Assembly: GCA_039187085.1 (NCBI GenBank)
Contig: JBCCZV010000003.1
Location: 6,720-70,719, forward strand
Length of the DNA: 64,000 bases
DNA from: Pseudomonadota bacterium
GTDB taxonomy: Bacteria > Pseudomonadota > Gammaproteobacteria > Enterobacterales > JBCCZV01
Direction of reading: 5' to 3'
Part shown: positions 1 through 64,000 of the stretch, piece by piece
Numbering within the stretch: the first letter of the stretch is position 1
How the letters are laid out: each line of letters opens with the position of its first letter
Program-made: the position numbers and the translations under genes
Notes under the pieces: generated by a model
Seen by the model: only the letters and a program-made list of their open reading frames with translations
What the model was told of the DNA's origin: nothing
The model's database searches: none

Positions 1-194
1 GCTTACCCAGTTGGCCGGAAGTTAAGTTGGATCCTTCTAGCGCTTTCTATTTTAACCAAGGACAGCCTGTTTTAGTCACGCAAATTCCTGAGGGTAACAA
101 ATTCAAAGTTTTGGGAGCTGCTGGAGAGTTGTTAGGAGTTGCTGAAATCGATAACGATGGGAAATTAGCTCCTAAGCGCTTGGTCAAAGCCTAA
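1..194 (+). CDS. truB: tRNA pseudouridine(55) synthase TruB, C-terminal fragment (gene begins upstream of the window)
   Basis: Frame 3 is open from the window edge to TAA 192-194. It reads ...FYFNQGQPVLV...LGVAEIDNDGKLAPKRLVKA, the PUA-tail pattern of TruB. It lies directly upstream of rpsO-pnp, as in the classical truB-rpsO-pnp arrangement. Confidence 0.7.
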   Translation, partial: LPSWPEVKLDPSSAFYFNQGQPVLVTQIPEGNKFKVLGAAGELLGVAEIDNDGKLAPKRLVKA

Positions 195-356
195 GTCTGT
201 GTTCTGGCTCAAGCCACTAAATGCCCTTGCCTAGGTAGTAGGCCTCGGGTAAAATTGCGGTTTTATTTTTCAAGCTGAATTAGTGATCGGCTTGTTTTAC
301 ACCAATTACGCATCATACGTTGTTGGTTCACATTTCATTAATAGAGGTATAGAAAT

Positions 357-626
357 ATGTCACTAAGTAACACACAAAAAGCAGAAATTGTTGCTAAGTA
401 TGGTCGTGGTGAAAGAGACACAGGCTCCCCAGAAGTTCAAGTTGCACTTCTTACTCACCAAATCAACCACTTACAAGGCCATTTCAAAGAACACATCCAT
501 GATCATCATTCACGCCGCGGATTGTTAAAAATGGTCAGTCAGCGCCGTAAGCTTTTGGACTATTTAAAGCGAAAAGATGCAAGTCGTTACACCCAACTAA
601 TTGAAAGTTTGGGACTAAGACGCTAA
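357..626 (+). CDS. rpsO: 30S ribosomal protein S15
   Basis: 89-aa ORF with S15 hallmarks ([30 protein letters not shown]). A purine-rich AGAGG lies upstream of the ATG. Confidence 0.97.
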
Positions 627-640
627 ATTTATTTTATAAT

Positions 641-670
641 AAAGGGGGCTTTAAGCCCCCTTTATTATAT
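641..670 (+). terminator. Rho-independent terminator of rpsO
   Basis: AAAGGGGGCT-TTA-AGCCCCCTTT forms a GC-rich 7-bp core stem (644-650 with 654-660) flanked by an A-tract and a T-tract, followed by TTTATTATAT. It starts 15 nt after the rpsO stop. Confidence 0.75.
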
Positions 671-1025
671 GTGGGATAATGTTCTTCGATCGTCATTACA
701 AGTTTTAAACGAACGGTAAATAACAAAGGTCTACGTCGTATAAAAACTCACGTAAGTTTTTGTAGTCTGTGGAAATGTTTATTGCGTTTAATTCTTAAAG
801 AACTCGTTTTCCCTGTATGGAGCCGTGGTGGCTGTTCTATCAACTATGCATTGATGACAACTGAGCGATATGGAGTTTATTTGGAAGGCATTGTCTCTTC
901 TAACCTTATTGTGCCTTCATGGATAATCAAGAGTAGTCAGTCGCTACCATTATAGTTTACGTGAGTGAGTCATTATCTTTAACTCATTCAAAGTTCTTCG
1001 ATTGGTGGATTCAGGCCGCGCAACT

Positions 1026-1085
1026 ATTTGATTTGCCAATGAATAGTTAATCAAAAGGTTTTAACTGTTTATTGGTAAATCAAAT
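1026..1085 (+). promoter_or_regulatory. Long perfect hairpin in the pnp 5' leader (candidate RNase III processing / autoregulation site)
   Basis: Positions 1026-1050 pair continuously with 1061-1085, giving 25 bp (22 Watson-Crick plus 3 G.U) and a 10-nt loop TCAAAAGGTT. I checked every pair by hand. The hairpin ends 40 nt before the pnp ATG. Confidence 0.6.
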
Positions 1086-1124
1086 TGAGCCGGAAAGTCA
1101 AACTACGAATCGAATTAATCATTA

Positions 1125-3260
1125 ATGAAAAAAGGAAAAAATGTGAATCCTATTAAAAAAAGCTTTCAATTTGGTCGGCATACCGTAACGATGGAAACCG
1201 GCGCTATCGCGAGACAAGCAACGTCTGCCGTTCTCGTTAGTATGGATGATACCGCTGTATTAGTTACCGTTGTTGCTGATAAAACAGAAGATCCGAGTCG
1301 AGATTTTTTCCCGTTAACGGTCAATTATCAAGAAAAGTATTATGCGGCCGGTCGAATTCCGGGTGGTTTTCTTAAACGAGAAGGGCGCCCTAGCGATCGA
1401 GAAACACTTATTGCTCGTCTTATCGACCGACCGATTCGCCCTCTATTCCCTGATGGCTTTACCAATGAAGTGCAAGTGATAGCTACAGTGGTTTCTCTTA
1501 ATCCAGAAATCGAAACAGATATCGTGGCGCTGATAGGCACATCAGCAGCGCTATCTATCGCAGGCATTCCTTTCAACGGACCTGTTGGCGCTTGTCGGGT
1601 CGGCTTTCTCAACAATGAATATATCTTGAATCCCACAAAATCAGAGATGGAATCCTCCCAACTTGATTTGGTTGTAGCAGGTACTGAACAAGCTGTATTG
1701 ATGGTTGAATCTGAAGCACAAGAGTTGACTGAAAATCAAATGCTTGGGGCTGTGATGTATGGCCATGAGCAAATGCAACAAGTTGTTAATGCTGTTAATG
1801 AATTTACCACTGAAGTGAACAAAGACCAGTGGGATTGGCAAGCGCCTGCTAAAGATGTTGATTCTATCGAGCGAGTTAAACAAACTGTTGGTGATGATGT
1901 GGTAGCTGCTTACAAAATAGCAGATAAACTTGAACGTAAAACCAAACTGAGTGAACTTAAAGAAAAGAGTGTTGCCGCTTTGGTTGAAAACCCCGAAGAA
2001 AATCAGGAAAACGTTGATAAGATCAAAGATGCTTTTTCTGCACTAGAAAAAAATGTAGTACGCACAGCGGTTGTTAATGGTGAAAAGCGTATTGATGGCC
2101 GCGATCATGATATGATTCGTGCTATTTATGTTAATACTGGGGTATTGCCTAAAACTCATGGGTCGGCAGTATTTACTCGTGGCGAAACGCAAGCATTAGT
2201 CACTGCGACATTAGGTACAGCGCGTGATGCGCAAATTCTTGACGGCATCGGTCAAGAGCAAAAAGACACTTTTATTCTTCATTACAACTTTCCTCCTTAT
2301 TGTGTCGGTGAAACAGGGTTTATTGGCTCCCCTAAACGTCGTGAAATTGGTCATGGCCGTTTAGCGAAGCGTGGCATACAGGCTATTATGCCTTCTCAAA
2401 AAGAATTCCCATATGTTGTTCGTGTCGTTTCTGAAATCACTGAATCTAATGGGTCAAGCTCGATGGCATCCGTTTGTGGTTCAAGCTTAGCATTGATGGA
2501 TGCTGGTGTGCCGATTAAAGCTCCTGTTGCTGGTATAGCTATGGGCTTAGTTAAAGAAGACGAAAAATACGTGGTCTTGTCAGATATTTTAGGTGATGAG
2601 GATCATTTAGGTGATATGGACTTCAAAGTGGCTGGCACATCGAGCGGTATTACCGCTTTACAAATGGATATAAAAATTGAGGGAATCACCAAAGAAATTA
2701 TGGAAGTGGCTCTGAGGCAAGCAAAAGCCGGTCGTTTGCATATTCTCGATGTGATGAATCAAGCGATTGCGACACCTAAGGATGACATTTCAGATTTAGC
2801 GCCACGTATTACTTCCTTAAAAATTGACCCTCAAAAAATCAGTGATGTAATTGGTAAAGGTGGTAGCACCATCCGTTCAATTACTGAAGATACAGGAGCA
2901 ACTATTGAAATTCAGGATGATGGCACTGTTAATATCGCAGCAACAGATAATACTGCGGCTCAAGCAGCCATAAAACGCATCGAGGCGCTTTCCAAAGATG
3001 TGATGGATGGCGAAATTTATGATGGCAAAGTAACGCGTATTGCTGATTTCGGTGCTTTTGTTGAAATTTTACCAGGTAAAGAAGGGCTCGTGCACATCTC
3101 GCAAATTGCTAATGAGCGAGTGAGCAAGGTCAGCGATCATCTAAAAACGGGGCAAGCGGTAAAAGTTAAAGTGCTTGAGATTGATAAGCAAGGACGTATT
3201 CGTTTAAGTATTAAAGCTTTGCTAGAACCGACCCAGGAAGTCACAGAAAAAAGCGAATAG
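1125..3260 (+). CDS. pnp: Polynucleotide phosphorylase (PNPase)
   Basis: 711-aa ORF with [13 protein letters not shown], two RNase-PH-like halves ([12 protein letters not shown]; DMDFKVAGT), a KH motif ([12 protein letters not shown]) and an S1 motif ([15 protein letters not shown]). ATG 1125 is the longest start. GTG 1143 behind AAGGA gives (M)[10 protein letters not shown], which looks more like the usual N-terminus. Confidence 0.97.
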
Positions 3261-3270
3261 TTAAGTTAAA

Positions 3271-3339
3271 CTAACAATACTTTATCATTTTGGATGAAGT
3301 GTTGTTAGCCAAACCTGCATAATATCTAATATTATGCAG
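3271..3339. terminator. Two tandem hairpins between convergent pnp and the MFS gene (likely bidirectional terminator region)
   Basis: Hairpin 1 pairs CTAACAATAC (3271-3280) with GTGTTGTTAG (3299-3308), 10 bp with one G.U. Hairpin 2 pairs CTGCATAATAT (3315-3325) with ATATTATGCAG (3329-3339), 11 perfect bp with a 3-nt loop. Neither has a clean U-tract. Confidence 0.5.
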
Positions 3340-3342
3340 TAA

Positions 3343-4533
3343 TTAATGACATAACACATCTCGAGATTTCCATTCTCCTTTGAAGTGTAGAAGAATCGCT
3401 AAAATGGCTATAGGTATGACACTTAAGACCAACAAGCCGTGCCATTCCAGCTTGAAAAGCATCCATCCTGAACTCAAAGCCGCAATCGCTTGCGTTGAAA
3501 AAACGATTAACTCATTAACAGCTTGAACTTTAAACCTTTCATTAGCGCGGTACGTTGATGGCAGTAATAAAGTGGCCGAGATAAATTGAAAATTCCAACC
3601 AATACCAAGTAATACTAATGCAATAAGATATGCAGAAAATGTTTGCGAAGAAAAAGCGAGAGCCAAGCATAAAAAGTGTGCTAATACGCCAATGGCAATT
3701 AAGCGATAATGACCCATTTTCGAAATGAGCAATGCTGAGGCTAAAGATGGTAAGAACATAGCGGCAACATGTGATTGAATCACCCACTTCGTACTCTCTA
3801 AGCTATGCCCGTAATAATTGTGCATGCTAAGCGGAGTAGCTGTCATGATAAAGCTCATAATTCCATAGGCAATAGCTGCAGTTAAAATAGCCATAACCAG
3901 TCTCGGCTGACTGAGAAGCTCTGATAAAGGTCGAGAGTTTTCTAAGGGTTCAATTTGCTCAGAGGTCTGCGCGTTATCAATGGTTAGCAAAATAACAAAA
4001 GCTACAAAATAAACAACAGCTAGATAGATAAAAGAAGCAGAGTATTCTGTATCCAAAACCATTCGACCTTGAACTGTTATTTCTGGACCAATAAAGGCGG
4101 CAAAAATGCCTCCTAAAAGTACACAAGAAGCAGCTTTGGGAATCAGTGTGTTGTCGACTACCTCAATGGCAGCAAAACGAAATTGTTGGACGGCTGCTGT
4201 TGTAGTACCAATTAAAGCTGACGCCAAACAAAATAACCAGAAATTTTGTAGTATCAAACTCCAGCTAGCCATGAGTGAAGCCAATAAACCAACAATAGCA
4301 AAGCTGACAAAAACATGTTTACGCCCAAAACGACGCATCAGTAAAGATACAGGTACAGTATTGAAAGCAACCCCAAGAATTGATAAACCTACAGGTAATG
4401 TGGAATACTCTGGTGATGGGGCGAGCTGTAGTCCGATAATACCTGCAATGAAAAACAACATAGCAGGGCCGGACAGCATCAAGGAATAGCATGCGGAAAG
4501 CTTCCAAACTTGTGCGGGTAATTGTCGAATCAA
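3343..4533 (-). CDS. Major facilitator superfamily transporter, substrate unknown
   Basis: The 396-aa ORF is almost entirely hydrophobic, with about 12 helices. A basic loop MRRFGRK after the second helix is typical of MFS motif A. Confidence 0.8.
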   Translation of the reverse strand: MIRQLPAQVWKLSACYSLMLSGPAMLFFIAGIIGLQLAPSPEYSTLPVGLSILGVAFNTVPVSLLMRRFGRKHVFVSFAIVGLLASLMASWSLILQNFWLFCLASALIGTTTAAVQQFRFAAIEVVDNTLIPKAASCVLLGGIFAAFIGPEITVQGRMVLDTEYSASFIYLAVVYFVAFVILLTIDNAQTSEQIEPLENSRPLSELLSQPRLVMAILTAAIAYGIMSFIMTATPLSMHNYYGHSLESTKWVIQSHVAAMFLPSLASALLISKMGHYRLIAIGVLAHFLCLALAFSSQTFSAYLIALVLLGIGWNFQFISATLLLPSTYRANERFKVQAVNELIVFSTQAIAALSSGWMLFKLEWHGLLVLSVIPIAILAILLHFKGEWKSRDVLCH

Positions 4534-4580
4534 AAGTATTTACTCCAACTTTACGATGACAAAATGTTCAGTGAATTAGT

Positions 4581-4597
4581 TTCTGGTATTACCAGAA
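4581..4597. promoter_or_regulatory. 17-bp perfect palindrome upstream of the MFS gene (candidate operator)
   Basis: TTCTGGTA-T-TACCAGAA lies 48-64 nt upstream of the MFS start codon. It is flanked by outer inverted arms GTTCAG (4566-4571) and CTGAAC (4602-4607). A 1-nt centre suits a dimeric DNA-binding protein better than an RNA hairpin. Confidence 0.3.
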
Positions 4598-4689
4598 GTA
4601 TCTGAACGCGCACAATATACTGAGTTATCGGTCATTCGTCAAAATATTTGTTGGCTTAAGCGAGCGATTATGTGATTTTGTAGACGAAA

Positions 4690-5787
4690 TTATTCGCCGA
4701 CAGCTAAGGGAGGTTGAGATAGTTTGCTCAAGTTTTTAATAACGCGTTGCGTGCGTTTTTTGAGCTGATTAGCTTCATTGTGATTAGGATCGAGTAAAAG
4801 AATAGACTCCCAGGCATTGAGAGCAGCTTCGTAAGCCCCTGATGAGTAATAGCTTTTTCCATTCTTGTAGAGGTTGGAAATGCGCTGTGTAATTAACTGC
4901 TTAAGGTGTTGCTCGATAGAGAGCAGCCGGGATGGATTTTCAAGAGATTTCCGATGTAAAGCGCTTATGTGTTCCTGAGCCTCAATAAAAGATTGAGCAT
5001 TAATAGCATTTTCTGCTTGAGTAAATAGTTTCTCAATTTGAGCCCGACGTTTGGATTCTTTGGCTTTAGCTTTACGTTGAGCCATTTTTCTACGTTCAAT
5101 ATCTTGGCTGATATTGATGGAGGATAAAAGAGCCTCAGAGCGCTTATCCTTGAGTTGCTTGCCAACTTCTAATAGTTGAATTGCCTTTTTTCTTTTTTTG
5201 GTGGCCAAGAGTTGTTGTGAAAGGTGAAATAAATGCTCAGCTGTTTTAAGGCGTTGATTTTCTAAATGTTCTCGTTTTTCTCTAAAATCTTCTTTAGACA
5301 ATAAGTTATCTGACTGGTTGTGCAAGTCAATATCTCGAACGAGGTGTTTACCATCGTTGAGAACTTGTTCCACCTTAATAATATTTTGTCTCTGTTTCAA
5401 AGAGTGATCATATTTTTTTAGAAGCTGACTAACTTCTCGCGTTTTACCAACATTTTTTTCAAGTGTTTGAAGTGTGTTCACTGCGTAATAATATGATCTC
5501 TTTTTCCAAAGCTTTTTAGCTTGGGATAAGCTTTGTTTATAGTACTCCATCTTCTTCACTTGTAAATGGGATTGCGCCTTCGACCAATAATTTTTGTCTT
5601 CTTCTTGGTCTATTTGCCCGATTTTTTCAAGAAGATACTTTTCGGCACGAAGATACTGATTTTGCTGCAGCAGTTGCTGATAGTGTGTTTTGAGGTCGTG
5701 TTTTTTTGGTAAAAACGAACAACTTACCTGCATTAATAAGATGCAAGTAAAAAACATAGTTAATGTTGTTGTTCGTTTTATCATCAT
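4690..5787 (-). CDS. Secreted coiled-coil / TPR-containing protein (possible lipoprotein), function unknown
   Basis: 365-aa ORF with an N-terminal signal-like segment MFFTCILLMQVSCSF. The long Lys/Gln/Glu-rich central region looks like coiled coil. The C-terminus has a TPR-like motif (GAYEAALNAWESILLLDPNHNEA). Its ATG overlaps the upstream cyclase stop (ATGA at 5784-5787). Confidence 0.6.
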   Translation of the reverse strand: MMIKRTTTLTMFFTCILLMQVSCSFLPKKHDLKTHYQQLLQQNQYLRAEKYLLEKIGQIDQEEDKNYWSKAQSHLQVKKMEYYKQSLSQAKKLWKKRSYYYAVNTLQTLEKNVGKTREVSQLLKKYDHSLKQRQNIIKVEQVLNDGKHLVRDIDLHNQSDNLLSKEDFREKREHLENQRLKTAEHLFHLSQQLLATKKRKKAIQLLEVGKQLKDKRSEALLSSINISQDIERRKMAQRKAKAKESKRRAQIEKLFTQAENAINAQSFIEAQEHISALHRKSLENPSRLLSIEQHLKQLITQRISNLYKNGKSYYSSGAYEAALNAWESILLLDPNHNEANQLKKRTQRVIKNLSKLSQPPLAVGE

Positions 5788-7391
5788 TGGGTTTGTTGGT
5801 TTAAATGTTCTACTTGGCGCTCGAGTAATTGACGATAAGGCTCGTTCATAGCCTCAACGCGATAACTTTTTGTGGGCTCTGATTTTCCCTTTAATAACAC
5901 TTCACGGTAAGGTTTGGCAACGATTCGTGATTTAATGTCACCGTGTTGCAAAACTTTTTCGCTGATTATGGTTTGGTTGGGCTCTCCAATAGTGCATAAG
6001 CGTGATGCTAAGTTAACCGAATCACCAATAACGGTAAATTGCATTCTTTCATCACAACCCATTGCACCCGCTATCATTTCTCCAGTATGGATGCCCACTC
6101 GGAATGTTGCTTCAGGTAATTGTGTCGATTCTGGCATATTTTCATGATGAAGTTTGATTAATTCATTGAACAGGTAGGCAGCACACAAAGCGTGGAAGCA
6201 ATGTTCCTCATCTTGATGAGGAGCGCCAAAGGTTATCATGGCACCGTCACCTAGATATTTATCTACCACACCATTATAAAGCTTGGCTACTTTGTTAATC
6301 ATGGCAAAGTAGCGGTTTAACAAGTTTGCAACTGCTTGAGGAGCCATTTTTTCTGATAACGAAGTAAAGCCAACCATATCGATAAACATAACCGTAGCGA
6401 CAACAAGCTCACTTGGTGGTGTTTTTTCAGGCGCTGCTTGTAATTTGTTGATCACGGCCGGAGGTGCCAGTCTTGATAGGGACTTGGCTTTTAAAGAGTT
6501 GTCAGAGACATCATCCGCAAGTTGGTTCAGGGTGTGAATAATGTTGCCAAACTCATCATTACGATTCGCGGTAATTTTGTGATTATAATCATTGGCTACT
6601 TTGCTTGCCGCTAAGACTAAGTCGTCAACGGGTTGCGACATCCTTCTGCCCATCAGAAAGGCCAAGGTTACAGAAATAGCAAGCATTAAAAGGGTAGCAA
6701 ATCCTATTTTTTCTTCAATTTCATTGAGTGCTAACTCTAAGTGTGAGCGATCAATAACAATTTTTACCCAACCTACTAAAACGTTTTTTAAGCGAATTTG
6801 AGTCACAAAAGGAACTTGTTCGCTATGAGTCTGTTTTAAGGGGTTGGTTTGAGAAGCAGCATCAGCCATTTTTGTGCCATTGGTAGGAGTATCGGAGGGT
6901 TTTTCTTGGAGGTTGAGCGGGCTTTCCGTTGAAGATGTTAAATTTTTGTCAGTATCAGTCTCTTTCGGAGGTTGAGCTGAATTTTGGTTTTCTTCTGATG
7001 TATTGTCTTCAGTAATGGAAATTACAGCGGGACTGCTAGCCAATAGGGTTCCATCTTGAGCGTGGATAGCGACTTCAGAAACATTGGCATCTTCAGTCAT
7101 TCGATTAACGAGTACTTGCAAGCCGACTTGATCTTCGGCCAAGATCATCTCTGCCGCAGAATCAGCGGCTTGATTGGCTAAGCTGTAACCATAAATAGCC
7201 GCTTGTTTCTCCAGTTCATCACTGATGGTAGCACTGATAATAAACCATAAAGCACCTAAACTAACCGAAAGCAATATAGTGATTAACAAAGCAATCTTAT
7301 AAGCTAATGGAATTAATGGTTGAATGAAAGCTCGAGATTTTTCCTGTTCTGGCTGAGTGGTGATTTCAGCATTCGATGTTGTTGTGGTCAC
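5784..7391 (-). CDS. Membrane-bound class III nucleotide (adenylate) cyclase with HAMP linker
   Basis: 535 aa. Order of parts: TM (IALLITILLSVSLGALWFIISA), a roughly 170-aa periplasmic segment with a low-complexity Ser/Thr/Pro/Glu stretch, a second TM, a HAMP-like linker, then the cyclase domain. Cyclase motifs are MFIDMVGFTSLSE, DKYLGDGAMITFG and FTVIGDSVNLASRL. Confidence 0.85.
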   Translation of the reverse strand: MTTTTSNAEITTQPEQEKSRAFIQPLIPLAYKIALLITILLSVSLGALWFIISATISDELEKQAAIYGYSLANQAADSAAEMILAEDQVGLQVLVNRMTEDANVSEVAIHAQDGTLLASSPAVISITEDNTSEENQNSAQPPKETDTDKNLTSSTESPLNLQEKPSDTPTNGTKMADAASQTNPLKQTHSEQVPFVTQIRLKNVLVGWVKIVIDRSHLELALNEIEEKIGFATLLMLAISVTLAFLMGRRMSQPVDDLVLAASKVANDYNHKITANRNDEFGNIIHTLNQLADDVSDNSLKAKSLSRLAPPAVINKLQAAPEKTPPSELVVATVMFIDMVGFTSLSEKMAPQAVANLLNRYFAMINKVAKLYNGVVDKYLGDGAMITFGAPHQDEEHCFHALCAAYLFNELIKLHHENMPESTQLPEATFRVGIHTGEMIAGAMGCDERMQFTVIGDSVNLASRLCTIGEPNQTIISEKVLQHGDIKSRIVAKPYREVLLKGKSEPTKSYRVEAMNEPYRQLLERQVEHLNQQTQ

Positions 7392-7470
7392 TGTCTTATT
7401 ATATCTCGTTGTTGTTGTGGTCTAAAAATGATACAAACAAATATCAAAAATGGGTTTTAGTGTGCCATGA

Positions 7471-8451
7471 ATGCTTCATGCATCCAAGAATATTCGAACT
7501 ATCTATGTGAGTATTTGTTCTTTTTGGGTGATAAAAAAGGAAAATCCTTTGATTCATAAGTTATATTTGTATATTTGTGTAAAAAATGTATCGCTAGAAC
7601 ACGAGCAAAATTTTGTTCAATGTTTAAAGCAGCATTCACCACTTTTATGGCAAGAATGGGAACAATCTTCATACAATATATCGAGCGCTCAAAATAAAAA
7701 AGTTAGATGTATTGAATCGCAGCACGTTCATCAAATCTGGAAAGAAACCTTACAAAAAATTGTGAAGTGGCTTGATTTTGATGCTTATGTCCTGAGCGAA
7801 GAACAAGCGCAGCTTATGCCAGAACTGTTGGTTTCAGACATGGACTCAACGCTTATTGAGTGGGAAGTGATTGATGAACTAGCTGTTATGGCTGGAGTTG
7901 GAAAACAAGTAGCTGACATTACTGAACAGGCTATGCAAGGCTTGCTCGATTTTGAAACAAGTTTGCGTCAGCGCGTAGCTTGTTTACAAGGGCTGCATGT
8001 TGAAGCAATTGCACGCCTTCAAAAGCAACTGCCATTATCACAAGGGGCAGAGAGCCTGCTGAAAGCATGTAAGCTACAGCGAGTCGAAACAGCGCTAGTA
8101 TCTGGGGGATTTATGCCGTTTGTTGAAGCGCTTCAACAGCGATTAGGTATTGACCATGTCGTTGCTAATCACCTGGAAACTCAAGAGTCGATTCTTACCG
8201 GACATGTACATGGACAGATTGTTGATGCTGATTTTAAAGCGGAATTTTTAAAGCTTTTAGCGACAAAAGCGCCTTCCGAAAGAAAAACGACGGTCGCTGT
8301 CGGTGACGGGGCTAACGATTTAGCTATGTTGCAAGCTGCAGATATAGGTTTTGCTTACCACGCAAAACCTATAGTGGCAAAAGCTGCTGATATTGCGATT
8401 GTCCATGGCGGCTTGGATTTGATTGCTTATCACTTCGGGTGGATTCGTTAA
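7471..8451 (+). CDS. serB: Phosphoserine phosphatase SerB
   Basis: HAD motifs are present: LLVSDMDSTLI (motif I), SGGF, and VAVGDGANDLAMLQAADIGFAYHAKP (motif III/IV). The start is uncertain. ATG 7471 is the longest; in-frame TTG 7549 is preceded by AAGGAAAA and gives (M)IHKLYLYI... Confidence 0.85.
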   Translation: MLHASKNIRTIYVSICSFWVIKKENPLIHKLYLYICVKNVSLEHEQNFVQCLKQHSPLLWQEWEQSSYNISSAQNKKVRCIESQHVHQIWKETLQKIVKWLDFDAYVLSEEQAQLMPELLVSDMDSTLIEWEVIDELAVMAGVGKQVADITEQAMQGLLDFETSLRQRVACLQGLHVEAIARLQKQLPLSQGAESLLKACKLQRVETALVSGGFMPFVEALQQRLGIDHVVANHLETQESILTGHVHGQIVDADFKAEFLKLLATKAPSERKTTVAVGDGANDLAMLQAADIGFAYHAKPIVAKAADIAIVHGGLDLIAYHFGWIR

Positions 8452-10526
8452 AGTTCCGACTCATTGAAATCAAAGTCTAACTCTCGGCCTGGCGCTTGTA
8501 AGTAGTCGCCTTGAATATATTTAACACCCAGTGGATAAAGTGCTGCAAGAGAACTGGCATCATCCACTTCAGGCACTATAGTAACTTTATCCTGTTCGTG
8601 AGCGGCTTCAATGAGTTGTTGAACTTTTTCATTAATCTCAGAATTTGAGAAAAGTTCGTTGGTAAAAGAGCCATCCAAGATCACATAGTCAATATTGATG
8701 TGACTAAATATTCCTTCTGGATTCAAACTGCTACCAAAACCACTCATGGCGATTTTAATGCCTGAAGATTGTAACTGTTCTGTAAAGGCTATCGCGCGTT
8801 TGAGATAAGCTGCAGCATCGGTTTCATGTAATCCTATAATTAAAGCGTCACTGGGTAGTCGCGCTTTCCTTAAATTGGATTGAATAAAAGAGGCTAAAGT
8901 ATCATCGATGATCGAGCCACCGGATAGCTGAACAAATAATTGCGTATTTTTTTGTTTTTTACGTTCACTATTTGCGGTTCTTAAGGCTTGAGCAATCACC
9001 CAGCGATCGAGTTTAGCCGTCAAGCCTGATTGGTTGGTAATGGGGAAAAGCTCTGTTGGTGGAACCAGTTCGCCTTCATCATTTTCCATGCGCAAATACA
9101 CTTGGTAGTATTCGGCAAGTTCGCCATGAAGTTTGGAAATGGGTTGATAAGTGAGAAACATTTTGTTCGTTTCTAAAGCTTCTTGAATTTTTTCTACCAA
9201 CTCTGCATTTGAAGACCCAGCCGCTTGTTCAAAAGCTGGATTGTAAACTCTCACGCCGTTGCCTTCTTTTTTATGGACTCGCAAAAAGGCTTGGTAGGCT
9301 TGCATTAATATTTTATCGCCACTTGGAGATTTTTCGGTAATAAAAGCGATACCAATGCTCAAAGTACAATGCAGAGTTCGACCCTGGATATCAATGAGTT
9401 GTTTAGAGAAAGCGACGACTAAATTGTTAGCAATATTTTTTGCTTCGTCTGGTTTCTGGTTTTTAAACAGAATACCAAAGCCTTCATCGCTCACTTTAGC
9501 AGTGATTTCTGATTCTATATTCTGTTCAAGAACGAAATTGGCCGTTTGCTTGATAAGTTCATCAGTACCGCTTATGCCATAATCACTGCGTACTTGATCG
9601 AATTGATCGGCTTCTATATAGAAAAATGCAAAGTTTTCGTTATTATTTGCTGCATGGCCTGAAGCGTGAACCAAGGATTCTAAGAGATGTTGGCGATTAT
9701 AAAAGCCAGTTAGTTGATCGACTGCTGAAAGTTCTTTTAGTTTTTGTTCAAGTTCAGCGCTATCGCCACCGGCTCGTATTAATACTTGTGTACATTCCTC
9801 GCCATCGTAAGTTGCAGGGCTTAGCGACAGCATAGCATTAAACGTACTCCCATCATCTTTTAAACCTTCAAACGAAAACTCATTAGTACTATTTTCTTTA
9901 AATTCTCGTAAAAACTGTTTAAAGGCTTCCTGGTAATCAGAAGAAATGATGTCCATTACCGGTATACAAGCCAATTCGTCCTGATCTTCGTAGCCAAATA
10001 ATTCAGCATAAGCATCATTGGTATAAATGTGCATCCCATCATGCACATAAGCTATAGCATCACGCGAACTTTGCAGTAACAAATTGCAGCGTATTTCAGC
10101 TTCTTTGAGTGCATGTTCCGCACGGCGTCGACACTTGCGGTGGTTAGCATTTTCAAGTTCATGCTGAATCATTAAACGAATGAGTTCTGGATCGGTAGCG
10201 GGAGCAACGCCATGAATTCCAAGTTTCATGGCTTCACGAATCAGTTCAATTGTGAAATCGTTAAGGATAAGGATAAAAGGTAAGTCTTTCCCATAGTGCT
10301 GCACGATTTTGAATGCCTGAAATGCGTTGAGGTCTTTTACCTTTGGTTTAGACAGATACAGATCCCAGTTTTGTCTTTCGAGAGCGACTTGCAGCGCCTC
10401 TTCACTTTCCACTTGCTCTGCTCTTACGGCATATCCAGAGTTACGTAAGATATTAATAGTTTTTTCAGCCTCATTAGAAGATGGGTCACTAATGAGAAGG
10501 TAAACTGTTTTGATTTTTGCAGCCAT
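8448..10526 (-). CDS. FimX-like REC-PAS-GGDEF-EAL protein with degenerate catalytic motifs (probable c-di-GMP sensor, not an enzyme)
   Basis: 692 aa. The N-terminal receiver-like domain lacks the acceptor Asp (WDLYLSKPK where DLVLLD is expected). A PAS-like region contains SRDAIAYVHDGMHIYTND. The GGDEF position reads SDEGF. In the EAL domain, EAL reads QVY, the DDFG position reads SGFGSS, and the K of KxD reads L (VILDGSF), while YQPI, DRW and QG are kept. Confidence 0.75.
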   Translation of the reverse strand: MAAKIKTVYLLISDPSSNEAEKTINILRNSGYAVRAEQVESEEALQVALERQNWDLYLSKPKVKDLNAFQAFKIVQHYGKDLPFILILNDFTIELIREAMKLGIHGVAPATDPELIRLMIQHELENANHRKCRRRAEHALKEAEIRCNLLLQSSRDAIAYVHDGMHIYTNDAYAELFGYEDQDELACIPVMDIISSDYQEAFKQFLREFKENSTNEFSFEGLKDDGSTFNAMLSLSPATYDGEECTQVLIRAGGDSAELEQKLKELSAVDQLTGFYNRQHLLESLVHASGHAANNNENFAFFYIEADQFDQVRSDYGISGTDELIKQTANFVLEQNIESEITAKVSDEGFGILFKNQKPDEAKNIANNLVVAFSKQLIDIQGRTLHCTLSIGIAFITEKSPSGDKILMQAYQAFLRVHKKEGNGVRVYNPAFEQAAGSSNAELVEKIQEALETNKMFLTYQPISKLHGELAEYYQVYLRMENDEGELVPPTELFPITNQSGLTAKLDRWVIAQALRTANSERKKQKNTQLFVQLSGGSIIDDTLASFIQSNLRKARLPSDALIIGLHETDAAAYLKRAIAFTEQLQSSGIKIAMSGFGSSLNPEGIFSHINIDYVILDGSFTNELFSNSEINEKVQQLIEAAHEQDKVTIVPEVDDASSLAALYPLGVKYIQGDYLQAPGRELDFDFNESEL

Positions 10527-10684
10527 ATACCAAATTTTGCCTTAAACAAAGAAGTTTTTAATGAATAAAAGTGAGTCCGCTCAGCAGGCATCAGCAAAGA
10601 ATTGTAGCGATAACTCTCATATTAAACCATCGAATTTCGAACTTTGCACGAGTGCTCCGGCAAAATTTGTGGTGAGAGTCTCTT

Positions 10685-12607
10685 TTAAATTAAATCCCAG
10701 ACATTATCAAAGTCATCTAAATCCGTATCTTGCCCTAAAGTACTTTTCTCTACAGTGGGTTTATTTTGTCCTGTATTGTTTTTCGAATCTTGTGATAGAG
10801 ATTCAAATTCAAATTGTTTATAGCTGTGTGTATTGTTATTGAGCTTAACTAACCTGACTATCTCATCCCTCTCGTCGTCCACGAAGCGAACTTTGTGCTG
10901 AACCCTATAAGGAACGGGCGGGGTAATGAGTGTTGCTGCCTGTTTTAATCCTTTGATTTCTGGTACTAGCAAGCTACGTTGAAAGGCTTGGGTGTTCATT
11001 TTGCTGTCTCTGACTTGGGAACGAACGGGAATGGCTGTTGGTGCAATTAATTGTAAACCGATTTGCGCAATGCCTTGATTATTGCGTTTTATCCACCGTA
11101 CAACTGAAATACTCCAGTAAGAAGAATCATTTTCTTCTCGCAAAATGCCAACGATTTCTCCCGTTTGTGTTTGCGCGGGAATATTAGTTGGTAATCGCAA
11201 ACAATAACCTCCAGGGCTCATATTCACAATGGAGGCTTCAATAGTTTCGTAGGAAACATCATCATTATTCGAAGTGAAGGAATTCGGCGCCGATATTGAA
11301 TAGAGACTTTCTTGCTCATCACTTGGGCTACCAGCGTGATTGTTCACTTTATTCCAGACATCTTCGGGTGGTCTAGAACCACTGTCTCGAGCCGCAAATG
11401 TGGCAGGCTTAGGTTGAGTCGTCTCTGGCTGTTCTGGTGAAGTCTGGCCTTGGTTGAGAGATGAGTTTGGCCCCCCACTTCTTTCCTCATCGCTATATAA
11501 TTCGTTATCAAAAAATTCGGTATTATTTTCGAGAATAGATTGCGTCAAAACATGATGAGTAGCGGCTAATCCAACGGCTATTTGCACATCTGCTTGCGAT
11601 GTCATCCTAGAAAAAGAGCGGTGCGATAATTTCCCAAGAGAGCTAATTAAGTGCCGTAATATGATGGGATTAAAAGCATAATTACCATAACGTGTAAATT
11701 GTGAGCTATCTTCGGGGACTCTTCTGAGGTGCTCATCCAGATAATCCACTAGATTCTGTGTATTTACTTTTAAAAAGGTTTTGGCAGGTACTTCGGTATC
11801 TTTTTGCGCTTGTTTAATAGCAGCATGGTGGATCGGTGGTGAATCTTGTCCAAGGTCAATGACATATTTGTTGTCTACGACTTGGGTTTCTTCCAAGTAA
11901 ATCATTGATATGAGGTCGTCGAGTGCAGCAAATACCAAATCAATATCTTTTTGACGCAACTGATAAGGGTTAGACATGGCTAACAAGACAATCCGCATAT
12001 ACAGGTTTTCAAGAGTTAATTTTCGCGTTTTTTCAGCGTCGATATTAATTTTGTTTTGGTGGTAATTGTGGTGACGTGCGTAGTTGTACAGCATATGAAT
12101 TTCGAGCCATACGCCTTTAGGTGGTTGGGTATAAAGTTGGTAGCAGCGTATGATAACTTTGCACATATAATCCATGGCGAGATACATGCCGGGTATTAAT
12201 GTTTTTTTATCTAATAAAAAAGATGAACGACCGAGAATAGACTCAATAACTGATTTGTAACCCAAGGACATTTCCATGTCCATGGCTTGAGCTAATGCTG
12301 CAATTTTTTTTTGTTTAGCATTAATAGCGATAGATCGCCCTAGATAATGCTTGCGCAAAGCTTGAGAAATATAATTTGCAGATTTTTCAATGACTAAAAG
12401 GCTTTTAAAGCGCTGATCGTAGCTAATAATAGAACGGTTTGCTTCTGATAAAACACTATAAATAGATTTTGATATTTCACCCACGTTAGCCATAGGTAAA
12501 GAACTAATCCATTTTTGAATGGTTTTAGGTTCAAATTTTACTACAGGTGTTTTATTTTTTGACTGCTCGCGTAGAGACAGCCCTATACAGCCTTTACTTA
12601 TTTGCAC
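10685..12607 (-). CDS. Large conserved-hypothetical protein with a C-terminal PilZ-like beta-barrel segment lacking RxxxR
   Basis: 640 aa. The C-terminal roughly 110 aa read IEASIVNMSPGGYCLRLP...GEIVGILRE...WSISVVRWIKR...GLQLI. This matches the (D/N)xSxxG half of PilZ, with no RxxxR upstream. A Ser/Pro/Gln-rich linker precedes it, and the N-terminal roughly 400 aa is unassigned. It is co-directional with and immediately downstream of the FimX-like gene. Confidence 0.55.
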   Translation of the reverse strand: MQISKGCIGLSLREQSKNKTPVVKFEPKTIQKWISSLPMANVGEISKSIYSVLSEANRSIISYDQRFKSLLVIEKSANYISQALRKHYLGRSIAINAKQKKIAALAQAMDMEMSLGYKSVIESILGRSSFLLDKKTLIPGMYLAMDYMCKVIIRCYQLYTQPPKGVWLEIHMLYNYARHHNYHQNKINIDAEKTRKLTLENLYMRIVLLAMSNPYQLRQKDIDLVFAALDDLISMIYLEETQVVDNKYVIDLGQDSPPIHHAAIKQAQKDTEVPAKTFLKVNTQNLVDYLDEHLRRVPEDSSQFTRYGNYAFNPIILRHLISSLGKLSHRSFSRMTSQADVQIAVGLAATHHVLTQSILENNTEFFDNELYSDEERSGGPNSSLNQGQTSPEQPETTQPKPATFAARDSGSRPPEDVWNKVNNHAGSPSDEQESLYSISAPNSFTSNNDDVSYETIEASIVNMSPGGYCLRLPTNIPAQTQTGEIVGILREENDSSYWSISVVRWIKRNNQGIAQIGLQLIAPTAIPVRSQVRDSKMNTQAFQRSLLVPEIKGLKQAATLITPPVPYRVQHKVRFVDDERDEIVRLVKLNNNTHSYKQFEFESLSQDSKNNTGQNKPTVEKSTLGQDTDLDDFDNVWDLI

Positions 12608-12831
12608 GCGAAACCCATCCGGCAGCTAGTTTAGCATCTAAACGTTAATTATGTTTTGCACTTTCAATACGATAATAGATCAGTAGCTGACATCCAAGAA
12701 CTAATGAGACAACATCAGTAGAAATCTCATTAACTGATAATCTATCAAAATATTAACGAGTTTGATTTAGGAAAACTAATGTAAGTATAAGACATTTTTG
12801 CGATTTGACCTTTCGTCAGTAGAAAAAAATC

Positions 12832-13881
12832 TTAATTGTGAAGTGATGCGAATAATGGATTAGAAGTTGGGATTCCGTAAGGAAGTTTGCTTTTCTCTCC
12901 AGGAATTTCCCTAACCAGTTTGGGTACGAGAAAACCAGGTAACTCGGCTAATAACGCTTTATAAAGACTCGTTATTTTATTCGGCGCAACTTCAAAATGT
13001 TGCGTACCCATAGTTTGATCGAGAGTGTGTAAATAGTAAGGAATAACATTGAGCTCAAAAAGCTTTTCAGAAAGGTTTGCTAGAGTTTTTGCATCGCTAT
13101 TAATGTCTTTCAATAGAACGCTTTGATTCAGTAACTGTACACCAACTTCTCGTAGTTTTGACAAGGCGTTTTCTACAGAATGATCAATCTCATTGGGATG
13201 GTTGATATGTAACACAAAAATTGTTTTTAGTTTTGGTTGTGATTGTGCCCAACTGAGTAATTTATCGTTAATTCGCTCAGGAATAACAACGGGCAGTCGT
13301 GTATGAACTCGAAGTCGTTTAATGGTTTTGATTTCTGCAATACCTGTAATCAAGGTATTCAGTTGATTATCATCAACAATCAAAGGATCTCCGCCGCTTA
13401 GTATGACCTCATTAATTTCGGGATGTTCTTTTAAATACGTGAGCCAAGTTGCTTGTTGTTGGCGAGAAATGGTGTGTTGCGAATAAGGGAAATGACGTCG
13501 AAAACAGTAGCGACAATTGATAGCACATCCTCCTGATAATATTAAAAGCACGCGTGAAGTGTATTTGTGAAGAAGTCCAGGTAAAGATGTCGCTTGTTCT
13601 TGTAAAGGATCTGTCGAAAAACCTGGTTGCTGCGTAAACTCTTGAGATTGAGGAAGAACTTGCAGTAAAAGCGGATCTTTAGCGTCATTTTTTGCCATTC
13701 TTGAGGCGAAAGGTTGGGGTACGCGCATGGAAAAAAGTTGTTCTGCTGCAAATGGTTCTCGTGCATGCGCTGGCCATTCCAAATAGCTTAAAAGGTCATC
13801 AACACGTTGGAAACCCTCTGTAAGAATATTTTTCCAAGCGTTGGTCTGACATTTACTCTCGGTTCGGGTTATCATTTGCAT
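12832..13881 (-). CDS. epmB: EF-P beta-lysylation protein EpmB (lysine 2,3-aminomutase family, radical SAM)
   Basis: 349 aa with the CAINCRYCFRRHFPY radical-SAM CxxxCxxC motif and SGGDPL. It is divergent from efp, as in enterobacteria. Confidence 0.9.
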   Translation of the reverse strand: MQMITRTESKCQTNAWKNILTEGFQRVDDLLSYLEWPAHAREPFAAEQLFSMRVPQPFASRMAKNDAKDPLLLQVLPQSQEFTQQPGFSTDPLQEQATSLPGLLHKYTSRVLLILSGGCAINCRYCFRRHFPYSQHTISRQQQATWLTYLKEHPEINEVILSGGDPLIVDDNQLNTLITGIAEIKTIKRLRVHTRLPVVIPERINDKLLSWAQSQPKLKTIFVLHINHPNEIDHSVENALSKLREVGVQLLNQSVLLKDINSDAKTLANLSEKLFELNVIPYYLHTLDQTMGTQHFEVAPNKITSLYKALLAELPGFLVPKLVREIPGEKSKLPYGIPTSNPLFASLHN

Positions 13882-14120
13882 TTTGGGTAAATCCTAAAAA
13901 CACTGAAATTGTACTCTGTAAACAATGTTGCTTGTACTGCGGCACTGGAGAACACAATTTAGGCAATATTGTACGTTTTATGTTCGGTATGAATCACTAC
14001 AACTTTGTTGACTGCTCAATAAAGCGTGGGTCAAACTCGTTTAAACACGATTGTATCGTCAAAACGAATGAACGGACATAGCCTAGATAAGAGTTTTGAA
14101 AAGATATATCGAGGAAAGTA

Positions 14121-14690
14121 ATGGCAAATTATAGTACGAATGAGTTCCGTGGTGGATTGAAAATTATGATGGATGGTGATCCTTGCTCTATTCTGGAAAA
14201 TGAAATGGTTAAGCCAGGTAAAGGTCAAGCATTTAATCGAGTTAAAATTCGCAACTTACTCACAGGGCGTGTCGTTGAACGCACATTTAAATCGGGCGAC
14301 TCTGTAGAGGCTGCTGATGTGGTCGATGTGGAAATGGAATATGTTTACAATGATGGTGATTTTTGGTATTTCATGGATCCGCAAAGTTTTGAGCAAATAG
14401 GGGCTGATAAAAAAGCGATTGGTGATAACCAAAAGTGGTTGATTGAGCAAGATAAATGTGAAGTCACTTTGTGGAATGGGACGCCAATATCGGTAACTCC
14501 TCCTAATTTTATTATTTCAGAGGTTACTGAAACGGATCCTGGCTTGAAAGGTGATACAGCCGGCACAGGTGGCAAGCCGGCAACAGTCGCTACGGGTGCG
14601 GTAGTTCGCGTCCCACTTTTTATTCAAGTCGGTGAAGTGATTAAAATTGATACGCGTACAGGTGAATATAGCGCTCGAGTTAAAAATTAG
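14121..14690 (+). CDS. efp: Translation elongation factor P
   Basis: 189 aa. It starts [21 protein letters not shown] and carries the modification loop VKPGKGQAF with the Lys that EpmA/EpmB modify. Confidence 0.97.
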
Positions 14691-14699
14691 TTGCACTTT

Positions 14700-15662
14700 A
14701 TGGACTTCAGCCAATCATGGCGCCCTACAGCTGAACATGCAACCTTGATTCAGCGGGCTAAATTATTGCGGGATATTCGAGAGTTTTTCTATGAGCGTCA
14801 TGTATTAGAGGTCGATACTCCACTTTTGTCGGCTTTTGGTGTAACTGAGCCGCACACGTTAAATCTCAGTGTAAAAGATACCTTAGGTAATGAACTTGGG
14901 TATTTACAAACATCACCAGAATATGCGATGAAGCGCTTACTCTGTTCCGGAGTAGGTAGTATTTATCAAATCGGCAAAGCATTTCGTGACGATCAAGAAA
15001 GCCGTTATCACAGTCCTGAGTTCACACTGTTAGAATGGTATCGGGTTGGATTTAACATGGCTGAACTGATGGATGAAATCGATGAGCTGTTGCTAATGTT
15101 GCTTGATTGCGCGAGCGCTAAGCGTTTCAGCTACCAGCAAAGTTTCCATGCTTATCTCGATATTGATCCATGGCAGTGTGAATTATCTACATTGAAAGCG
15201 GTTGCTAAACACAAAGCCAACTACGAAAGTTCTGAAGATGATGAGCGCGATACCTTACTCAATCTTTTATTTTCTACTTGCATAGAACCGCATCTGGGTT
15301 TTAATGAGCCATGTTTCGTGTTTCATTATCCGAATTCTCAAGCTAGTTTAGCAGCTACGCATCCTGAAGACGCAAATCTAGCCTTGCGCTTTGAGCTATT
15401 TATTAACGGCGTGGAGATTGCGAATGGTTTTGAAGAGCTTACCCAAGTGAAAGAACAACGCCGACGTTTCGAGCAGGACAATCGAGAAAGGCAGAAAATG
15501 GGCTTGCCTCATATGGCGATTGATGAGCGCTTCTTATCCTCGCTCGAAGCCGGCCTGCCAATATGTAGTGGTGTTGCATTAGGCGTGGAGCGTTTGATGA
15601 TGATCATAAAGAAGGCACAGCATATTGAGCAAGTAATCGCATTTCCTTATAGCCGTGCTTAG
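14700..15662 (+). CDS. epmA: EF-P-lysine lysyltransferase EpmA (PoxA/GenX)
   Basis: Class-II aaRS-like core with YLQTSPEYAMKRLL, FRDDQESRYHSPEFTLLEWY and GVALGVERL. The ORF track starts at TTG 14691, directly after the efp stop. ATG 14700 (MDFSQSWRPTAE) matches the usual N-terminus. Confidence 0.9.
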   Translation: MDFSQSWRPTAEHATLIQRAKLLRDIREFFYERHVLEVDTPLLSAFGVTEPHTLNLSVKDTLGNELGYLQTSPEYAMKRLLCSGVGSIYQIGKAFRDDQESRYHSPEFTLLEWYRVGFNMAELMDEIDELLLMLLDCASAKRFSYQQSFHAYLDIDPWQCELSTLKAVAKHKANYESSEDDERDTLLNLLFSTCIEPHLGFNEPCFVFHYPNSQASLAATHPEDANLALRFELFINGVEIANGFEELTQVKEQRRRFEQDNRERQKMGLPHMAIDERFLSSLEAGLPICSGVALGVERLMMIIKKAQHIEQVIAFPYSRA

Positions 15663-15672
15663 CAGGCTTTTC

Positions 15673-16533
15673 CTAATATTTTTCAATACGGGCGATTGGT
15701 TGGCCGAGCTGAATGGCATCACCTTCGGCAAGTTCTAACCATGACACTGTATTTTCTGGAAATAGCAAAATAACTGTAGAACCTAAAAGAAAACGCCCGA
15801 TTTCTTGTCCCATTTCATAATGAAGCTTGTGTGAATCATATTGCCAAGAACTGACTTCAGAAGCTGAAGGTGGGGTAACTACGCCAGACCATTGTGTAGC
15901 TATACTGCCTACAATAGTGGCACCCACAAAAATTACAGCTACTGGACCCAGATGTGTTTCGAAGTAGGCAATAATCCGCTCATTTCTAGCAAACAATCCA
16001 GGTATATTATTGGCAGTGGTAGGGTTTACCGAAAATAAGCGCCCCGGTACATGAGTCATTTGTAGTAACCGTCCGTTCATTGGCATATGAATACGGTGAT
16101 AATCTTTAGGTGAGAGATATAATGTTGCAAAAGCGCCATTTTTAAAGTGATTTTCATATTGGCTGTCTTTAGCCAGTAAAGATGATAATGAATAGTGATG
16201 GTTTTTTGCCTGAATAATTGATTGATGGCGGATCTGGCCGATTTGGCTAATAGCACCATCAACTGGGCTGGCAATGATGTTATCGTCTTCCGGGAAAGTA
16301 CGGACGCCTGGCTTTAATTGGCGTGTGAAAAAATCATTAAAGCTTTGATAAGCTTCAGCGGATTCGAATTCAGCTTCCTGCATATTGACATTGTACTGGC
16401 GAATAAATGTGTTTATTGCCCAGTTTTTCAGAAAAGGTGTGCGCAGATCCGCAAGTTTACCACACAATTGGGAAAGCGCATGTTGTGGAATGACATATTG
16501 AGAGCCAATGAAAAGTTTTTCCCAAATACTCAT
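15673..16533 (-). CDS. psd: Phosphatidylserine decarboxylase proenzyme
   Basis: It has the LGSTVILLF self-cleavage site (LGST), plus FNDFFTRQLKPGVR and SPKDYHRIHMP. I chose the start at MSIWEKLFIGSQYVIPQH (ATG at 16533) because an AGAGGTAAGG SD lies upstream. The longer ORF to 16569 is unlikely. Confidence 0.93.
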   Translation of the reverse strand: MSIWEKLFIGSQYVIPQHALSQLCGKLADLRTPFLKNWAINTFIRQYNVNMQEAEFESAEAYQSFNDFFTRQLKPGVRTFPEDDNIIASPVDGAISQIGQIRHQSIIQAKNHHYSLSSLLAKDSQYENHFKNGAFATLYLSPKDYHRIHMPMNGRLLQMTHVPGRLFSVNPTTANNIPGLFARNERIIAYFETHLGPVAVIFVGATIVGSIATQWSGVVTPPSASEVSSWQYDSHKLHYEMGQEIGRFLLGSTVILLFPENTVSWLELAEGDAIQLGQPIARIEKY

Positions 16534-16682
16534 TAACCTTACCTCTTTAGAATAACATTTGCTGCGCATTGTAGGGTATTCGCTAGCAATTGTCAGTAGA
16601 CTTTATCGGTAATTGCTATAGTAAAAAAGATATTAAGCACATCAGCTTTATTGAAAATAACCTAGCGAGTTTACTCTTTACT

Positions 16683-17534
16683 ATGACAAAGTTATTGGGG
16701 CTTTTGACCGTCTTTTTAGCGGTATTTGGTGGATATTGGCTGGCTTCAGGTAAATTGTTGGCGCTTTGGCAACCTTTCGAAATCATCATCATTGTAGGTG
16801 CAGCGATGGGGGCTTTTGTCATTGCCAATCCTCTCAGTGTGGTCAAGGATACATTTAAAGGTGTCGGCAGTGTGTTTCGAGGCAGTGAATACGGGCGAAA
16901 CCTTTATCTTGATCTCTTATTGTTATTGTTTCGTTTATTTGGCAAGGTGCGGCGAGAAGGTTTGATAGCGCTAGAGCGGGATATTGATGATCCAAAAAGT
17001 AGTAAATTATTTCGTAAGCATATTTACATTATGCGTAATAAGGAGGCGTTGGAGTTTATTACTGATTATATGCGATTGGTCATCATTGGCGATATGTCAG
17101 CCTACGAACTTGAAAGCTTGATGGAAACAGAAATTGATAATATGCATAAGGCTAAATTAGCGCCAGTTGATGCTCTTTACAAAAGCGCTGACGCTTTGCC
17201 TGGCTTTGGTATTGTCGCTGCAGTTTTAGGTATAGTGATCACTATGCAAGCTTTGGGAGGGGAACCAGAAGAATTAGGCTATCATATTGCGGCTGCTCTC
17301 GTTGGGACTTTTATTGGTATTTTTTTAGCATATGGCGTTGTTGGTCCTTTAGCATCAGCGCTAGAACAACAAGTCAGTAATGACGTAAAATTTTTCGAGT
17401 GTATAAAATCTGCAATTGTCGCATCCATTAACGGTGTTCCTCCGCAAGTTGCTGTAGAATTCGCACGTAAATCCATGAGTGTAAAATATCGTCCAGGTTT
17501 CAATGAATTAGAAAAGCGGATTCGAAGTACATGA
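16683..17534 (+). CDS. motA: Flagellar motor stator protein MotA
   Basis: From ATG 16683, MTKLLGLLTVFLAVFGGYWLASGKLLALWQPFEIIIIVGAAMGAFVIANP aligns with the E. coli MotA N-terminus. It has four TM helices, a charged cytoplasmic loop (RREGLIALERDIDDP) and the conserved prolines (ALPGFGIV, YGVVGPLA). Confidence 0.88.
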   Translation: MTKLLGLLTVFLAVFGGYWLASGKLLALWQPFEIIIIVGAAMGAFVIANPLSVVKDTFKGVGSVFRGSEYGRNLYLDLLLLLFRLFGKVRREGLIALERDIDDPKSSKLFRKHIYIMRNKEALEFITDYMRLVIIGDMSAYELESLMETEIDNMHKAKLAPVDALYKSADALPGFGIVAAVLGIVITMQALGGEPEELGYHIAAALVGTFIGIFLAYGVVGPLASALEQQVSNDVKFFECIKSAIVASINGVPPQVAVEFARKSMSVKYRPGFNELEKRIRST

Positions 17535-18469
17535 ATGAAGAACCAGATACACACACGGATGACGAAACAGACGAAGAAGGATTGAGAGGGCTTTTAGGTG
17601 AAGAGCCGCCTCCGCGACCTATTATTATTCGGCGTAAATCGAGAGAGAACATTAAATCGCATGGAGGGGCGTGGAAAGTTGCTTATGCTGATTTTGCAAC
17701 AGCAATGATGGCATTTTTTCTTTTAATGTGGATTATTGGTTCAACAACTGAAGAACAAAAAGATGCAATTGCGCACTATTTTGAACAACCTGGCGCAGCA
17801 CCTATTGGGGCGGGTGGCGCTAATGCTAGCATCATTGAACTTAAAAACCCTCTACTCTCACGAAAAGAGGCAGAAGTGATTGATCCTACGCAACAACCTG
17901 AAAAGCCTATTGACGATGACGATTTGCAATTAATGGCTGAACGTCTGGAGCTGCAACGCCTTGCTTCATTGCAACTTGAGCTAGAAGAGCGTGTTAATTC
18001 AGACAAAGCCTTCGAAAGATTCAAAGAGCAAATCCACATTGGTGTGGTACCTGATGGGCTGCGAATTGAAGTCTTTGATAAAAAACATCGCCCAATGTTC
18101 GACAGTGGTGGTCACGAACCCAAGTTTTACACGCGAGCTTTGTTTTTCGCTTTAGCTAAGTTGATCAATCAAGTGCCTAATCGCGTCTCAATTACGGGGC
18201 ATACTGATGCTTTACCCTTTGTTGATAAAGAAAATTATTCAAATTGGGAGTTGTCTTCAGAAAGAGCCAATGCTGCTAGAAGAGCGCTTGAACGTGGCGG
18301 ACTGGATCCAGAAAAAATTGCAAAAGTGGAAGGTTTTGGAGCTTCTGCCCTTTACGATAAGGCTAACCCCACCAATCCAATTAATCGGCGCATAGCCATC
18401 ATTGTTCTAAAGAAATCCGCTATGGATTCGATTGATCAAAATATTTCTCATGAATGGGATATGCGTTGA
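17531..18469 (+). CDS. motB: Flagellar motor stator protein MotB (OmpA-like peptidoglycan-binding C-terminus)
   Basis: Plug/TM segment GGAWKVAYADFATAMMAFFLLMW contains the channel Asp. The C-terminus is OmpA-like (ITGHTDALPF...NWELSSERANAARRAL...NRRIAIIV). Its start overlaps the motA stop (ATGA). Confidence 0.88.
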   Translation: MNEEPDTHTDDETDEEGLRGLLGEEPPPRPIIIRRKSRENIKSHGGAWKVAYADFATAMMAFFLLMWIIGSTTEEQKDAIAHYFEQPGAAPIGAGGANASIIELKNPLLSRKEAEVIDPTQQPEKPIDDDDLQLMAERLELQRLASLQLELEERVNSDKAFERFKEQIHIGVVPDGLRIEVFDKKHRPMFDSGGHEPKFYTRALFFALAKLINQVPNRVSITGHTDALPFVDKENYSNWELSSERANAARRALERGGLDPEKIAKVEGFGASALYDKANPTNPINRRIAIIVLKKSAMDSIDQNISHEWDMR

Positions 18470-18477
18470 GTTTTAGC

Positions 18478-19377
18478 TCAATAACGTATCACTTCAAGCG
18501 ATTCAAGAATATGTAAAAAATTTTCAAAACGTTCTTGGCGAATCTTTCCGGAATCTACTGCATTTTTCACAGCGCAACCGGGCTCTTTAAGGTGAGAACA
18601 ATCCCTAAATTTACATTGTTGACTGTATTTTTGAATTTCCACAAAGCCATTGGTGACATCTTTCGGCGTTAAGTGTGTTAAAGAAAGTTCGCGGATACCG
18701 GGAGAGTCAATAATATTACCTCCTGAGGGTAAATGATAAAGCCTTGAAACTGTAGTAGTGTGCATACCTAATTCTGAGTTATTAGATAACTCTGCAGTGA
18801 GTGTAGCTGCTTCAGGAACTAATGCATTGAGTAAAGAAGATTTACCGACTCCGGACTGCCCAACAAAAATTGTAGTTTTGTCCCTAACCCATTTTTTTAA
18901 ACTCTCGAGTTTATCCAATTCTTTAGTACTTGTGAGCAGCGTATTGTAGCCTAAGTCTTGATACTGTTCCGTTCGTAATTGCACTTCTTTCAGCACGTTG
19001 TCATCTGCCAAGTCCATTTTATTAAACAAGATCAATGGCTGAGCTTGCATTTTTTCGCAAGCGACTAAATAACGATCCAATAGACGAGAAGAAAAAATAG
19101 GTCGAATCGCATTAACTATCACCACTTGATCGATATTAGCTGCAACAGGCTTTAATCCTTCGTAGGGTACAGAACGTTCTAATAATGATTCCCTTGGAAG
19201 GATATCGGTGACAACATAATGGTCTGTTTTCTGTTCTAGAGTAACGCGATCCCCAGTAACTAAGTTTTGTTTTTTTCGACGGATATGACATCTAACCACA
19301 TGCCCATCAGACTTTTCTATATCTGCTTGATTACCAAAACGGCTGATAACAAGTCCCAAAATTTCCTGTTTAGTCAT
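18478..19377 (-). CDS. rsgA: Ribosome small-subunit-dependent GTPase A
   Basis: It has a circularly permuted GTPase (NKMDL ... VGQSGVGKSSLLNAL) and a zinc motif (CKFRDCSHLKEPGCAV). Confidence 0.93.
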   Translation of the reverse strand: MTKQEILGLVISRFGNQADIEKSDGHVVRCHIRRKKQNLVTGDRVTLEQKTDHYVVTDILPRESLLERSVPYEGLKPVAANIDQVVIVNAIRPIFSSRLLDRYLVACEKMQAQPLILFNKMDLADDNVLKEVQLRTEQYQDLGYNTLLTSTKELDKLESLKKWVRDKTTIFVGQSGVGKSSLLNALVPEAATLTAELSNNSELGMHTTTVSRLYHLPSGGNIIDSPGIRELSLTHLTPKDVTNGFVEIQKYSQQCKFRDCSHLKEPGCAVKNAVDSGKIRQERFENFLHILESLEVIRY

Positions 19378-19744
19378 TGCTTTTTAACGATTTAGGACCA
19401 AAATTTCCTGAATTATCAAGTGCTTCCACTTTAGCTGCACAAATGAGATCGTTTAAAGTGACTTGATTGCCACTATCATGGGTGGTGAAAGTTACACCAC
19501 ATTGATCGTAACTTACTGTTAAATCAGGATGGTGGGCTTCTTTATTGGCTATAAAGGCGATGGCATTAACGAAGCTTATAACATGATAATAATTCTTAAA
19601 AGAGAACTGTTTGTGCAAGGTGCCTGAGTGACTGTCATAAGTCCAATTGGGTAACTGAACCAAATAAGCGTCAATTTCTTCAAGATTTAGGGCCTTTTGA
19701 TGCGCGTCATCATATTGGCAATCTTGCTGATTAAGTTCTGACAT
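19370..19744 (-). CDS. phhB: Pterin-4-alpha-carbinolamine dehydratase family protein
   Basis: 124 aa with FKNYYHVISFVNAIAFIANKEAHHPDLTVSYDQCGVTFTTHDSG, the PCD/DCoH signature including HHPD. It overlaps the rsgA start by 8 nt. Confidence 0.85.
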   Translation of the reverse strand: MSELNQQDCQYDDAHQKALNLEEIDAYLVQLPNWTYDSHSGTLHKQFSFKNYYHVISFVNAIAFIANKEAHHPDLTVSYDQCGVTFTTHDSGNQVTLNDLICAAKVEALDNSGNFGPKSLKSND

Positions 19745-20152
19745 AAGGGCAAATTCCTATCAAATGAATGACCTAAGAGAGTTGTATTATATGTAAACTG
19801 AACGCAGTTTAAGTTTAAGAGTCAACGAGCATCTTCCAAGATGTCTTTGTGCGATGGCCACAATGTAGTCCCTATGCTGCATCCAAATACAGTCGTCTGA
19901 CTCTAAGTAAGCTTACAAACATTGAATAGTAAGCTATTTTGATAAAAAACATAAGGTTTGTCTGTTTTTCAAAGTGTAATCTGTTGTAAGTAAAAGGTTG
20001 AGCTCAAACTCTATTGTGTTGTGTGGTAGAAATTACACGTGTAGTATAAGCATTTAAGCTGTCGTAGTGAGTTGCTGCTAGACTTAAAGTAAAGTAGCAA
20101 CCAAAATCCTTAGCATTCATGAAAACTATTAAGCAGGTAGTGTAAGTCAACG

Positions 20153-20701
20153 ATGAGTATTAGCGAAGATAATTTGGTTTGGATCGATATGGAGATGTCA
20201 GGGCTGGATCCTGAAACCGATCGTATTTTAGAAATGGCAACTATCATAACCGATAGCGAGCTTAACGTTATTGCAGAAGGTCCTGTATTTGCCATTTACC
20301 AATCCGAAGAAGTGCTTCGAAATATGGATGAATGGAATACTAGCCACCATACTCGTTCAGGACTTGTCGAACGTGTGAAGGAAAGTCGAATTGACGAGGC
20401 AGAAGCGGAAAAGCTAACGCTCGAGTTTATATCGAGTTATGTTGCGGCAGGCCAATCTCCTTTGTGTGGTAACAGTATTTTTCAAGATCGTCGCTTTATT
20501 TCCCGCTACATGAAGTCATTGGATAAATTTCTACACTATCGTTTAATCGACGTGAGTACTGTCAAAGAGTTAGCGCGACGCTGGAATAACGAAGTATGTG
20601 ACAGTGTAAAGAAAGCTGGTTCTCACAAAGCGTTAGATGACATACGTGAATCTATTGCAGAATTACAACACTACCATAAAACATTTTTTAAATTGCCTTA
20701 A
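20153..20701 (+). CDS. orn: Oligoribonuclease
   Basis: 182 aa with the DEDDh motifs [31 protein letters not shown] and [14 protein letters not shown]. Confidence 0.96.
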
Positions 20702-21171
20702 GTCACTCTGATAGCACCAAGTAGCAGGGTAATTTTGCATTAAATTGTAATTATATTTAACATGTCTGAATATCAATAAGTTGTAAACCTTTTTTCTTCT
20801 AATTCTTTCCTCATTTTCTTGAAAATTTCCATTGTTCGATGAGGAAAGATAACCTCATATAAACGAGCATTAACTGTTTCGTGTTTTAAACGCATAGTTC
20901 AAGAAAATACTGAAATAATTTTAAGCTCGAGGCAGCACGATTCTCTATAGCTTATTGAAATTTTTTCACTTCTTATCTCAAGCGTTTTTTATTCTCCATA
21001 TATTCTTTCTTGCTTTTTGTAGGAAATCTAGCCAGCTATTGTTTCATCGTCTAGACTTTTAGAGCAATAAATTAAGTTATAGAAAAGCTCGACACTTTAA
21101 TGAATTATCCTCGCTAAGTTCGTTGGGGTTGTTGGTTCAATGTTGAGAAATTCAGACAGTTAGGATTGCCT

Positions 21172-21870
21172 ATGAAAAGATTAATTGCCTACTGCTTGCT
21201 TGCTTCCTTTTTCTCATTAGGCGTAGTTAAAGCAGACAAGCTTTATGTCTTTGTTCCTTCAGATATGAGGGCCAAAGTTTTACAAGATAAAATTACCAGT
21301 TTATGTAAGGATGCTGAAGTAACGGTGTTTGGTCGAGTTAAAGATTTTACTAAACGAGTCAAAAGCGAACCGCCTCATGCCATTATTGCACTTTCTCCTG
21401 TCATCGAATCCAATCCCTCTTTTAAAAAATTGCTTCAAGGTGTTAATGATGAGGGCACCATTAAAGAACCTTATTTACTAGTAGCGGTAGATCAAGCTGT
21501 TGATGCTGCAAGCTTAGGCAACAAAAAAATTGGTGTTGTGGACATTCTGGGTCGGAAAAGCATGAAGAAATATTTAGCGGATAATTTAAGCCCTGATGTG
21601 AAAATGAAAAGCGTAACAAAAGTTGAAGACCTCTTACCCTTACTCACTTTCAAAGCTGTAGATGCAATATTTGTTTCAGAGTCCATCTTCGAAAAACTGA
21701 AAGAAAAAACCGAATTGAATTTGCAAGTTACAAAGCTTGAAGCAACGGTTGGCTTAGTGTCCACGGCCCTTGCCAATGAACAAGCAAGGGCTAAATTCAC
21801 CGAATGTGTTAACGCTTTCTCCGCAGACATTAATGCAGCAATGGGAGTGGAAAAATGGAAAAATTTATAA
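21172..21870 (+). CDS. Secreted periplasmic binding-protein-like protein (type-2 PBP / PhnD-like impression), first gene of the sensor module
   Basis: ATG 21172 sits 6 nt behind AGGA; the ORF track starts at TTG 21166. The signal peptide is MKRLIAYCLLASFFSLGVVKA/DK. The pattern KKIGVVDILGRKSMKKYL...AVDAIFVSESIF resembles solute-binding proteins. The fold assignment is by eye only. Confidence 0.5.
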   Translation: MKRLIAYCLLASFFSLGVVKADKLYVFVPSDMRAKVLQDKITSLCKDAEVTVFGRVKDFTKRVKSEPPHAIIALSPVIESNPSFKKLLQGVNDEGTIKEPYLLVAVDQAVDAASLGNKKIGVVDILGRKSMKKYLADNLSPDVKMKSVTKVEDLLPLLTFKAVDAIFVSESIFEKLKEKTELNLQVTKLEATVGLVSTALANEQARAKFTECVNAFSADINAAMGVEKWKNL

Positions 21871-22874
21871 TTCGCTCGAGAATGTTGAGAATTCGTTTAA
21901 TGAGTTCGGTTTTTATGAGCAAATCGACTTGGCTGTTTTTGGCCACGTTAATGACTTTCTCATTCAATTCAAGAGCTGACACTATTTTACTTGTCCATGA
22001 CAAAGGTGAAGCTTTCTCCGATGTGAAAAACGGTTTCATAGACGAAATCGATGGAGAATTTACTATTGAATCACTTGAAGTTACCAAATCTACATCGAGT
22101 GATGCAATCTCCAAATCAACAAAAAAAATTAATCCAAAACTCATCGTTCTCGCTGGGAATACTGCTGTAAAATTTTACGCTGATTATCAAAAAAGTCAGG
22201 GTTCTGACAATATTCCGGCTTCATTGGTGGTTGCTGCTTTGTTTGCAGACAAGCTCGTCGGTAACTTAAAAAATGCTACAGCTATACGTTATGAAATACC
22301 AGCAGTGACCAGTATGGTTAACTTAAGGTCTATTTCAAGTGGTTCGATGCAAAAAATTGGTGTGATTTATCGTGAGTGGATGAAAGATTTAATTAAGAAA
22401 AACAAAGATTTTCTTGCTCAAGAAGGTTTTCAGTTGGTTACTGTCAGTCTTGATAACAAAACCAGTAAGCCAGAAAAAGATATCAAAAAAGCAATTAAAA
22501 ATTTGAAAAAAGAGAAAATTGATGCTCTATGGATCATCAATGATAACACTTTACTCAACGGTAATACTTTAAAGAAAGCTTGGATACCAGGGTTAAAAAA
22601 CACCAAGTTCTCAGTTGTAGTTAATGCGGAAACATTAATATCAACAAAATTTAAATTTGGGAATTTTGCAGTTTATCCTGACCATTACGGGCTAGGTATT
22701 CAGGTCGCCAATGCTGTTTTTGATATTGCCGATTCAGACTGGTCGATTGATGATCGAGATATTGAAGAGCCTTTATCTGTCAAAAAAGCTTTGAATGTTA
22801 AATTGACTGAGAAAAAAGGTATTGAGCTTAAAAGTACCGCTTTAAGTACTGTGGATAAAGTGGTGAAAAAATAA
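21855..22874 (+). CDS. Secreted ABC_sub_bind-like periplasmic binding protein, second gene of the sensor module
   Basis: A GGAG SD lies 7 nt before ATG 21855, and the gene overlaps the previous one by 16 nt. The hydrophobic segment TWLFLATLMTFSFNSRA/DT looks like a signal peptide. IGVIYREW...QEGFQLVTVSLDN...KIDALWIINDNTLL resembles the PF04392-type binding-protein family (from memory). Confidence 0.55.
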   Translation: MEKFIIRSRMLRIRLMSSVFMSKSTWLFLATLMTFSFNSRADTILLVHDKGEAFSDVKNGFIDEIDGEFTIESLEVTKSTSSDAISKSTKKINPKLIVLAGNTAVKFYADYQKSQGSDNIPASLVVAALFADKLVGNLKNATAIRYEIPAVTSMVNLRSISSGSMQKIGVIYREWMKDLIKKNKDFLAQEGFQLVTVSLDNKTSKPEKDIKKAIKNLKKEKIDALWIINDNTLLNGNTLKKAWIPGLKNTKFSVVVNAETLISTKFKFGNFAVYPDHYGLGIQVANAVFDIADSDWSIDDRDIEEPLSVKKALNVKLTEKKGIELKSTALSTVDKVVKK

Positions 22875-22928
22875 TTGTACTGATAAAAATCTTTTTTCGT
22901 TAACTTTTAGTAGGTAAATACAAATCTC

Positions 22929-25811
22929 ATGGACAAAGCGTTCAGAAGCATAAGAGCTAAACTCATCAGTAATGGAAGTGCCATTCTTATTGGCACTTTC
23001 TTATTGGTAATTTCTATTACTGTGTATATGAATATTCAGACATCTGAAAAACAATTAACAGCTACCGAAGAGAATATTAGGACTTCGCTGTTAGCTAAAG
23101 GCCAAACGCTTATTGCGAACAACAGTCAAGCTTTAAAAGGAATGGTAGGTGACAACGCGTTTGGCGCAGTTCAACAATTGGTTGCTTCTACGGTTCGCGA
23201 TGATCCTGATATACGTTACGGCATTTTCATGGATGTGGAAATGTCTCCTTGGGTTATGGCCGATGGTGAAAATACTACTGGTGAAATTACTAACCGTATT
23301 GAACTTGATGATGAACAAAGTGTTTGGGTGTCCGAGCTTACGGAGGTTTCTTTCAAACGTTTGGATCGGTTAGGTGAAGTGATTTATGAATTTGCCGCCC
23401 CTGTTATTGATGATGATGAAATTTTAGGTTTTATTCGTTACGGATTTACAACGGCTAGTATGCAGAGATCTTTGGGAGTAGCACGTGAAGAAGCACAACA
23501 AGCTTTAATCTATACCATTAGTATTGTAGGTGCCGTGGGCCTTTTAGCTGTCATCGCAGGTATGTTTTTTAACACCAGTATGGCAACGCGTATTACACGG
23601 CCTTTACAATCTTTGACCGCTGCAGCGGGGACCATAGCGCAAGGTGATTACAGTAAAAGTATTACACGAGAGTCGAATGATGAAATTGGTCGTTTAGCAG
23701 AAAACTTTAATACTATGCGACTCACTATTCAGAAAAAGATGCAAGATCTTTCTGAGTTAAACAAAGTTGGGGAAGAACTGGCCGGAATTACTGTCAAAGA
23801 TAAAGCTTTAGAAGCTTCTATGGTTGCTATGCAATCACATACGGGAGTGAGAGAAGGATCTGTTTATCTTTATAACGAACATGGTCATTTTGAAATGCAA
23901 ATTTCTTATCCACTTAAAATCACTCATGAATCACCTAAAACATTTCGAGAAGGTGAAGGTGTACTTGGTATTGCTGCTCGTGAAAAAAAAGTTATTTTTG
24001 TTCCTGATACTTCTCAAGAAAATCAGTTTATTCAAGTTCGTGATGAAGAAGGTAAAGCACTGCTATGTGTTCCCATGATTGATAATGATATTGTTATTGG
24101 AGTGATGAATTTTTCGGGAGCTATTGACCAAGTAAACTTTTCTGATAGTGATTATGAATATGCTTCTTCTGTGGCACGACTTTTAGTGATTACACTGAAA
24201 AATATTCGTATGCGTGAAGAAATTGAAGAGCATAACCGTAACTTGGAAGTGAAAGTACAAAAAAGAACGGCAGCTTTACAAGAAAAAACCAATGACATTG
24301 TTAGCATGATGGAAAACATGCACCAGGGTTTATTCACTGTTATTGAGGGCAGTGTTATTCATCCTGAATATGCAGCATATCTTGAAGAAATTTTTAATAC
24401 TAAACATATTGCTGGCCGCAGTATTATGGATTTGGTTTTTACCCACACTGATTTAGGTGCAGATGCATTAAACCAAGTAGAAACAGCGCTTTCGGTGTTA
24501 ATTGGTGCCGATGAAATGATGTATGATTTTAATTCACACTTATTAGTCACGGAGCTTACAAAAACTTTTGAAAATGGTGACAAAAAGATTTTAGAGCTTG
24601 ATTGGGACCCTATTATTTTCGAAGATGAAATTCAAAAAATTATGGTGACAGTAAGAGATGTTACTGAGTTAAAAGCTTTAGAAAAAGAATCTGAAGCTCA
24701 AAAACGCGAGTTGGAAATCATTGGTCAAATATTATCACTGGATGAAGAGAAATTTATTCAATTCCTCAAAACTGCAGACAGTTTTGTTAATGAAAACAGG
24801 GAGTTGATAAACACTAATAGCGACAAAAATAATGATGTGATTGCAACTCTATTTAGGAATATGCATACAATAAAAGGTAATGCAAGAACTTATGATTTTA
24901 AATTTGTGACTGATTCAGTTCATGAAGCTGAGAATACCTACGATGAGCTTCGAAAAGATGATACGAAGCTTTGGGATAAGTCAGTCTTGTTACAAGAATT
25001 AGATGTAGTCGAAGAAAACATTTTGGTATACAAACGTGTTGGTGAAGAAAAACTGGGAAGGTCTGTTGCATCCGGTGGCAAAACGAGTTTAAACCAACAA
25101 ACCGTGGATCGAATTATCAATGGTTTTGCCAGTCTGGACCTTGCCAATGTGCCAGAACCTACGAAAAAACAATTGCAATTAGCGATTGCGCAAGTTAGTG
25201 CTCTTGATACAGAAGAATTTGAATCCGTTATTGGAAATATTTTGAAAGCTGTGCCATCAATAGCTGAAGAACTGGGTAAGCCTGCGCCTAATATCAATAT
25301 TGATTTTGAACATTATCGTATCCGTAAAAATGCAACCTCAATAGTGGGTGATGTTTTTTCTCATATTATTCGTAATTCATTGGATCATGGTATCGAGCCT
25401 GGAGATGAGCGAGTCAATAAAGGTAAGAAAGAAAATGGTGTAATTTCAGTGAGTGCATGGCAAGAAAATAATGCTTTGAAGATTGCCGTGCGTGATGATG
25501 GAAGAGGTTTAGGAATTGCTAGATTAAAGAAAAAAGGTATTGAAAAAGGTCTTTTTGCGGCAAGTGACTCACCACAGATGTCAGATATCGTTGGCTTGGT
25601 TTTTGAATCAGGCATGTCAACAGCAGAAAAAGTCACAGGTATTTCAGGCCGAGGTGTTGGCATGGAAGCTGTAAAACAATTTATGGAACAAAATGGAGGC
25701 AGTATTGAGCTGATTGTTGACGAAAATAGCTCAATTAATGAGGAGTTTGCACCTTTTCAAACTGTACTCACATTACCTCAGTCTATGTATGTGGCCCTTG
25801 AAGCCGCTTAA
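22929..25811 (+). CDS. Transmembrane HAMP-GAF sensor fused to a CheA-type Hpt(P1)-P3-P4 histidine kinase core
   Basis: 960 aa. Order: TM1 (res about 17-35), a roughly 160-aa periplasmic segment, TM2 (IYTISIVGAVGLLAVIAGMFF), HAMP (EIGRLAENFNTM), then a GAF-like domain (GVLGIAAREKKVIFVPD...VIGVMNF). The Hpt region LFRNMHTIKGNARTYDF...VHEAENTYDELR aligns with CheA P1, and QQTVDRIINGFASL looks P3-like. The CheA-type ATPase motifs are HIIRNSLDHGIE, VRDDGRGL and GISGRGVGMEAVKQFMEQNGGSIEL. There is no HisKA H-box and no CheW-like domain. Confidence 0.8.
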   Translation: MDKAFRSIRAKLISNGSAILIGTFLLVISITVYMNIQTSEKQLTATEENIRTSLLAKGQTLIANNSQALKGMVGDNAFGAVQQLVASTVRDDPDIRYGIFMDVEMSPWVMADGENTTGEITNRIELDDEQSVWVSELTEVSFKRLDRLGEVIYEFAAPVIDDDEILGFIRYGFTTASMQRSLGVAREEAQQALIYTISIVGAVGLLAVIAGMFFNTSMATRITRPLQSLTAAAGTIAQGDYSKSITRESNDEIGRLAENFNTMRLTIQKKMQDLSELNKVGEELAGITVKDKALEASMVAMQSHTGVREGSVYLYNEHGHFEMQISYPLKITHESPKTFREGEGVLGIAAREKKVIFVPDTSQENQFIQVRDEEGKALLCVPMIDNDIVIGVMNFSGAIDQVNFSDSDYEYASSVARLLVITLKNIRMREEIEEHNRNLEVKVQKRTAALQEKTNDIVSMMENMHQGLFTVIEGSVIHPEYAAYLEEIFNTKHIAGRSIMDLVFTHTDLGADALNQVETALSVLIGADEMMYDFNSHLLVTELTKTFENGDKKILELDWDPIIFEDEIQKIMVTVRDVTELKALEKESEAQKRELEIIGQILSLDEEKFIQFLKTADSFVNENRELINTNSDKNNDVIATLFRNMHTIKGNARTYDFKFVTDSVHEAENTYDELRKDDTKLWDKSVLLQELDVVEENILVYKRVGEEKLGRSVASGGKTSLNQQTVDRIINGFASLDLANVPEPTKKQLQLAIAQVSALDTEEFESVIGNILKAVPSIAEELGKPAPNINIDFEHYRIRKNATSIVGDVFSHIIRNSLDHGIEPGDERVNKGKKENGVISVSAWQENNALKIAVRDDGRGLGIARLKKKGIEKGLFAASDSPQMSDIVGLVFESGMSTAEKVTGISGRGVGMEAVKQFMEQNGGSIELIVDENSSINEEFAPFQTVLTLPQSMYVALEAA

Positions 25812-26006
25812 ATATCGCTGTTGTTCTTTCATGCTCATGTGAAGTTAGGTGTAAGCGTCTTTCAAACAGAAAAAGGTTTTTATTGATCTCATTTAATGGT
25901 GGATATACAACCTCTTAAGGTCCAATTAATGCAAGCCTTACTATGATCCCAAAAAATAGGGCTTTCGTAATCTTTCTTAATTTATTCTAATTAGGATTCG
26001 ATTCCA

Positions 26007-27398
26007 ATGACTCACCCCCAGAGTGTGAACCTTGTCTGGTTTCGCAACGATCTACGCGTAAAAGATAATTCTGCACTTGCAGCCGCTTTAACAGAAAAGA
26101 AACCTATCATAGCAGCTTTCTTCATTTGTGAACCTCAGTGGCAATTGCACGGATGGGGTCGCCTCAAAACACAATTTGTGATGGCACACGCGCATAAACT
26201 CTCTGAATCTTTAAAAGAAAAAGGTATTGGGTTGATTGTTCGCTCTGTGAAAAGTTTTGCATTGTGTGGTCAGGAGCTACTAAAAATTTGTGAAAATTAT
26301 AACTGTGTAAAAATTTTTGCTAATCGTGAATATGAGTGGGATGAACGTAGTCGCGACATTCAGGTTACTCAGCAATTCAAAGGCACGACTATTACTACGC
26401 ATTGGTTTGATGATGGATTGGTGGTTGCACCCGGTGAAATTTTAACTAAGTCGGGTGATTATTTTAAAAAATTTACTCCTTTTAAACGTGCCTGGTTCGA
26501 AAAAGCTAACATTCACGCAATCAAACCCATTTCTCAAAATAGAAGTATTTATGATACTAGTGCGCAAAGCGAACTGGATATTTTAAGCAATTCAAATTAT
26601 TCACTGGAACAATGGCCTATTGGCGAAAAAGCTGCACAGAAAATTTTATCGCATTTTATTAAAAATAAAATTAAACAGTATGATATCCAGAGAGATTTAC
26701 CTTACGAAGAAGGAACGAGCCGAATCTCTCCTTATCTGAGTGCTGGTATCTTGGGTATTCGCGAGATTTTTTGGCAAATATTGCGACATCATAAAATCAT
26801 CAATGAGGGAATTGAAGTTTGGGTCAGCGAATTAATATGGCGTGAGTTTTATAAACACATTGTTTTTGGTTTTCCACATGTTTGTAAAAATCGACCTTTT
26901 GACTTAACCACTGAAGCCGTGCCTTGGCGTCATGCACCTGAAGAATATGAAGCATGGTGTAAGGGGCAAACAGGCTATCCTATTGTTGATGCAGGTATGC
27001 GCCAACTTAACCAAGAAGGATGGATGCATAATCGTTTAAGAATGATTTGCGCCAGTTTTCTAGCAAAGCATCTACTGATTGATTGGCGGTTGGGTGAAGC
27101 TTACTTTGCAAAGCAATTAATTGATTTTGATTTTGCAGCAAATAATGGGGGGTGGCAGTGGAGTGCATCAACCGGTACGGATGCGATGCCTTATTTTAGA
27201 ATATTTAATCCTATTTTACAGGGCAAAAAGTTTGATAAAGAAGCTGAGTATATTAAACATTACGTTCCAGAATTACAGCCATTGAAAGCTTCTGATATTT
27301 ATAAAATTCATTTGCATCCAAAAAATAACTATTTTCATCCAATTGTTCAACTAGAGGAAGGCAGAGATCGTTGTCTTCTCGCATTTAAACAGAGGTAA
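26007..27398 (+). CDS. phrB: Deoxyribodipyrimidine photolyase (CPD class I)
   Basis: 463 aa with LVWFRNDLRVKDNSAL, TSRISPYLSAG, GYPIVDAGMRQLNQEGWMHNRLRM and DFDFAANNGGWQW. Confidence 0.92.
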   Translation: MTHPQSVNLVWFRNDLRVKDNSALAAALTEKKPIIAAFFICEPQWQLHGWGRLKTQFVMAHAHKLSESLKEKGIGLIVRSVKSFALCGQELLKICENYNCVKIFANREYEWDERSRDIQVTQQFKGTTITTHWFDDGLVVAPGEILTKSGDYFKKFTPFKRAWFEKANIHAIKPISQNRSIYDTSAQSELDILSNSNYSLEQWPIGEKAAQKILSHFIKNKIKQYDIQRDLPYEEGTSRISPYLSAGILGIREIFWQILRHHKIINEGIEVWVSELIWREFYKHIVFGFPHVCKNRPFDLTTEAVPWRHAPEEYEAWCKGQTGYPIVDAGMRQLNQEGWMHNRLRMICASFLAKHLLIDWRLGEAYFAKQLIDFDFAANNGGWQWSASTGTDAMPYFRIFNPILQGKKFDKEAEYIKHYVPELQPLKASDIYKIHLHPKNNYFHPIVQLEEGRDRCLLAFKQR

Positions 27399-27402
27399 TA
27401 AT

Positions 27403-27921
27403 ATGCGCATCTTTTTAATTATCTTAACAGTACTTTTACTCTGCTCTTGCTCTTCTACCTTACAAGATTATAAGAATACGCAACCGAGTTTCACTTTAGA
27501 AAATTTCTTTAATGGTGAATTAAAAGCTTGGGGAATGTTTCAAGATCGTAGTGGTAAAGTGGTACGTCGATTTGTCGTTGATATGACCGGAACTTGGGAA
27601 GGCAATAAAGGTGTGCTCGATGAATGGTTTGTTTATGATGATGGTGAAAAGCAACGACGTACTTGGGAGCTTGAGAGGCTTGCTAACGGTCAATACAAGG
27701 GGCAGGCTGCTGATGTTGTAGGTGAGGCTTCTGGAGCGATAGAGGGTTTTGCGTTTTATTGGGAATATGTTCTGCAATTGCCCGTTGATGATACGGTTTA
27801 TAACGTAACTTTGAAAGATTGGATGTATCTGGTTGATGATAATGTTGTGATAAATGTAAGCAAAGTGAAAAAATTTGGTATTGATTTGGGTAGTGTGACA
27901 CTTTTTATTCAGAAACAGTAG
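27403..27921 (+). CDS. DUF3833-family lipoprotein
   Basis: It has a lipobox LLLCSC, and NFFNGELKAWGMFQDRSGKVVRRF...W matches my memory of the DUF3833 consensus. It starts 4 nt after the photolyase stop. Confidence 0.6.
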   Translation: MRIFLIILTVLLLCSCSSTLQDYKNTQPSFTLENFFNGELKAWGMFQDRSGKVVRRFVVDMTGTWEGNKGVLDEWFVYDDGEKQRRTWELERLANGQYKGQAADVVGEASGAIEGFAFYWEYVLQLPVDDTVYNVTLKDWMYLVDDNVVINVSKVKKFGIDLGSVTLFIQKQ

Positions 27922-28056
27922 TCAATATTTAATCACTGCATTGATTAAGAGCAAAATTGAATCTGTTTTGGCATCAGAACAAAATTTGTCAGATTTTCCT
28001 GCGCCGAGAAGGCGTGTTATGATGCGAGCTGTTTGTAAATAGGGTTTGGTCTCTCT

Positions 28057-28761
28057 ATGAAGTTCCCGCATTCCATTCAAAAAATAGCTGAAATTGAATC
28101 TTGTTTTCCTCAAAAATTTGGTGTGCCTCGGCAGCCACGTTTGGTCAGTGCCGCACAAGGTTGGGTTATTATAGAGCCTGACTACAATAGAGAGGAAGCG
28201 TTTCGTGAACTTGAATCTTTTAGCCATATTTGGCTGTTATTTGTTTTTCATGAATGTGTGCAAGAACAATGGCAACCTATGATTCGACCACCTCGACTAG
28301 GTGGTAATAAAAAAGTGGGTGTCTTTGCCAGTCGTTCTACCTTTCGACCGAATTCTTTGGGAATGTCAGTCGTAAAGCTCAATAGCTTTACCCAGAGACG
28401 TGGTCGTATTGCTTTATGTGTGAGTGAGCTAGATCTGATTTCCGGCACACCCATTATCGACATAAAACCTTACTTGCCTTATAGCGATTGTATTAACGAT
28501 GCCTCCCAAGGTTATGCGCCTGATCCGCGTCATGAACAACTGCAGGTTGTCTTAAGCTCCCAAGCTCAAACTCAATTAAAATCTTTTAAAAAAAATTATC
28601 CAAACTTTGAAGCGCTCATTATTCAAGTGCTGTCCCAAGATCCGCGCCCAAGTTACAAAGATGCATATGATAAGTCTTATGGCATCACACTGTATGATGT
28701 CAACATCAAATGGCGTGTTCAAGGAAATAACGTTTTTGTTGAATCACTCAAACGTGTTTAA
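28057..28761 (+). CDS. trmO: tRNA (t6A37-N6)-methyltransferase TrmO (YaeB/TsaA family)
   Basis: 234 aa with IESCFPQKFGVPRQPRL, FSHIWLLFVFH, RPPRLGGNKKVGVFASRSTFRPN and GTPIIDIKPYLPY. Confidence 0.85.
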   Translation: MKFPHSIQKIAEIESCFPQKFGVPRQPRLVSAAQGWVIIEPDYNREEAFRELESFSHIWLLFVFHECVQEQWQPMIRPPRLGGNKKVGVFASRSTFRPNSLGMSVVKLNSFTQRRGRIALCVSELDLISGTPIIDIKPYLPYSDCINDASQGYAPDPRHEQLQVVLSSQAQTQLKSFKKNYPNFEALIIQVLSQDPRPSYKDAYDKSYGITLYDVNIKWRVQGNNVFVESLKRV

Positions 28762-29891
28762 GCGTCTCTAGGGTGCATTTTTTGAACGGTTCGGATTAAT
28801 TTATAGGGATGTTGCATGTTTCGGGTTTGACGATTCGTAGTTGTCTGTTGGTCAATGGCCCAATGAAGATGTTCATCGACTAAAGCTGAAACTTGGCCGA
28901 CTTGTTTTTTTAGCGCTTCGATAATGACATCCGATGTCGGTGCATTGCCTAAAGCCACAGCTAAATTACGTTGCCACCGTTCGTAGCCAATGCGTCTAAT
29001 AGAGTTGCCGCTAAAGTTATTCAAGAACTCTTCTTCTGTCCATCCAAATAAGTCTAATAAGTTTATCCAGTCCAAACTATGTCGTGGTTGAAAATCCTTC
29101 TCTTCGGTAAGTGAAGAAAATCGATTCCATGGGCAGACTAATTGGCAATCATCACACCCATAAATTCGGTTGCCTATGGCATGACGTAATTCCATAGGAA
29201 TGCTGCCATGGTGTTCTATCGTTAAGTAAGAGATACAGCGAGTTGCGTTTAATTCATAGGGGCCTGTAAAAGCTTGAGTTGGGCAAATGTCCAAACATGC
29301 TCGACATGCACCGCAAGCATCCTCTACAGGTGCATCAAGAGGCAGTGGCAAGTTAGTAAAAATTTCGCCTAAAAAGAACCATGAACCAGCATTTTTATTA
29401 ATTAATAATGTATTTTTACCGATCCACCCTAGACCAGACTTTTGAGCAATGACCCGTTCTAGCACAGGAGCACTATCAACGAATACTCGATAATCATGAG
29501 TGTTGATGGCTTGAGAAATACGCTTTGCCAATTTATCGAGTCGTTTACGCATTAGCTTGTGGTAATCGCGGCCTAATGCATAGCGTGAAATGATAGCTTT
29601 GTTGGGATCGGAGAGCACTTGAGAAAACTTAGCATCTTCGGGTAGGTAATTTAAACGTACTGATAAAACTCGTAAGGTGCCCGGTTTTAACTTCTCAGGC
29701 GAGGCCCGTAAGTCTAAATTTTCAGCTAAATAATACATATCTCCATGATAACCTTTAGCGATCCAGTGTTGATGAGCTGTAGCCGCATCTTTTAGTTGCG
29801 TGTCAGATACCTTGATATCCTGGAATCCAAGGTCATTAGCCCACGTGATGATTTGGGATTTAAGCAGTTTGAAATCAGTGTTATGATGCAT
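28758..29891 (-). CDS. queG: Epoxyqueuosine reductase
   Basis: 377 aa with two 4Fe-4S motifs (CGACRACLDICPTQAF; CDDCQLVCPWN) and a HEAT-like tail. It is divergent from nnr, as in E. coli yjeS/yjeF. Confidence 0.92.
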   Translation of the reverse strand: MHHNTDFKLLKSQIITWANDLGFQDIKVSDTQLKDAATAHQHWIAKGYHGDMYYLAENLDLRASPEKLKPGTLRVLSVRLNYLPEDAKFSQVLSDPNKAIISRYALGRDYHKLMRKRLDKLAKRISQAINTHDYRVFVDSAPVLERVIAQKSGLGWIGKNTLLINKNAGSWFFLGEIFTNLPLPLDAPVEDACGACRACLDICPTQAFTGPYELNATRCISYLTIEHHGSIPMELRHAIGNRIYGCDDCQLVCPWNRFSSLTEEKDFQPRHSLDWINLLDLFGWTEEEFLNNFSGNSIRRIGYERWQRNLAVALGNAPTSDVIIEALKKQVGQVSALVDEHLHWAIDQQTTTNRQTRNMQHPYKLIRTVQKMHPRDA

Positions 29892-29920
29892 TATCTAACA
29901 GTTACTCCGAAAGCGGCTAT

Positions 29921-31435
29921 ATGATTATGCCTGTTAACTCTCGATCTTTATATTCTTCTTTACAAGTTCGGCAGCTAGAACGGGAATATGCGGCTAACAC
30001 ATCTACCTCTACTTATGCCTTAATGGAAAAAGCAGGTCAAAGCCTCTGGCAGCATGTTCAGCAACAATATCCTAAAGCAAGCAACATTGTAGTGTGTTGC
30101 GGAAGAGGGAACAACGCTGGTGATGGTTTTGTCTTAGCACGTTTAGCAGCGAACGCTAAATTAAGTGTACAAGTTATTATTATTAATAAAAATTTTGAGT
30201 ACACAGGGGACGCGCAGCGAGCTTATACCTCAATTATTGATTTGATCACTACCGAACCTGAACGAAAAACCTATGCGATTAACAATGCCGATGTCATAGT
30301 CGATGCTTTACTCGGAACAGGTTTTCGTAGTCCTCTAGAACCTGAATTTATTGAGCTTATTCATCAAATAAACACGGCAAAAGCGCCCACGATTGCCGTT
30401 GACCTACCCTCTGGCCTTAATGCCGATTCAGGCGCAGTCAATGAAGTTGCTGTTAAGGCACACACTACAGTCACTTTTATTGGTATTAAGCCTGGATTAG
30501 TGACAGCTAAAGGTTTGGATTATTGTGGTGTTTTACGACTGGAGACTTTGGAGGTTGACACAGTTCACACAATACCCTTTGCGCATTGGCTAAGTTATGA
30601 CGATTACAAAAATCGATTAAAAAAAAGAGAGCTAGACTCAAATAAAGGTGACTATGGTCATTTATTGGCCATAGGCGGTGATCAAGGAATGTCGGGTGCT
30701 ATAAAATTGGCGAGCTTAGCTGCACTTAGAACAGGGCCTGGTTGGCTGTCAATGCTAACGCACCCTGCACATTCATCCTTTCTTGCCTTTGATCAACCAG
30801 AAATTATGGTAAAAGCTTTTGACGAACAGATTCATGACTCTGCACAAAATTTGCTCGCAAGTTTACTTAAAAAATCAACCAGTATTTTGCTCGGTCCAGG
30901 TTTGGGTCAGAATGATTGGTCTAGAAAAATTTTTAAACAAACGATAACATCCAATAAAAGAATGGTATTAGATGCTGATGCATTGAATTTGTTAGCACAA
31001 AATCCAGTGAAAAAAAATTGTTGGATATTAACGCCTCATCCGGGCGAAGCAGCAAGTTTACTTGGTTGTTCAACCCGAGAAATACAAAATCAGAGGTTTG
31101 AAGCGGCTCAAGAGATAGCACGGCGTTATGGAGGTATAGTGGTTCTTAAGGGAGCAGGATCTATTGTATTTTCTAAAAAAGATCAAAATCCTCGTAAGCT
31201 GGTATGCCGTGGAGGAAATCCAGGTATGGCCACAGGGGGAATGGGAGATCTGCTTGCCGGTATTATTGCAGGATTGCTGACGACAGGTTATGAGTTACTT
31301 ACCGCGGCCGAACTTGGCGTTTTATTGCATGCAAGGGCTGGCGATATGAGTGCTGAGAAGGAAGGAACTATCGGCATGCTCGCATCTGATCTTATTCCTT
31401 TTATTCGAGTTTTAATGAATCACCCGTCTGTGTAA
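29921..31435 (+). CDS. nnr: Bifunctional NAD(P)H-hydrate epimerase / ADP-dependent dehydratase
   Basis: The N-terminus is YjeF_N-like (CGRGNNAGDGFVLARLA). The C-terminus is a carbohydrate-kinase-like dehydratase (KGDYGHLLAIGG, GNPGMATGGMGDLLAGIIAG). ATG 29927 is an alternative start. Confidence 0.9.
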   Translation: MIMPVNSRSLYSSLQVRQLEREYAANTSTSTYALMEKAGQSLWQHVQQQYPKASNIVVCCGRGNNAGDGFVLARLAANAKLSVQVIIINKNFEYTGDAQRAYTSIIDLITTEPERKTYAINNADVIVDALLGTGFRSPLEPEFIELIHQINTAKAPTIAVDLPSGLNADSGAVNEVAVKAHTTVTFIGIKPGLVTAKGLDYCGVLRLETLEVDTVHTIPFAHWLSYDDYKNRLKKRELDSNKGDYGHLLAIGGDQGMSGAIKLASLAALRTGPGWLSMLTHPAHSSFLAFDQPEIMVKAFDEQIHDSAQNLLASLLKKSTSILLGPGLGQNDWSRKIFKQTITSNKRMVLDADALNLLAQNPVKKNCWILTPHPGEAASLLGCSTREIQNQRFEAAQEIARRYGGIVVLKGAGSIVFSKKDQNPRKLVCRGGNPGMATGGMGDLLAGIIAGLLTTGYELLTAAELGVLLHARAGDMSAEKEGTIGMLASDLIPFIRVLMNHPSV

Positions 31436-31479
31436 ATTTCATGAGGTGATTTTCACGCTTAAATCAAGTTGAATGTTGT

Positions 31480-31980
31480 ATGCAAGAATCAAAACAAATG
31501 TGTTCTCAGCCGATAATACTGGCCTCAGAAAAACACACGGAACAATTCGGTGCTTTTTTTGCCAAAAATGTAAAAAACCCTACGGTAATTTTTTTAGATG
31601 GGGATTTAGGTGCTGGAAAAACCACCTTTTCCAGAGGTTTTTTACGAGGTCTAGGGTATTCAGGAAGTGTTAAGAGTCCAACATATACCTTAGTTGAAGG
31701 TTATCCTCTAGAAGCTTTTTCAGTTTATCATTTTGACTTATATCGTATCGCGGATCCCGATGAGTTGTTGTTCATCGGGCTAGATACATTTTTTACTGAT
31801 ACTTCCATCTGTTTGGTGGAATGGCCTGAAAAAGGCCTTGGATACCTGCCGGTACCCAACTTTACGGTTAAACTCTGTTATACTGACGCCAAAAGAAGGG
31901 TAAAAATAATCGCCAAGGAATCGTTTGATCTGGAATGGCTTGCAAATTGGCATACATACTCTGAACTGTTTGATGACTAA
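31480..31980 (+). CDS. tsaE: tRNA t6A37 biosynthesis ATPase TsaE (YjeE)
   Basis: 166 aa with the P-loop GDLGAGKTTFSRGFLRGLG, plus SPTYTLVEGY and HFDLYR. Confidence 0.9.
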   Translation: MQESKQMCSQPIILASEKHTEQFGAFFAKNVKNPTVIFLDGDLGAGKTTFSRGFLRGLGYSGSVKSPTYTLVEGYPLEAFSVYHFDLYRIADPDELLFIGLDTFFTDTSICLVEWPEKGLGYLPVPNFTVKLCYTDAKRRVKIIAKESFDLEWLANWHTYSELFDD

Positions 31981-33340
31981 TCTTATTGTGAATACAACAA
32001 AATTATTTTTGCTTCATAGCTGGCAATCTGCGTTCGCCTGTTGGACGTTACTTCTCGTTTTCTTTTTTCACCCTTCAACTTTAGTTGCTGCAGAAATTAA
32101 AGGTGTGCGTTTGTGGCAATCCCCCGAAAGTACAAGGGTGGTTTTTGATTTAAGCTCCCCGGTACAATACAAATTGTATCCATTAGAAAGCCCCGAGCGA
32201 ATTGTCATCGATTTTTCAGAATCGAATATGCCAATCAATTTGGACTCCTTAAATTTAGCTAAGAGTGTTGTGGGAAAGATCAGAACTGCTTCTGCGGGTA
32301 AAAATAAATCTCAAACACGCGTTGTACTGGATTTGAAGCGAAAAATGCGGCCGAATAGTTTTGCTTTAGAGCCTTTCAAACAATATGGTCATCGTCTGGT
32401 TATTGATTTATTTGAGCTAAATAAGAAGTTGCCGGAAAAAAGCCGGCCTAAGAAGCAGTTGGTGAACAAAAAAAGAGATATTGTGGTAGCCATCGATCCT
32501 GGTCACGGAGGGGAAGATCCGGGGGCTATAGGAGCAACAGGCACGCATGAAAAAATTATCACCTTGGCAGTATCCAAACGACTCAAAAAACTGATTGATA
32601 AAGAGCCAGGAATGCGAGCTGTTTTAACAAGAACAGGCGATTATTTTATCAGGCTTAGAAAGCGCCAGGAAATCGCACGTAAACATAAAGCGGACTTATT
32701 TGTTTCTATTCATGCTGATAGTTTTCCGGATAAACGCGCCAAGGGGGCATCTGTATGGGTGGTTTCTAATAAAGGTGCTCGTTCTGAAGTGGGGCGATGG
32801 CTTGAGCAGAAAGAAAGTGCTTCTGATTTACTTGGGGGGGTTGAACAGATCAGCGATAAAGATCCTGTGCTCGCAGAGTTATTGCTAGAGCTCTCTATGG
32901 ATTATTCGGTTGGTGAAAGCTTTGGAGTGGCACAATCAGTCATTAAGAGTATGGCTCCTTATGTTTATAAAGTGCATCGTAAAACTGTTCAAGAGGCTGG
33001 TTTTGTGGTTTTGAAAGCGCCAGATATTACCTCAATACTGATTGAGGGGGCTTTTATATCTAATCCTAAAGAAGAGAAGTTGCTAAAAACAGCGAGTTAT
33101 CAACAAAAACTGGCGAAAGGCATTTTTAAAGGTATCAAGCAATATTATCGTGTAAATCCACCTGAGGGTACGCTCTACGCTGAACTTGTCAAATCACGTG
33201 GTAAGCAGCATACCATTCAAAAAGGTGAAACTTTGTCGCATCTTGCCAAAAAATTTGGTACTACGGTTAATGCGATTCGTGATGAAAATCGCCTCAAAAA
33301 TGACCGAGTTTTTGAGGGACAAACGATTACTATTCCTTAG
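31973..33340 (+). CDS. amiB: N-acetylmuramoyl-L-alanine amidase (AMIN - Amidase_3 - LysM)
   Basis: The start ATG 31973 overlaps the tsaE stop (ATGACTAA). It has an AMIN-like N-terminus (IKGVRLWQSPESTRVVFDLS), catalytic VVAIDPGHGGEDPGA ... SIHADS, and a C-terminal LysM (HTIQKGETLSHLAKKFGTTVNAI). The tsaE-amiB-mutL synteny is kept. Confidence 0.9.
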   Translation: MTNLIVNTTKLFLLHSWQSAFACWTLLLVFFFHPSTLVAAEIKGVRLWQSPESTRVVFDLSSPVQYKLYPLESPERIVIDFSESNMPINLDSLNLAKSVVGKIRTASAGKNKSQTRVVLDLKRKMRPNSFALEPFKQYGHRLVIDLFELNKKLPEKSRPKKQLVNKKRDIVVAIDPGHGGEDPGAIGATGTHEKIITLAVSKRLKKLIDKEPGMRAVLTRTGDYFIRLRKRQEIARKHKADLFVSIHADSFPDKRAKGASVWVVSNKGARSEVGRWLEQKESASDLLGGVEQISDKDPVLAELLLELSMDYSVGESFGVAQSVIKSMAPYVYKVHRKTVQEAGFVVLKAPDITSILIEGAFISNPKEEKLLKTASYQQKLAKGIFKGIKQYYRVNPPEGTLYAELVKSRGKQHTIQKGETLSHLAKKFGTTVNAIRDENRLKNDRVFEGQTITIP

Positions 33341-33375
33341 CAATGTTCATACTATAATCGTTTGGTTGTGCATTG

Positions 33376-35196
33376 ATGAAACGTATCCACAAAATGGACA
33401 ATCTACTGTCCAACCAAATTGCAGCTGGAGAAGTTGTTGATAGACCGGCTTCAGTGGTTAAAGAGTTGGTCGAAAATAGCTTAGATGCTGGTTCAACACG
33501 CATTCTGATTGAAATAGAAGGCGCAGGTAGCCAATTAATTCGGATTACAGATAATGGCTATGGCATTCACCCCCAAGATTTATTGTTAGCTGTTTCAACT
33601 CATGCAACGAGTAAAATCACCACTATCGAAGATTTAGAAACATTAGATTCGATGGGGTTTCGAGGAGAAGCTCTAGCCAGCATTGCTTCTGTTTCTCGCT
33701 TTCTTCTAACTTCAAAAAGACAAGGTGAAAAGCAAGCTTGGCAAGTTCGTGTCCAAGGGCGAGATATAGAAAAAAACGTGTTGCCAGCAGCGGGAGCAGA
33801 AGGCACGCAAATTGAAGTGCGTGATTTATTTTTTAATACGCCCGCTCGTCGCCGTTTTTTGAAATCTGAGAAAACCGAGCTTAATCACATAGAAGAAACA
33901 GTCAAGCGTTTTGCTTTATCGAATCCTTCGTTACAAATCCAATTAAAAAACTATAACAAAGTGATCAAGCAATTTCGGGTACCTCATGTGCAGCCGAAAA
34001 CACATCGTATTAAAGAAGTCTTAGGAAAAAAATTTTTAGAGCATTCTATAGAATTTGAAGCGCGCTCAGAAAATCGAAGCCTTACGGGTTGGCTTGGCGT
34101 GCCAGATTTGCACAGAAGTAATAATGAAAGCCAGCATTTTTTTATTAACGGGCGAGTGATTCGTGATAAATTATTAACACATGCTGTTAAAGTCGCTTAT
34201 TCTCAATATTTGCCCGAAGGGCGCCTTCCTTGCTATGCACTGTTTCTACAAATACCATCTCAAGATGTGGATGTAAATGTACATCCAACCAAGCATGAAG
34301 TTCGTTTTAAACAGGCGAAACAAGTACATGATTTTATTGCTTTTGCTGTTGAACAAAATTTAGCTAAAGCGCCGGTAAAACAGCAAAATTCTGCAAGTCA
34401 TGCGGTAAATGCACTAAAAAAAGACGTTTTAAAAGAACCACCTGTACAGTACCGAGTAAGTCGTTCGTTAGCTCAATCCACTCCTTCGCGTCCAATCGCT
34501 ACAAGTCAGGTATTACGTGAAAAAACAGCATTTGAAAGAGCGCTGTTAACTTTACCATCAGAACCTGTAAAAAACAGTAACAAAAAAAATAGTTATGACT
34601 TAATTCCTCTATTTGATGATTGGGTTTTGTTGCGTTGTACAGCTAAGCCTTATTTAGGAGTTATTAGCTTACACAATGCTTTGAAACAGTTAATTCTCAT
34701 GCAGTGGGATCAAGAATTGGAAAATGACAAAAATAATATCGATGTAAAAAATATCTGCCCTCTACTTTTCCCTGAGCGTGTCTATATTGCATCGGAATTG
34801 GCTGAAAAAGTTGCACAAATACGTGCGCAACTCAAAACACAAGGCTTAGGTTACCATGTTCTGGGAGCTCATCATGGAAAGGCTGAATTGGTGCTATGGG
34901 GTATTCCTTTGTGTTTATCAAGTTTTCCAATCACTATTTTTGAAATGAGTAAATGTTTCGCCAAAGCACAAGCTTTAACGCAATGGGAGGACAGTAGTGA
35001 CAAGATGACTAATCGACTTAAGTCCGAGTGGATTGATCAAATGCTGGGCACAATGAAGTCGGATACAATCTCTCTTGTGGCGTTTCTAGAATCAACTTTG
35101 ACCACAAGTGCAGCCATTGATGAGCTTGTGCAAAATCCTGAGAGTTTTAAGCCTCTTGATAGAGAGGCAGTTCGTTATTGGATGGGAATTAAATAG
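33376..35196 (+). CDS. mutL: DNA mismatch repair protein MutL
   Basis: It has the GHKL N-terminus NQIAAGEVVDRPASVVKELVENSLDAG, DNGYGI, and GFRGEALASI. ATG 33376 (MKRIHKMDNLLSNQIAAGEV) is preferred over TTG 33373. Confidence 0.94.
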   Translation: MKRIHKMDNLLSNQIAAGEVVDRPASVVKELVENSLDAGSTRILIEIEGAGSQLIRITDNGYGIHPQDLLLAVSTHATSKITTIEDLETLDSMGFRGEALASIASVSRFLLTSKRQGEKQAWQVRVQGRDIEKNVLPAAGAEGTQIEVRDLFFNTPARRRFLKSEKTELNHIEETVKRFALSNPSLQIQLKNYNKVIKQFRVPHVQPKTHRIKEVLGKKFLEHSIEFEARSENRSLTGWLGVPDLHRSNNESQHFFINGRVIRDKLLTHAVKVAYSQYLPEGRLPCYALFLQIPSQDVDVNVHPTKHEVRFKQAKQVHDFIAFAVEQNLAKAPVKQQNSASHAVNALKKDVLKEPPVQYRVSRSLAQSTPSRPIATSQVLREKTAFERALLTLPSEPVKNSNKKNSYDLIPLFDDWVLLRCTAKPYLGVISLHNALKQLILMQWDQELENDKNNIDVKNICPLLFPERVYIASELAEKVAQIRAQLKTQGLGYHVLGAHHGKAELVLWGIPLCLSSFPITIFEMSKCFAKAQALTQWEDSSDKMTNRLKSEWIDQMLGTMKSDTISLVAFLESTLTTSAAIDELVQNPESFKPLDREAVRYWMGIK

Positions 35197-35199
35197 ATT

Positions 35200-36135
35200 A
35201 TGCTTCAAAAAGGTGATGTCATTTTTTTGATGGGGCCAACCGCCTCGGGAAAAACGAGTTTAGCCATGGCGCTTTCAAAGCAATTACCGATTGAAATTAT
35301 TAGTGTTGATTCAGCTCTGGTTTATAAGGGATTGGTGATAGGAGCGGCTAAGCCCACAACTCAAGAATTACTAGAATACCCTCACCATCTGATTGACATA
35401 CGCGATGTAACCGAGCCCTATTCCGCAGCAAATTTTCGCGAAGACGCTGAAAAACTGATTATTGAAATTTTGGGTAAAGGTAAAATACCTCTCCTCGTTG
35501 GGGGAACCATGCTTTATTTTAAAGCGTTATTGAGTGGCTTGGCTGATTTACCAGCAGCCGATCCCTCGGTTCGTCAACAGCTCGATGAAGAAGCAAAAAT
35601 ACATGGACTCGCTTACATGCATCAACAACTCGAAAAAGTGGATCCCGAATCGGCAAAAAGAATCCATCCTAATGATCCTCAACGTATGTTAAGAGCACTC
35701 GAAGTTTTCAAAGTCTCTGGTAAAAGTTTGACTCAACACAGAGAGATGCAAAAAACTATAGCTTTCCCGTATAATGTTATCCAGTTGGCGATTGCACCGA
35801 AGGAACGTAGTGAGTTGCATCAAAGAATCGAAGCTCGCTTCGATGGTATGATTAACGAAGGTTTTGTTGAAGAAGTCCGCCACTTTTGGCAACGTGAGGA
35901 TGTTGATGAGAGTTTACCAGCGATGAAGTCCGTTGGTTATCGACAAATTTGGCAATATCTTGATGGTGATTTATCTTTTAACGAAATGCAAAAAAGAGCA
36001 GTGGTTGCTTCTCGACAATTAGCAAAACGGCAACTCACTTGGTTAAGAAGTTGGCCACATGTTCATTGGTTAGACAGCCTTGATCAAAAAGTCGTGGACA
36101 AGGCCTTGAATTTAATTAATGCAAACCGCATGTAG
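35200..36135 (+). CDS. miaA: tRNA dimethylallyltransferase
   Basis: 311 aa with the P-loop GPTASGKTSLA, plus IISVDSALVYKG and HHLIDI. Confidence 0.95.
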   Translation: MLQKGDVIFLMGPTASGKTSLAMALSKQLPIEIISVDSALVYKGLVIGAAKPTTQELLEYPHHLIDIRDVTEPYSAANFREDAEKLIIEILGKGKIPLLVGGTMLYFKALLSGLADLPAADPSVRQQLDEEAKIHGLAYMHQQLEKVDPESAKRIHPNDPQRMLRALEVFKVSGKSLTQHREMQKTIAFPYNVIQLAIAPKERSELHQRIEARFDGMINEGFVEEVRHFWQREDVDESLPAMKSVGYRQIWQYLDGDLSFNEMQKRAVVASRQLAKRQLTWLRSWPHVHWLDSLDQKVVDKALNLINANRM

Positions 36136-36249
36136 CACTTCTAAATAGAGATGCTACACTTAAAGCATCGGTTGATAAACTGTTTATGACTAGTCAACCT
36201 CTAAACGCTATTATTTGTTATGGCGATAATAACTAGAAAGGAGTGAAGT

Positions 36250-36507
36250 ATGGCAAAGGGGCAATCCTTACAAGACCCTTACTTAAATGCATTACGACGT
36301 GATCGTGTTCCGGTGGCAATATATTTAGTAAACGGTATCAAACTTCAAGGTCAAATCGAGTCTTTTGACCAATTTGTGGTTCTGTTAAAAAATACTGTGA
36401 GCCAGATGGTCTATAAACATGCCATCTCAACGGTTGTGCCTGCAAGAAATGTTCATTTACCGCACCAAGGCGGTGAAGGAAAAGACGCAGAGCCTGGTAA
36501 TCAGTAA
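36250..36507 (+). CDS. hfq: RNA chaperone Hfq
   Basis: 85 aa with the Sm1/Sm2 motifs [42 protein letters not shown]...[12 protein letters not shown]. Confidence 0.98.
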
Positions 36508-36565
36508 CTGATTCGTGCGAAAATACATTTTTCGTATAGGTTTTACTAGAATCAGAGGTTAGTCA

Positions 36566-37852
36566 TTGTTTGAAAGATACCAGGGCGGCAGTCGCGCTGT
36601 CCTCGTCCATGTCAATTTTCCCCTAAGTAGCCCATCAGATTTAGAAGAATTCCATGAACTCGCGATATCTGCCGGTGCTGATGTGTTGCAAATTGTTACG
36701 GGTCAAAGGTACAAGCCAGACACTCGTTCTTTTGTTGGTGTTGGCAAGCTAGAAGAGTTAAAAATAGAGGTTGAGCAACATAAAGCAGATCTTGTTATTT
36801 TTAATCACGAGCTTTCGCCTGCACAAGAACGCAATATCGAGAGAGAAGTCAAATGTCGGGTGATCGATAGAACAGGTTTAATTCTTGATATCTTCGCACA
36901 GAGAGCTCAATCGTTTGAGGGTAAGCTTCAAGTAGAGCTGGCTCAGCTTAGACATATTTCATCGCGACTTGTTCGTGGTTGGACGCATCTTGAAAGACAA
37001 AAAGGTGGAATCGGTCTTCGGGGGCCAGGTGAAACTCAACTTGAAACGGACAGGCGTTTAATCCGAGGTAGAATCTCACAAATTCTTAAGCGTCTTGAAA
37101 AAGTGGAAAAACAGCGCGAGCAAGGTCGGCGTTCGCGTAAACGTGCAGAAGTGGCTACCGTATCTTTGGTTGGGTACACCAATGCCGGAAAGTCTACCTT
37201 ATTTAATCGACTTGCACAGAGCGATGTTTATGCCGAAGACCAGTTGTTCGCCACTTTAGATCCAACACTTAGACAAGTACGTACCCAGAAAGGTGATAAG
37301 TTTATATTGGCTGACACAGTTGGTTTTATCAAACATTTACCTCATGATTTAGTCGCTGCTTTCCGTTCGACATTGGCTGAAACGCGCGAAGCACAATTGT
37401 TACTACATGTTATAGATTCATCCAGCGAAGAAATGGAAGATCAACGTGATGAGGTTTATAACGTTCTCGAATCCATTGGTGCGCAAGACGTTCACTGTAT
37501 TGAAGTCTGCAATAAAATTGATGCTCTTGAAAATTTAGAGCCCCGCATCGATTATGATGATGAAGGGCAAATTACAAGAGTTTGGGTATCTGCCAAAACA
37601 GGTGCTGGCATGGAGCTGTTGTTAAACGCTCTAGGACAGCGTATATTTACAAACATTTGTGAAAAAAGCATCGTTCTATCGGTGAATGCTGCGCAAGTTC
37701 GTAGCCGGCTTTATCGTGATGACTATGTTCAAGAAGAGTCGATTGCAGAAGACGGTAGCTTTTGGCTTCGGGTAAGAATGAAAAATTCGGAATGGCAACG
37801 TTTGCTCAACGAATTTCCTAAAGAACTCGATAAATATGTAAATAAATGTTAG
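36566..37852 (+). CDS. hflX: GTPase HflX
   Basis: It uses a TTG start behind AGAGG. The N-terminus MFERYQGGSRAVLVHVNF parallels E. coli HflX. G motifs GYTNAGKSTLFN, DTVGF and NKID are present. Confidence 0.95.
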   Translation: MFERYQGGSRAVLVHVNFPLSSPSDLEEFHELAISAGADVLQIVTGQRYKPDTRSFVGVGKLEELKIEVEQHKADLVIFNHELSPAQERNIEREVKCRVIDRTGLILDIFAQRAQSFEGKLQVELAQLRHISSRLVRGWTHLERQKGGIGLRGPGETQLETDRRLIRGRISQILKRLEKVEKQREQGRRSRKRAEVATVSLVGYTNAGKSTLFNRLAQSDVYAEDQLFATLDPTLRQVRTQKGDKFILADTVGFIKHLPHDLVAAFRSTLAETREAQLLLHVIDSSSEEMEDQRDEVYNVLESIGAQDVHCIEVCNKIDALENLEPRIDYDDEGQITRVWVSAKTGAGMELLLNALGQRIFTNICEKSIVLSVNAAQVRSRLYRDDYVQEESIAEDGSFWLRVRMKNSEWQRLLNEFPKELDKYVNKC

Positions 37853-37916
37853 TAATCTATCATCGAATTTTCAGTCACATCACTCAGTTTCATACTAGCA
37901 ACTAGGGGAGTTAACT

Positions 37917-38969
37917 ATGGCCTGGAACCAGCCGGGTAATGACAATAAAGACCCGTGGGGTAATCGTAATCGTAGACAAGATGGACCTCCTGAACTTGAC
38001 GAAATCTTCAATAAATTGAAAAAAAGTTTCAAAGGCTTTGGTGGTGGTAAAGGTGGTTCTGGTGGAGGTTCCGGCAGTATTTGGACACTATTACTTCCCG
38101 CATTTGTCGTTGCTACTCTTGTTTGGGGGTTTTTAGGAATCTACACAGTCAACGAGCTTGAACAAGGGGTCGTATTGCGATTTGGTAAACATGATAGAAC
38201 GGTAGGGCCTGGTTTAGGCTGGGCGCCTCCAATGGTTGATCGGGTTATCAAAGTCAATACAAACCAAGTCAATCAAACGTCGGTAGACGGCACCATGCTA
38301 ACTAAAGATGAGAATATCGTTATTGTGAAACTGGGTATTCAGTATCGTATCGAAAATCCAGAAAGCTATCTTTTTAACACGGTTGATCCAGATGGTACTG
38401 TTAGGCAGGTTGCAGAAAGTGCGTTCCGTAAGGTTATTGGTAATTCCTTAATGGATGACATATTAACCATTGGTAAAGACAGTATTAGCGCGAAAACAGA
38501 ATTGGTTATGGAAGAAATTCTGGAACCTTATCAGGCTGGCGTTTCCATTGTAGCGTTAACATTTGAGAATGCTTCGGCACCTAACGAAGTGCAAGATGCT
38601 TTTGATGATGCAATCAAATCTCGTGAAGACAAAGAAAGAACCATTAATCTTGCAGAAGCTTATGCTAGAGAAAAAGAGCCATTAGCGCGCGCTGATGCTG
38701 AACGAATGATACAAGAGGCTAATGGTTATACTGCTGAAGTTTTGGCTAAAGCCGATGGTGAGGTTGCACGTTTTGCCAAGCTGCTTCCTGAATATGAGTT
38801 GGCGCCTGAAGTGACTCGTAAACGTTTGTACATTGAGACCATGGAAGAGGTCATGTCTAAATCGACTAAAGTTATGATAGATGTCGAGGGTGGAAATAAT
38901 ATGATGTATTTACCTCTCGACAAAATTATGGAAACAAACTCACGAAATCGTGGTCGGGGAGGTAACTAA
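37917..38969 (+). CDS. hflK: FtsH modulator HflK (SPFH/band-7)
   Basis: It begins MAWNQPGNDNKDPWG, followed by a Gly-rich linker, one TM helix and an SPFH domain. It lies in the hflX-hflK-hflC order. Confidence 0.93.
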   Translation: MAWNQPGNDNKDPWGNRNRRQDGPPELDEIFNKLKKSFKGFGGGKGGSGGGSGSIWTLLLPAFVVATLVWGFLGIYTVNELEQGVVLRFGKHDRTVGPGLGWAPPMVDRVIKVNTNQVNQTSVDGTMLTKDENIVIVKLGIQYRIENPESYLFNTVDPDGTVRQVAESAFRKVIGNSLMDDILTIGKDSISAKTELVMEEILEPYQAGVSIVALTFENASAPNEVQDAFDDAIKSREDKERTINLAEAYAREKEPLARADAERMIQEANGYTAEVLAKADGEVARFAKLLPEYELAPEVTRKRLYIETMEEVMSKSTKVMIDVEGGNNMMYLPLDKIMETNSRNRGRGGN

Positions 38970-38971
38970 TT

Positions 38972-39868
38972 ATGTCAACACGTTCAACGATACTTCTCGC
39001 TTTAATGTTGGCGGGTATCCTAGTTCTATCCAACTCTCTGTTTACAGTGACTGAATTGGATCGCGGTCTTGTATTACGATTTGGAAAAGTCGTACGTGAT
39101 GTGGGCACAGATACGACTAAAGTCTATACGCCTGGTTTGTATTTGAAGGTGCCTTGGGTTGATAAAATTGTGCGCATTGATTCTCGAATTCAAACAATGG
39201 ATGGCGAACCTGATCGCATTGTTACTTCTGAGAAAAAAGACGTCATTGTTGATACCTTCGTAAAATGGAAAGTCATCGATTTCTCTCAATTTTATTTGAG
39301 AACTAACGGTAATATAAGAGAAGCTGAGAGATTATTAGAAAAAATCGTCGATGCTGATCTTAGAGCTCAAATTGGTCAACGAACCGTACTCGAAGCCGTT
39401 TCTGGTGAGCGTGAAGCTTTGATGAATGCGATTAAGATCAATACCAATCGTGCCGCACCTGAATATGGTATCGAAATTGTTGATATTCGCATTAAGAAAA
39501 TCAACTATCCTCGTGAGGTTTATACCAGTGTTTATGAAAGAATGCGCGCAGAGCGACAACGTGTTGCAAAAGAATTTCGTTCTGAAGGCCAGAGAGATGC
39601 GAACATTATTCGTGCGAAGGTAGACGCAGAAATCAAGCGTATCATTGCAGATGCTGACAGAGAATCGCGAGAAATTATGGGTAATGCTGATGCGAAAGCC
39701 GCTGAGATTTATGCAAACACTTACAATAAAAATCCTGAATTTTATGCTTTTTTACGCAGCCTAGATGCTTATAAACGTTCTTTTTCAAACAAAGGCGATG
39801 TTTTGGTTATCAAACCTGACAGTGAGTTTTTTGAGTATATGAAAAGACCGGACCTCAAACCTCAATAA
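38972..39868 (+). CDS. hflC: FtsH modulator HflC (SPFH/band-7)
   Basis: 298 aa with an N-terminal TM helix, an SPFH domain (LVLRFGKVVRDV...) and the C-terminal FYAFLRSLDAY motif. Confidence 0.93.
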   Translation: MSTRSTILLALMLAGILVLSNSLFTVTELDRGLVLRFGKVVRDVGTDTTKVYTPGLYLKVPWVDKIVRIDSRIQTMDGEPDRIVTSEKKDVIVDTFVKWKVIDFSQFYLRTNGNIREAERLLEKIVDADLRAQIGQRTVLEAVSGEREALMNAIKINTNRAAPEYGIEIVDIRIKKINYPREVYTSVYERMRAERQRVAKEFRSEGQRDANIIRAKVDAEIKRIIADADRESREIMGNADAKAAEIYANTYNKNPEFYAFLRSLDAYKRSFSNKGDVLVIKPDSEFFEYMKRPDLKPQ

Positions 39869-39898
39869 TTCAGTCGCCTATCATCATTTCTTCTATTG

Positions 39899-39930
39899 TT
39901 GAGTAAAGAAGCATTGCGCTCTTTACTCAA
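39899..39930 (+). terminator. Perfect 11-bp hairpin 30 nt after hflC (possible terminator)
   Basis: TTGAGTAAAGA (39899-39909) pairs with TCTTTACTCAA (39920-39930) around a 10-nt loop. The downstream sequence TATTCCTATATAT is only weakly U-rich. Confidence 0.4.
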
Positions 39931-40259
39931 TATTCCTATATATAAAAAAATTGCTTTTAGCCAATAATGGACTAATAGCGAATCTGTAGGTGCTTCTCCC
40001 CCGCGTTATAAATACAGGTATTGTCTTCTGGTTCTTTTTTGAGCGAGTTATTTGCTTTCTCTTAATATGTGTTTGCAATTCAGACTTTAAAAGTAGAATT
40101 TGCTTGTAAATACATGAATATGAGTATTAAAAACCTGCTTAGGACGTTAAATATCCCCAATAAATTCCGACGAAACCATGAAAAGAGAGAGATTTCTAGA
40201 GCTGATAAGAGTAGAATTACCGGTTTCTTAATTAAACGTTACACGGGTTAGTTGATTAA

Positions 40260-41564
<1,305 letters not shown>

Positions 41565-41631
41565 GCTGTTATAACTAATGAATGATTGGTTAACGCCAAG
41601 GATGGCAATGACAAAACGCTATTAGGAATTT

Positions 41632-43992
41632 ATGGGACATTCAAAAAAAAAACGTGCAATTAGCGATCCTTTTTTCGAGCGTGAGCAAGAAAAATACGCA
41701 TCGCCCATACCCAGTCGAGAATACATCCTCAAACGCTTTTCAAAACTCACCCAATTTGTTGACTTTCCTGTTATACGTGATGATTTAGCGATTGCTGAAG
41801 AGTCAGAGCAAGAAGAAGCCTTACGCCGTCGCCTGAAAGCAATGGTCCGCGATGGTCAACTCATGCTAGATCCGCGAACAGGTTATGGCTTAATCGATAA
41901 AGATGTTCTTATTAAAGGTCGTGTTATTGGTAAAAAAGAAGGCGATGGTTTACTGATTACCGAAGATGAGCGAGAAATGCATCTATCAGCGCGAGATATG
42001 CGCCGAGCAATGCATAATGATGTAGTCTTAGTGCGTGAAGGTCGCGGTTCACACCGGGGACGCCGTGAAGCAATTATTGTTGAAGTGGTAGAGCACGGGG
42101 TTACGCAAATTGTTGGCCGGCTCGCACAAGACAACCAAAATACCATTGTTATACCTGAAGATAAACGTATCGCTCATAAAATTCTGATACCAGAAGCTAA
42201 CCGAGGCAAAGCACAATATGGGCAGCTTGTGGTTGCCTATCTCACTGAATATCCACATATTAGAACTCAACCTATTGCTGAAATTATTGAAGTGTTGGGT
42301 GACTACATGGCCCCTGGTGTGGAAATCGATGTAGCGTTAAGACGTCATGATATTCCTCATGAATGGCCCAAAGCATTATGGGATGAAGTTAATGCCATTA
42401 CCTTTGAAATTCCTAAAAGGGAATATACACATCGTGTTGATTTGCGTGAGTTGCCATTAGTAACCATTGATGGGGAAGATGCCAAAGATTTTGACGATGC
42501 AGTTTACTGTGAGAAAAAACGTGGTGGTGGTTGGCGTCTATGGGTTGCGATTGCTGATGTGAGTTATTATGTGCGCCCTGATACACTTCTCGATGAGGCT
42601 GCTCAAGAACGAGGGAACTCGGTTTACTTTCCTGGCAAAGTTATTCCCATGCTGCCCGAGATTTTATCAAACGGTGTTTGTTCATTAAACCCGGAGGTTG
42701 AAAGGCGATGCATGGTTTGTGAAATGACAGTCAGTCAGAAAGGTAAACTTTCAGGTTACACTTTTTATCCTGCCGTTATAAACTCTCATGCACGACTTAC
42801 CTACACGCAAGTTGGGCGCTTATTAGAAGATGAACCGGAGCACTATATTCCGAAAAATGTAGAGCAACCTTTAAAAGAATTACATGCTCTGTATCAAGTG
42901 TTGCGAGAACAACGTTTGGCTCGAGGCGCTTTAGAGTTTGAAAGCCCAGAACCCGTTTTTTTATTTTCTGACGATAAAAAAATTGATGCCATTGTGGAAA
43001 GACATCGCAACGATGCACATAAACTGATTGAAGAATGTATGATTTTAGCCAATATTAGCGCGGCTAAATTTATAGAAAAACATGAGCATTATGCTTTAGT
43101 CCGTAATCATATTGGACCTTCAGAAAAAAAATTAGAAGCTTTACAAAAATATTTGCAAGAGAAAGGCTTGAGATTACCTGGTGGCTTAAATCCCACACCT
43201 AAAGATTACGCTGAATTATTACAGAGCGTTGAGCATCGTTTGGATTATGAACAAGTTCAAACGATGTTATTGCGCTCGATGACTCAAGCGGTTTATCAAC
43301 CACAAGCTGATGGTCATTTTGGTTTAGCGCTAGAAGAATATGCACACTTTACATCGCCTATTCGACGTTACCCTGATCTTATTGTGCATCGAACGATTAA
43401 AAAAATTCTGTCGAAAATTACTCGTAAACGTTCTGGTTTGGAAGGACGATGGGCTGGTGAGTACGCACAATTAGATGCTATCGGAGAGCATTGTTCTTTT
43501 ACGGAAAGACGGGCGGAAGAAGCCACTCGTGATGTCAGTGATTGGTTAAAGTGCGAATTTATGATGGATAAAGTGGGGCAACACTACACAGGAAAAGTGA
43601 CGAGTGTCACCTCGTTTGGTTTGTTTGTTCGGCTCGATACTTTATATATTGAAGGCCTTATTCATATCACACAATTAACTAATGATTATTATCACTTTGA
43701 TGCCGCGAAAATGGTTCTCATTGGTGAGAACACGCGTTTACGTTTTGGGTTGGGTGATACCTTAGATATCATAGTCTCACGTGTTGATTTAGAAACCCGG
43801 CAAATTGATTTTGAGTTAACGGGTCTATCCTCGTCTAAACCCTTGTCACGAAAAAAATCAAAAAGTCAAAAAATCTCATCAGAAAAAAAACTTCCTAAAT
43901 CAGAGAATAAAAAAGATAAAACCAAGAAAAAAAAAAAACCTGAAAAAAACGTAAGCAAAAGAAAAAAAGCACGAAAAAAACGTCGTCGTTAA
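41632..43992 (+). CDS. rnr: Ribonuclease R
   Basis: 786 aa with an RNB domain (TIDGEDAKDFDDAVY, HFGLALEEYAHFTSPIRRYPDLIVHR), an S1 domain (GKVTSVTSFGLFVRL) and a Lys-rich C-terminal tail. Confidence 0.95.
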   Translation: MGHSKKKRAISDPFFEREQEKYASPIPSREYILKRFSKLTQFVDFPVIRDDLAIAEESEQEEALRRRLKAMVRDGQLMLDPRTGYGLIDKDVLIKGRVIGKKEGDGLLITEDEREMHLSARDMRRAMHNDVVLVREGRGSHRGRREAIIVEVVEHGVTQIVGRLAQDNQNTIVIPEDKRIAHKILIPEANRGKAQYGQLVVAYLTEYPHIRTQPIAEIIEVLGDYMAPGVEIDVALRRHDIPHEWPKALWDEVNAITFEIPKREYTHRVDLRELPLVTIDGEDAKDFDDAVYCEKKRGGGWRLWVAIADVSYYVRPDTLLDEAAQERGNSVYFPGKVIPMLPEILSNGVCSLNPEVERRCMVCEMTVSQKGKLSGYTFYPAVINSHARLTYTQVGRLLEDEPEHYIPKNVEQPLKELHALYQVLREQRLARGALEFESPEPVFLFSDDKKIDAIVERHRNDAHKLIEECMILANISAAKFIEKHEHYALVRNHIGPSEKKLEALQKYLQEKGLRLPGGLNPTPKDYAELLQSVEHRLDYEQVQTMLLRSMTQAVYQPQADGHFGLALEEYAHFTSPIRRYPDLIVHRTIKKILSKITRKRSGLEGRWAGEYAQLDAIGEHCSFTERRAEEATRDVSDWLKCEFMMDKVGQHYTGKVTSVTSFGLFVRLDTLYIEGLIHITQLTNDYYHFDAAKMVLIGENTRLRFGLGDTLDIIVSRVDLETRQIDFELTGLSSSKPLSRKKSKSQKISSEKKLPKSENKKDKTKKKKKPEKNVSKRKKARKKRRR

Positions 43993-44067
43993 TTGTCTGG
44001 AATCGTAATATACACAGTGATTAAAGCAAAAAATTTGCATAGTAATATGAGTTGTTAGGAGTAAAGT

Positions 44068-44817
44068 GTGGCAAGTGAAGAGTTTTTATATGGTCTACAT
44101 TCGGTAGAATTGGCAATAAAGCGTGATAAAAAACGGATTAAACGAGTTTATCTCCTTCATGCTTCAAAAAATGCCAAACTCCAAAAAATTATTCAACTAT
44201 GCAAAGCACATCATATTGCCTTTGAAATGGTAGACAAACTGTTTTTTACACAATATCAATTAGAAAAAGTTAATCATCAAGGTGTTACTGCTCTCGTCGA
44301 AGCAAAAACAATGGGGTCAGAAGCCGATCTTAAGCGTTTATTAGAAAACTTATCGCATGAACCTTTGATTTTACTGCTTGATGGCGTCACTGACCCTCAT
44401 AATCTTGGTGCTTGCTTAAGAACAGCAAATGCTGCGGGTGTGGATGCACTTGTCGTTCCTAAAGATCGTTCTGTAGGCCTTAATGCTACAGCTTGTAAAG
44501 TTGCCAGCGGAGCAGCAGATGTAACCCCTGTATTTCAAGTAACGAATTTGAATCGTACCATTGATTATTTGAAGTCACTGAATATCTGGCTATATGGTAC
44601 TGCTGGTGAAGTTAAAGATACGCTTTACACCACCACTTTTACTGGTGGTGTCGCTCTAGTTATGGGATCAGAAGGCGAGGGCCTTAGGCAAAGTACGCGT
44701 TCTCATTGCGACTTTCTTATTAAAATACCTATGTTAGGTCAAGTCTCAAGTCTCAATGTCTCTGTAGCCACTGGTGTAGTGCTTTTCGAGGTAGTACGGC
44801 AAAGAGTAGCTCAATGA
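44068..44817 (+). CDS. rlmB: 23S rRNA (guanosine2251-2'-O)-methyltransferase
   Basis: It uses a GTG start behind AGGAG. SpoU/TrmH motifs are LLLDGVTDPHNLGACLRTANAAG, ALVMGSEGEGLR and SLNVSVATG. It follows rnr, as in E. coli. Confidence 0.9.
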   Translation: MASEEFLYGLHSVELAIKRDKKRIKRVYLLHASKNAKLQKIIQLCKAHHIAFEMVDKLFFTQYQLEKVNHQGVTALVEAKTMGSEADLKRLLENLSHEPLILLLDGVTDPHNLGACLRTANAAGVDALVVPKDRSVGLNATACKVASGAADVTPVFQVTNLNRTIDYLKSLNIWLYGTAGEVKDTLYTTTFTGGVALVMGSEGEGLRQSTRSHCDFLIKIPMLGQVSSLNVSVATGVVLFEVVRQRVAQ

Positions 44818-47800
44818 CTGTGGACATTGAGCTCGACGTCTTGATCCTGTAACGCCATATACAATTGTTGGCGCAATTGTGACATTTTTACGGGTTTAGG
44901 TAGATAGCTGTCCATACCTGCTGCGATACATTTTTCTTTATCGCCTTCCATCGCATTTGCCGTCATTGCGATAATATGTTGATGGCAAGGTTGTGTTCGT
45001 TGATTAACAATTTCACGAGTAGCTGTCAACCCATCCATTTCAGGCATTTGTACGTCCATTAATATGATATCATAATGTTTATGAGCACATTTTTCCACGG
45101 CTTGTTGTCCGTTAAGAGCGGTATCAACGTCTTGATATCCCAAGCGATTTAGCATTTGTAATGCGATTTTTTGATTAATCGAATTATCTTCTGCAAGCAA
45201 AATAGTAGCAGGTAATAAATTTGCTATTTCTTCTGTAGGGTGGTTTTGCGTTGTCAGTAAGTCGTGTTGAGGAAATTGTGAGATTTGCAATAAAGCCGAG
45301 CACATAGCATATAATTTTTGCCATTTTATCGGAGCCTTAATTTCAAAGGTTTGATATTCGTAAGCAGCGATGAGCTCTTCTTGCGGAATTGGGCTAATAA
45401 AAATCACAGGTTTATGTTTTGTATAGCTAAGAATATCTTTCACTTTATGTGTTGGAGTTACTTTTTTATTGTGATTAATTAATGTCAACTGATAATCTTT
45501 CTCTTCAATACTGACAGGGTTATCTTTTATGGTATTAAAAACACTTACGTCTAGTTTCCAGCGCTTTAAGTATTGAGAAATAATATTTGCAATTTTCATA
45601 TTTTCATGACAAAGCAATATTTTTTGCGAGTTAAATGGGCAAGCTTCTGGATTGAGACTTTCTTCTTTATTGGTTGAGTGTTTTACAAGAGGTATATGAA
45701 AACTAAACGAAGTGCCTCTATTGACCTGGCTATCCACCCAAATTTTACCTTGCATAAGTTTTACGAGTCGTTGTGATATAGCCAAACCTAACCCTGTACC
45801 ACCGAAACGACGCGTTGTTGATGCATCCACTTGCGTGAAAGCTTCAAATAAACTTTTCATTTTATCCTTAGGAATACCAATACCGCTATCAACGATAGTA
45901 AACTTTAAAAAAGATTGAGAGTTTTTGCTCGTTATCACAGATTTTATAGTGAGAGTGACTTGTCCTTTTTGTGTGAACTTTAACGCATTACCTACTAAGT
46001 TAATCAAAATTTGTCGTATGCGTTGTGAATCGCCAATGACTTTATCCGGCGTTGATTTAGCAATAAAATAAGCCATTTCAATACCATTGGCCTGAGCTTG
46101 TACAGTAAAAATATCGAGTACTTCTTCAATTAATTGAGTAAGTGAAAAGGGATGATGTATGAGTTCAATTTTCCCTGCTTCTATGCGAGAGAAATCTAAT
46201 ATATCATTAATAATTGATAAAAGATTTTCACTACTGATCCGAATCATTTCAACCAATTCTCGTTGTTCATTCGACATAGGTGTTTCAAGCAGTAAACTGG
46301 CAGTACCTATCACGCCATTCATTGGCGTACGTAATTCGTGAGATGTTGTAGCTAAGAATTGATCTTTTAAAGCACTCACTTCTCGTAATTTGGTTGCAAC
46401 TTCTCGTTCTTTGGCTAGTTCCCGCTGATGTCGGTGAACATAGAACCAAATAAGCAGTAAAAAAATTGTTACATAAGCAAGATTTGCCCATGGTGTGAAC
46501 CAGGGCGCAGGATGAACTTTAAGTTTTACACTAGCAGTATTGTAGCTCCAAACACTATCACTATTACTGCCTTGTACTTCAAAAATATAATTCCCTGGGT
46601 CTAAGTTGGTGTAAGTCACGAACTGATTGTTACCACCATATTGCCATGCATCGTCAAAACCATTTAAACGATATCGAAATTGATTGCGTAAAGAGTTTGT
46701 GAAATCTAAAGCAGCGTAACGAAACGAAATGACTTGATCAGTATGGGATAGTTCGATCCCATTTTTTAACTCAAAAGGCTTATTTGTGATTAGTTGATTA
46801 TTTTCAGAAATAACACTGGTAATGACGACTTTAGGTTGTAAAGGGTTTTTCTTTATAGCCTTAGGATGGAAAAAATTAAAACCATCAATACCACCAAAAA
46901 TCATCATACCTGAACGTGTGCGTAAAGCAGCTGGTGGATTAAACTCATTATTTTGCAGACCGTGAGTCACATCAAAATTTTTGAAAGTCATTGAACGCAA
47001 ATCCAACTGAGATAAACCATAGTTGGTACTTAACCATAAAACGGGCTGATCGAGTTCTTCCAAGATGCCATAAATGTTATCGTTAGGTAAGCCATCCGTT
47101 TGTGTAAAATGCGTAAACTGATGAGTGTCGTTATGATAGAGGTTCAATCCTCGACGAGTGCCCACCCAAATACGTCCAGACTTATCTTCATGTAGAGAGA
47201 AAATATAGTCATCACTTATTGAAGTTTTATCATTGGGTTTATGATGAAAACGTTGAAATGTTTCAGTAATTGGGTCGAATCGATTAAGGCCATGCGTTGT
47301 TCCTACCCACAGTTTACCTGAGCTGTCTTCAAGTAAAGGACGAATACGATTATTTGAGATCGAATGAATATTATATCTTTCGTGTAAATAACTTTTATAG
47401 GTGTTTTTTATTTTATTATAAGCGATTAATCCTTTGTCACGGCTACCAATCCATAGCGTACCATTACTGCTGTGATAAAGACTAATTGGTTTGTTTGTTG
47501 GTATGCTATTAGGATCATTAGCGTCGTGGCGATAGGTAATAAAGTAATCTTGATTTCTATCATATCGTGCTAAACCGCCTAATGTGGTAACCCATAATTC
47601 TTTATCACGATCTTCATAAATAGCACTAACGCGGTCATTAGGAATACTGAAAGGGTCATCTGGATTAAAGCGATAGGTTTGATATTCATCACGATAAATA
47701 TCAAAACGACTCACACCAGAATTTTGTGTGCCGATCCAAATATATCCCAAATAATCTTCAGCCATACCTCGGATCACTTTCCCGCTAAGAGTGGTCGGTT

Positions 47801-48932
47801 TATTTTCATCAACACCTTGATGATGAAAATATTTTGTTGCAGGATTATAAATATTAACACCGCCGGTTTGAGTACCTATCCATAATAATCCTGAACGATC
47901 TTCAAAAATGTCATGGATATTGTCATTTGTTAGACCACGTTGTTTAGAAGCATTAAAGCGATAAGAAATAAATGCGTCAGCATCATCAAATTTCTCTCCT
48001 AATCCTTCGGAAGTACCTACCCATAAAGTACCATCTTGATCGAGTAGAAGGGTGTTTACACTTTGATGAGGTAAACTGTAAGGGTTCCTTGTATCAGCGG
48101 TAATGTGTTTGTAATCGCCATTTTTTTGAATCACAAATAACCCTGTTGTCGAGGTTCCCAGCCAAACATTTTGAGCGTTGTCTTCAACCATAGAAGTAAC
48201 ATGAGAGACGGTGTGCTGTGTGCGAGTTGTCAAATGGATTTTTTTAAAAGTGGAGGTTTGAGTTTGGTAATAATAAAGCCCAGAATAAAACATACCAATG
48301 TAAATATTTCCCTGACTATCCTCCATCAATGAAGAAATATAATCATTGTTGGGAATCGCTGCCCCAAAAGTGGTTATAGGAATGGCTTCTAGTGCATCAG
48401 TCTCGTAACGATAGCGGTACAAGTTAGCTCTATGTCCAACCCACAAATGTTGTTTGCCTTTAGCAATAACAGAACGAAAGGTGCGTTGCCCACCAATGTA
48501 GTTTGGTTGAATATATCCATAACGATCAAATGACATAGTATCAGGATCGTAACGATTGAGGCCATTCCAAGTGGTTATCCATAGAGAGCCGCGATTATCA
48601 ATCACTAGATCAGTAACGTGGTTATCCGATAAGGAGCGAGGATCATCGGTTTCGTGACGAAATGAAAGTAACTGATAACCATCATATCGACTCAGGCCAC
48701 TCATGCTCCCTAACCAAATGTAACCATCGGTATCTTGAGTGATAGAAGTGACAGTATTCGTTTTTAATCCATCATTAATGGTGAGTGAAGAAACCGAAAT
48801 GGCTTGGACATTGTGAAGTATGCACAAATAGAGTAAGGTCGAGGTAGTGCAAATTTTGATAATTTGCACCTCTTGCACCAAATAGAAAGCGTTTAGTATT
48901 TTTTTCGTTATTATGTTAGTTAGAAAACCCAT
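44811..48932 (-). CDS. Hybrid sensor histidine kinase with a periplasmic double beta-propeller (Reg_prop repeats + Y_Y_Y), HisKA-HATPase, a degenerate receiver-like spacer and a C-terminal receiver
   Basis: 1373 aa. I count 14 repeats of the (L/I)W(I/V)GT..GL.R(Y/F)D type. A Y_Y_Y-like segment follows (FRYRLNGFDDAWQY...GNYIFEVQG), then a TM helix (LAYVTIFLLLIWFYV). The kinase has H-box FLATTSHELRTPMNG, N-box NLVGNALKFT, DSGIGI and GGTGLGLAIS. The REC domain reads ILLAEDNSINQ...DIILMDVQMPEMDG...TANA...KP. It has no DNA-binding domain. Confidence 0.85.
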   Translation of the reverse strand: MGFLTNIITKKILNAFYLVQEVQIIKICTTSTLLYLCILHNVQAISVSSLTINDGLKTNTVTSITQDTDGYIWLGSMSGLSRYDGYQLLSFRHETDDPRSLSDNHVTDLVIDNRGSLWITTWNGLNRYDPDTMSFDRYGYIQPNYIGGQRTFRSVIAKGKQHLWVGHRANLYRYRYETDALEAIPITTFGAAIPNNDYISSLMEDSQGNIYIGMFYSGLYYYQTQTSTFKKIHLTTRTQHTVSHVTSMVEDNAQNVWLGTSTTGLFVIQKNGDYKHITADTRNPYSLPHQSVNTLLLDQDGTLWVGTSEGLGEKFDDADAFISYRFNASKQRGLTNDNIHDIFEDRSGLLWIGTQTGGVNIYNPATKYFHHQGVDENKPTTLSGKVIRGMAEDYLGYIWIGTQNSGVSRFDIYRDEYQTYRFNPDDPFSIPNDRVSAIYEDRDKELWVTTLGGLARYDRNQDYFITYRHDANDPNSIPTNKPISLYHSSNGTLWIGSRDKGLIAYNKIKNTYKSYLHERYNIHSISNNRIRPLLEDSSGKLWVGTTHGLNRFDPITETFQRFHHKPNDKTSISDDYIFSLHEDKSGRIWVGTRRGLNLYHNDTHQFTHFTQTDGLPNDNIYGILEELDQPVLWLSTNYGLSQLDLRSMTFKNFDVTHGLQNNEFNPPAALRTRSGMMIFGGIDGFNFFHPKAIKKNPLQPKVVITSVISENNQLITNKPFELKNGIELSHTDQVISFRYAALDFTNSLRNQFRYRLNGFDDAWQYGGNNQFVTYTNLDPGNYIFEVQGSNSDSVWSYNTASVKLKVHPAPWFTPWANLAYVTIFLLLIWFYVHRHQRELAKEREVATKLREVSALKDQFLATTSHELRTPMNGVIGTASLLLETPMSNEQRELVEMIRISSENLLSIINDILDFSRIEAGKIELIHHPFSLTQLIEEVLDIFTVQAQANGIEMAYFIAKSTPDKVIGDSQRIRQILINLVGNALKFTQKGQVTLTIKSVITSKNSQSFLKFTIVDSGIGIPKDKMKSLFEAFTQVDASTTRRFGGTGLGLAISQRLVKLMQGKIWVDSQVNRGTSFSFHIPLVKHSTNKEESLNPEACPFNSQKILLCHENMKIANIISQYLKRWKLDVSVFNTIKDNPVSIEEKDYQLTLINHNKKVTPTHKVKDILSYTKHKPVIFISPIPQEELIAAYEYQTFEIKAPIKWQKLYAMCSALLQISQFPQHDLLTTQNHPTEEIANLLPATILLAEDNSINQKIALQMLNRLGYQDVDTALNGQQAVEKCAHKHYDIILMDVQMPEMDGLTATREIVNQRTQPCHQHIIAMTANAMEGDKEKCIAAGMDSYLPKPVKMSQLRQQLYMALQDQDVELNVHSH

Positions 48933-49441
48933 AAAGTATTCCCAATGTGGAGCTTAAGCAAAGGTTCCACTTATTCAAAGGGATATACTCGTCATCGAAA
49001 CAAGCCCTCCTACGTAGAATCCTGCACTAAAATCAAGCTACGCCTAACTATACTGTTGGCGTTAAAAGTAAAAATCTAGCAAGCCCGTGAAAAATGGTAT
49101 GTTTTAATTTTTTCAATAACAGCTTATTTAAAGTGTATGCAGGAATCGCGGACTGCGACATAGGAATAATTGCGCGATCAAAGTGCTAATCAAAGAAAAA
49201 TATCTTAGGTGTAAAGTCTAACAATAAAAATGGATAAAAATTATTAGTCGTGAATCACAAGGAATGTCTGAGACTGGGATTGCAATTTCATTCATCACGC
49301 ATTAGACTATCGCGTCCTAAATTAGTATTAAGTTCTCCTTGCTGCATCGTGTTTGGATACTGAAAAAACTAACAGATTGTTTTTGTTAAGTTTTTTTTAT
49401 CACAGCATGGGTGGCTGGATTCCGAGAGGAGTGTTTTACAC

Positions 49442-49900
49442 ATGAGACATTATGAAGTAGTTTTTTTGGTGCATCCTGATCAAAGTGATCAAGTACCGGG
49501 TATGATCGAGCGTTATTCAGCTTTAGTGACTGATTCTGGTGGCGTTATTCATCGTGTTGAAGATTGGGGGCGTCGTCAGTTAGCTTACCCTATCAACAAA
49601 ATCCACAAAGCTCACTATGTTATGATGAACATTGAAAGTGGCAAAGAAGCTGTCGATGAGTTAGAAAATACTTTCCGTTTCAATGACGCAGTGATTCGTA
49701 ATCTAGTCATCCGTACTAAGAATGCGTATACCGAGCCATCTCCATTGGTTAAAGCGAAAGAAGAGAAATCAGAGCGCGGCGATTTTCGAGATCGAAATGA
49801 CCAACGTTCAGAGCGCAGAGAAGAGAAGCCTGCTGAGCAGGAAAAGCCTGAAGTCGTAGAAAGCGAAACAACAGGTAGCTCTGAAAGCGATACCGAATAA
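49442..49900 (+). CDS. rpsF: 30S ribosomal protein S6 (with extended acidic C-terminal tail)
   Basis: It starts [18 protein letters not shown] and contains [10 protein letters not shown]. At 152 aa it has a long Glu/Arg/Ser-rich tail. Confidence 0.97.
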
Positions 49901-49931
49901 ATACCTTTGATCTTTTAAGGAGATAGCCAAT

Positions 49932-50159
49932 ATGTCACGTTTTTTTCGCCGTCGAAAATTTTGTCGATTCACCTCTGAAGGTGTAACTGAAATCGATTAC
50001 AAAGATTTAGCGACGCTAAAAAATTACATTACTGAGACTGGTAAAATTGTACCAAGCCGTATTACGGGGACCAAAGCGAAATATCAGCGTCAATTATCGA
50101 CTGCTGTTAAGCGAGCTCGCTTTTTAGCCTTATTACCTTACTCGGATGGGCATGAGTAA
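49932..50159 (+). CDS. rpsR: 30S ribosomal protein S18
   Basis: 75 aa with [14 protein letters not shown]...IDYKD...[15 protein letters not shown]...YQRQL..AVKRAR.LALLPY. Confidence 0.97.
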
Positions 50160-50243
50160 AAAACTAAATAAGAGTAATCGCTTTGAATATGCTGTATTTA
50201 AGTGATTGCTTTAGTGTCATAGATTGATTAAGAGGTAGGCAAA

Positions 50244-50693
50244 GTGAATATCATCCTGCTAGAAAATATCCGAGGTTTAGGTCAACTAGGTGAAGCAGTT
50301 GATGTGAAACCGGGTTACGGACGTAACTTCCTAATTCCACAAGGCAAAGCAGTTCCAGCAACTGAAGAGAATGTTAAATATTTTGAAGAGCGTCGTGCTG
50401 AGCTTGAAGCAAAATCCGCTGACTCTTTAAAAGTTGCGCAAGATAGAGCTGAAAAATTCAACGATTTAACCATTACTATTGCAGCAAGAGCGGGTGATGA
50501 AGGTAAGTTGTTTGGTTCAATTGGTTCGCAAGACATTGCTGATGCAGCAACAGAAGCTGGTGCACAACTTGAGCGTAAAGAAGTACGTTTACCAACAGGC
50601 GCTATCCGCTCAACAGGTGAATTTGAAATTGCTATTCATCTGCACCCTGAAGTTGACGGTACGCTAAAATTGGTTGTTGTAGCTGATGCTTAA
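50244..50693 (+). CDS. rplI: 50S ribosomal protein L9
   Basis: It uses a GTG start behind AAGAGG. (M)[36 protein letters not shown] is the L9 signature. Confidence 0.97.
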
Positions 50694-50804
50694 AGGTGTT
50701 GGGCGACAACAGATAAGTTGATAGCCGGTACACTTTTGTTGCATTATATCCTATTAAGAATGTAACTTGTTAAATTGGTTGTTAACTGAACGCTTTGTAT
50801 TATC

Positions 50805-50841
50805 AAAGGCACTGTACACATTTCAGGTATAGTGCCTTTTT
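50805..50841 (+). terminator. Terminator-like hairpin after rplI, ending 13 nt before the dnaB ATG
   Basis: AAAGGCACTGTAC (50805-50817) pairs with GTATAGTGCCTTT (50827-50839), 13 bp with one G.U and a 9-nt loop. The T-run extends to 50841. Confidence 0.5.
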
Positions 50842-50853
50842 CCGTTATGTGGC

Positions 50854-52221
50854 ATGAATAAAAATATCGATTTACCTGATAACGTAAGATTACCTCCTCA
50901 CTCTATTGAAGCCGAGCAATCGGTATTGGGTGGGGTTATGCTTGATCCGGAATATTGGGATAGATTAGCGGAAATCTTAGTCGAACAAGATTTTTATCGC
51001 CAACAGCATCAAATTATCTTCTCAGCAATTCGCCAGCTCGTCGAAGGTGGCCAAGAACTTGATATCATCACCCTTTCTGAAAGACTTGAGGGAATCGATG
51101 AGGACAATGTCAGTGGTGGGATCGCTTACCTCACTGAGCTGGCTAAAATTACACCAAGTGCAGCTAACATTCTGGCTTATGCTGAGATTGTTCAAGAAAG
51201 AGCTGTGTTAAGGCAGCTGATAGGGGCAGCGAATGATGTAATTGATGCGACCTTTAATCGAGGCGCAAAAAAGCCGGACGAGCTAATCGATTTTGCTGAG
51301 TCGACTATCTTTCGTGTGGCTGAGTCACGTGATCATCGAGAGTCAGGTCCGCAAGGGATTAAGCCTTTGTTGCAAAAGGCTTTGAGTAAAATTGAAGTCA
51401 TTGCTGAAGCTAGAGGCGGGATCACCGGTTTATCAACCGGTTTCACCGATTTAGATAAACTGACGACCGGAATGCAACCCGCTGATCTGGTTATTGTGGC
51501 GGCCCGTCCTTCAATGGGTAAAACCACATTTGCTATGAACATGGTAGAGCATGCTGCAGTCAATGCAGATAAACCTGCGTTGGTGTTTTCCATGGAGATG
51601 CCGGCAGAAGCGTTAATGATGCGTTCTCTTGCTTCGCTTGGGCGGGTCGACTCAAGCCATATGCGAACGGGTGAGTTAGATAATCAAGATTGGGCGCAAT
51701 TGACTAGTGCTTTTAACTTGCTCAATGAACAAGGCAAGCTTTATATTGATGATACACCAAGTTTAACACCATCAGAGGTTCGCAGTCGAGCTCGGCGGCT
51801 GTATCGAGAACATGGTGGTCTTTCTATGATTATGATTGACTATTTACAGCTGATGAAAGTACCTGCGCTTAGCGACAATCGAACTTTAGAAATTGCAGAA
51901 ATTTCTCGCTCTTTGAAAGCGTTAGCAAAGGAACTAGGAATACCCGTTGTGGCTTTGTCTCAGTTGAATCGAAGTTTGGAGTCGCGTGCTGATCGTCGCC
52001 CAGTGATGTCAGATATTCGTGAGTCAGGTTCTATAGAGCAAGACGCTGATCTGATCATGTTTATCTATCGCGATGAAGTATATAATCCTGAAACAGAAGC
52101 CAAAGGAACGGCAGAAATTATCATAGGCAAACAAAGAAATGGTCCTATTGGTACCGTAAGATTAACTTTCATTGGAAAATATACACGTTTCGAAAACTAT
52201 GCAGTAAGCGAAGAATATTAG
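50854..52221 (+). CDS. dnaB: Replicative DNA helicase DnaB
   Basis: 455 aa with PPHSIEAEQSVLGG, Walker A ARPSMGKTTFAMN, IDYLQLM and SQLNRSLE..R....DLRESGSIEQDAD. Confidence 0.97.
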   Translation: MNKNIDLPDNVRLPPHSIEAEQSVLGGVMLDPEYWDRLAEILVEQDFYRQQHQIIFSAIRQLVEGGQELDIITLSERLEGIDEDNVSGGIAYLTELAKITPSAANILAYAEIVQERAVLRQLIGAANDVIDATFNRGAKKPDELIDFAESTIFRVAESRDHRESGPQGIKPLLQKALSKIEVIAEARGGITGLSTGFTDLDKLTTGMQPADLVIVAARPSMGKTTFAMNMVEHAAVNADKPALVFSMEMPAEALMMRSLASLGRVDSSHMRTGELDNQDWAQLTSAFNLLNEQGKLYIDDTPSLTPSEVRSRARRLYREHGGLSMIMIDYLQLMKVPALSDNRTLEIAEISRSLKALAKELGIPVVALSQLNRSLESRADRRPVMSDIRESGSIEQDADLIMFIYRDEVYNPETEAKGTAEIIIGKQRNGPIGTVRLTFIGKYTRFENYAVSEEY

Positions 52222-52414
52222 CTCTGCCATGTCGCCAGTTCTTCCAGTTATGATATTCTTATTAATGTTCTGTGTTCCTTTTTAGCCATCCACTCAACAT
52301 GTTTGATCACTGGTGCTATCTTAAAATATGGATTAAGACCTGTAATTAGTACTTGCCATTGTGCTGTTTAAATGACATGAAGTGCTAACCTAATGATTTA
52401 AAGCGGAGCCAATA

Positions 52415-53494
52415 TTGAGAATTGCAAAAGCGATAATTAGCTTCAAAGCCTTGCGACATAACTTATCTCTGGTCAAGCGTATTGCACACAATAAACCTAT
52501 CATGGTGGTTTTGAAAGCGAATGCGTACAGCCACGGTATTACAGAAGTTGCAAAAAATTTGTACCCTGGCTACACCAGTATTGGTGTTGCCTCGTTGCAG
52601 GAAGCTATCTCGCTTAGGCAGTTAAATTTAGAAGCAGATATTATTTTACTAAGTGGTGTAAATCACACACAAGCTATGCAACAAGCTATTGAAAATAAAG
52701 TGACTTTAGTGGTGCATAACGCTGTGGGTTTAGATCTGATGATGAATAACTTGCGCAACTATCAACAGGATATTTGGTTAAAAGTCGACACGGGTATGCA
52801 CCGTTTGGGTTTTGATTCATCAGAATTTATGCAAGCGCTAGAGAAATTGTTGCAAGTTGGTGTTCCCAAAGAGCGTATCGTTTTAATGTCTCATTTATCG
52901 CATGCGGATGAGTTGGATGCTAATCAGACTCAAGAGCAAATCAATCAATTTAAAGCCTTAACCAAAAATTCGGGATGTCGTCGTTGCTTAGCTAACTCGG
53001 CAGGTATTTTGGCATGGCCCGAAGCCCATTTTGATTATGTACGAAGCGGTCTAATGATTTACGGCTGCTCGCCGCTAGCGAATACCATAGGCAAACAGCA
53101 TCAATTGCAGCCAGCTATGAGCTTTGAATCAGAAGTTATTGCGGTAAAAACTGTTCGTAAAGGTGGGACTGTTGGTTATTGCGGTACTTGGAAAGCGGCC
53201 CAAGATACGCGTATCGCTGTTGTTTCTGTCGGATATGGTGACGGCTACCCTCGACATGCTACAAATGGTACGCCTGTATGGATTCAAGGTAAAGAGTACC
53301 CATTGGTAGGGCGTATTTCTATGGATATGTTAACCGTTGAAATTGGCGGTGATTCTATACAAGTCGGTGATAGGGTAGTTTTGTGGGGTGATGAACTTCC
53401 TATCGAAACCATCGCCAGCTTCGCAGATACGATTCCTTACGAGTTGCTGTGTAATATTACACAGCGTGTCACTTTGGTTTATGAAGAAACTTGA
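52415..53494 (+). CDS. alr: Alanine racemase
   Basis: It uses a TTG start behind GGAG. It has the PLP-lysine motif VLKANAYSHG, plus GYGDGYPR and GRISMDM. Confidence 0.92.
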   Translation: MRIAKAIISFKALRHNLSLVKRIAHNKPIMVVLKANAYSHGITEVAKNLYPGYTSIGVASLQEAISLRQLNLEADIILLSGVNHTQAMQQAIENKVTLVVHNAVGLDLMMNNLRNYQQDIWLKVDTGMHRLGFDSSEFMQALEKLLQVGVPKERIVLMSHLSHADELDANQTQEQINQFKALTKNSGCRRCLANSAGILAWPEAHFDYVRSGLMIYGCSPLANTIGKQHQLQPAMSFESEVIAVKTVRKGGTVGYCGTWKAAQDTRIAVVSVGYGDGYPRHATNGTPVWIQGKEYPLVGRISMDMLTVEIGGDSIQVGDRVVLWGDELPIETIASFADTIPYELLCNITQRVTLVYEET

Positions 53495-54795
53495 GAAGGT
53501 GTTTTTAGAGCAGCCTGGTACACGGCTTCGTAGACTTTATCATGCGCATTTTGATTGAGAGCTTGAGGTACCAAGGTATCGGCTTTAGCGAGATCCGATA
53601 ACGTTTCTGAAACGGCTATTTTCATTTCATGTGTAATTTGACTGACACCGGCATCGAGTGCGCCACGAAATAATCCAGGAAAAGCCAGCATATTGTTGAC
53701 AGTCTTACCATCTGAAGCATACAGTGCGCCTCGTTCAATAGCGACATCTGGTTCAATCTCAGGATCAGGGTTAGTTAAAGCTAAAATGATTTGTCCTTTT
53801 CTGACTAATTCAGGTTTTATCAAACCTTTAACGCCAGTTGTCGCTATGACAATATCAGCTTGCAACATTAAATCTTCGAGGTTAGCTGTTTGCCCACCGC
53901 GCTGTTCTAAATATTCACAAGCAACGGTATTTATGTCACACCCAACAACATCTTTAACGCCGTAGCGCATTAGCAAGGTACAAATACCCATACCGGCAGC
54001 ACCGAGTCCAACTTGGCCTACGGACTGTTCTCGAAGATCAATCCCTAAGCGTTTAGCAATAGTTAGCAAAGCTGCCAGTACAACCATAGCAGTGCCATGT
54101 TGGTCATCATGAAAGACAGGAATAGGTAGCGCTTTGATGAGTTGCTCTTCAACTTCAAAGCACTCCGGAGCTTTGATATCTTCAAGCAAAATGGCACCAA
54201 ATGATGTGTAAATAGATTTTACTGTTTGAACAATTTTTTGTGGGTCTTTTTCTTCAACAAGGATAGGAACCCCAGAAAGACCAGCTAACTCTGACAAAAG
54301 AGCAGCTTTACCTTCCATCACTGGTAAACCCGCCTCACAACCAATATCACCCAAGCCTAATATGGCTGTGCCGTTGGTAATCACGGCAACAGTGCTAGAG
54401 CGATTAGTAAACTCACGAATTTTTTGCGGTTCTTTGCGAATGAGTTCGCAAACTCGTGCCACGCCTGGCGTGTACACATCTCTCAATACCTCAAGAGAGT
54501 TAATTTCCAGTTTTGAAACGGTTTTTATTTTACCGCCTTTGTGACGGTTAAAAACGCGATCAGATTTACCAACAATTTTAGTATCGGCTAAGTCGTTAAT
54601 ACCTCTGACTAAAATTTTAATATCAAAATTGTCATCATATTCGATGGTGACTTCCCAAATTGTGTCCGAATCTAAGCGTCGAACTGCGTTAACACCTTCA
54701 ACAGTGATACCGCACTCACCAATAACGCCAAGAATTTTGGCCATATTACCGGGTTTATGGGGAGCTTCTACCAAAAGCGTTTCGACGATTCTCAT
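53479..54795 (-). CDS. NAD(P)-dependent malic enzyme, short form with an N-terminal ACT-like domain
   Basis: The first roughly 75 aa ([38 protein letters not shown]...) look like an ACT fold. A malic-enzyme core follows: [51 protein letters not shown] and the Rossmann motif GLGAAGMG. Its 3' end overlaps the alr 3' end by 16 nt. Confidence 0.85.
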
Positions 54796-54950
54796 AGTTG
54801 ATTGATCCTGCTTCTATTAATCGTGATAAAGTCTAACTGGGTCATTGAGGAATTACCAGTTACCTTTAGTATGGCTAGGAAGTGGATGGCTTGCCATGGT
54901 TGATGTCCATGCAGTGAAAGGCTATAGTAAATCACCCTAAACTAACGCTC

Positions 54951-55946
54951 ATGTTGAGGTTACTATCAGATATGACAGAAATTGATCGCAAGCTTTCCAT
55001 TGCACCTATGATGGATTTGACGGATCGACATGATCGCTTTTTTTTGCGTTGTCTATCGGAAAATGTGCTTTTGTATTCGGAAATGATAACCTGTGGAGCT
55101 GTTATTCATGGTGATCGTAATTACCTGCTTGGTTTTAACGCAGAGGAACACCCGGTAGCATTACAATTAGGTGGTTCTAACGCAGAAGAACTCGCGGAAG
55201 CGGCAAAAATTGCTGAAGATTTTGGGTATGACGAAATCAATCTCAACGTTGGTTGTCCAAGCGATCGTGTGCAGTCGGGCCGCTTTGGTGCTTGTTTAAT
55301 GGCTGAACCTCAGTTAGTCGCCGAATGTGTTGCGGCTATGTGTGATGCTGTAAGCCTACCTGTAACGGTCAAAACGCGTCTAGGTATCGATGATTTGGAT
55401 AATGATGACTATCTACATACTTTTGTGAATGAGATAGCCAAAGCAGGATGCGATACATGGGTGATTCACGCGCGCAAGGCTTGGTTACAAGGGTTGAGTC
55501 CTAAAGAAAATCGCGATATTCCTCCGTTACAATACGAACGGGTCTACTTCCTTAAGGAAACTTTTCCTCACTTGCATATCACGCTGAATGGTGGAGTACT
55601 CAACATTGACGAAACCCTACAACATTTAGAATGCGTTGATGGTGTTATGATTGGTCGGGAAGCTTATCAAAACCCCTATTTCTTGGCGGAAGTGGATAAG
55701 CGAGTCTTTGGAGTATCCTCTATTCAGCCTTCTCGGACAGATATTGTGCATAAAATGTTGCAGTATATAGAAGAGCAGTTGAGCCTAGGTGCCAAATTGA
55801 GCCATGTTACGCGTCATATGCTTGGGCTATTTAATGGTATGCCTGGTGCAAGAAGGTGGCGACGTCACTTAAGTGAACATGCTATCAAACCAGGAGCAGG
55901 CCCCGAAGTGCTTTTAGAGGCATTAGCGCAAGTTGAATCTTTTTAA
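54951..55946 (+). CDS. dusA: tRNA-dihydrouridine(20/20a) synthase DusA
   Basis: It has LSIAPMMDLTDRHDRFFLR, INLNVGCPSDRVQSGRFGACLM and VKTRLG. The start could be ATG 54951 or ATG 54972 (MTEIDRK...). Confidence 0.9.
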   Translation: MLRLLSDMTEIDRKLSIAPMMDLTDRHDRFFLRCLSENVLLYSEMITCGAVIHGDRNYLLGFNAEEHPVALQLGGSNAEELAEAAKIAEDFGYDEINLNVGCPSDRVQSGRFGACLMAEPQLVAECVAAMCDAVSLPVTVKTRLGIDDLDNDDYLHTFVNEIAKAGCDTWVIHARKAWLQGLSPKENRDIPPLQYERVYFLKETFPHLHITLNGGVLNIDETLQHLECVDGVMIGREAYQNPYFLAEVDKRVFGVSSIQPSRTDIVHKMLQYIEEQLSLGAKLSHVTRHMLGLFNGMPGARRWRRHLSEHAIKPGAGPEVLLEALAQVESF

Positions 55947-56754
55947 GAAAAACTCCCATGTAACTTTGTTAAATCTCAATTTATTCAATGTTGCTCAAAG
56001 AAAACAGGCGCATTTAGCAGGTCTGTTCGCTATTTGTGTTTTTTTAGATGAAAAAAAACAACTAAACGGCAAAAACATGGGGAGTGTGAGCGCGCTCCAA
56101 AGAAGATTTCCAGGCATAGCAACTGATGATGCCAAGCGTGTTCTGCATTTATGTGAATCTCGATATGATTCAATACAAAAATTAACACAAAGGTTTTCAT
56201 CTCTTAATTCAATGGATGCTGAAGCTTTATTGGAAGTATTTAAAGAATTGCATATAGGTTTGTTTCCGCATCCCAAAACCAATGCGCTTATTCTTGCGGC
56301 GCGTGGAACAGCTTCAAGAAAAGATATTCAACAAAATGTGATGACGGCTTTGGGCGCTAAAGGTGAAAAATACCAATCTTTACAACAATTAGTTCCTTTG
56401 CTTAAAAAACATCAAATTTATGCTGATATCTACACAGGAACTTCACTCGGAGGGGGCATTGTGATGGCACTAGCTAACATGTTAGATGCTACGGAAGCTG
56501 TCGTTATCACTTTTGATGCCCAAAGGCTCAATCGCCGCCAATATCACTTCAGCCAATCTCATCAAAATGTCCAGGCGGTTCCTTGTATCGACTACCGCAT
56601 AGCTTCTGTTTTATCCTTGGGAGCCATTATGAGCAATCCCTTATTTAAGCAAGTCAAAACCCTTGCTATTCCAAAACATGCCGATACTTATAATCCGTTA
56701 AAACAATTAAAAATCAATCATTCGCCTGGGGAAATTACGCGATACCTCAAATAA
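55933..56754 (+). CDS. Orphan hypothetical protein with class-3-lipase-like motifs (putative serine hydrolase)
   Basis: LILAARGTASRKD is followed about 45 aa later by YTGTSLGGGIVMALA. That matches the RGT...GxSxGG spacing of lipase_3/DUF2974-type alpha/beta hydrolases. The start is uncertain: TTG 55933 overlaps dusA, and the first in-frame ATG is 56077, with no clear SD. Confidence 0.45.
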   Translation: MNLFKKNSHVTLLNLNLFNVAQRKQAHLAGLFAICVFLDEKKQLNGKNMGSVSALQRRFPGIATDDAKRVLHLCESRYDSIQKLTQRFSSLNSMDAEALLEVFKELHIGLFPHPKTNALILAARGTASRKDIQQNVMTALGAKGEKYQSLQQLVPLLKKHQIYADIYTGTSLGGGIVMALANMLDATEAVVITFDAQRLNRRQYHFSQSHQNVQAVPCIDYRIASVLSLGAIMSNPLFKQVKTLAIPKHADTYNPLKQLKINHSPGEITRYLK

Positions 56755-57048
56755 AAATCTCACAATATATCCTCCATTCAATGACCACACGGTTGGAATT
56801 CGTCAAAATTCCTAAAAACTGGTGAGTTTTCTTAAGTTGTGCCATCAATGAGTTATGTAGGAGTCATGAATTAAGCGTATTTTTAAAGCTTTAGCTGATA
56901 AAAAACAGGTTGGCATTCTTCTTGTAAGAATAAAGCTTGTTTTAGACCTTATGCCTATTGACACTGAATCATTTTTTTTCAATCGTAATGCTCTTATCTA
57001 AGAAAGTTGACTAACAAATGTAAAGCGCAACATTGACAGAGGTACAAT

Positions 57049-57528
57049 ATGATAAAGTTTTTGTTCACAATAGGTCTAATGGGTTGGGTACTAGAAGGTT
57101 CGTGGGTATTGGCGGAGACCAAAATGCCCAGCGAACAGCCTATACATTCATCCAACAACAATCAACAGAAGCTATCGCTCATTTTTGAGCAGGGCTTTGT
57201 CAGAGCTATGCCTCCAGGGAGCCCGACAACTGCTATATACGGTAAGTTAAGTAACACTACGAATCAAACAGTGGTTGTAACGGAAGTCTTGTATGATGGT
57301 GCTCATGCAATGTTTCATCAGACTTTGCATGAAGAGGGTATCGCAAAAATGCGGCATGTTTCCGAGATTCAATTACCGGCTAAGAGCTCAGTTGAATTCA
57401 TACCAAACGGCATGCACATCATGTTAATGGGAATGACGGAACAACCCAAGGTAGGGCACGAAGTTGCTATCACTTTAGTGAGTCAGGATGGTAAAAAATA
57501 TAACTTTAAAGTGCCAGTAAAAAAATAA
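57049..57528 (+). CDS. Periplasmic copper chaperone PCu(A)C (DUF461)
   Basis: It has a signal peptide, and I counted an exact H-X10-M-X21-H-X-M motif in FHQTLHEEGIAKMRHVSEIQLPAKSSVEFIPNGMHIMLMG. Confidence 0.85.
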   Translation: MIKFLFTIGLMGWVLEGSWVLAETKMPSEQPIHSSNNNQQKLSLIFEQGFVRAMPPGSPTTAIYGKLSNTTNQTVVVTEVLYDGAHAMFHQTLHEEGIAKMRHVSEIQLPAKSSVEFIPNGMHIMLMGMTEQPKVGHEVAITLVSQDGKKYNFKVPVKK

Positions 57529-57581
57529 CTTTGTTTTTTTATAGATAACTGAATAAAGAAAGCAATTAGGATGAATATGTA

Positions 57582-58592
57582 ATGAATGAAGTCAATAATC
57601 GTGGATATAAGCGCTTTTTAAAACCTGCACTAATCAGTTTTTTCTCTGTATTTTTTCTCTTTTATCTCATAGCCATTTTTTGGAGCATTGAGCCTGACGT
57701 CTTTGATGTCAGAACGGAACAAGCTTATCGCGTCAAGGAAAATGAACAAACTCTTGTGGTGGGTTATACCACCATCAATACCTTAATTCGCATAGCTGAT
57801 GAGTTATTAACAAAATCAGGCGGTTTTATCAGTAATGATGTGGTACCTCCCGGAGTGTTTATGGATAACATGCCCGGTTGGGAGCTTGGTGTTCTCACAC
57901 AAGTGCGCGATATGGCTCGTGTCCTGCGTAAGGATATGAGTCGTTCACAGTCGCAATCGGTTGAACAGGATGATTTAAAAGAAGTGCAACCCAAGTTTAA
58001 TATTGACCGCAACAAGTGGATGTTTCCTTCAGCTGAAAATGAGTATCGTGAAGGCATTGAGGGTTTAGAAAATTATTTACAAAAGTTAGCAGATAGCACC
58101 GATCCCAATACGCAGTTTTACGCGCGAGCTGACAATCTTCGTGAGTGGCTACGTGATGTTGAAAAACAACTGGGCAGCTTATCACAGCGATTGGCAGCAA
58201 GTGTCGGGCAAGAGCGTATCAACGTTGATTTGGCCGGTGAAGCAGCAGCGACTCAATCTACTCGAACTTTAACAGAGATTTCTGTGAAAACACCTTGGTG
58301 GGAAATTGATGATGTTTTCTATGAGGCCAGAGGTGCTTGTTGGGCTTTAATTCATTTGTTACGTGCTATTGATATTGATTTTGCTGAGACTCTTGATAAA
58401 AAAAATGCAGCTACAAGCTTACGACAAATCATACGAGAGTTAGAAGCAACACAACAAACGGTATGGAGTCCAATGATCTTAAATGGTAGTGGTTTTGGAC
58501 TTTTTGCTAATCACTCATTGGTGATGGCATCCTATATTTCTCGTGCAAATGCCGGGGTTATTGATTTGCGCGAATTACTCGGCCAAGGCTAA
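57582..58592 (+). CDS. Membrane-anchored conserved hypothetical protein (resembles the DUF2333 family, from memory)
   Basis: 336 aa with a single N-terminal TM helix (LISFFSVFFLFYLIAIFW) followed by SIEPDVFDV. An AGGA lies upstream of the ATG. The family assignment is unverified. Confidence 0.5.
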   Translation: MNEVNNRGYKRFLKPALISFFSVFFLFYLIAIFWSIEPDVFDVRTEQAYRVKENEQTLVVGYTTINTLIRIADELLTKSGGFISNDVVPPGVFMDNMPGWELGVLTQVRDMARVLRKDMSRSQSQSVEQDDLKEVQPKFNIDRNKWMFPSAENEYREGIEGLENYLQKLADSTDPNTQFYARADNLREWLRDVEKQLGSLSQRLAASVGQERINVDLAGEAAATQSTRTLTEISVKTPWWEIDDVFYEARGACWALIHLLRAIDIDFAETLDKKNAATSLRQIIRELEATQQTVWSPMILNGSGFGLFANHSLVMASYISRANAGVIDLRELLGQG

Positions 58593-58614
58593 AACATATA
58601 AAGAGGAAAACATA

Positions 58615-59451
58615 ATGAAAGCACACTTAAATTTTTGGATAACTTTATTCACGAGCTTCCTACCATTATCGTTAGTAGCTGGAGAATCTGTTAATCAAAG
58701 TCTTGATACGAAAGACATTGAAAAAGTCGAAATTAGCGTAGTGCGTGGTGAAGTGACCGTGCAAGGTAATACCTCTTCAACTGTGCAAGTTCGCGGCGAG
58801 TTGGATGATGCATTAAAAACATTTATTTTTGAAAAGCGCGATAATCGTTTAGTGATTAAGGTTGAATTGAAAAAAAATTCTGATCGTTATGGAAAAGGTT
58901 CGAAACTCACTATTAGTATGCCGGAAGCATTAGCTTTAGCTTACAATGGTGTTTCTACTTATTTAAAAGTGAATAACATAAAAAATGATACCAAAATTAA
59001 TTCCGTCAGTGACCAACTAGAACTTGAAAATATTATATCTCCAGAATTTAAGCTAGCTAATGTGAGTGGAAACATTGCTCTTAAAAACTCGAAGATTGCC
59101 CATGCAAAGATTTCGACCGTTTCTGGCGATGGTAATTTTGAATTAGGACAGTGGAAAAAACTAAATTTAAGTAGTGTGTCAGGTGATGTTTTGATAACAG
59201 GTAATGTCTCTGGTGATGAAAGTTCAAAGATATCATCAGTGAGTGGCGATATCGAGCTCAGTTTGGCACCGGAATCCAATGTAAAAATGTTATTAAACTC
59301 AGGGCCTAGTGGAACGATTGATAATCAATTGAGTCGCGATGCTCGTTTCACCAGAAAAACTGGCAAATCGGTAGAACTCGTCATGGGAGAAGGGGACGCT
59401 AAGTTGAAAGGTTCTACAGTCAGCGGCCATTTAAAGTTGTCACGTCTTTGA
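58615..59451 (+). CDS. Secreted DUF4097-like repeat protein (putative beta-helical 'adhesin-like' fold)
   Basis: ATG 58615 sits behind AAGAGGA. The signal peptide is MKAHLNFWITLFTSFLPLSLVAGE. There are five or more repeats of the x-VSG-(D/N/H) type (ANVSGNIAL, STVSGDGNF, SSVSGDVLI, SSVSGDIEL, STVSGHLKL). It starts 22 nt after the previous gene. Confidence 0.6.
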   Translation: MKAHLNFWITLFTSFLPLSLVAGESVNQSLDTKDIEKVEISVVRGEVTVQGNTSSTVQVRGELDDALKTFIFEKRDNRLVIKVELKKNSDRYGKGSKLTISMPEALALAYNGVSTYLKVNNIKNDTKINSVSDQLELENIISPEFKLANVSGNIALKNSKIAHAKISTVSGDGNFELGQWKKLNLSSVSGDVLITGNVSGDESSKISSVSGDIELSLAPESNVKMLLNSGPSGTIDNQLSRDARFTRKTGKSVELVMGEGDAKLKGSTVSGHLKLSRL

Positions 59452-59452
59452 T

Positions 59453-59505
59453 AAGAATTGCTGTTGTCACTTTCTTTCTACAATTGTAATGACAACAGCA
59501 TTCTT
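59453..59505. terminator. Long hairpin between the convergent DUF4097-like gene and ppa (likely bidirectional terminator)
   Basis: 59453-59469 pairs with 59490-59505, giving 16 bp with one bulged T. The core pairs GCTGTTGTCA with TGACAACAGC. The hairpin starts 2 nt after the stop codon and has no strong U-tract. Confidence 0.5.
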
Positions 59506-59535
59506 AGTTGGGTTAATCTAGAGCGGCGTGATTGA

Positions 59536-60063
59536 TTAGCCGTTAAAGCGCGCTACGCTAGCTTCGATTTCCGCTTTCGCTTCATCTGCATTAGCCCAAC
59601 CTTCAACTTTGACCCATTTATTAGGCTCAAGATCTTTGTAATGCTCGAAGAAGTGAGAAATTTGATCTAATAACAATTGCGGTAAATCAGTTACTTCTTT
59701 GACATGACGATAGTTAGGTGTCAGCTTATCAACAGGTACAGCAACAATTTTTGCATCAACGCCTGATTCATCAGTCATTTTAAGAACGCCAACTGGGCGA
59801 CATCGGATAACTGAGCCCGCATGAAGAGGGAAGGGGGTTGGCACAAGAACGTCAACGGGATCACCGTCTTCAGATAGTGTGGCGGGGACATAGCCATAGT
59901 TGGTCGGATAATGCATGCAAGTTGACATAAAACGATCGACAAATAATGCGCCGGATTCTTTATCCACTTCGTACTTGACGGGCTCGCTGTGGGCCGGGAT
60001 TTCGATGACTACATTGACCTCTTCCGGGATATTTTTGCCGGCTGGTACTGTGCTTAAGCTCAT
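59536..60063 (-). CDS. ppa: Inorganic pyrophosphatase (family I)
   Basis: From ATG 60063, [24 protein letters not shown]...[17 protein letters not shown]...[18 protein letters not shown]...[18 protein letters not shown] aligns along the whole length with E. coli PPase. The 22 extra codons of the longest ORF are rejected. Confidence 0.95.
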
Positions 60064-60363
60064 AAGGCTGCTCACTCTTCCAATAATTAAACTCGAATAT
60101 AAAATAGACCAAATTGAGCACAAATTCATCGATGATGTATTTTATGCCAATTATTTATCAAAAACCCTTGCATTATACTGGGGGCTTTTTTAAAAGAAAA
60201 CATCAATGCCTGTGTAAGGAAATGAGTCCAGCATAATACGCTAGTCATTGTGCTGGAAATTTTAAAAAATAGTCGATGGTGCTGGCCCAAAAAGATATTG
60301 CATTCAAATGGGGCAGTAGATGGAAGGCAGGAAGCCCTCAGCAACTACAAAGGTTGAAAAGGT

Positions 60364-61635
60364 CTAAACTTTGAAAGTGTCCTTTGTTTTCTTATCAACC
60401 AATTGATTTTTCAGTTTTTGGTATTGAGGTAACCCCTTTTTATAAGGTGGATAGTCTTCACCTTGAATCAAGGGTTGCAAATAGTCCCTACAGGCTTCAG
60501 TAATGCCAAATCCATCCTTCGAAATAAATTTCTTTGGCATCATTTTTTCAACATTTGCGACGTCAGCAAGTTTAGCTTCGCCAATTTCCCATTTGTAGGT
60601 TTTGGTTTTTTTCCGCACGATAGTGGGCATGACAGCAGTTTTACCGGCTAAAGCAAACTCAACGGCTGCTTTGCCCATAGCATAAGCTTGCTCAACATCA
60701 GTAGCAGAAGCAATATGTCTTGCTGCGCGTTGCAAGTAATCGGCCACAGCCCAATGATATTTGTAACCCAATTCTTTTTTAATCATAGAAGCAATAACGG
60801 GTGCAACACCGCCCAGCTGTGCGTGACCAAAAGCATCAGTTCCTCCGGCTTCGGCTAAAAATTTACCATCTTTATAGCGCGCTCCCTCAGACACAACAAT
60901 GGCACAATAGCCATATTTATCCACAGATTGTTTGACTTTCTTCATAAACTTTTTTTCATTAAAAGCGACTTCAGGAAAAAGAATGATGTGTGGGGCATCG
61001 CCTTCATTCTCTGCAGCCAGGCCACCAGCTGCTGCAATCCAACCTGCATGTCGGCCCATGACTTCCATGACAAAAACTTTGGTTGATGAATCACACATGG
61101 ATTGGACATCGTAACCAGCTTCGCGAATCGATACGGCTACGTACTTAGCAACAGAACCGAATCCAGGACAGTTATCGGTTATAGGAAGGTCGTTATCAAC
61201 CGTTTTGGGTATGCCAATACAAGTAATAGGAAAATCGAGTTTTTCACTGATTTGTGAAATCTTGTGTGCAGTATCCATTGAGTCGCCACCGCCATTGTAA
61301 AAAAAATAACGGATATTATGGGCTTTAAAAACTTCGATAAGTCTTTCGTACTCTGCTTGGTTATTTTCAAGCGATTTTAATTTATAACGGCAAGAGCCAA
61401 AAGCGCCGGAAGGTGTATGTCTTAATGCTGCGATCGCTTTAGCAGACTCTTTGCTTGTATCGATCAGTTCCTCACGAAGAGCACCAATGATGCCGTTTTT
61501 ACCCGCAAAAACTTTTTTAATCACGGCTTTATTTTGGCGGGCGGTTTCAATAACGCCGCAAGCGGACGCGTTGATAACGGCTGTAACACCACCAGATTGT
61601 GCGTAAAAAGCATTGCCTTTGGGCATTTTGGACAT
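60364..61635 (-). CDS. 6-phosphofructokinase, long (about 420-aa) clade; signature residues suggest a pyrophosphate-dependent enzyme
   Basis: ATG 61635 lies 7 nt behind AGGAG. It has NAFYAQSGGVTAVINAS, NGGGDSMD (Asp where ATP-PFKs have Gly104), IGIPKTVDNDL (Lys where ATP-PFKs have Gly124) and MGRHAGW. Confidence 0.85.
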   Translation of the reverse strand: MSKMPKGNAFYAQSGGVTAVINASACGVIETARQNKAVIKKVFAGKNGIIGALREELIDTSKESAKAIAALRHTPSGAFGSCRYKLKSLENNQAEYERLIEVFKAHNIRYFFYNGGGDSMDTAHKISQISEKLDFPITCIGIPKTVDNDLPITDNCPGFGSVAKYVAVSIREAGYDVQSMCDSSTKVFVMEVMGRHAGWIAAAGGLAAENEGDAPHIILFPEVAFNEKKFMKKVKQSVDKYGYCAIVVSEGARYKDGKFLAEAGGTDAFGHAQLGGVAPVIASMIKKELGYKYHWAVADYLQRAARHIASATDVEQAYAMGKAAVEFALAGKTAVMPTIVRKKTKTYKWEIGEAKLADVANVEKMMPKKFISKDGFGITEACRDYLQPLIQGEDYPPYKKGLPQYQKLKNQLVDKKTKDTFKV

Positions 61636-61907
61636 AAAAAAGCTCCTGTAAGATTTAAGCATGACAAAGTGTAAGAGTTGCTGCGAATCATACACGAATT
61701 AAAAGCATTACTAAATGTATAGGAGAATGACCTATAGAAAAGCAAATTGAAGGAAGCATTACCAAAGATGAAGACTCGTTAATTGTAACCAAGTGTGAAA
61801 TGCCAGAGGAGTCGGCACCCAAAAGCCGACACTTGGTGTAATTATCACTATAATTCAGTTCAGAATCGAGTATGATAGGCGCGCATATTAATAATAGGTA
61901 AGTTGTT

Positions 61908-63269
61908 ATGGACGTACATATTTTGGGCATTTGTGGAACCTTTATGGGCGGCATTGCTATCATGGCAAAGCGCTTGGGTTTCAATGTGAGCGGATGCGAC
62001 GAAAATGTTTATCCGCCAATGAGTACTCAGTTGGAAGAACAAGGAATTACACTGATTGAAGGTTATGATCCTGCGCAATTAGAGCCTGCACCCGATTTGG
62101 TCATTATTGGTAATGCGTTATCTCGTGGTAATCCAGCTGTGGAATATGTGTTGGATCGCGGTTTACCTTATATGAGTGGCCCGCAATGGTTAGCTGAACA
62201 TGTGCTATCGAAAAGTTGGGTCGTAGCGGTAGCTGGAACACATGGCAAAACGACTACAGCTTCCATGATTGCTTGGATTTTGCAGCATGCGGGGCTCAAC
62301 CCGAGCTTTTTGATTGGAGGTGTGCCACTAAATTTAGGTATTTCTGCCAAAGTTTCTGAGTCTCCTTTTTTTGTCATTGAAGCGGATGAATATGACACAG
62401 CATTTTTTGATAAGCGTTCGAAATTTGTTCACTATCACCCACGTACCACTTTACTTAATAATCTCGAGTTTGACCATGCAGATATTTTTCCTGATTTAGA
62501 GGCGATCAAAACACAATTTCATCATTTATTGCGAATCGTACCCAGTAACGGACTTATTATTCGACCTGAGCAAGATACGAATTTAGATGATGTTTTAGAA
62601 AAAGGCGTTTGGTCACCAATACAAACTTTTGGTCAGGAAGGAACTTTACGTTATCAAAATGCAACAGCCGATTTTTCGGCTTTCGATGTGTACTATGGTG
62701 AGCAGCTTCAGGGTCGTATTGAATGGTCACAAGTTGGTGAGCATAATGCTAAAAATGCTCTAGCAGCGATAGCAGCAGCAAAACATTGTGGTGTAAAAGG
62801 TTCTCACTCTATAGACGCGCTCAATGCTTTTTTAGGCGTCAAACGCCGTTTGGAAATTTTAGATACGTTTAAGGGTATTACTATTTATGATGATTTCGCT
62901 CATCATCCTACAGCTATTAAAGCTACGCTGGCTGGTTTGCGAGCGAGTGTTGGTAATGAACAAAGAATCATTGCTGTGCTCGATCCGAGATCCAACACCA
63001 TGAAAATGGGCGTACATAAAGAAGATTTGGTCGAAGCTTTAAATCTCGCAGATAAGGTCATTATCCACGATGCTGAATCTTTGCTGTGGTCAGTGCAAGC
63101 GGTTTTTGAATCATCGTCAATCGATTGGAAGGCTATCGAACTGACCGAGCAGATTGTCGAGCACTTAATGACAACAGTGCGAAAAGGTGATCACCTTCTG
63201 TTGATGAGCAATGGAGGCTTCGATGGTCTTTACAACAAACTGTTAGAAAAAATAAAAGCAAAACCATGA
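61908..63269 (+). CDS. mpl: UDP-N-acetylmuramate:L-alanyl-gamma-D-glutamyl-meso-DAP ligase (murein peptide recycling)
   Basis: It starts [39 protein letters not shown] and has the P-loop [10 protein letters not shown] plus [10 protein letters not shown]. Confidence 0.93.
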
Positions 63270-63898
63270 AACCTTATCGTGATGATGTCACTCTAGCTGT
63301 GACGGGTGCTTCAGGAGCACCTTATGCTTTGAGCTTGATCAAAGCCTTACTCGAAGCCGACCGAGGCGTTCATTTAATGATTTCTGACGCTGCTCGCGTT
63401 GTATTGGCTACAGAGTCCGAGTTGCAGTTACCCGCTGCACCAAAAACCATCAAAGAAAAGTTATCGCATTTTTTACAAGTTCCTACAGAAAAATTATACG
63501 TGTATACCAAAGACAACTGGATGTCGCCAGTAGCGAGTGGGTCATCTTCACCACGAAGTATGGTGGTTTGTCCATGTAGTACAGGCACTTTAGCGGCGAT
63601 TCGCTCGGGTACAAGTGATAACCTCATCGAACGGGCTGCTGATGTTGTTTTAAAAGAGCGTGGTAAACTGATATTAGTGCCGAGAGAAACGCCGTTTTCA
63701 ACCATCCATTTAGAAAATTGTTATCAATTATCTTTGGCTGGGGCGGTGATATTACCAGCGATGCCTGGTTTCTATCACAACCCGCAAAGTGTCGACGATT
63801 TAATCCATTTTGTAGTGGCCAGAATTTTAGAGCAACTGGGTATTTCTCAGTCGCTTATCGCTCCTTGGGGCTATTCTCAGAATACGAATGTTTCGTAA
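63266..63898 (+). CDS. ubiX: Flavin prenyltransferase UbiX
   Basis: 210 aa with [31 protein letters not shown] and VPRETP. It overlaps the mpl stop (ATGA). Confidence 0.93.
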
Positions 63899-64000
63899 AT
63901 ACGTCAAACCATTTCGCATTAGGGTAGGCTTGCAAAAATTGACTCTCCAGTACGTCAATCTTCTCGATATGCTGGCATAAATCACTTGCTTGTCGCTCAA

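Follow-up and report, generated by a model that had tools for sequence, protein, structure and literature searches.

Three-component systems such as LuxP/LuxQ, TorT/TorS and AioX/AioS/AioR contain sensor kinases that depend on a binding protein, and several chemoreceptors likewise sense through binding proteins, among them Tar with MBP and Trg with RBP/GBP in E. coli as well as TlpB with AibA and AibB in H. pylori. For the chemotaxis kinase CheA, a survey from 2023 covering 13,673 proteins reported the P5 domain in 100% of them and described CheA as devoid of sensor domains (PMC10782961). Here, we describe a module of three genes which probably constitutes a periplasmic-binding-protein-dependent two-component sensor, in which a CheA-type core replaces a DHp kinase as the transmitter. 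The central proposal of the preliminary description of this DNA, i.e. a transmembrane sensor fused directly to a CheA-type core, was supported by every available test.

Organization of the locus

The module is located in a window of 64 kb, which is the whole stretch of DNA that was analysed, and consists of three neighbouring open reading frames, all in the same direction as had been described:

ORF1: 21172..21870, + strand, secreted class II (PhnD/PtxB/AioX-like) periplasmic binding protein as modelled, 232 aa
ORF2: 21855..22874, + strand, secreted binding protein assigned by sequence to a divergent branch of the ABC_sub_bind (PF04392) family, 339 aa
ORF3: 22929..25811, + strand, membrane sensor kinase of 960 aa with a CheA-type P1-P3-P4 core, without P2 and P5

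The listing of ORF1 begins with a TTG at 21166; the ATG at 21172, 6 nt downstream, is the likelier start because of the AGGA Shine-Dalgarno sequence preceding it, the alignments of homologues and the 232-aa protein at NCBI. ORF1 and ORF2 share the 16 nt noted before (21855-21870), with a GGAG in front of the ORF2 ATG at 21855, and, as this overlap suggests, the two genes are very probably translationally coupled. The gap of 54 nt between ORF2 and ORF3 (22875-22928) was likewise found as reported.

The module had also been called AT-rich, which turned out to be marginal: its G+C content is 37.0% compared to 40.1% for the window, and the contrast had been overstated by spot counts of single lines. 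The module lies about 2 SD below stretches of the same size, at the 6th percentile, and another sensor kinase gene is equally low in G+C. The signal is thus too weak to serve as an argument for foreign origin.

Two binding proteins of different families

Both ORF1 and ORF2 start with signal-peptide-like N-termini (for ORF1 MKRLIAYCLLASFFSLGVVKA, read off the sequence), and their initial classification as periplasmic binding proteins is borne out by a class II fold of ORF1 and by the ABC_sub_bind relationship of ORF2. Pfam and PDB sequence searches with ORF1, whose family comprises 119 homologues, gave no match. Its AlphaFold model (pLDDT 95) matched, among others, 7T1M, PtxB, AioX, ArrX, XAC2383 and VFT2 of BvgS in Foldseek with E-values from 1e-8 to 1e-11 and TM-scores on the query of at most 0.73; this model gives ORF1 the fold of a class II binding protein, nearest to the PhnD/PtxB/AioX/ArrX group. 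Several among PtxB, AioX, ArrX, XAC2383 and BvgS VFT2 signal to membrane sensors.

A Pfam search with the ORF2 sequence itself was negative. PF04392 is annotated in precomputed form on 12 of 33 homologues, the family profile aligns with 3LFT over almost the full length (E=5e-6), and there is a weak match to the NCBIfam model TrpX (25 bits, E=7e-6). On the basis of these comparisons, ORF2 is a divergent member of the ABC_sub_bind family.

Domain architecture of ORF3

ORF3 is composed of a transmembrane helix (TM1, residues about 12-36), a Cache-like periplasmic domain, a second transmembrane helix (TM2, about 192-214; the limits of both read off the sequence), HAMP, GAF and PAS-like domains, P1, a P3-like hairpin and P4, and its AlphaFold model has a pLDDT of 85. 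The domains were assigned with Pfam, NCBIfam and PDB profiles. The individual domains are:

Periplasmic Cache/PAS-like sensor domain: 23037..23501, + strand, residues about 37-191, about 155 aa
HAMP domain: 23580..23732, + strand, residues 218-268 (Pfam PF00672, E=1e-13)
GAF domain: 23802..24194, + strand, residues 292-422 (Pfam PF01590, E=4e-12)
PAS-like alpha/beta domain: 24324..24659, + strand, residues 466-577 (AlphaFold, pLDDT about 90)
CheA P1-type Hpt four-helix bundle: 24744..25052, + strand, residues 606-708
Short P3-like two-helix hairpin: 25095..25202, + strand, residues 723-758 (AlphaFold helices 723-734 and 743-758)
CheA P4-type ATP-binding catalytic domain: 25218..25796, + strand, residues 764-956

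This agrees with the N-terminal layout proposed earlier from the transmembrane helices to the GAF domain, including a periplasmic segment, which measures about 155 aa and had been put at roughly 160 aa. In the model, the periplasmic part begins with a long helix, after which residues 78-174 fold into an alpha/beta domain, and it matches Pfam sCache_3_2 weakly (E=0.07); we propose it as the putative docking site for ORF1 and ORF2. The GAF assignment is also reflected in matches of the family profile to GAF structures, and this domain could provide a second, cytoplasmic input. A long signalling helix (408-463) precedes the PAS-like region, which had been absent from the earlier domain list. The PAS-like region gave no Pfam match, and an HMM built from it was found in 96/101 family kinases; this conserved domain is a hallmark of the ORF3 kinase family.

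For the transmitter part, Pfam, PDB profiles, AlphaFold and Foldseek agree on the Hpt domain of the CheA P1 type and the CheA-type ATP-binding domain that had been suggested. Pfam Hpt was detected at residues 612-685 (27.6 bits, cutoff 24.6), and the P1 box H-x-x-K-G aligns with that of CheA, with H646, K649, H665 and E668 at the positions of H48, K51, H67 and E70 of E. coli CheA P1. H646 (codon 24864-24866), which is accompanied by K649, H665 and E668, is the predicted phospho-acceptor; these four residues as well as T647, G650, N651, R653 and T654 are invariant across 48 homologues. A relationship to Lpl0330, which had been raised on account of the histidine box, is not supported, since descriptions of Lpl0330 refer to an atypical kinase of the HisKA type and not of the Hpt type.

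The P3-like hairpin is colinear with CheA P3 of 4XIV, 1B3Q and 6S1K in the family profile, albeit with weak similarity and without detection of Pfam H-kinase_dim in ORF3, and Foldseek gave a TM-score on the target of 0.62 against P3P4 of 4XIV. The C-terminus matches CheA P4 structures with about 100 bits in phmmer and 155-190 bits with the profile, with TM-scores on the target of 0.82-0.86 (1I58, 1I5B) and Pfam HATPase_c at residues 809-928. The residues of its N box (HIIRNSLDHGIE), G1 box (DDGRG) and G2 box (SGRGVG) are invariant in the 48 homologues, and the catalytic domain groups with CheA instead of with EnvZ-type kinases. As stated before, ORF3 contains no DHp/HisKA, P2 or P5 domain: the Pfam search detected neither HisKA nor CheW, the protein stops 4 residues past P4, which leaves no room for P5, and only 14 residues between P1 and the P3-like hairpin leave none for P2.

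A family of sensor-fused kinases

At least 594 species genomes encode the kinase core (PAS-like, Hpt, P3 and P4), which at 50% identity falls into 536 to 1669 clusters, and no name, description or characterised member of the family was found. Its sensor modules are highly variable and include 4HB_MCP, Reg_prop, Ser/Thr kinase plus GAF, and Cache. We conclude that this is a large family of sensor-fused, P5-less CheA-type kinases, in which the input is built in and not received via CheW and receptor arrays; given the universal P5 and the missing sensor domains of the surveyed CheAs, it falls outside the current definition of CheA.

The usual neighbour of the kinase core is a cassette of a mini-chemoreceptor (mini-MCP), CheX-like proteins and a CheY-like receiver. 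Considering the 62 family kinases with full flanks, all three components are found within 6 kb in 44 cases, whereas 13 kinases have no cassette nearby. The family may still use receptor-like coupling of some kind. A chemoreceptor-like partner could even still control the kinase, with the mini-MCP binding directly and the binding proteins being accessory or modulatory, a reading in line with the mini-MCP with canonical hairpin tip alongside 46/62 kinases and with the universal PAS-like domain as a possible binding site. However, there is no mini-MCP near this locus or several others, and highly variable sensor modules within the kinases themselves are the signature of direct input, so that we regard such control as rather unlikely.

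Output partner of ORF3

No receiver gene lies in or beside the module, as the preliminary description had noted, and the window contains a single REC domain, which is part of a Reg_prop/Y_Y_Y hybrid kinase (44811-48932) without relation to the module. The further statement that ORF3 has no output partner at hand holds for the window; in relatives, a linked receiver is the rule. Of the 11 loci with an ORF3-type periplasmic domain, 9 have a receiver next to the kinase, either as REC121 in the cassette, as stand-alone REC of 126-146 aa or as REC-HD-GYP. Hence, the missing partner is a trait of the window locus and not of the kinase family.

Since the window contains no partner receiver, mini-MCP or CheX-like gene, this copy of ORF3 could be an orphan, and its output partner must act in trans. 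A more radical interpretation is that of a stranded, non-signalling remnant which has lost its receiver and accessory cassette and is either inactive or decaying, or is kept for a role other than that of a kinase. Besides the empty neighbourhood and the slightly low G+C content, the REC gene directly downstream in the closest homologue (62% identity), which is missing here, would fit this interpretation. We nevertheless consider it decidedly unlikely, because the three ORFs are intact over their full length and none of the invariant catalytic residues has been lost. Moreover, the kinases without a nearby cassette indicate that such an arrangement is not exceptional, and for this family partners in trans are nothing unusual, as some genomes encode several kinase paralogues and a single cassette locus (e.g. 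Pleionea, L002 vs L014); the visible part of the genome is also confined to 64 kb.

Linkage of the binding-protein pair to the kinase

The ORF1/ORF2 pair adjoins the kinase in 11/11 loci having the ORF3-type periplasmic domain and in 0/79 loci with other sensor domains (Fisher p=2e-14, with loci treated as independent and phylogeny uncorrected). Conversely, an HMM of this periplasmic domain was found only in kinases with the pair at the locus. The 11 loci stem from Gammaproteobacteria, Fibrobacterota and Chitinivibrio, and the pair is placed upstream, downstream, divergently or between two kinases. ABC permease or ATPase genes are linked at none of the 11 loci, nor are there any in the 64-kb window, which has no ABC ATPase signature at any position; this is consistent with the initial reading of it. 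These data support the earlier notion that dedicated binding proteins probably gate the sensor. That ORF1 and ORF2 are ordinary substrate-binding proteins of ABC transporters and that the kinase senses otherwise, via Cache, GAF or PAS, is highly improbable: transporter components dominate both fold families and ORF3 itself contains three potential ligand-binding domains, but the pair goes strictly with the periplasmic domain, irrespective of phylum and gene order, at loci devoid of transporter genes.

Proposed mechanism

In the binding-protein-dependent sensor that we favour, ORF1 and/or ORF2 would bind a periplasmic ligand and dock on the Cache-like periplasmic domain of an ORF3 dimer. The signal would then pass from TM2 via HAMP, GAF and the long signalling helix to the PAS-like domain, with a possible cytoplasmic contribution of the GAF domain, and the conformational change would determine how readily the P4 ATP-binding domain can reach H646 in the P1 bundle. 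Phosphorylated P1 would donate its phosphate to a stand-alone CheY-like receiver, which for this ORF3 would be encoded outside the window; in relatives, the presumed receiver gene adjoins the kinase, usually alongside a mini-chemoreceptor and CheX-like phosphatases.

Comparison with known systems

With CheA of E. coli and Thermotoga maritima (1B3Q, 4XIV, 1I58, 6S1K), ORF3 shares the P1 Hpt bundle with its His/Lys/His/Glu constellation, a hairpin in the position of P3 and a P4 domain that is about 30% identical and has the same N, G1 and G2 boxes, and a single-domain CheY-like receiver is its likely substrate, with CheX-like phosphatases in relatives. In contrast to CheA, it has neither P2 nor a P5/CheW-like domain, no CheW gene lies nearby, and ORF3 is integral to the membrane and equipped with a periplasmic sensor, HAMP, GAF and PAS-like domains of its own. 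The split or atypical CheA3 and CheA4 of Rhodobacter sphaeroides (cited in PMC10782961) also depart from the five-domain plan of CheA, but unlike ORF3 they keep P5, act in receptor arrays and lack a sensor domain.

A class II fold serving as signalling receptor instead of in transport is also found in XAC2383-XAC2382 of Xanthomonas citri and in the VFT domains of BvgS (PDB 5UB7, 3MPK); the output of the former is a diguanylate cyclase (XAC2382), however, and that of BvgS a fused classical hybrid kinase, so that neither has a CheA-type core. In Tar, Trg and TlpB, a loaded binding protein contacts a periplasmic sensor domain and ultimately controls a CheA-type kinase and CheY, as we propose for this module. 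There, receptor and kinase are separate proteins that CheW and P5 connect within arrays, whereas ORF3 unites them in one polypeptide, and the binding proteins serve transporters as well, whereas ORF1 and ORF2 appear dedicated to signalling. LuxP/LuxQ, TorT/TorS and AioX/AioS/AioR share with the module a dedicated binding protein without cognate ABC transporter beside a membrane kinase, on whose periplasmic domain it presumably docks. Their kinases have classical HisKA/DHp transmitters in place of the P1-P3-P4 core of ORF3, which is accompanied by two binding proteins, one of class II and one of the ABC_sub_bind family, that always occur together.

Gene organization and genomic surroundings

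The module consists of three genes that all point in one direction, as the preliminary description had stated. The first two encode binding proteins and the third a sensor kinase of 960 aa.

Features of the module and its surroundings in the window

21172-21870, ORF1, binding-protein gene
21855-22874, ORF2, binding-protein gene
22929-25811, ORF3, sensor kinase gene
20701-21172 and 25811-26007, flanks, where oligoribonuclease-like (orn) and photolyase genes border the module
4690-5787, reverse strand, ORF of 364 aa, no Pfam match at E<=1e-5
5784-7391, reverse strand, HAMP-adenylate/guanylate cyclase, upstream of the module
8448-10526, reverse strand, PAS-GGDEF-EAL protein, upstream of the module
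10685-12607, reverse strand, ORF of 639 aa, no Pfam match at E<=1e-5
16590-18469, MotA/MotB-like genes
44811-48932, reverse strand, hybrid sensor kinase of 1373 aa with Reg_prop beta-propellers, Y_Y_Y, HisKA, HATPase_c and REC

The start of ORF1, which had previously been placed at a TTG at 21166, is better assigned to the ATG at 21172, because this codon is favoured by an AGGA Shine-Dalgarno sequence, by the alignments of homologues and by the corresponding 232-aa NCBI protein. ORF2 starts at the ATG at 21855, upstream of which lies GGAG; it shares 16 nt with ORF1, and a gap of 54 nt separates it from ORF3. When positions 20600-26100 were scanned for promoters and terminators, promoter-like sites were fewer than in shuffled sequence, and no terminator was detected downstream of ORF3. 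The relatives of the module occupy wholly different neighbourhoods (e.g. L004 and L001, two related loci in other genomes), which argues that the module moves as a unit.

The module had also been described as AT-rich and compatible with a foreign origin. Indeed, its G+C content is lower than the mean of the window (37.0% versus 40.1%), but the difference is marginal, i.e. about 2 SD below windows of the same size (6th percentile), and the unrelated sensor kinase gene at 44811-48932 has the same G+C content; composition by itself therefore makes no persuasive case for a foreign origin.

ORF3 is a membrane sensor with a CheA-type transmitter

Pfam domains of ORF3 comprise HAMP (residues 218-268), GAF (292-422), Hpt (612-685, 27.6 bits and thus above the gathering score of 24.6) and HATPase_c (809-928), and no match was obtained to HisKA-type domains, H-kinase_dim (PF02895, E<=1) or CheW. 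The top NCBIfam matches of the C-terminus were CheA models, with scores far under their full-length cut-offs. The AlphaFold model (mean pLDDT 85) completed this picture.

Domain order of ORF3 in the AlphaFold model

N-terminal part: TM1, alpha/beta Cache/PAS-like periplasmic domain, TM2, HAMP, GAF, 55-residue signalling helix
466-577, PAS-like domain, recognised by no Pfam model
606-708, four-helix Hpt bundle, then a 14-residue linker
723-758, short two-helix hairpin
764-956, P4

The Hpt domain aligns with the P1 domain of CheA in PDB sequences, with H646, K649, H665 and E668 of ORF3 corresponding to H48, K51, H67 and E70 of the E. coli protein. None of these four residues varies across an alignment of 48 full-length ORF3 homologues (38-62% identity), and the same holds in the catalytic domain for the N box (H812..R815-N816..D819-H820-G821-x-E823), the G1 box (DDGxG) and the G2 box (SGRGVG). 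Moreover, H646 in the Hpt fold is the sole invariant histidine located within a helical bundle, according to the alignment and the model. The catalytic domain groups with CheA and not with EnvZ; it matched CheA P4 structures with about 100 bits by sequence and up to 190 bits (range 100-190), and Foldseek comparisons with these structures gave TM-scores on target of 0.82-0.86. At the position of P3, the H-kinase_dim hairpin of CheA, the family profile is colinear with P3 of 4XIV, 1B3Q and 6S1K, with weak similarity in this part, and the modelled hairpin is short, comprising helices of 12 and 16 residues compared to the canonical 26-28. Against the P3P4 fragment of CheA (4XIV), Foldseek returned 30% identity and a TM-score on target of 0.62. 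A CheW-like P5 domain is absent by Pfam, and the chain stops at residue 960, four residues past P4, an end point common to all aligned family members.

From the Pfam, PDB-profile, AlphaFold and Foldseek results we conclude that ORF3 is a membrane sensor whose CheA-type transmitter comprises P1, a P3-like hairpin and P4 and lacks P2, P5 and a classical DHp/HisKA domain, in agreement with the initial reading of its sequence. A suggested kinship with Lpl0330 of Legionella is unlikely and was dropped, since this protein is described in a 2026 preprint as carrying its phospho-histidine (His-210) in an atypical HisKA domain, whereas the histidine of ORF3 lies in a CheA P1-type Hpt bundle.

ORF3 belongs to a large family with interchangeable sensors

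Aliikangiella, Pleionea and Marinibactrum are among the marine Gammaproteobacteria that encode full-length homologues of ORF3 (40-62% identity). When species-representative genomes were scanned, at least 594 loci with genes for relatives were detected, and in most of these the similarity is limited to residues ~420-955, i.e. to the PAS-like, Hpt, P3 and P4 core. Such core-only relatives occur in Paraburkholderia, Burkholderia, Pandoraea, Ralstonia, Cupriavidus, Rhodoferax, Aquabacterium, Cellvibrio and Oleiphilaceae, among others, and annotated members on (secondary) replicons of Burkholderiaceae bear generic names only. When the PAS-like and Hpt segment was used as query, 536 clusters (50% identity) were retrieved at E<=1e-30 and 1669 at E<=1e-10.

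The N-terminal sensors of the relatives vary and include 4HB_MCP with HAMP, 4HB_MCP with GAF, Reg_prop/Y_Y_Y, and a Ser/Thr kinase with AAA and GAF. The Reg_prop/Y_Y_Y sensor of the hybrid kinase at 44811-48932 is also found fused to a CheA-type core (L049), which illustrates the swapping of sensors between kinase classes. In two very long proteins (P0276, 4858 aa; P0396, 2330 aa), the PAS-like and Hpt query matched 27 and 12 separate stretches, respectively, so that these proteins appear to contain long arrays of this module.

A receptor, CheX and receiver cassette accompanies most family kinases

We built HMMs from the neighbours of the kinases and ran them on all fetched loci, basing the counts on the 62 kinases whose locus extends for 5 kb or more to either side. 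A membrane-anchored mini-MCP of ~245 aa, which keeps the canonical receptor hairpin tip, lies within 6 kb of 46 of the 62 family kinases. Likewise, a CheX-like protein of ~180 aa is located near 46, a second one of ~325 aa, which consists of an extra N-terminal domain of ~170 aa and CheX, near 28, and a small receiver near 47. The receiver of the cassette is a 121-aa CheY-like REC protein (examples of this cassette: L005:6987-9978, L002:5000-7851 and L087:7650-9306). The mini-MCP, the 180-aa CheX-like protein and the receiver occur all together in 44 of the 62 cases; 13 kinases, among them the one of the window, have no cassette member nearby. In the gene tables carrying Pfam annotation, CheW was not found near proteobacterial kinases, nor CheR or CheB beside cassettes.

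Some genomes have several paralogues or tandem kinases and at most one cassette locus (Pleionea L002 versus L014; L073, L079), from which we conclude that partners acting in trans are normal in this family. Two or three tandem family kinases of 1170-2005 aa each are encoded in L073, L079, L026 and L065 with no cassette nearby, an arrangement that would fit many sensors converging on one common receiver.

Among the loci whose kinase shares the periplasmic domain of ORF3, a receiver adjoins the kinase in 9 of 11.

Receivers adjoining ORF3-type kinases

Pleionea, Marinibactrum and L093: 121-aa CheY-like REC of the cassette
L004 (closest homologue, 62% identity) and L017: a stand-alone REC of another type (136-146 aa), encoded immediately downstream
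Fibrobacterota-type loci: 126-aa REC
L094 (Tara Oceans relative), 12035-13561: REC-DUF3369-HD-GYP protein, gene after the kinase

The last of these suggests c-di-GMP hydrolysis as one output of the ORF3-type branch. In the window, nothing was found in the 195 nt after ORF3, and tblastn with the mini-MCP, CheX-like and REC proteins of the family detected no cassette gene; no CheW or MCP gene was present among the part of the window ORFs that was covered by Pfam scans or gene tables. The only REC domain in the 64 kb is the receiver of the Reg_prop/Y_Y_Y hybrid kinase, which agrees with the earlier statement that no receiver lies in or beside the operon. This receiver could be cross-phosphorylated by ORF3, but it belongs to an unrelated kinase 19 kb away and was rejected as a dedicated partner. 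Therefore, the output partner of ORF3 must act in trans, or else the copy in the window is an orphan.

Two binding proteins are co-inherited with the periplasmic domain

ORF1 and ORF2 both have signal-peptide-like N-termini, as read off the sequence. ORF1 itself gave no Pfam match, and its profile matched no PDB sequence significantly; the best sequence-level match was that of its Marinibactrum orthologue to PF12974 (E=0.005). The AlphaFold model of ORF1 (pLDDT 95) displays the two-lobed fold of class II periplasmic binding proteins, and its Foldseek neighbours are the sterol-binding protein 7T1M, PtxB, AioX, ArrX, XAC2383 and BvgS VFT2 (probability 1.0 and TM-scores on query of 0.65-0.73 for PtxB, AioX, ArrX and 7T1M). 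Several of these closest structures are signalling receptors and not transport components. The invariant motif of ORF1 is VTKVEDLLPLLTF.

ORF2 alone had no Pfam match at E<=1 and reached 25 bits against NCBIfam TrpX, whose cut-off is 390. However, 12 of 33 ORF2 homologues carry PF04392 (ABC_sub_bind), and the family profile aligns nearly end-to-end with 3LFT (E=5e-6); ORF2 is a putative divergent relative of ABC_sub_bind that stays below the curated threshold. The same profile also matches the "single-domain SBPs" of Rhodothermus, which are reportedly encoded close to chemoreceptor genes (PMC10805632).

An HMM of ORF3 residues 40-185, which served as probe for the periplasmic domain, matched only kinases whose locus also holds ORF1-like and ORF2-like genes. 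The pair is present in all 11 loci with the domain (the window, Aliikangiella, Pleionea, L004, Marinibactrum, L017, L093, L094 and three Fibrobacterota or Chitinivibrio loci) and in none of the 79 loci without it (Fisher's exact p=2e-14, loci treated as independent). In the three Fibrobacterota or Chitinivibrio loci, the remainder of the kinase is highly diverged. The placement of the pair varies from upstream and co-directional to divergent, downstream, between two kinases or after the receiver, and the overlap of the two genes is nearly always 4-16 nt.

An ABC permease or ATPase gene linked to the pair was found in none of the neighbourhoods of the 11 loci, the sole ABC genes within the flanks being an unrelated pst-phoU phosphate operon in Pleionea, and the whole 64-kb window contains no ABC ATPase signature. 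The proposal of dedicated binding proteins with no ABC transporter is supported. The pattern is expected if both proteins work physically with the periplasmic domain and not expected of transporter components, and a putative ligand-dependent docking of the binding proteins on this domain can be inferred from their co-inheritance.

TonB-dependent receptor genes flank the module in 3 of the 11 loci, in two of them co-directionally (L001:11110-13401, L005:14800-17535, L094:1662-6848), and none was present among the window ORFs that were checked. This hints that the ligand sensed by the module may be a TonB-imported substrate. In two Fibrobacterota loci (L090:4881-7004 and L092:4881-7004), the gene directly upstream of the pair encodes a second kinase, which is soluble, 707 aa long and of CheX-Hpt-HATPase_c architecture, and a CheW gene and one for a canonical CheA-CheW-REC hybrid are located nearby.

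Proposed mechanism and significance

The central interpretation of the preliminary description, a transmembrane sensor fused to a P5-less CheA core together with a binding-protein pair, holds. The module is real and belongs to a large unnamed family of sensor-fused, P5-less CheA-type kinases, for which we found no characterisation; within this family it represents a branch that is putatively gated by its dedicated periplasmic pair. In a full-text literature search that covered a minority of subscription-journal papers, no account of CheA families with fused sensors or without P5 came to light, so that a prior description is possible.

What is demonstrated here is the identity of the domains, the invariance of the catalytic residues and the genomic linkage; for the signalling chain we infer the following order. 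Ligand-loaded ORF1 and/or ORF2 would dock on the Cache-like domain of an ORF3 dimer, and the signal would pass from HAMP via GAF and the signalling helix to the PAS-like domain. This path would control the phosphorylation of H646 on P1 by P4, and the phosphate would then be transferred from P1 to a CheY-like receiver.

It is quite conceivable, if slightly less than probable, that the family, whose 594 or more species comprise Burkholderia cenocepacia, Ralstonia, Cupriavidus and numerous marine Gammaproteobacteria, constitutes an unrecognised class of chemosensory-type pathways. In this class, a CheA core that has lost P5/CheW coupling would be wired directly to interchangeable sensors and would nevertheless cooperate with a mini-chemoreceptor, CheX-like phosphatases and CheY. 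The branch in the window would receive its input from a dedicated heteromeric binding-protein pair, which might report on a substrate taken up through a TonB-dependent receptor.

By keeping P1, P4 and a P3-like hairpin and replacing array coupling with fused sensors, the family indicates that a CheA core can be driven by transmembrane signalling through HAMP, GAF and PAS domains, which bears on the mechanism by which P1-P4 access is regulated and offers a simpler, array-free model for CheA catalysis. It also represents a signalling pathway, with no prior description found, in Burkholderiaceae of clinical and agricultural relevance. Since two different binding proteins are strictly paired with a single sensor domain, the system provides a testable case of binding-protein-gated signalling, and the module is of clear interest to signalling specialists.

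Comparison with known systems

Among histidine kinases, CheA is the classic case of an enzyme without a sensor of its own, which is controlled via CheW, P5 and receptor arrays. Its core domains are Hpt (P1), H-kinase_dim (P3), HATPase_c (P4) and the CheW-like P5; in the latest census, which covered 13,673 CheAs, all of them (100%) had P5/CheW, H-kinase_dim was never seen without CheW, and CheA was described as lacking a sensor domain (PMC10782961). ORF3 shares with CheA the Hpt P1 domain with its phospho-accepting histidine and the CheA-type P4, but differs in lacking P5 and in having its own sensors, i.e. two TM segments and periplasmic Cache-like, HAMP, GAF and PAS-like domains. Its transmitter is thus CheA-like, yet fails two features that the census treats as defining, P5 and sensorlessness.

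Unlike EnvZ-type HisKA/DHp kinases, ORF3 has no DHp hairpin or H-box upstream of the catalytic domain. In their input logic, LuxP/LuxQ, TorT/TorS and AioX/AioS resemble the module, but their kinases are of the DHp type, whereas that of the module is CheA-type. As in other three-component binding-protein-dependent systems, a dedicated binding-protein gene is linked to the kinase with no cognate ABC transporter, and the module is a variant of two-component/chemosensory phosphotransfer.
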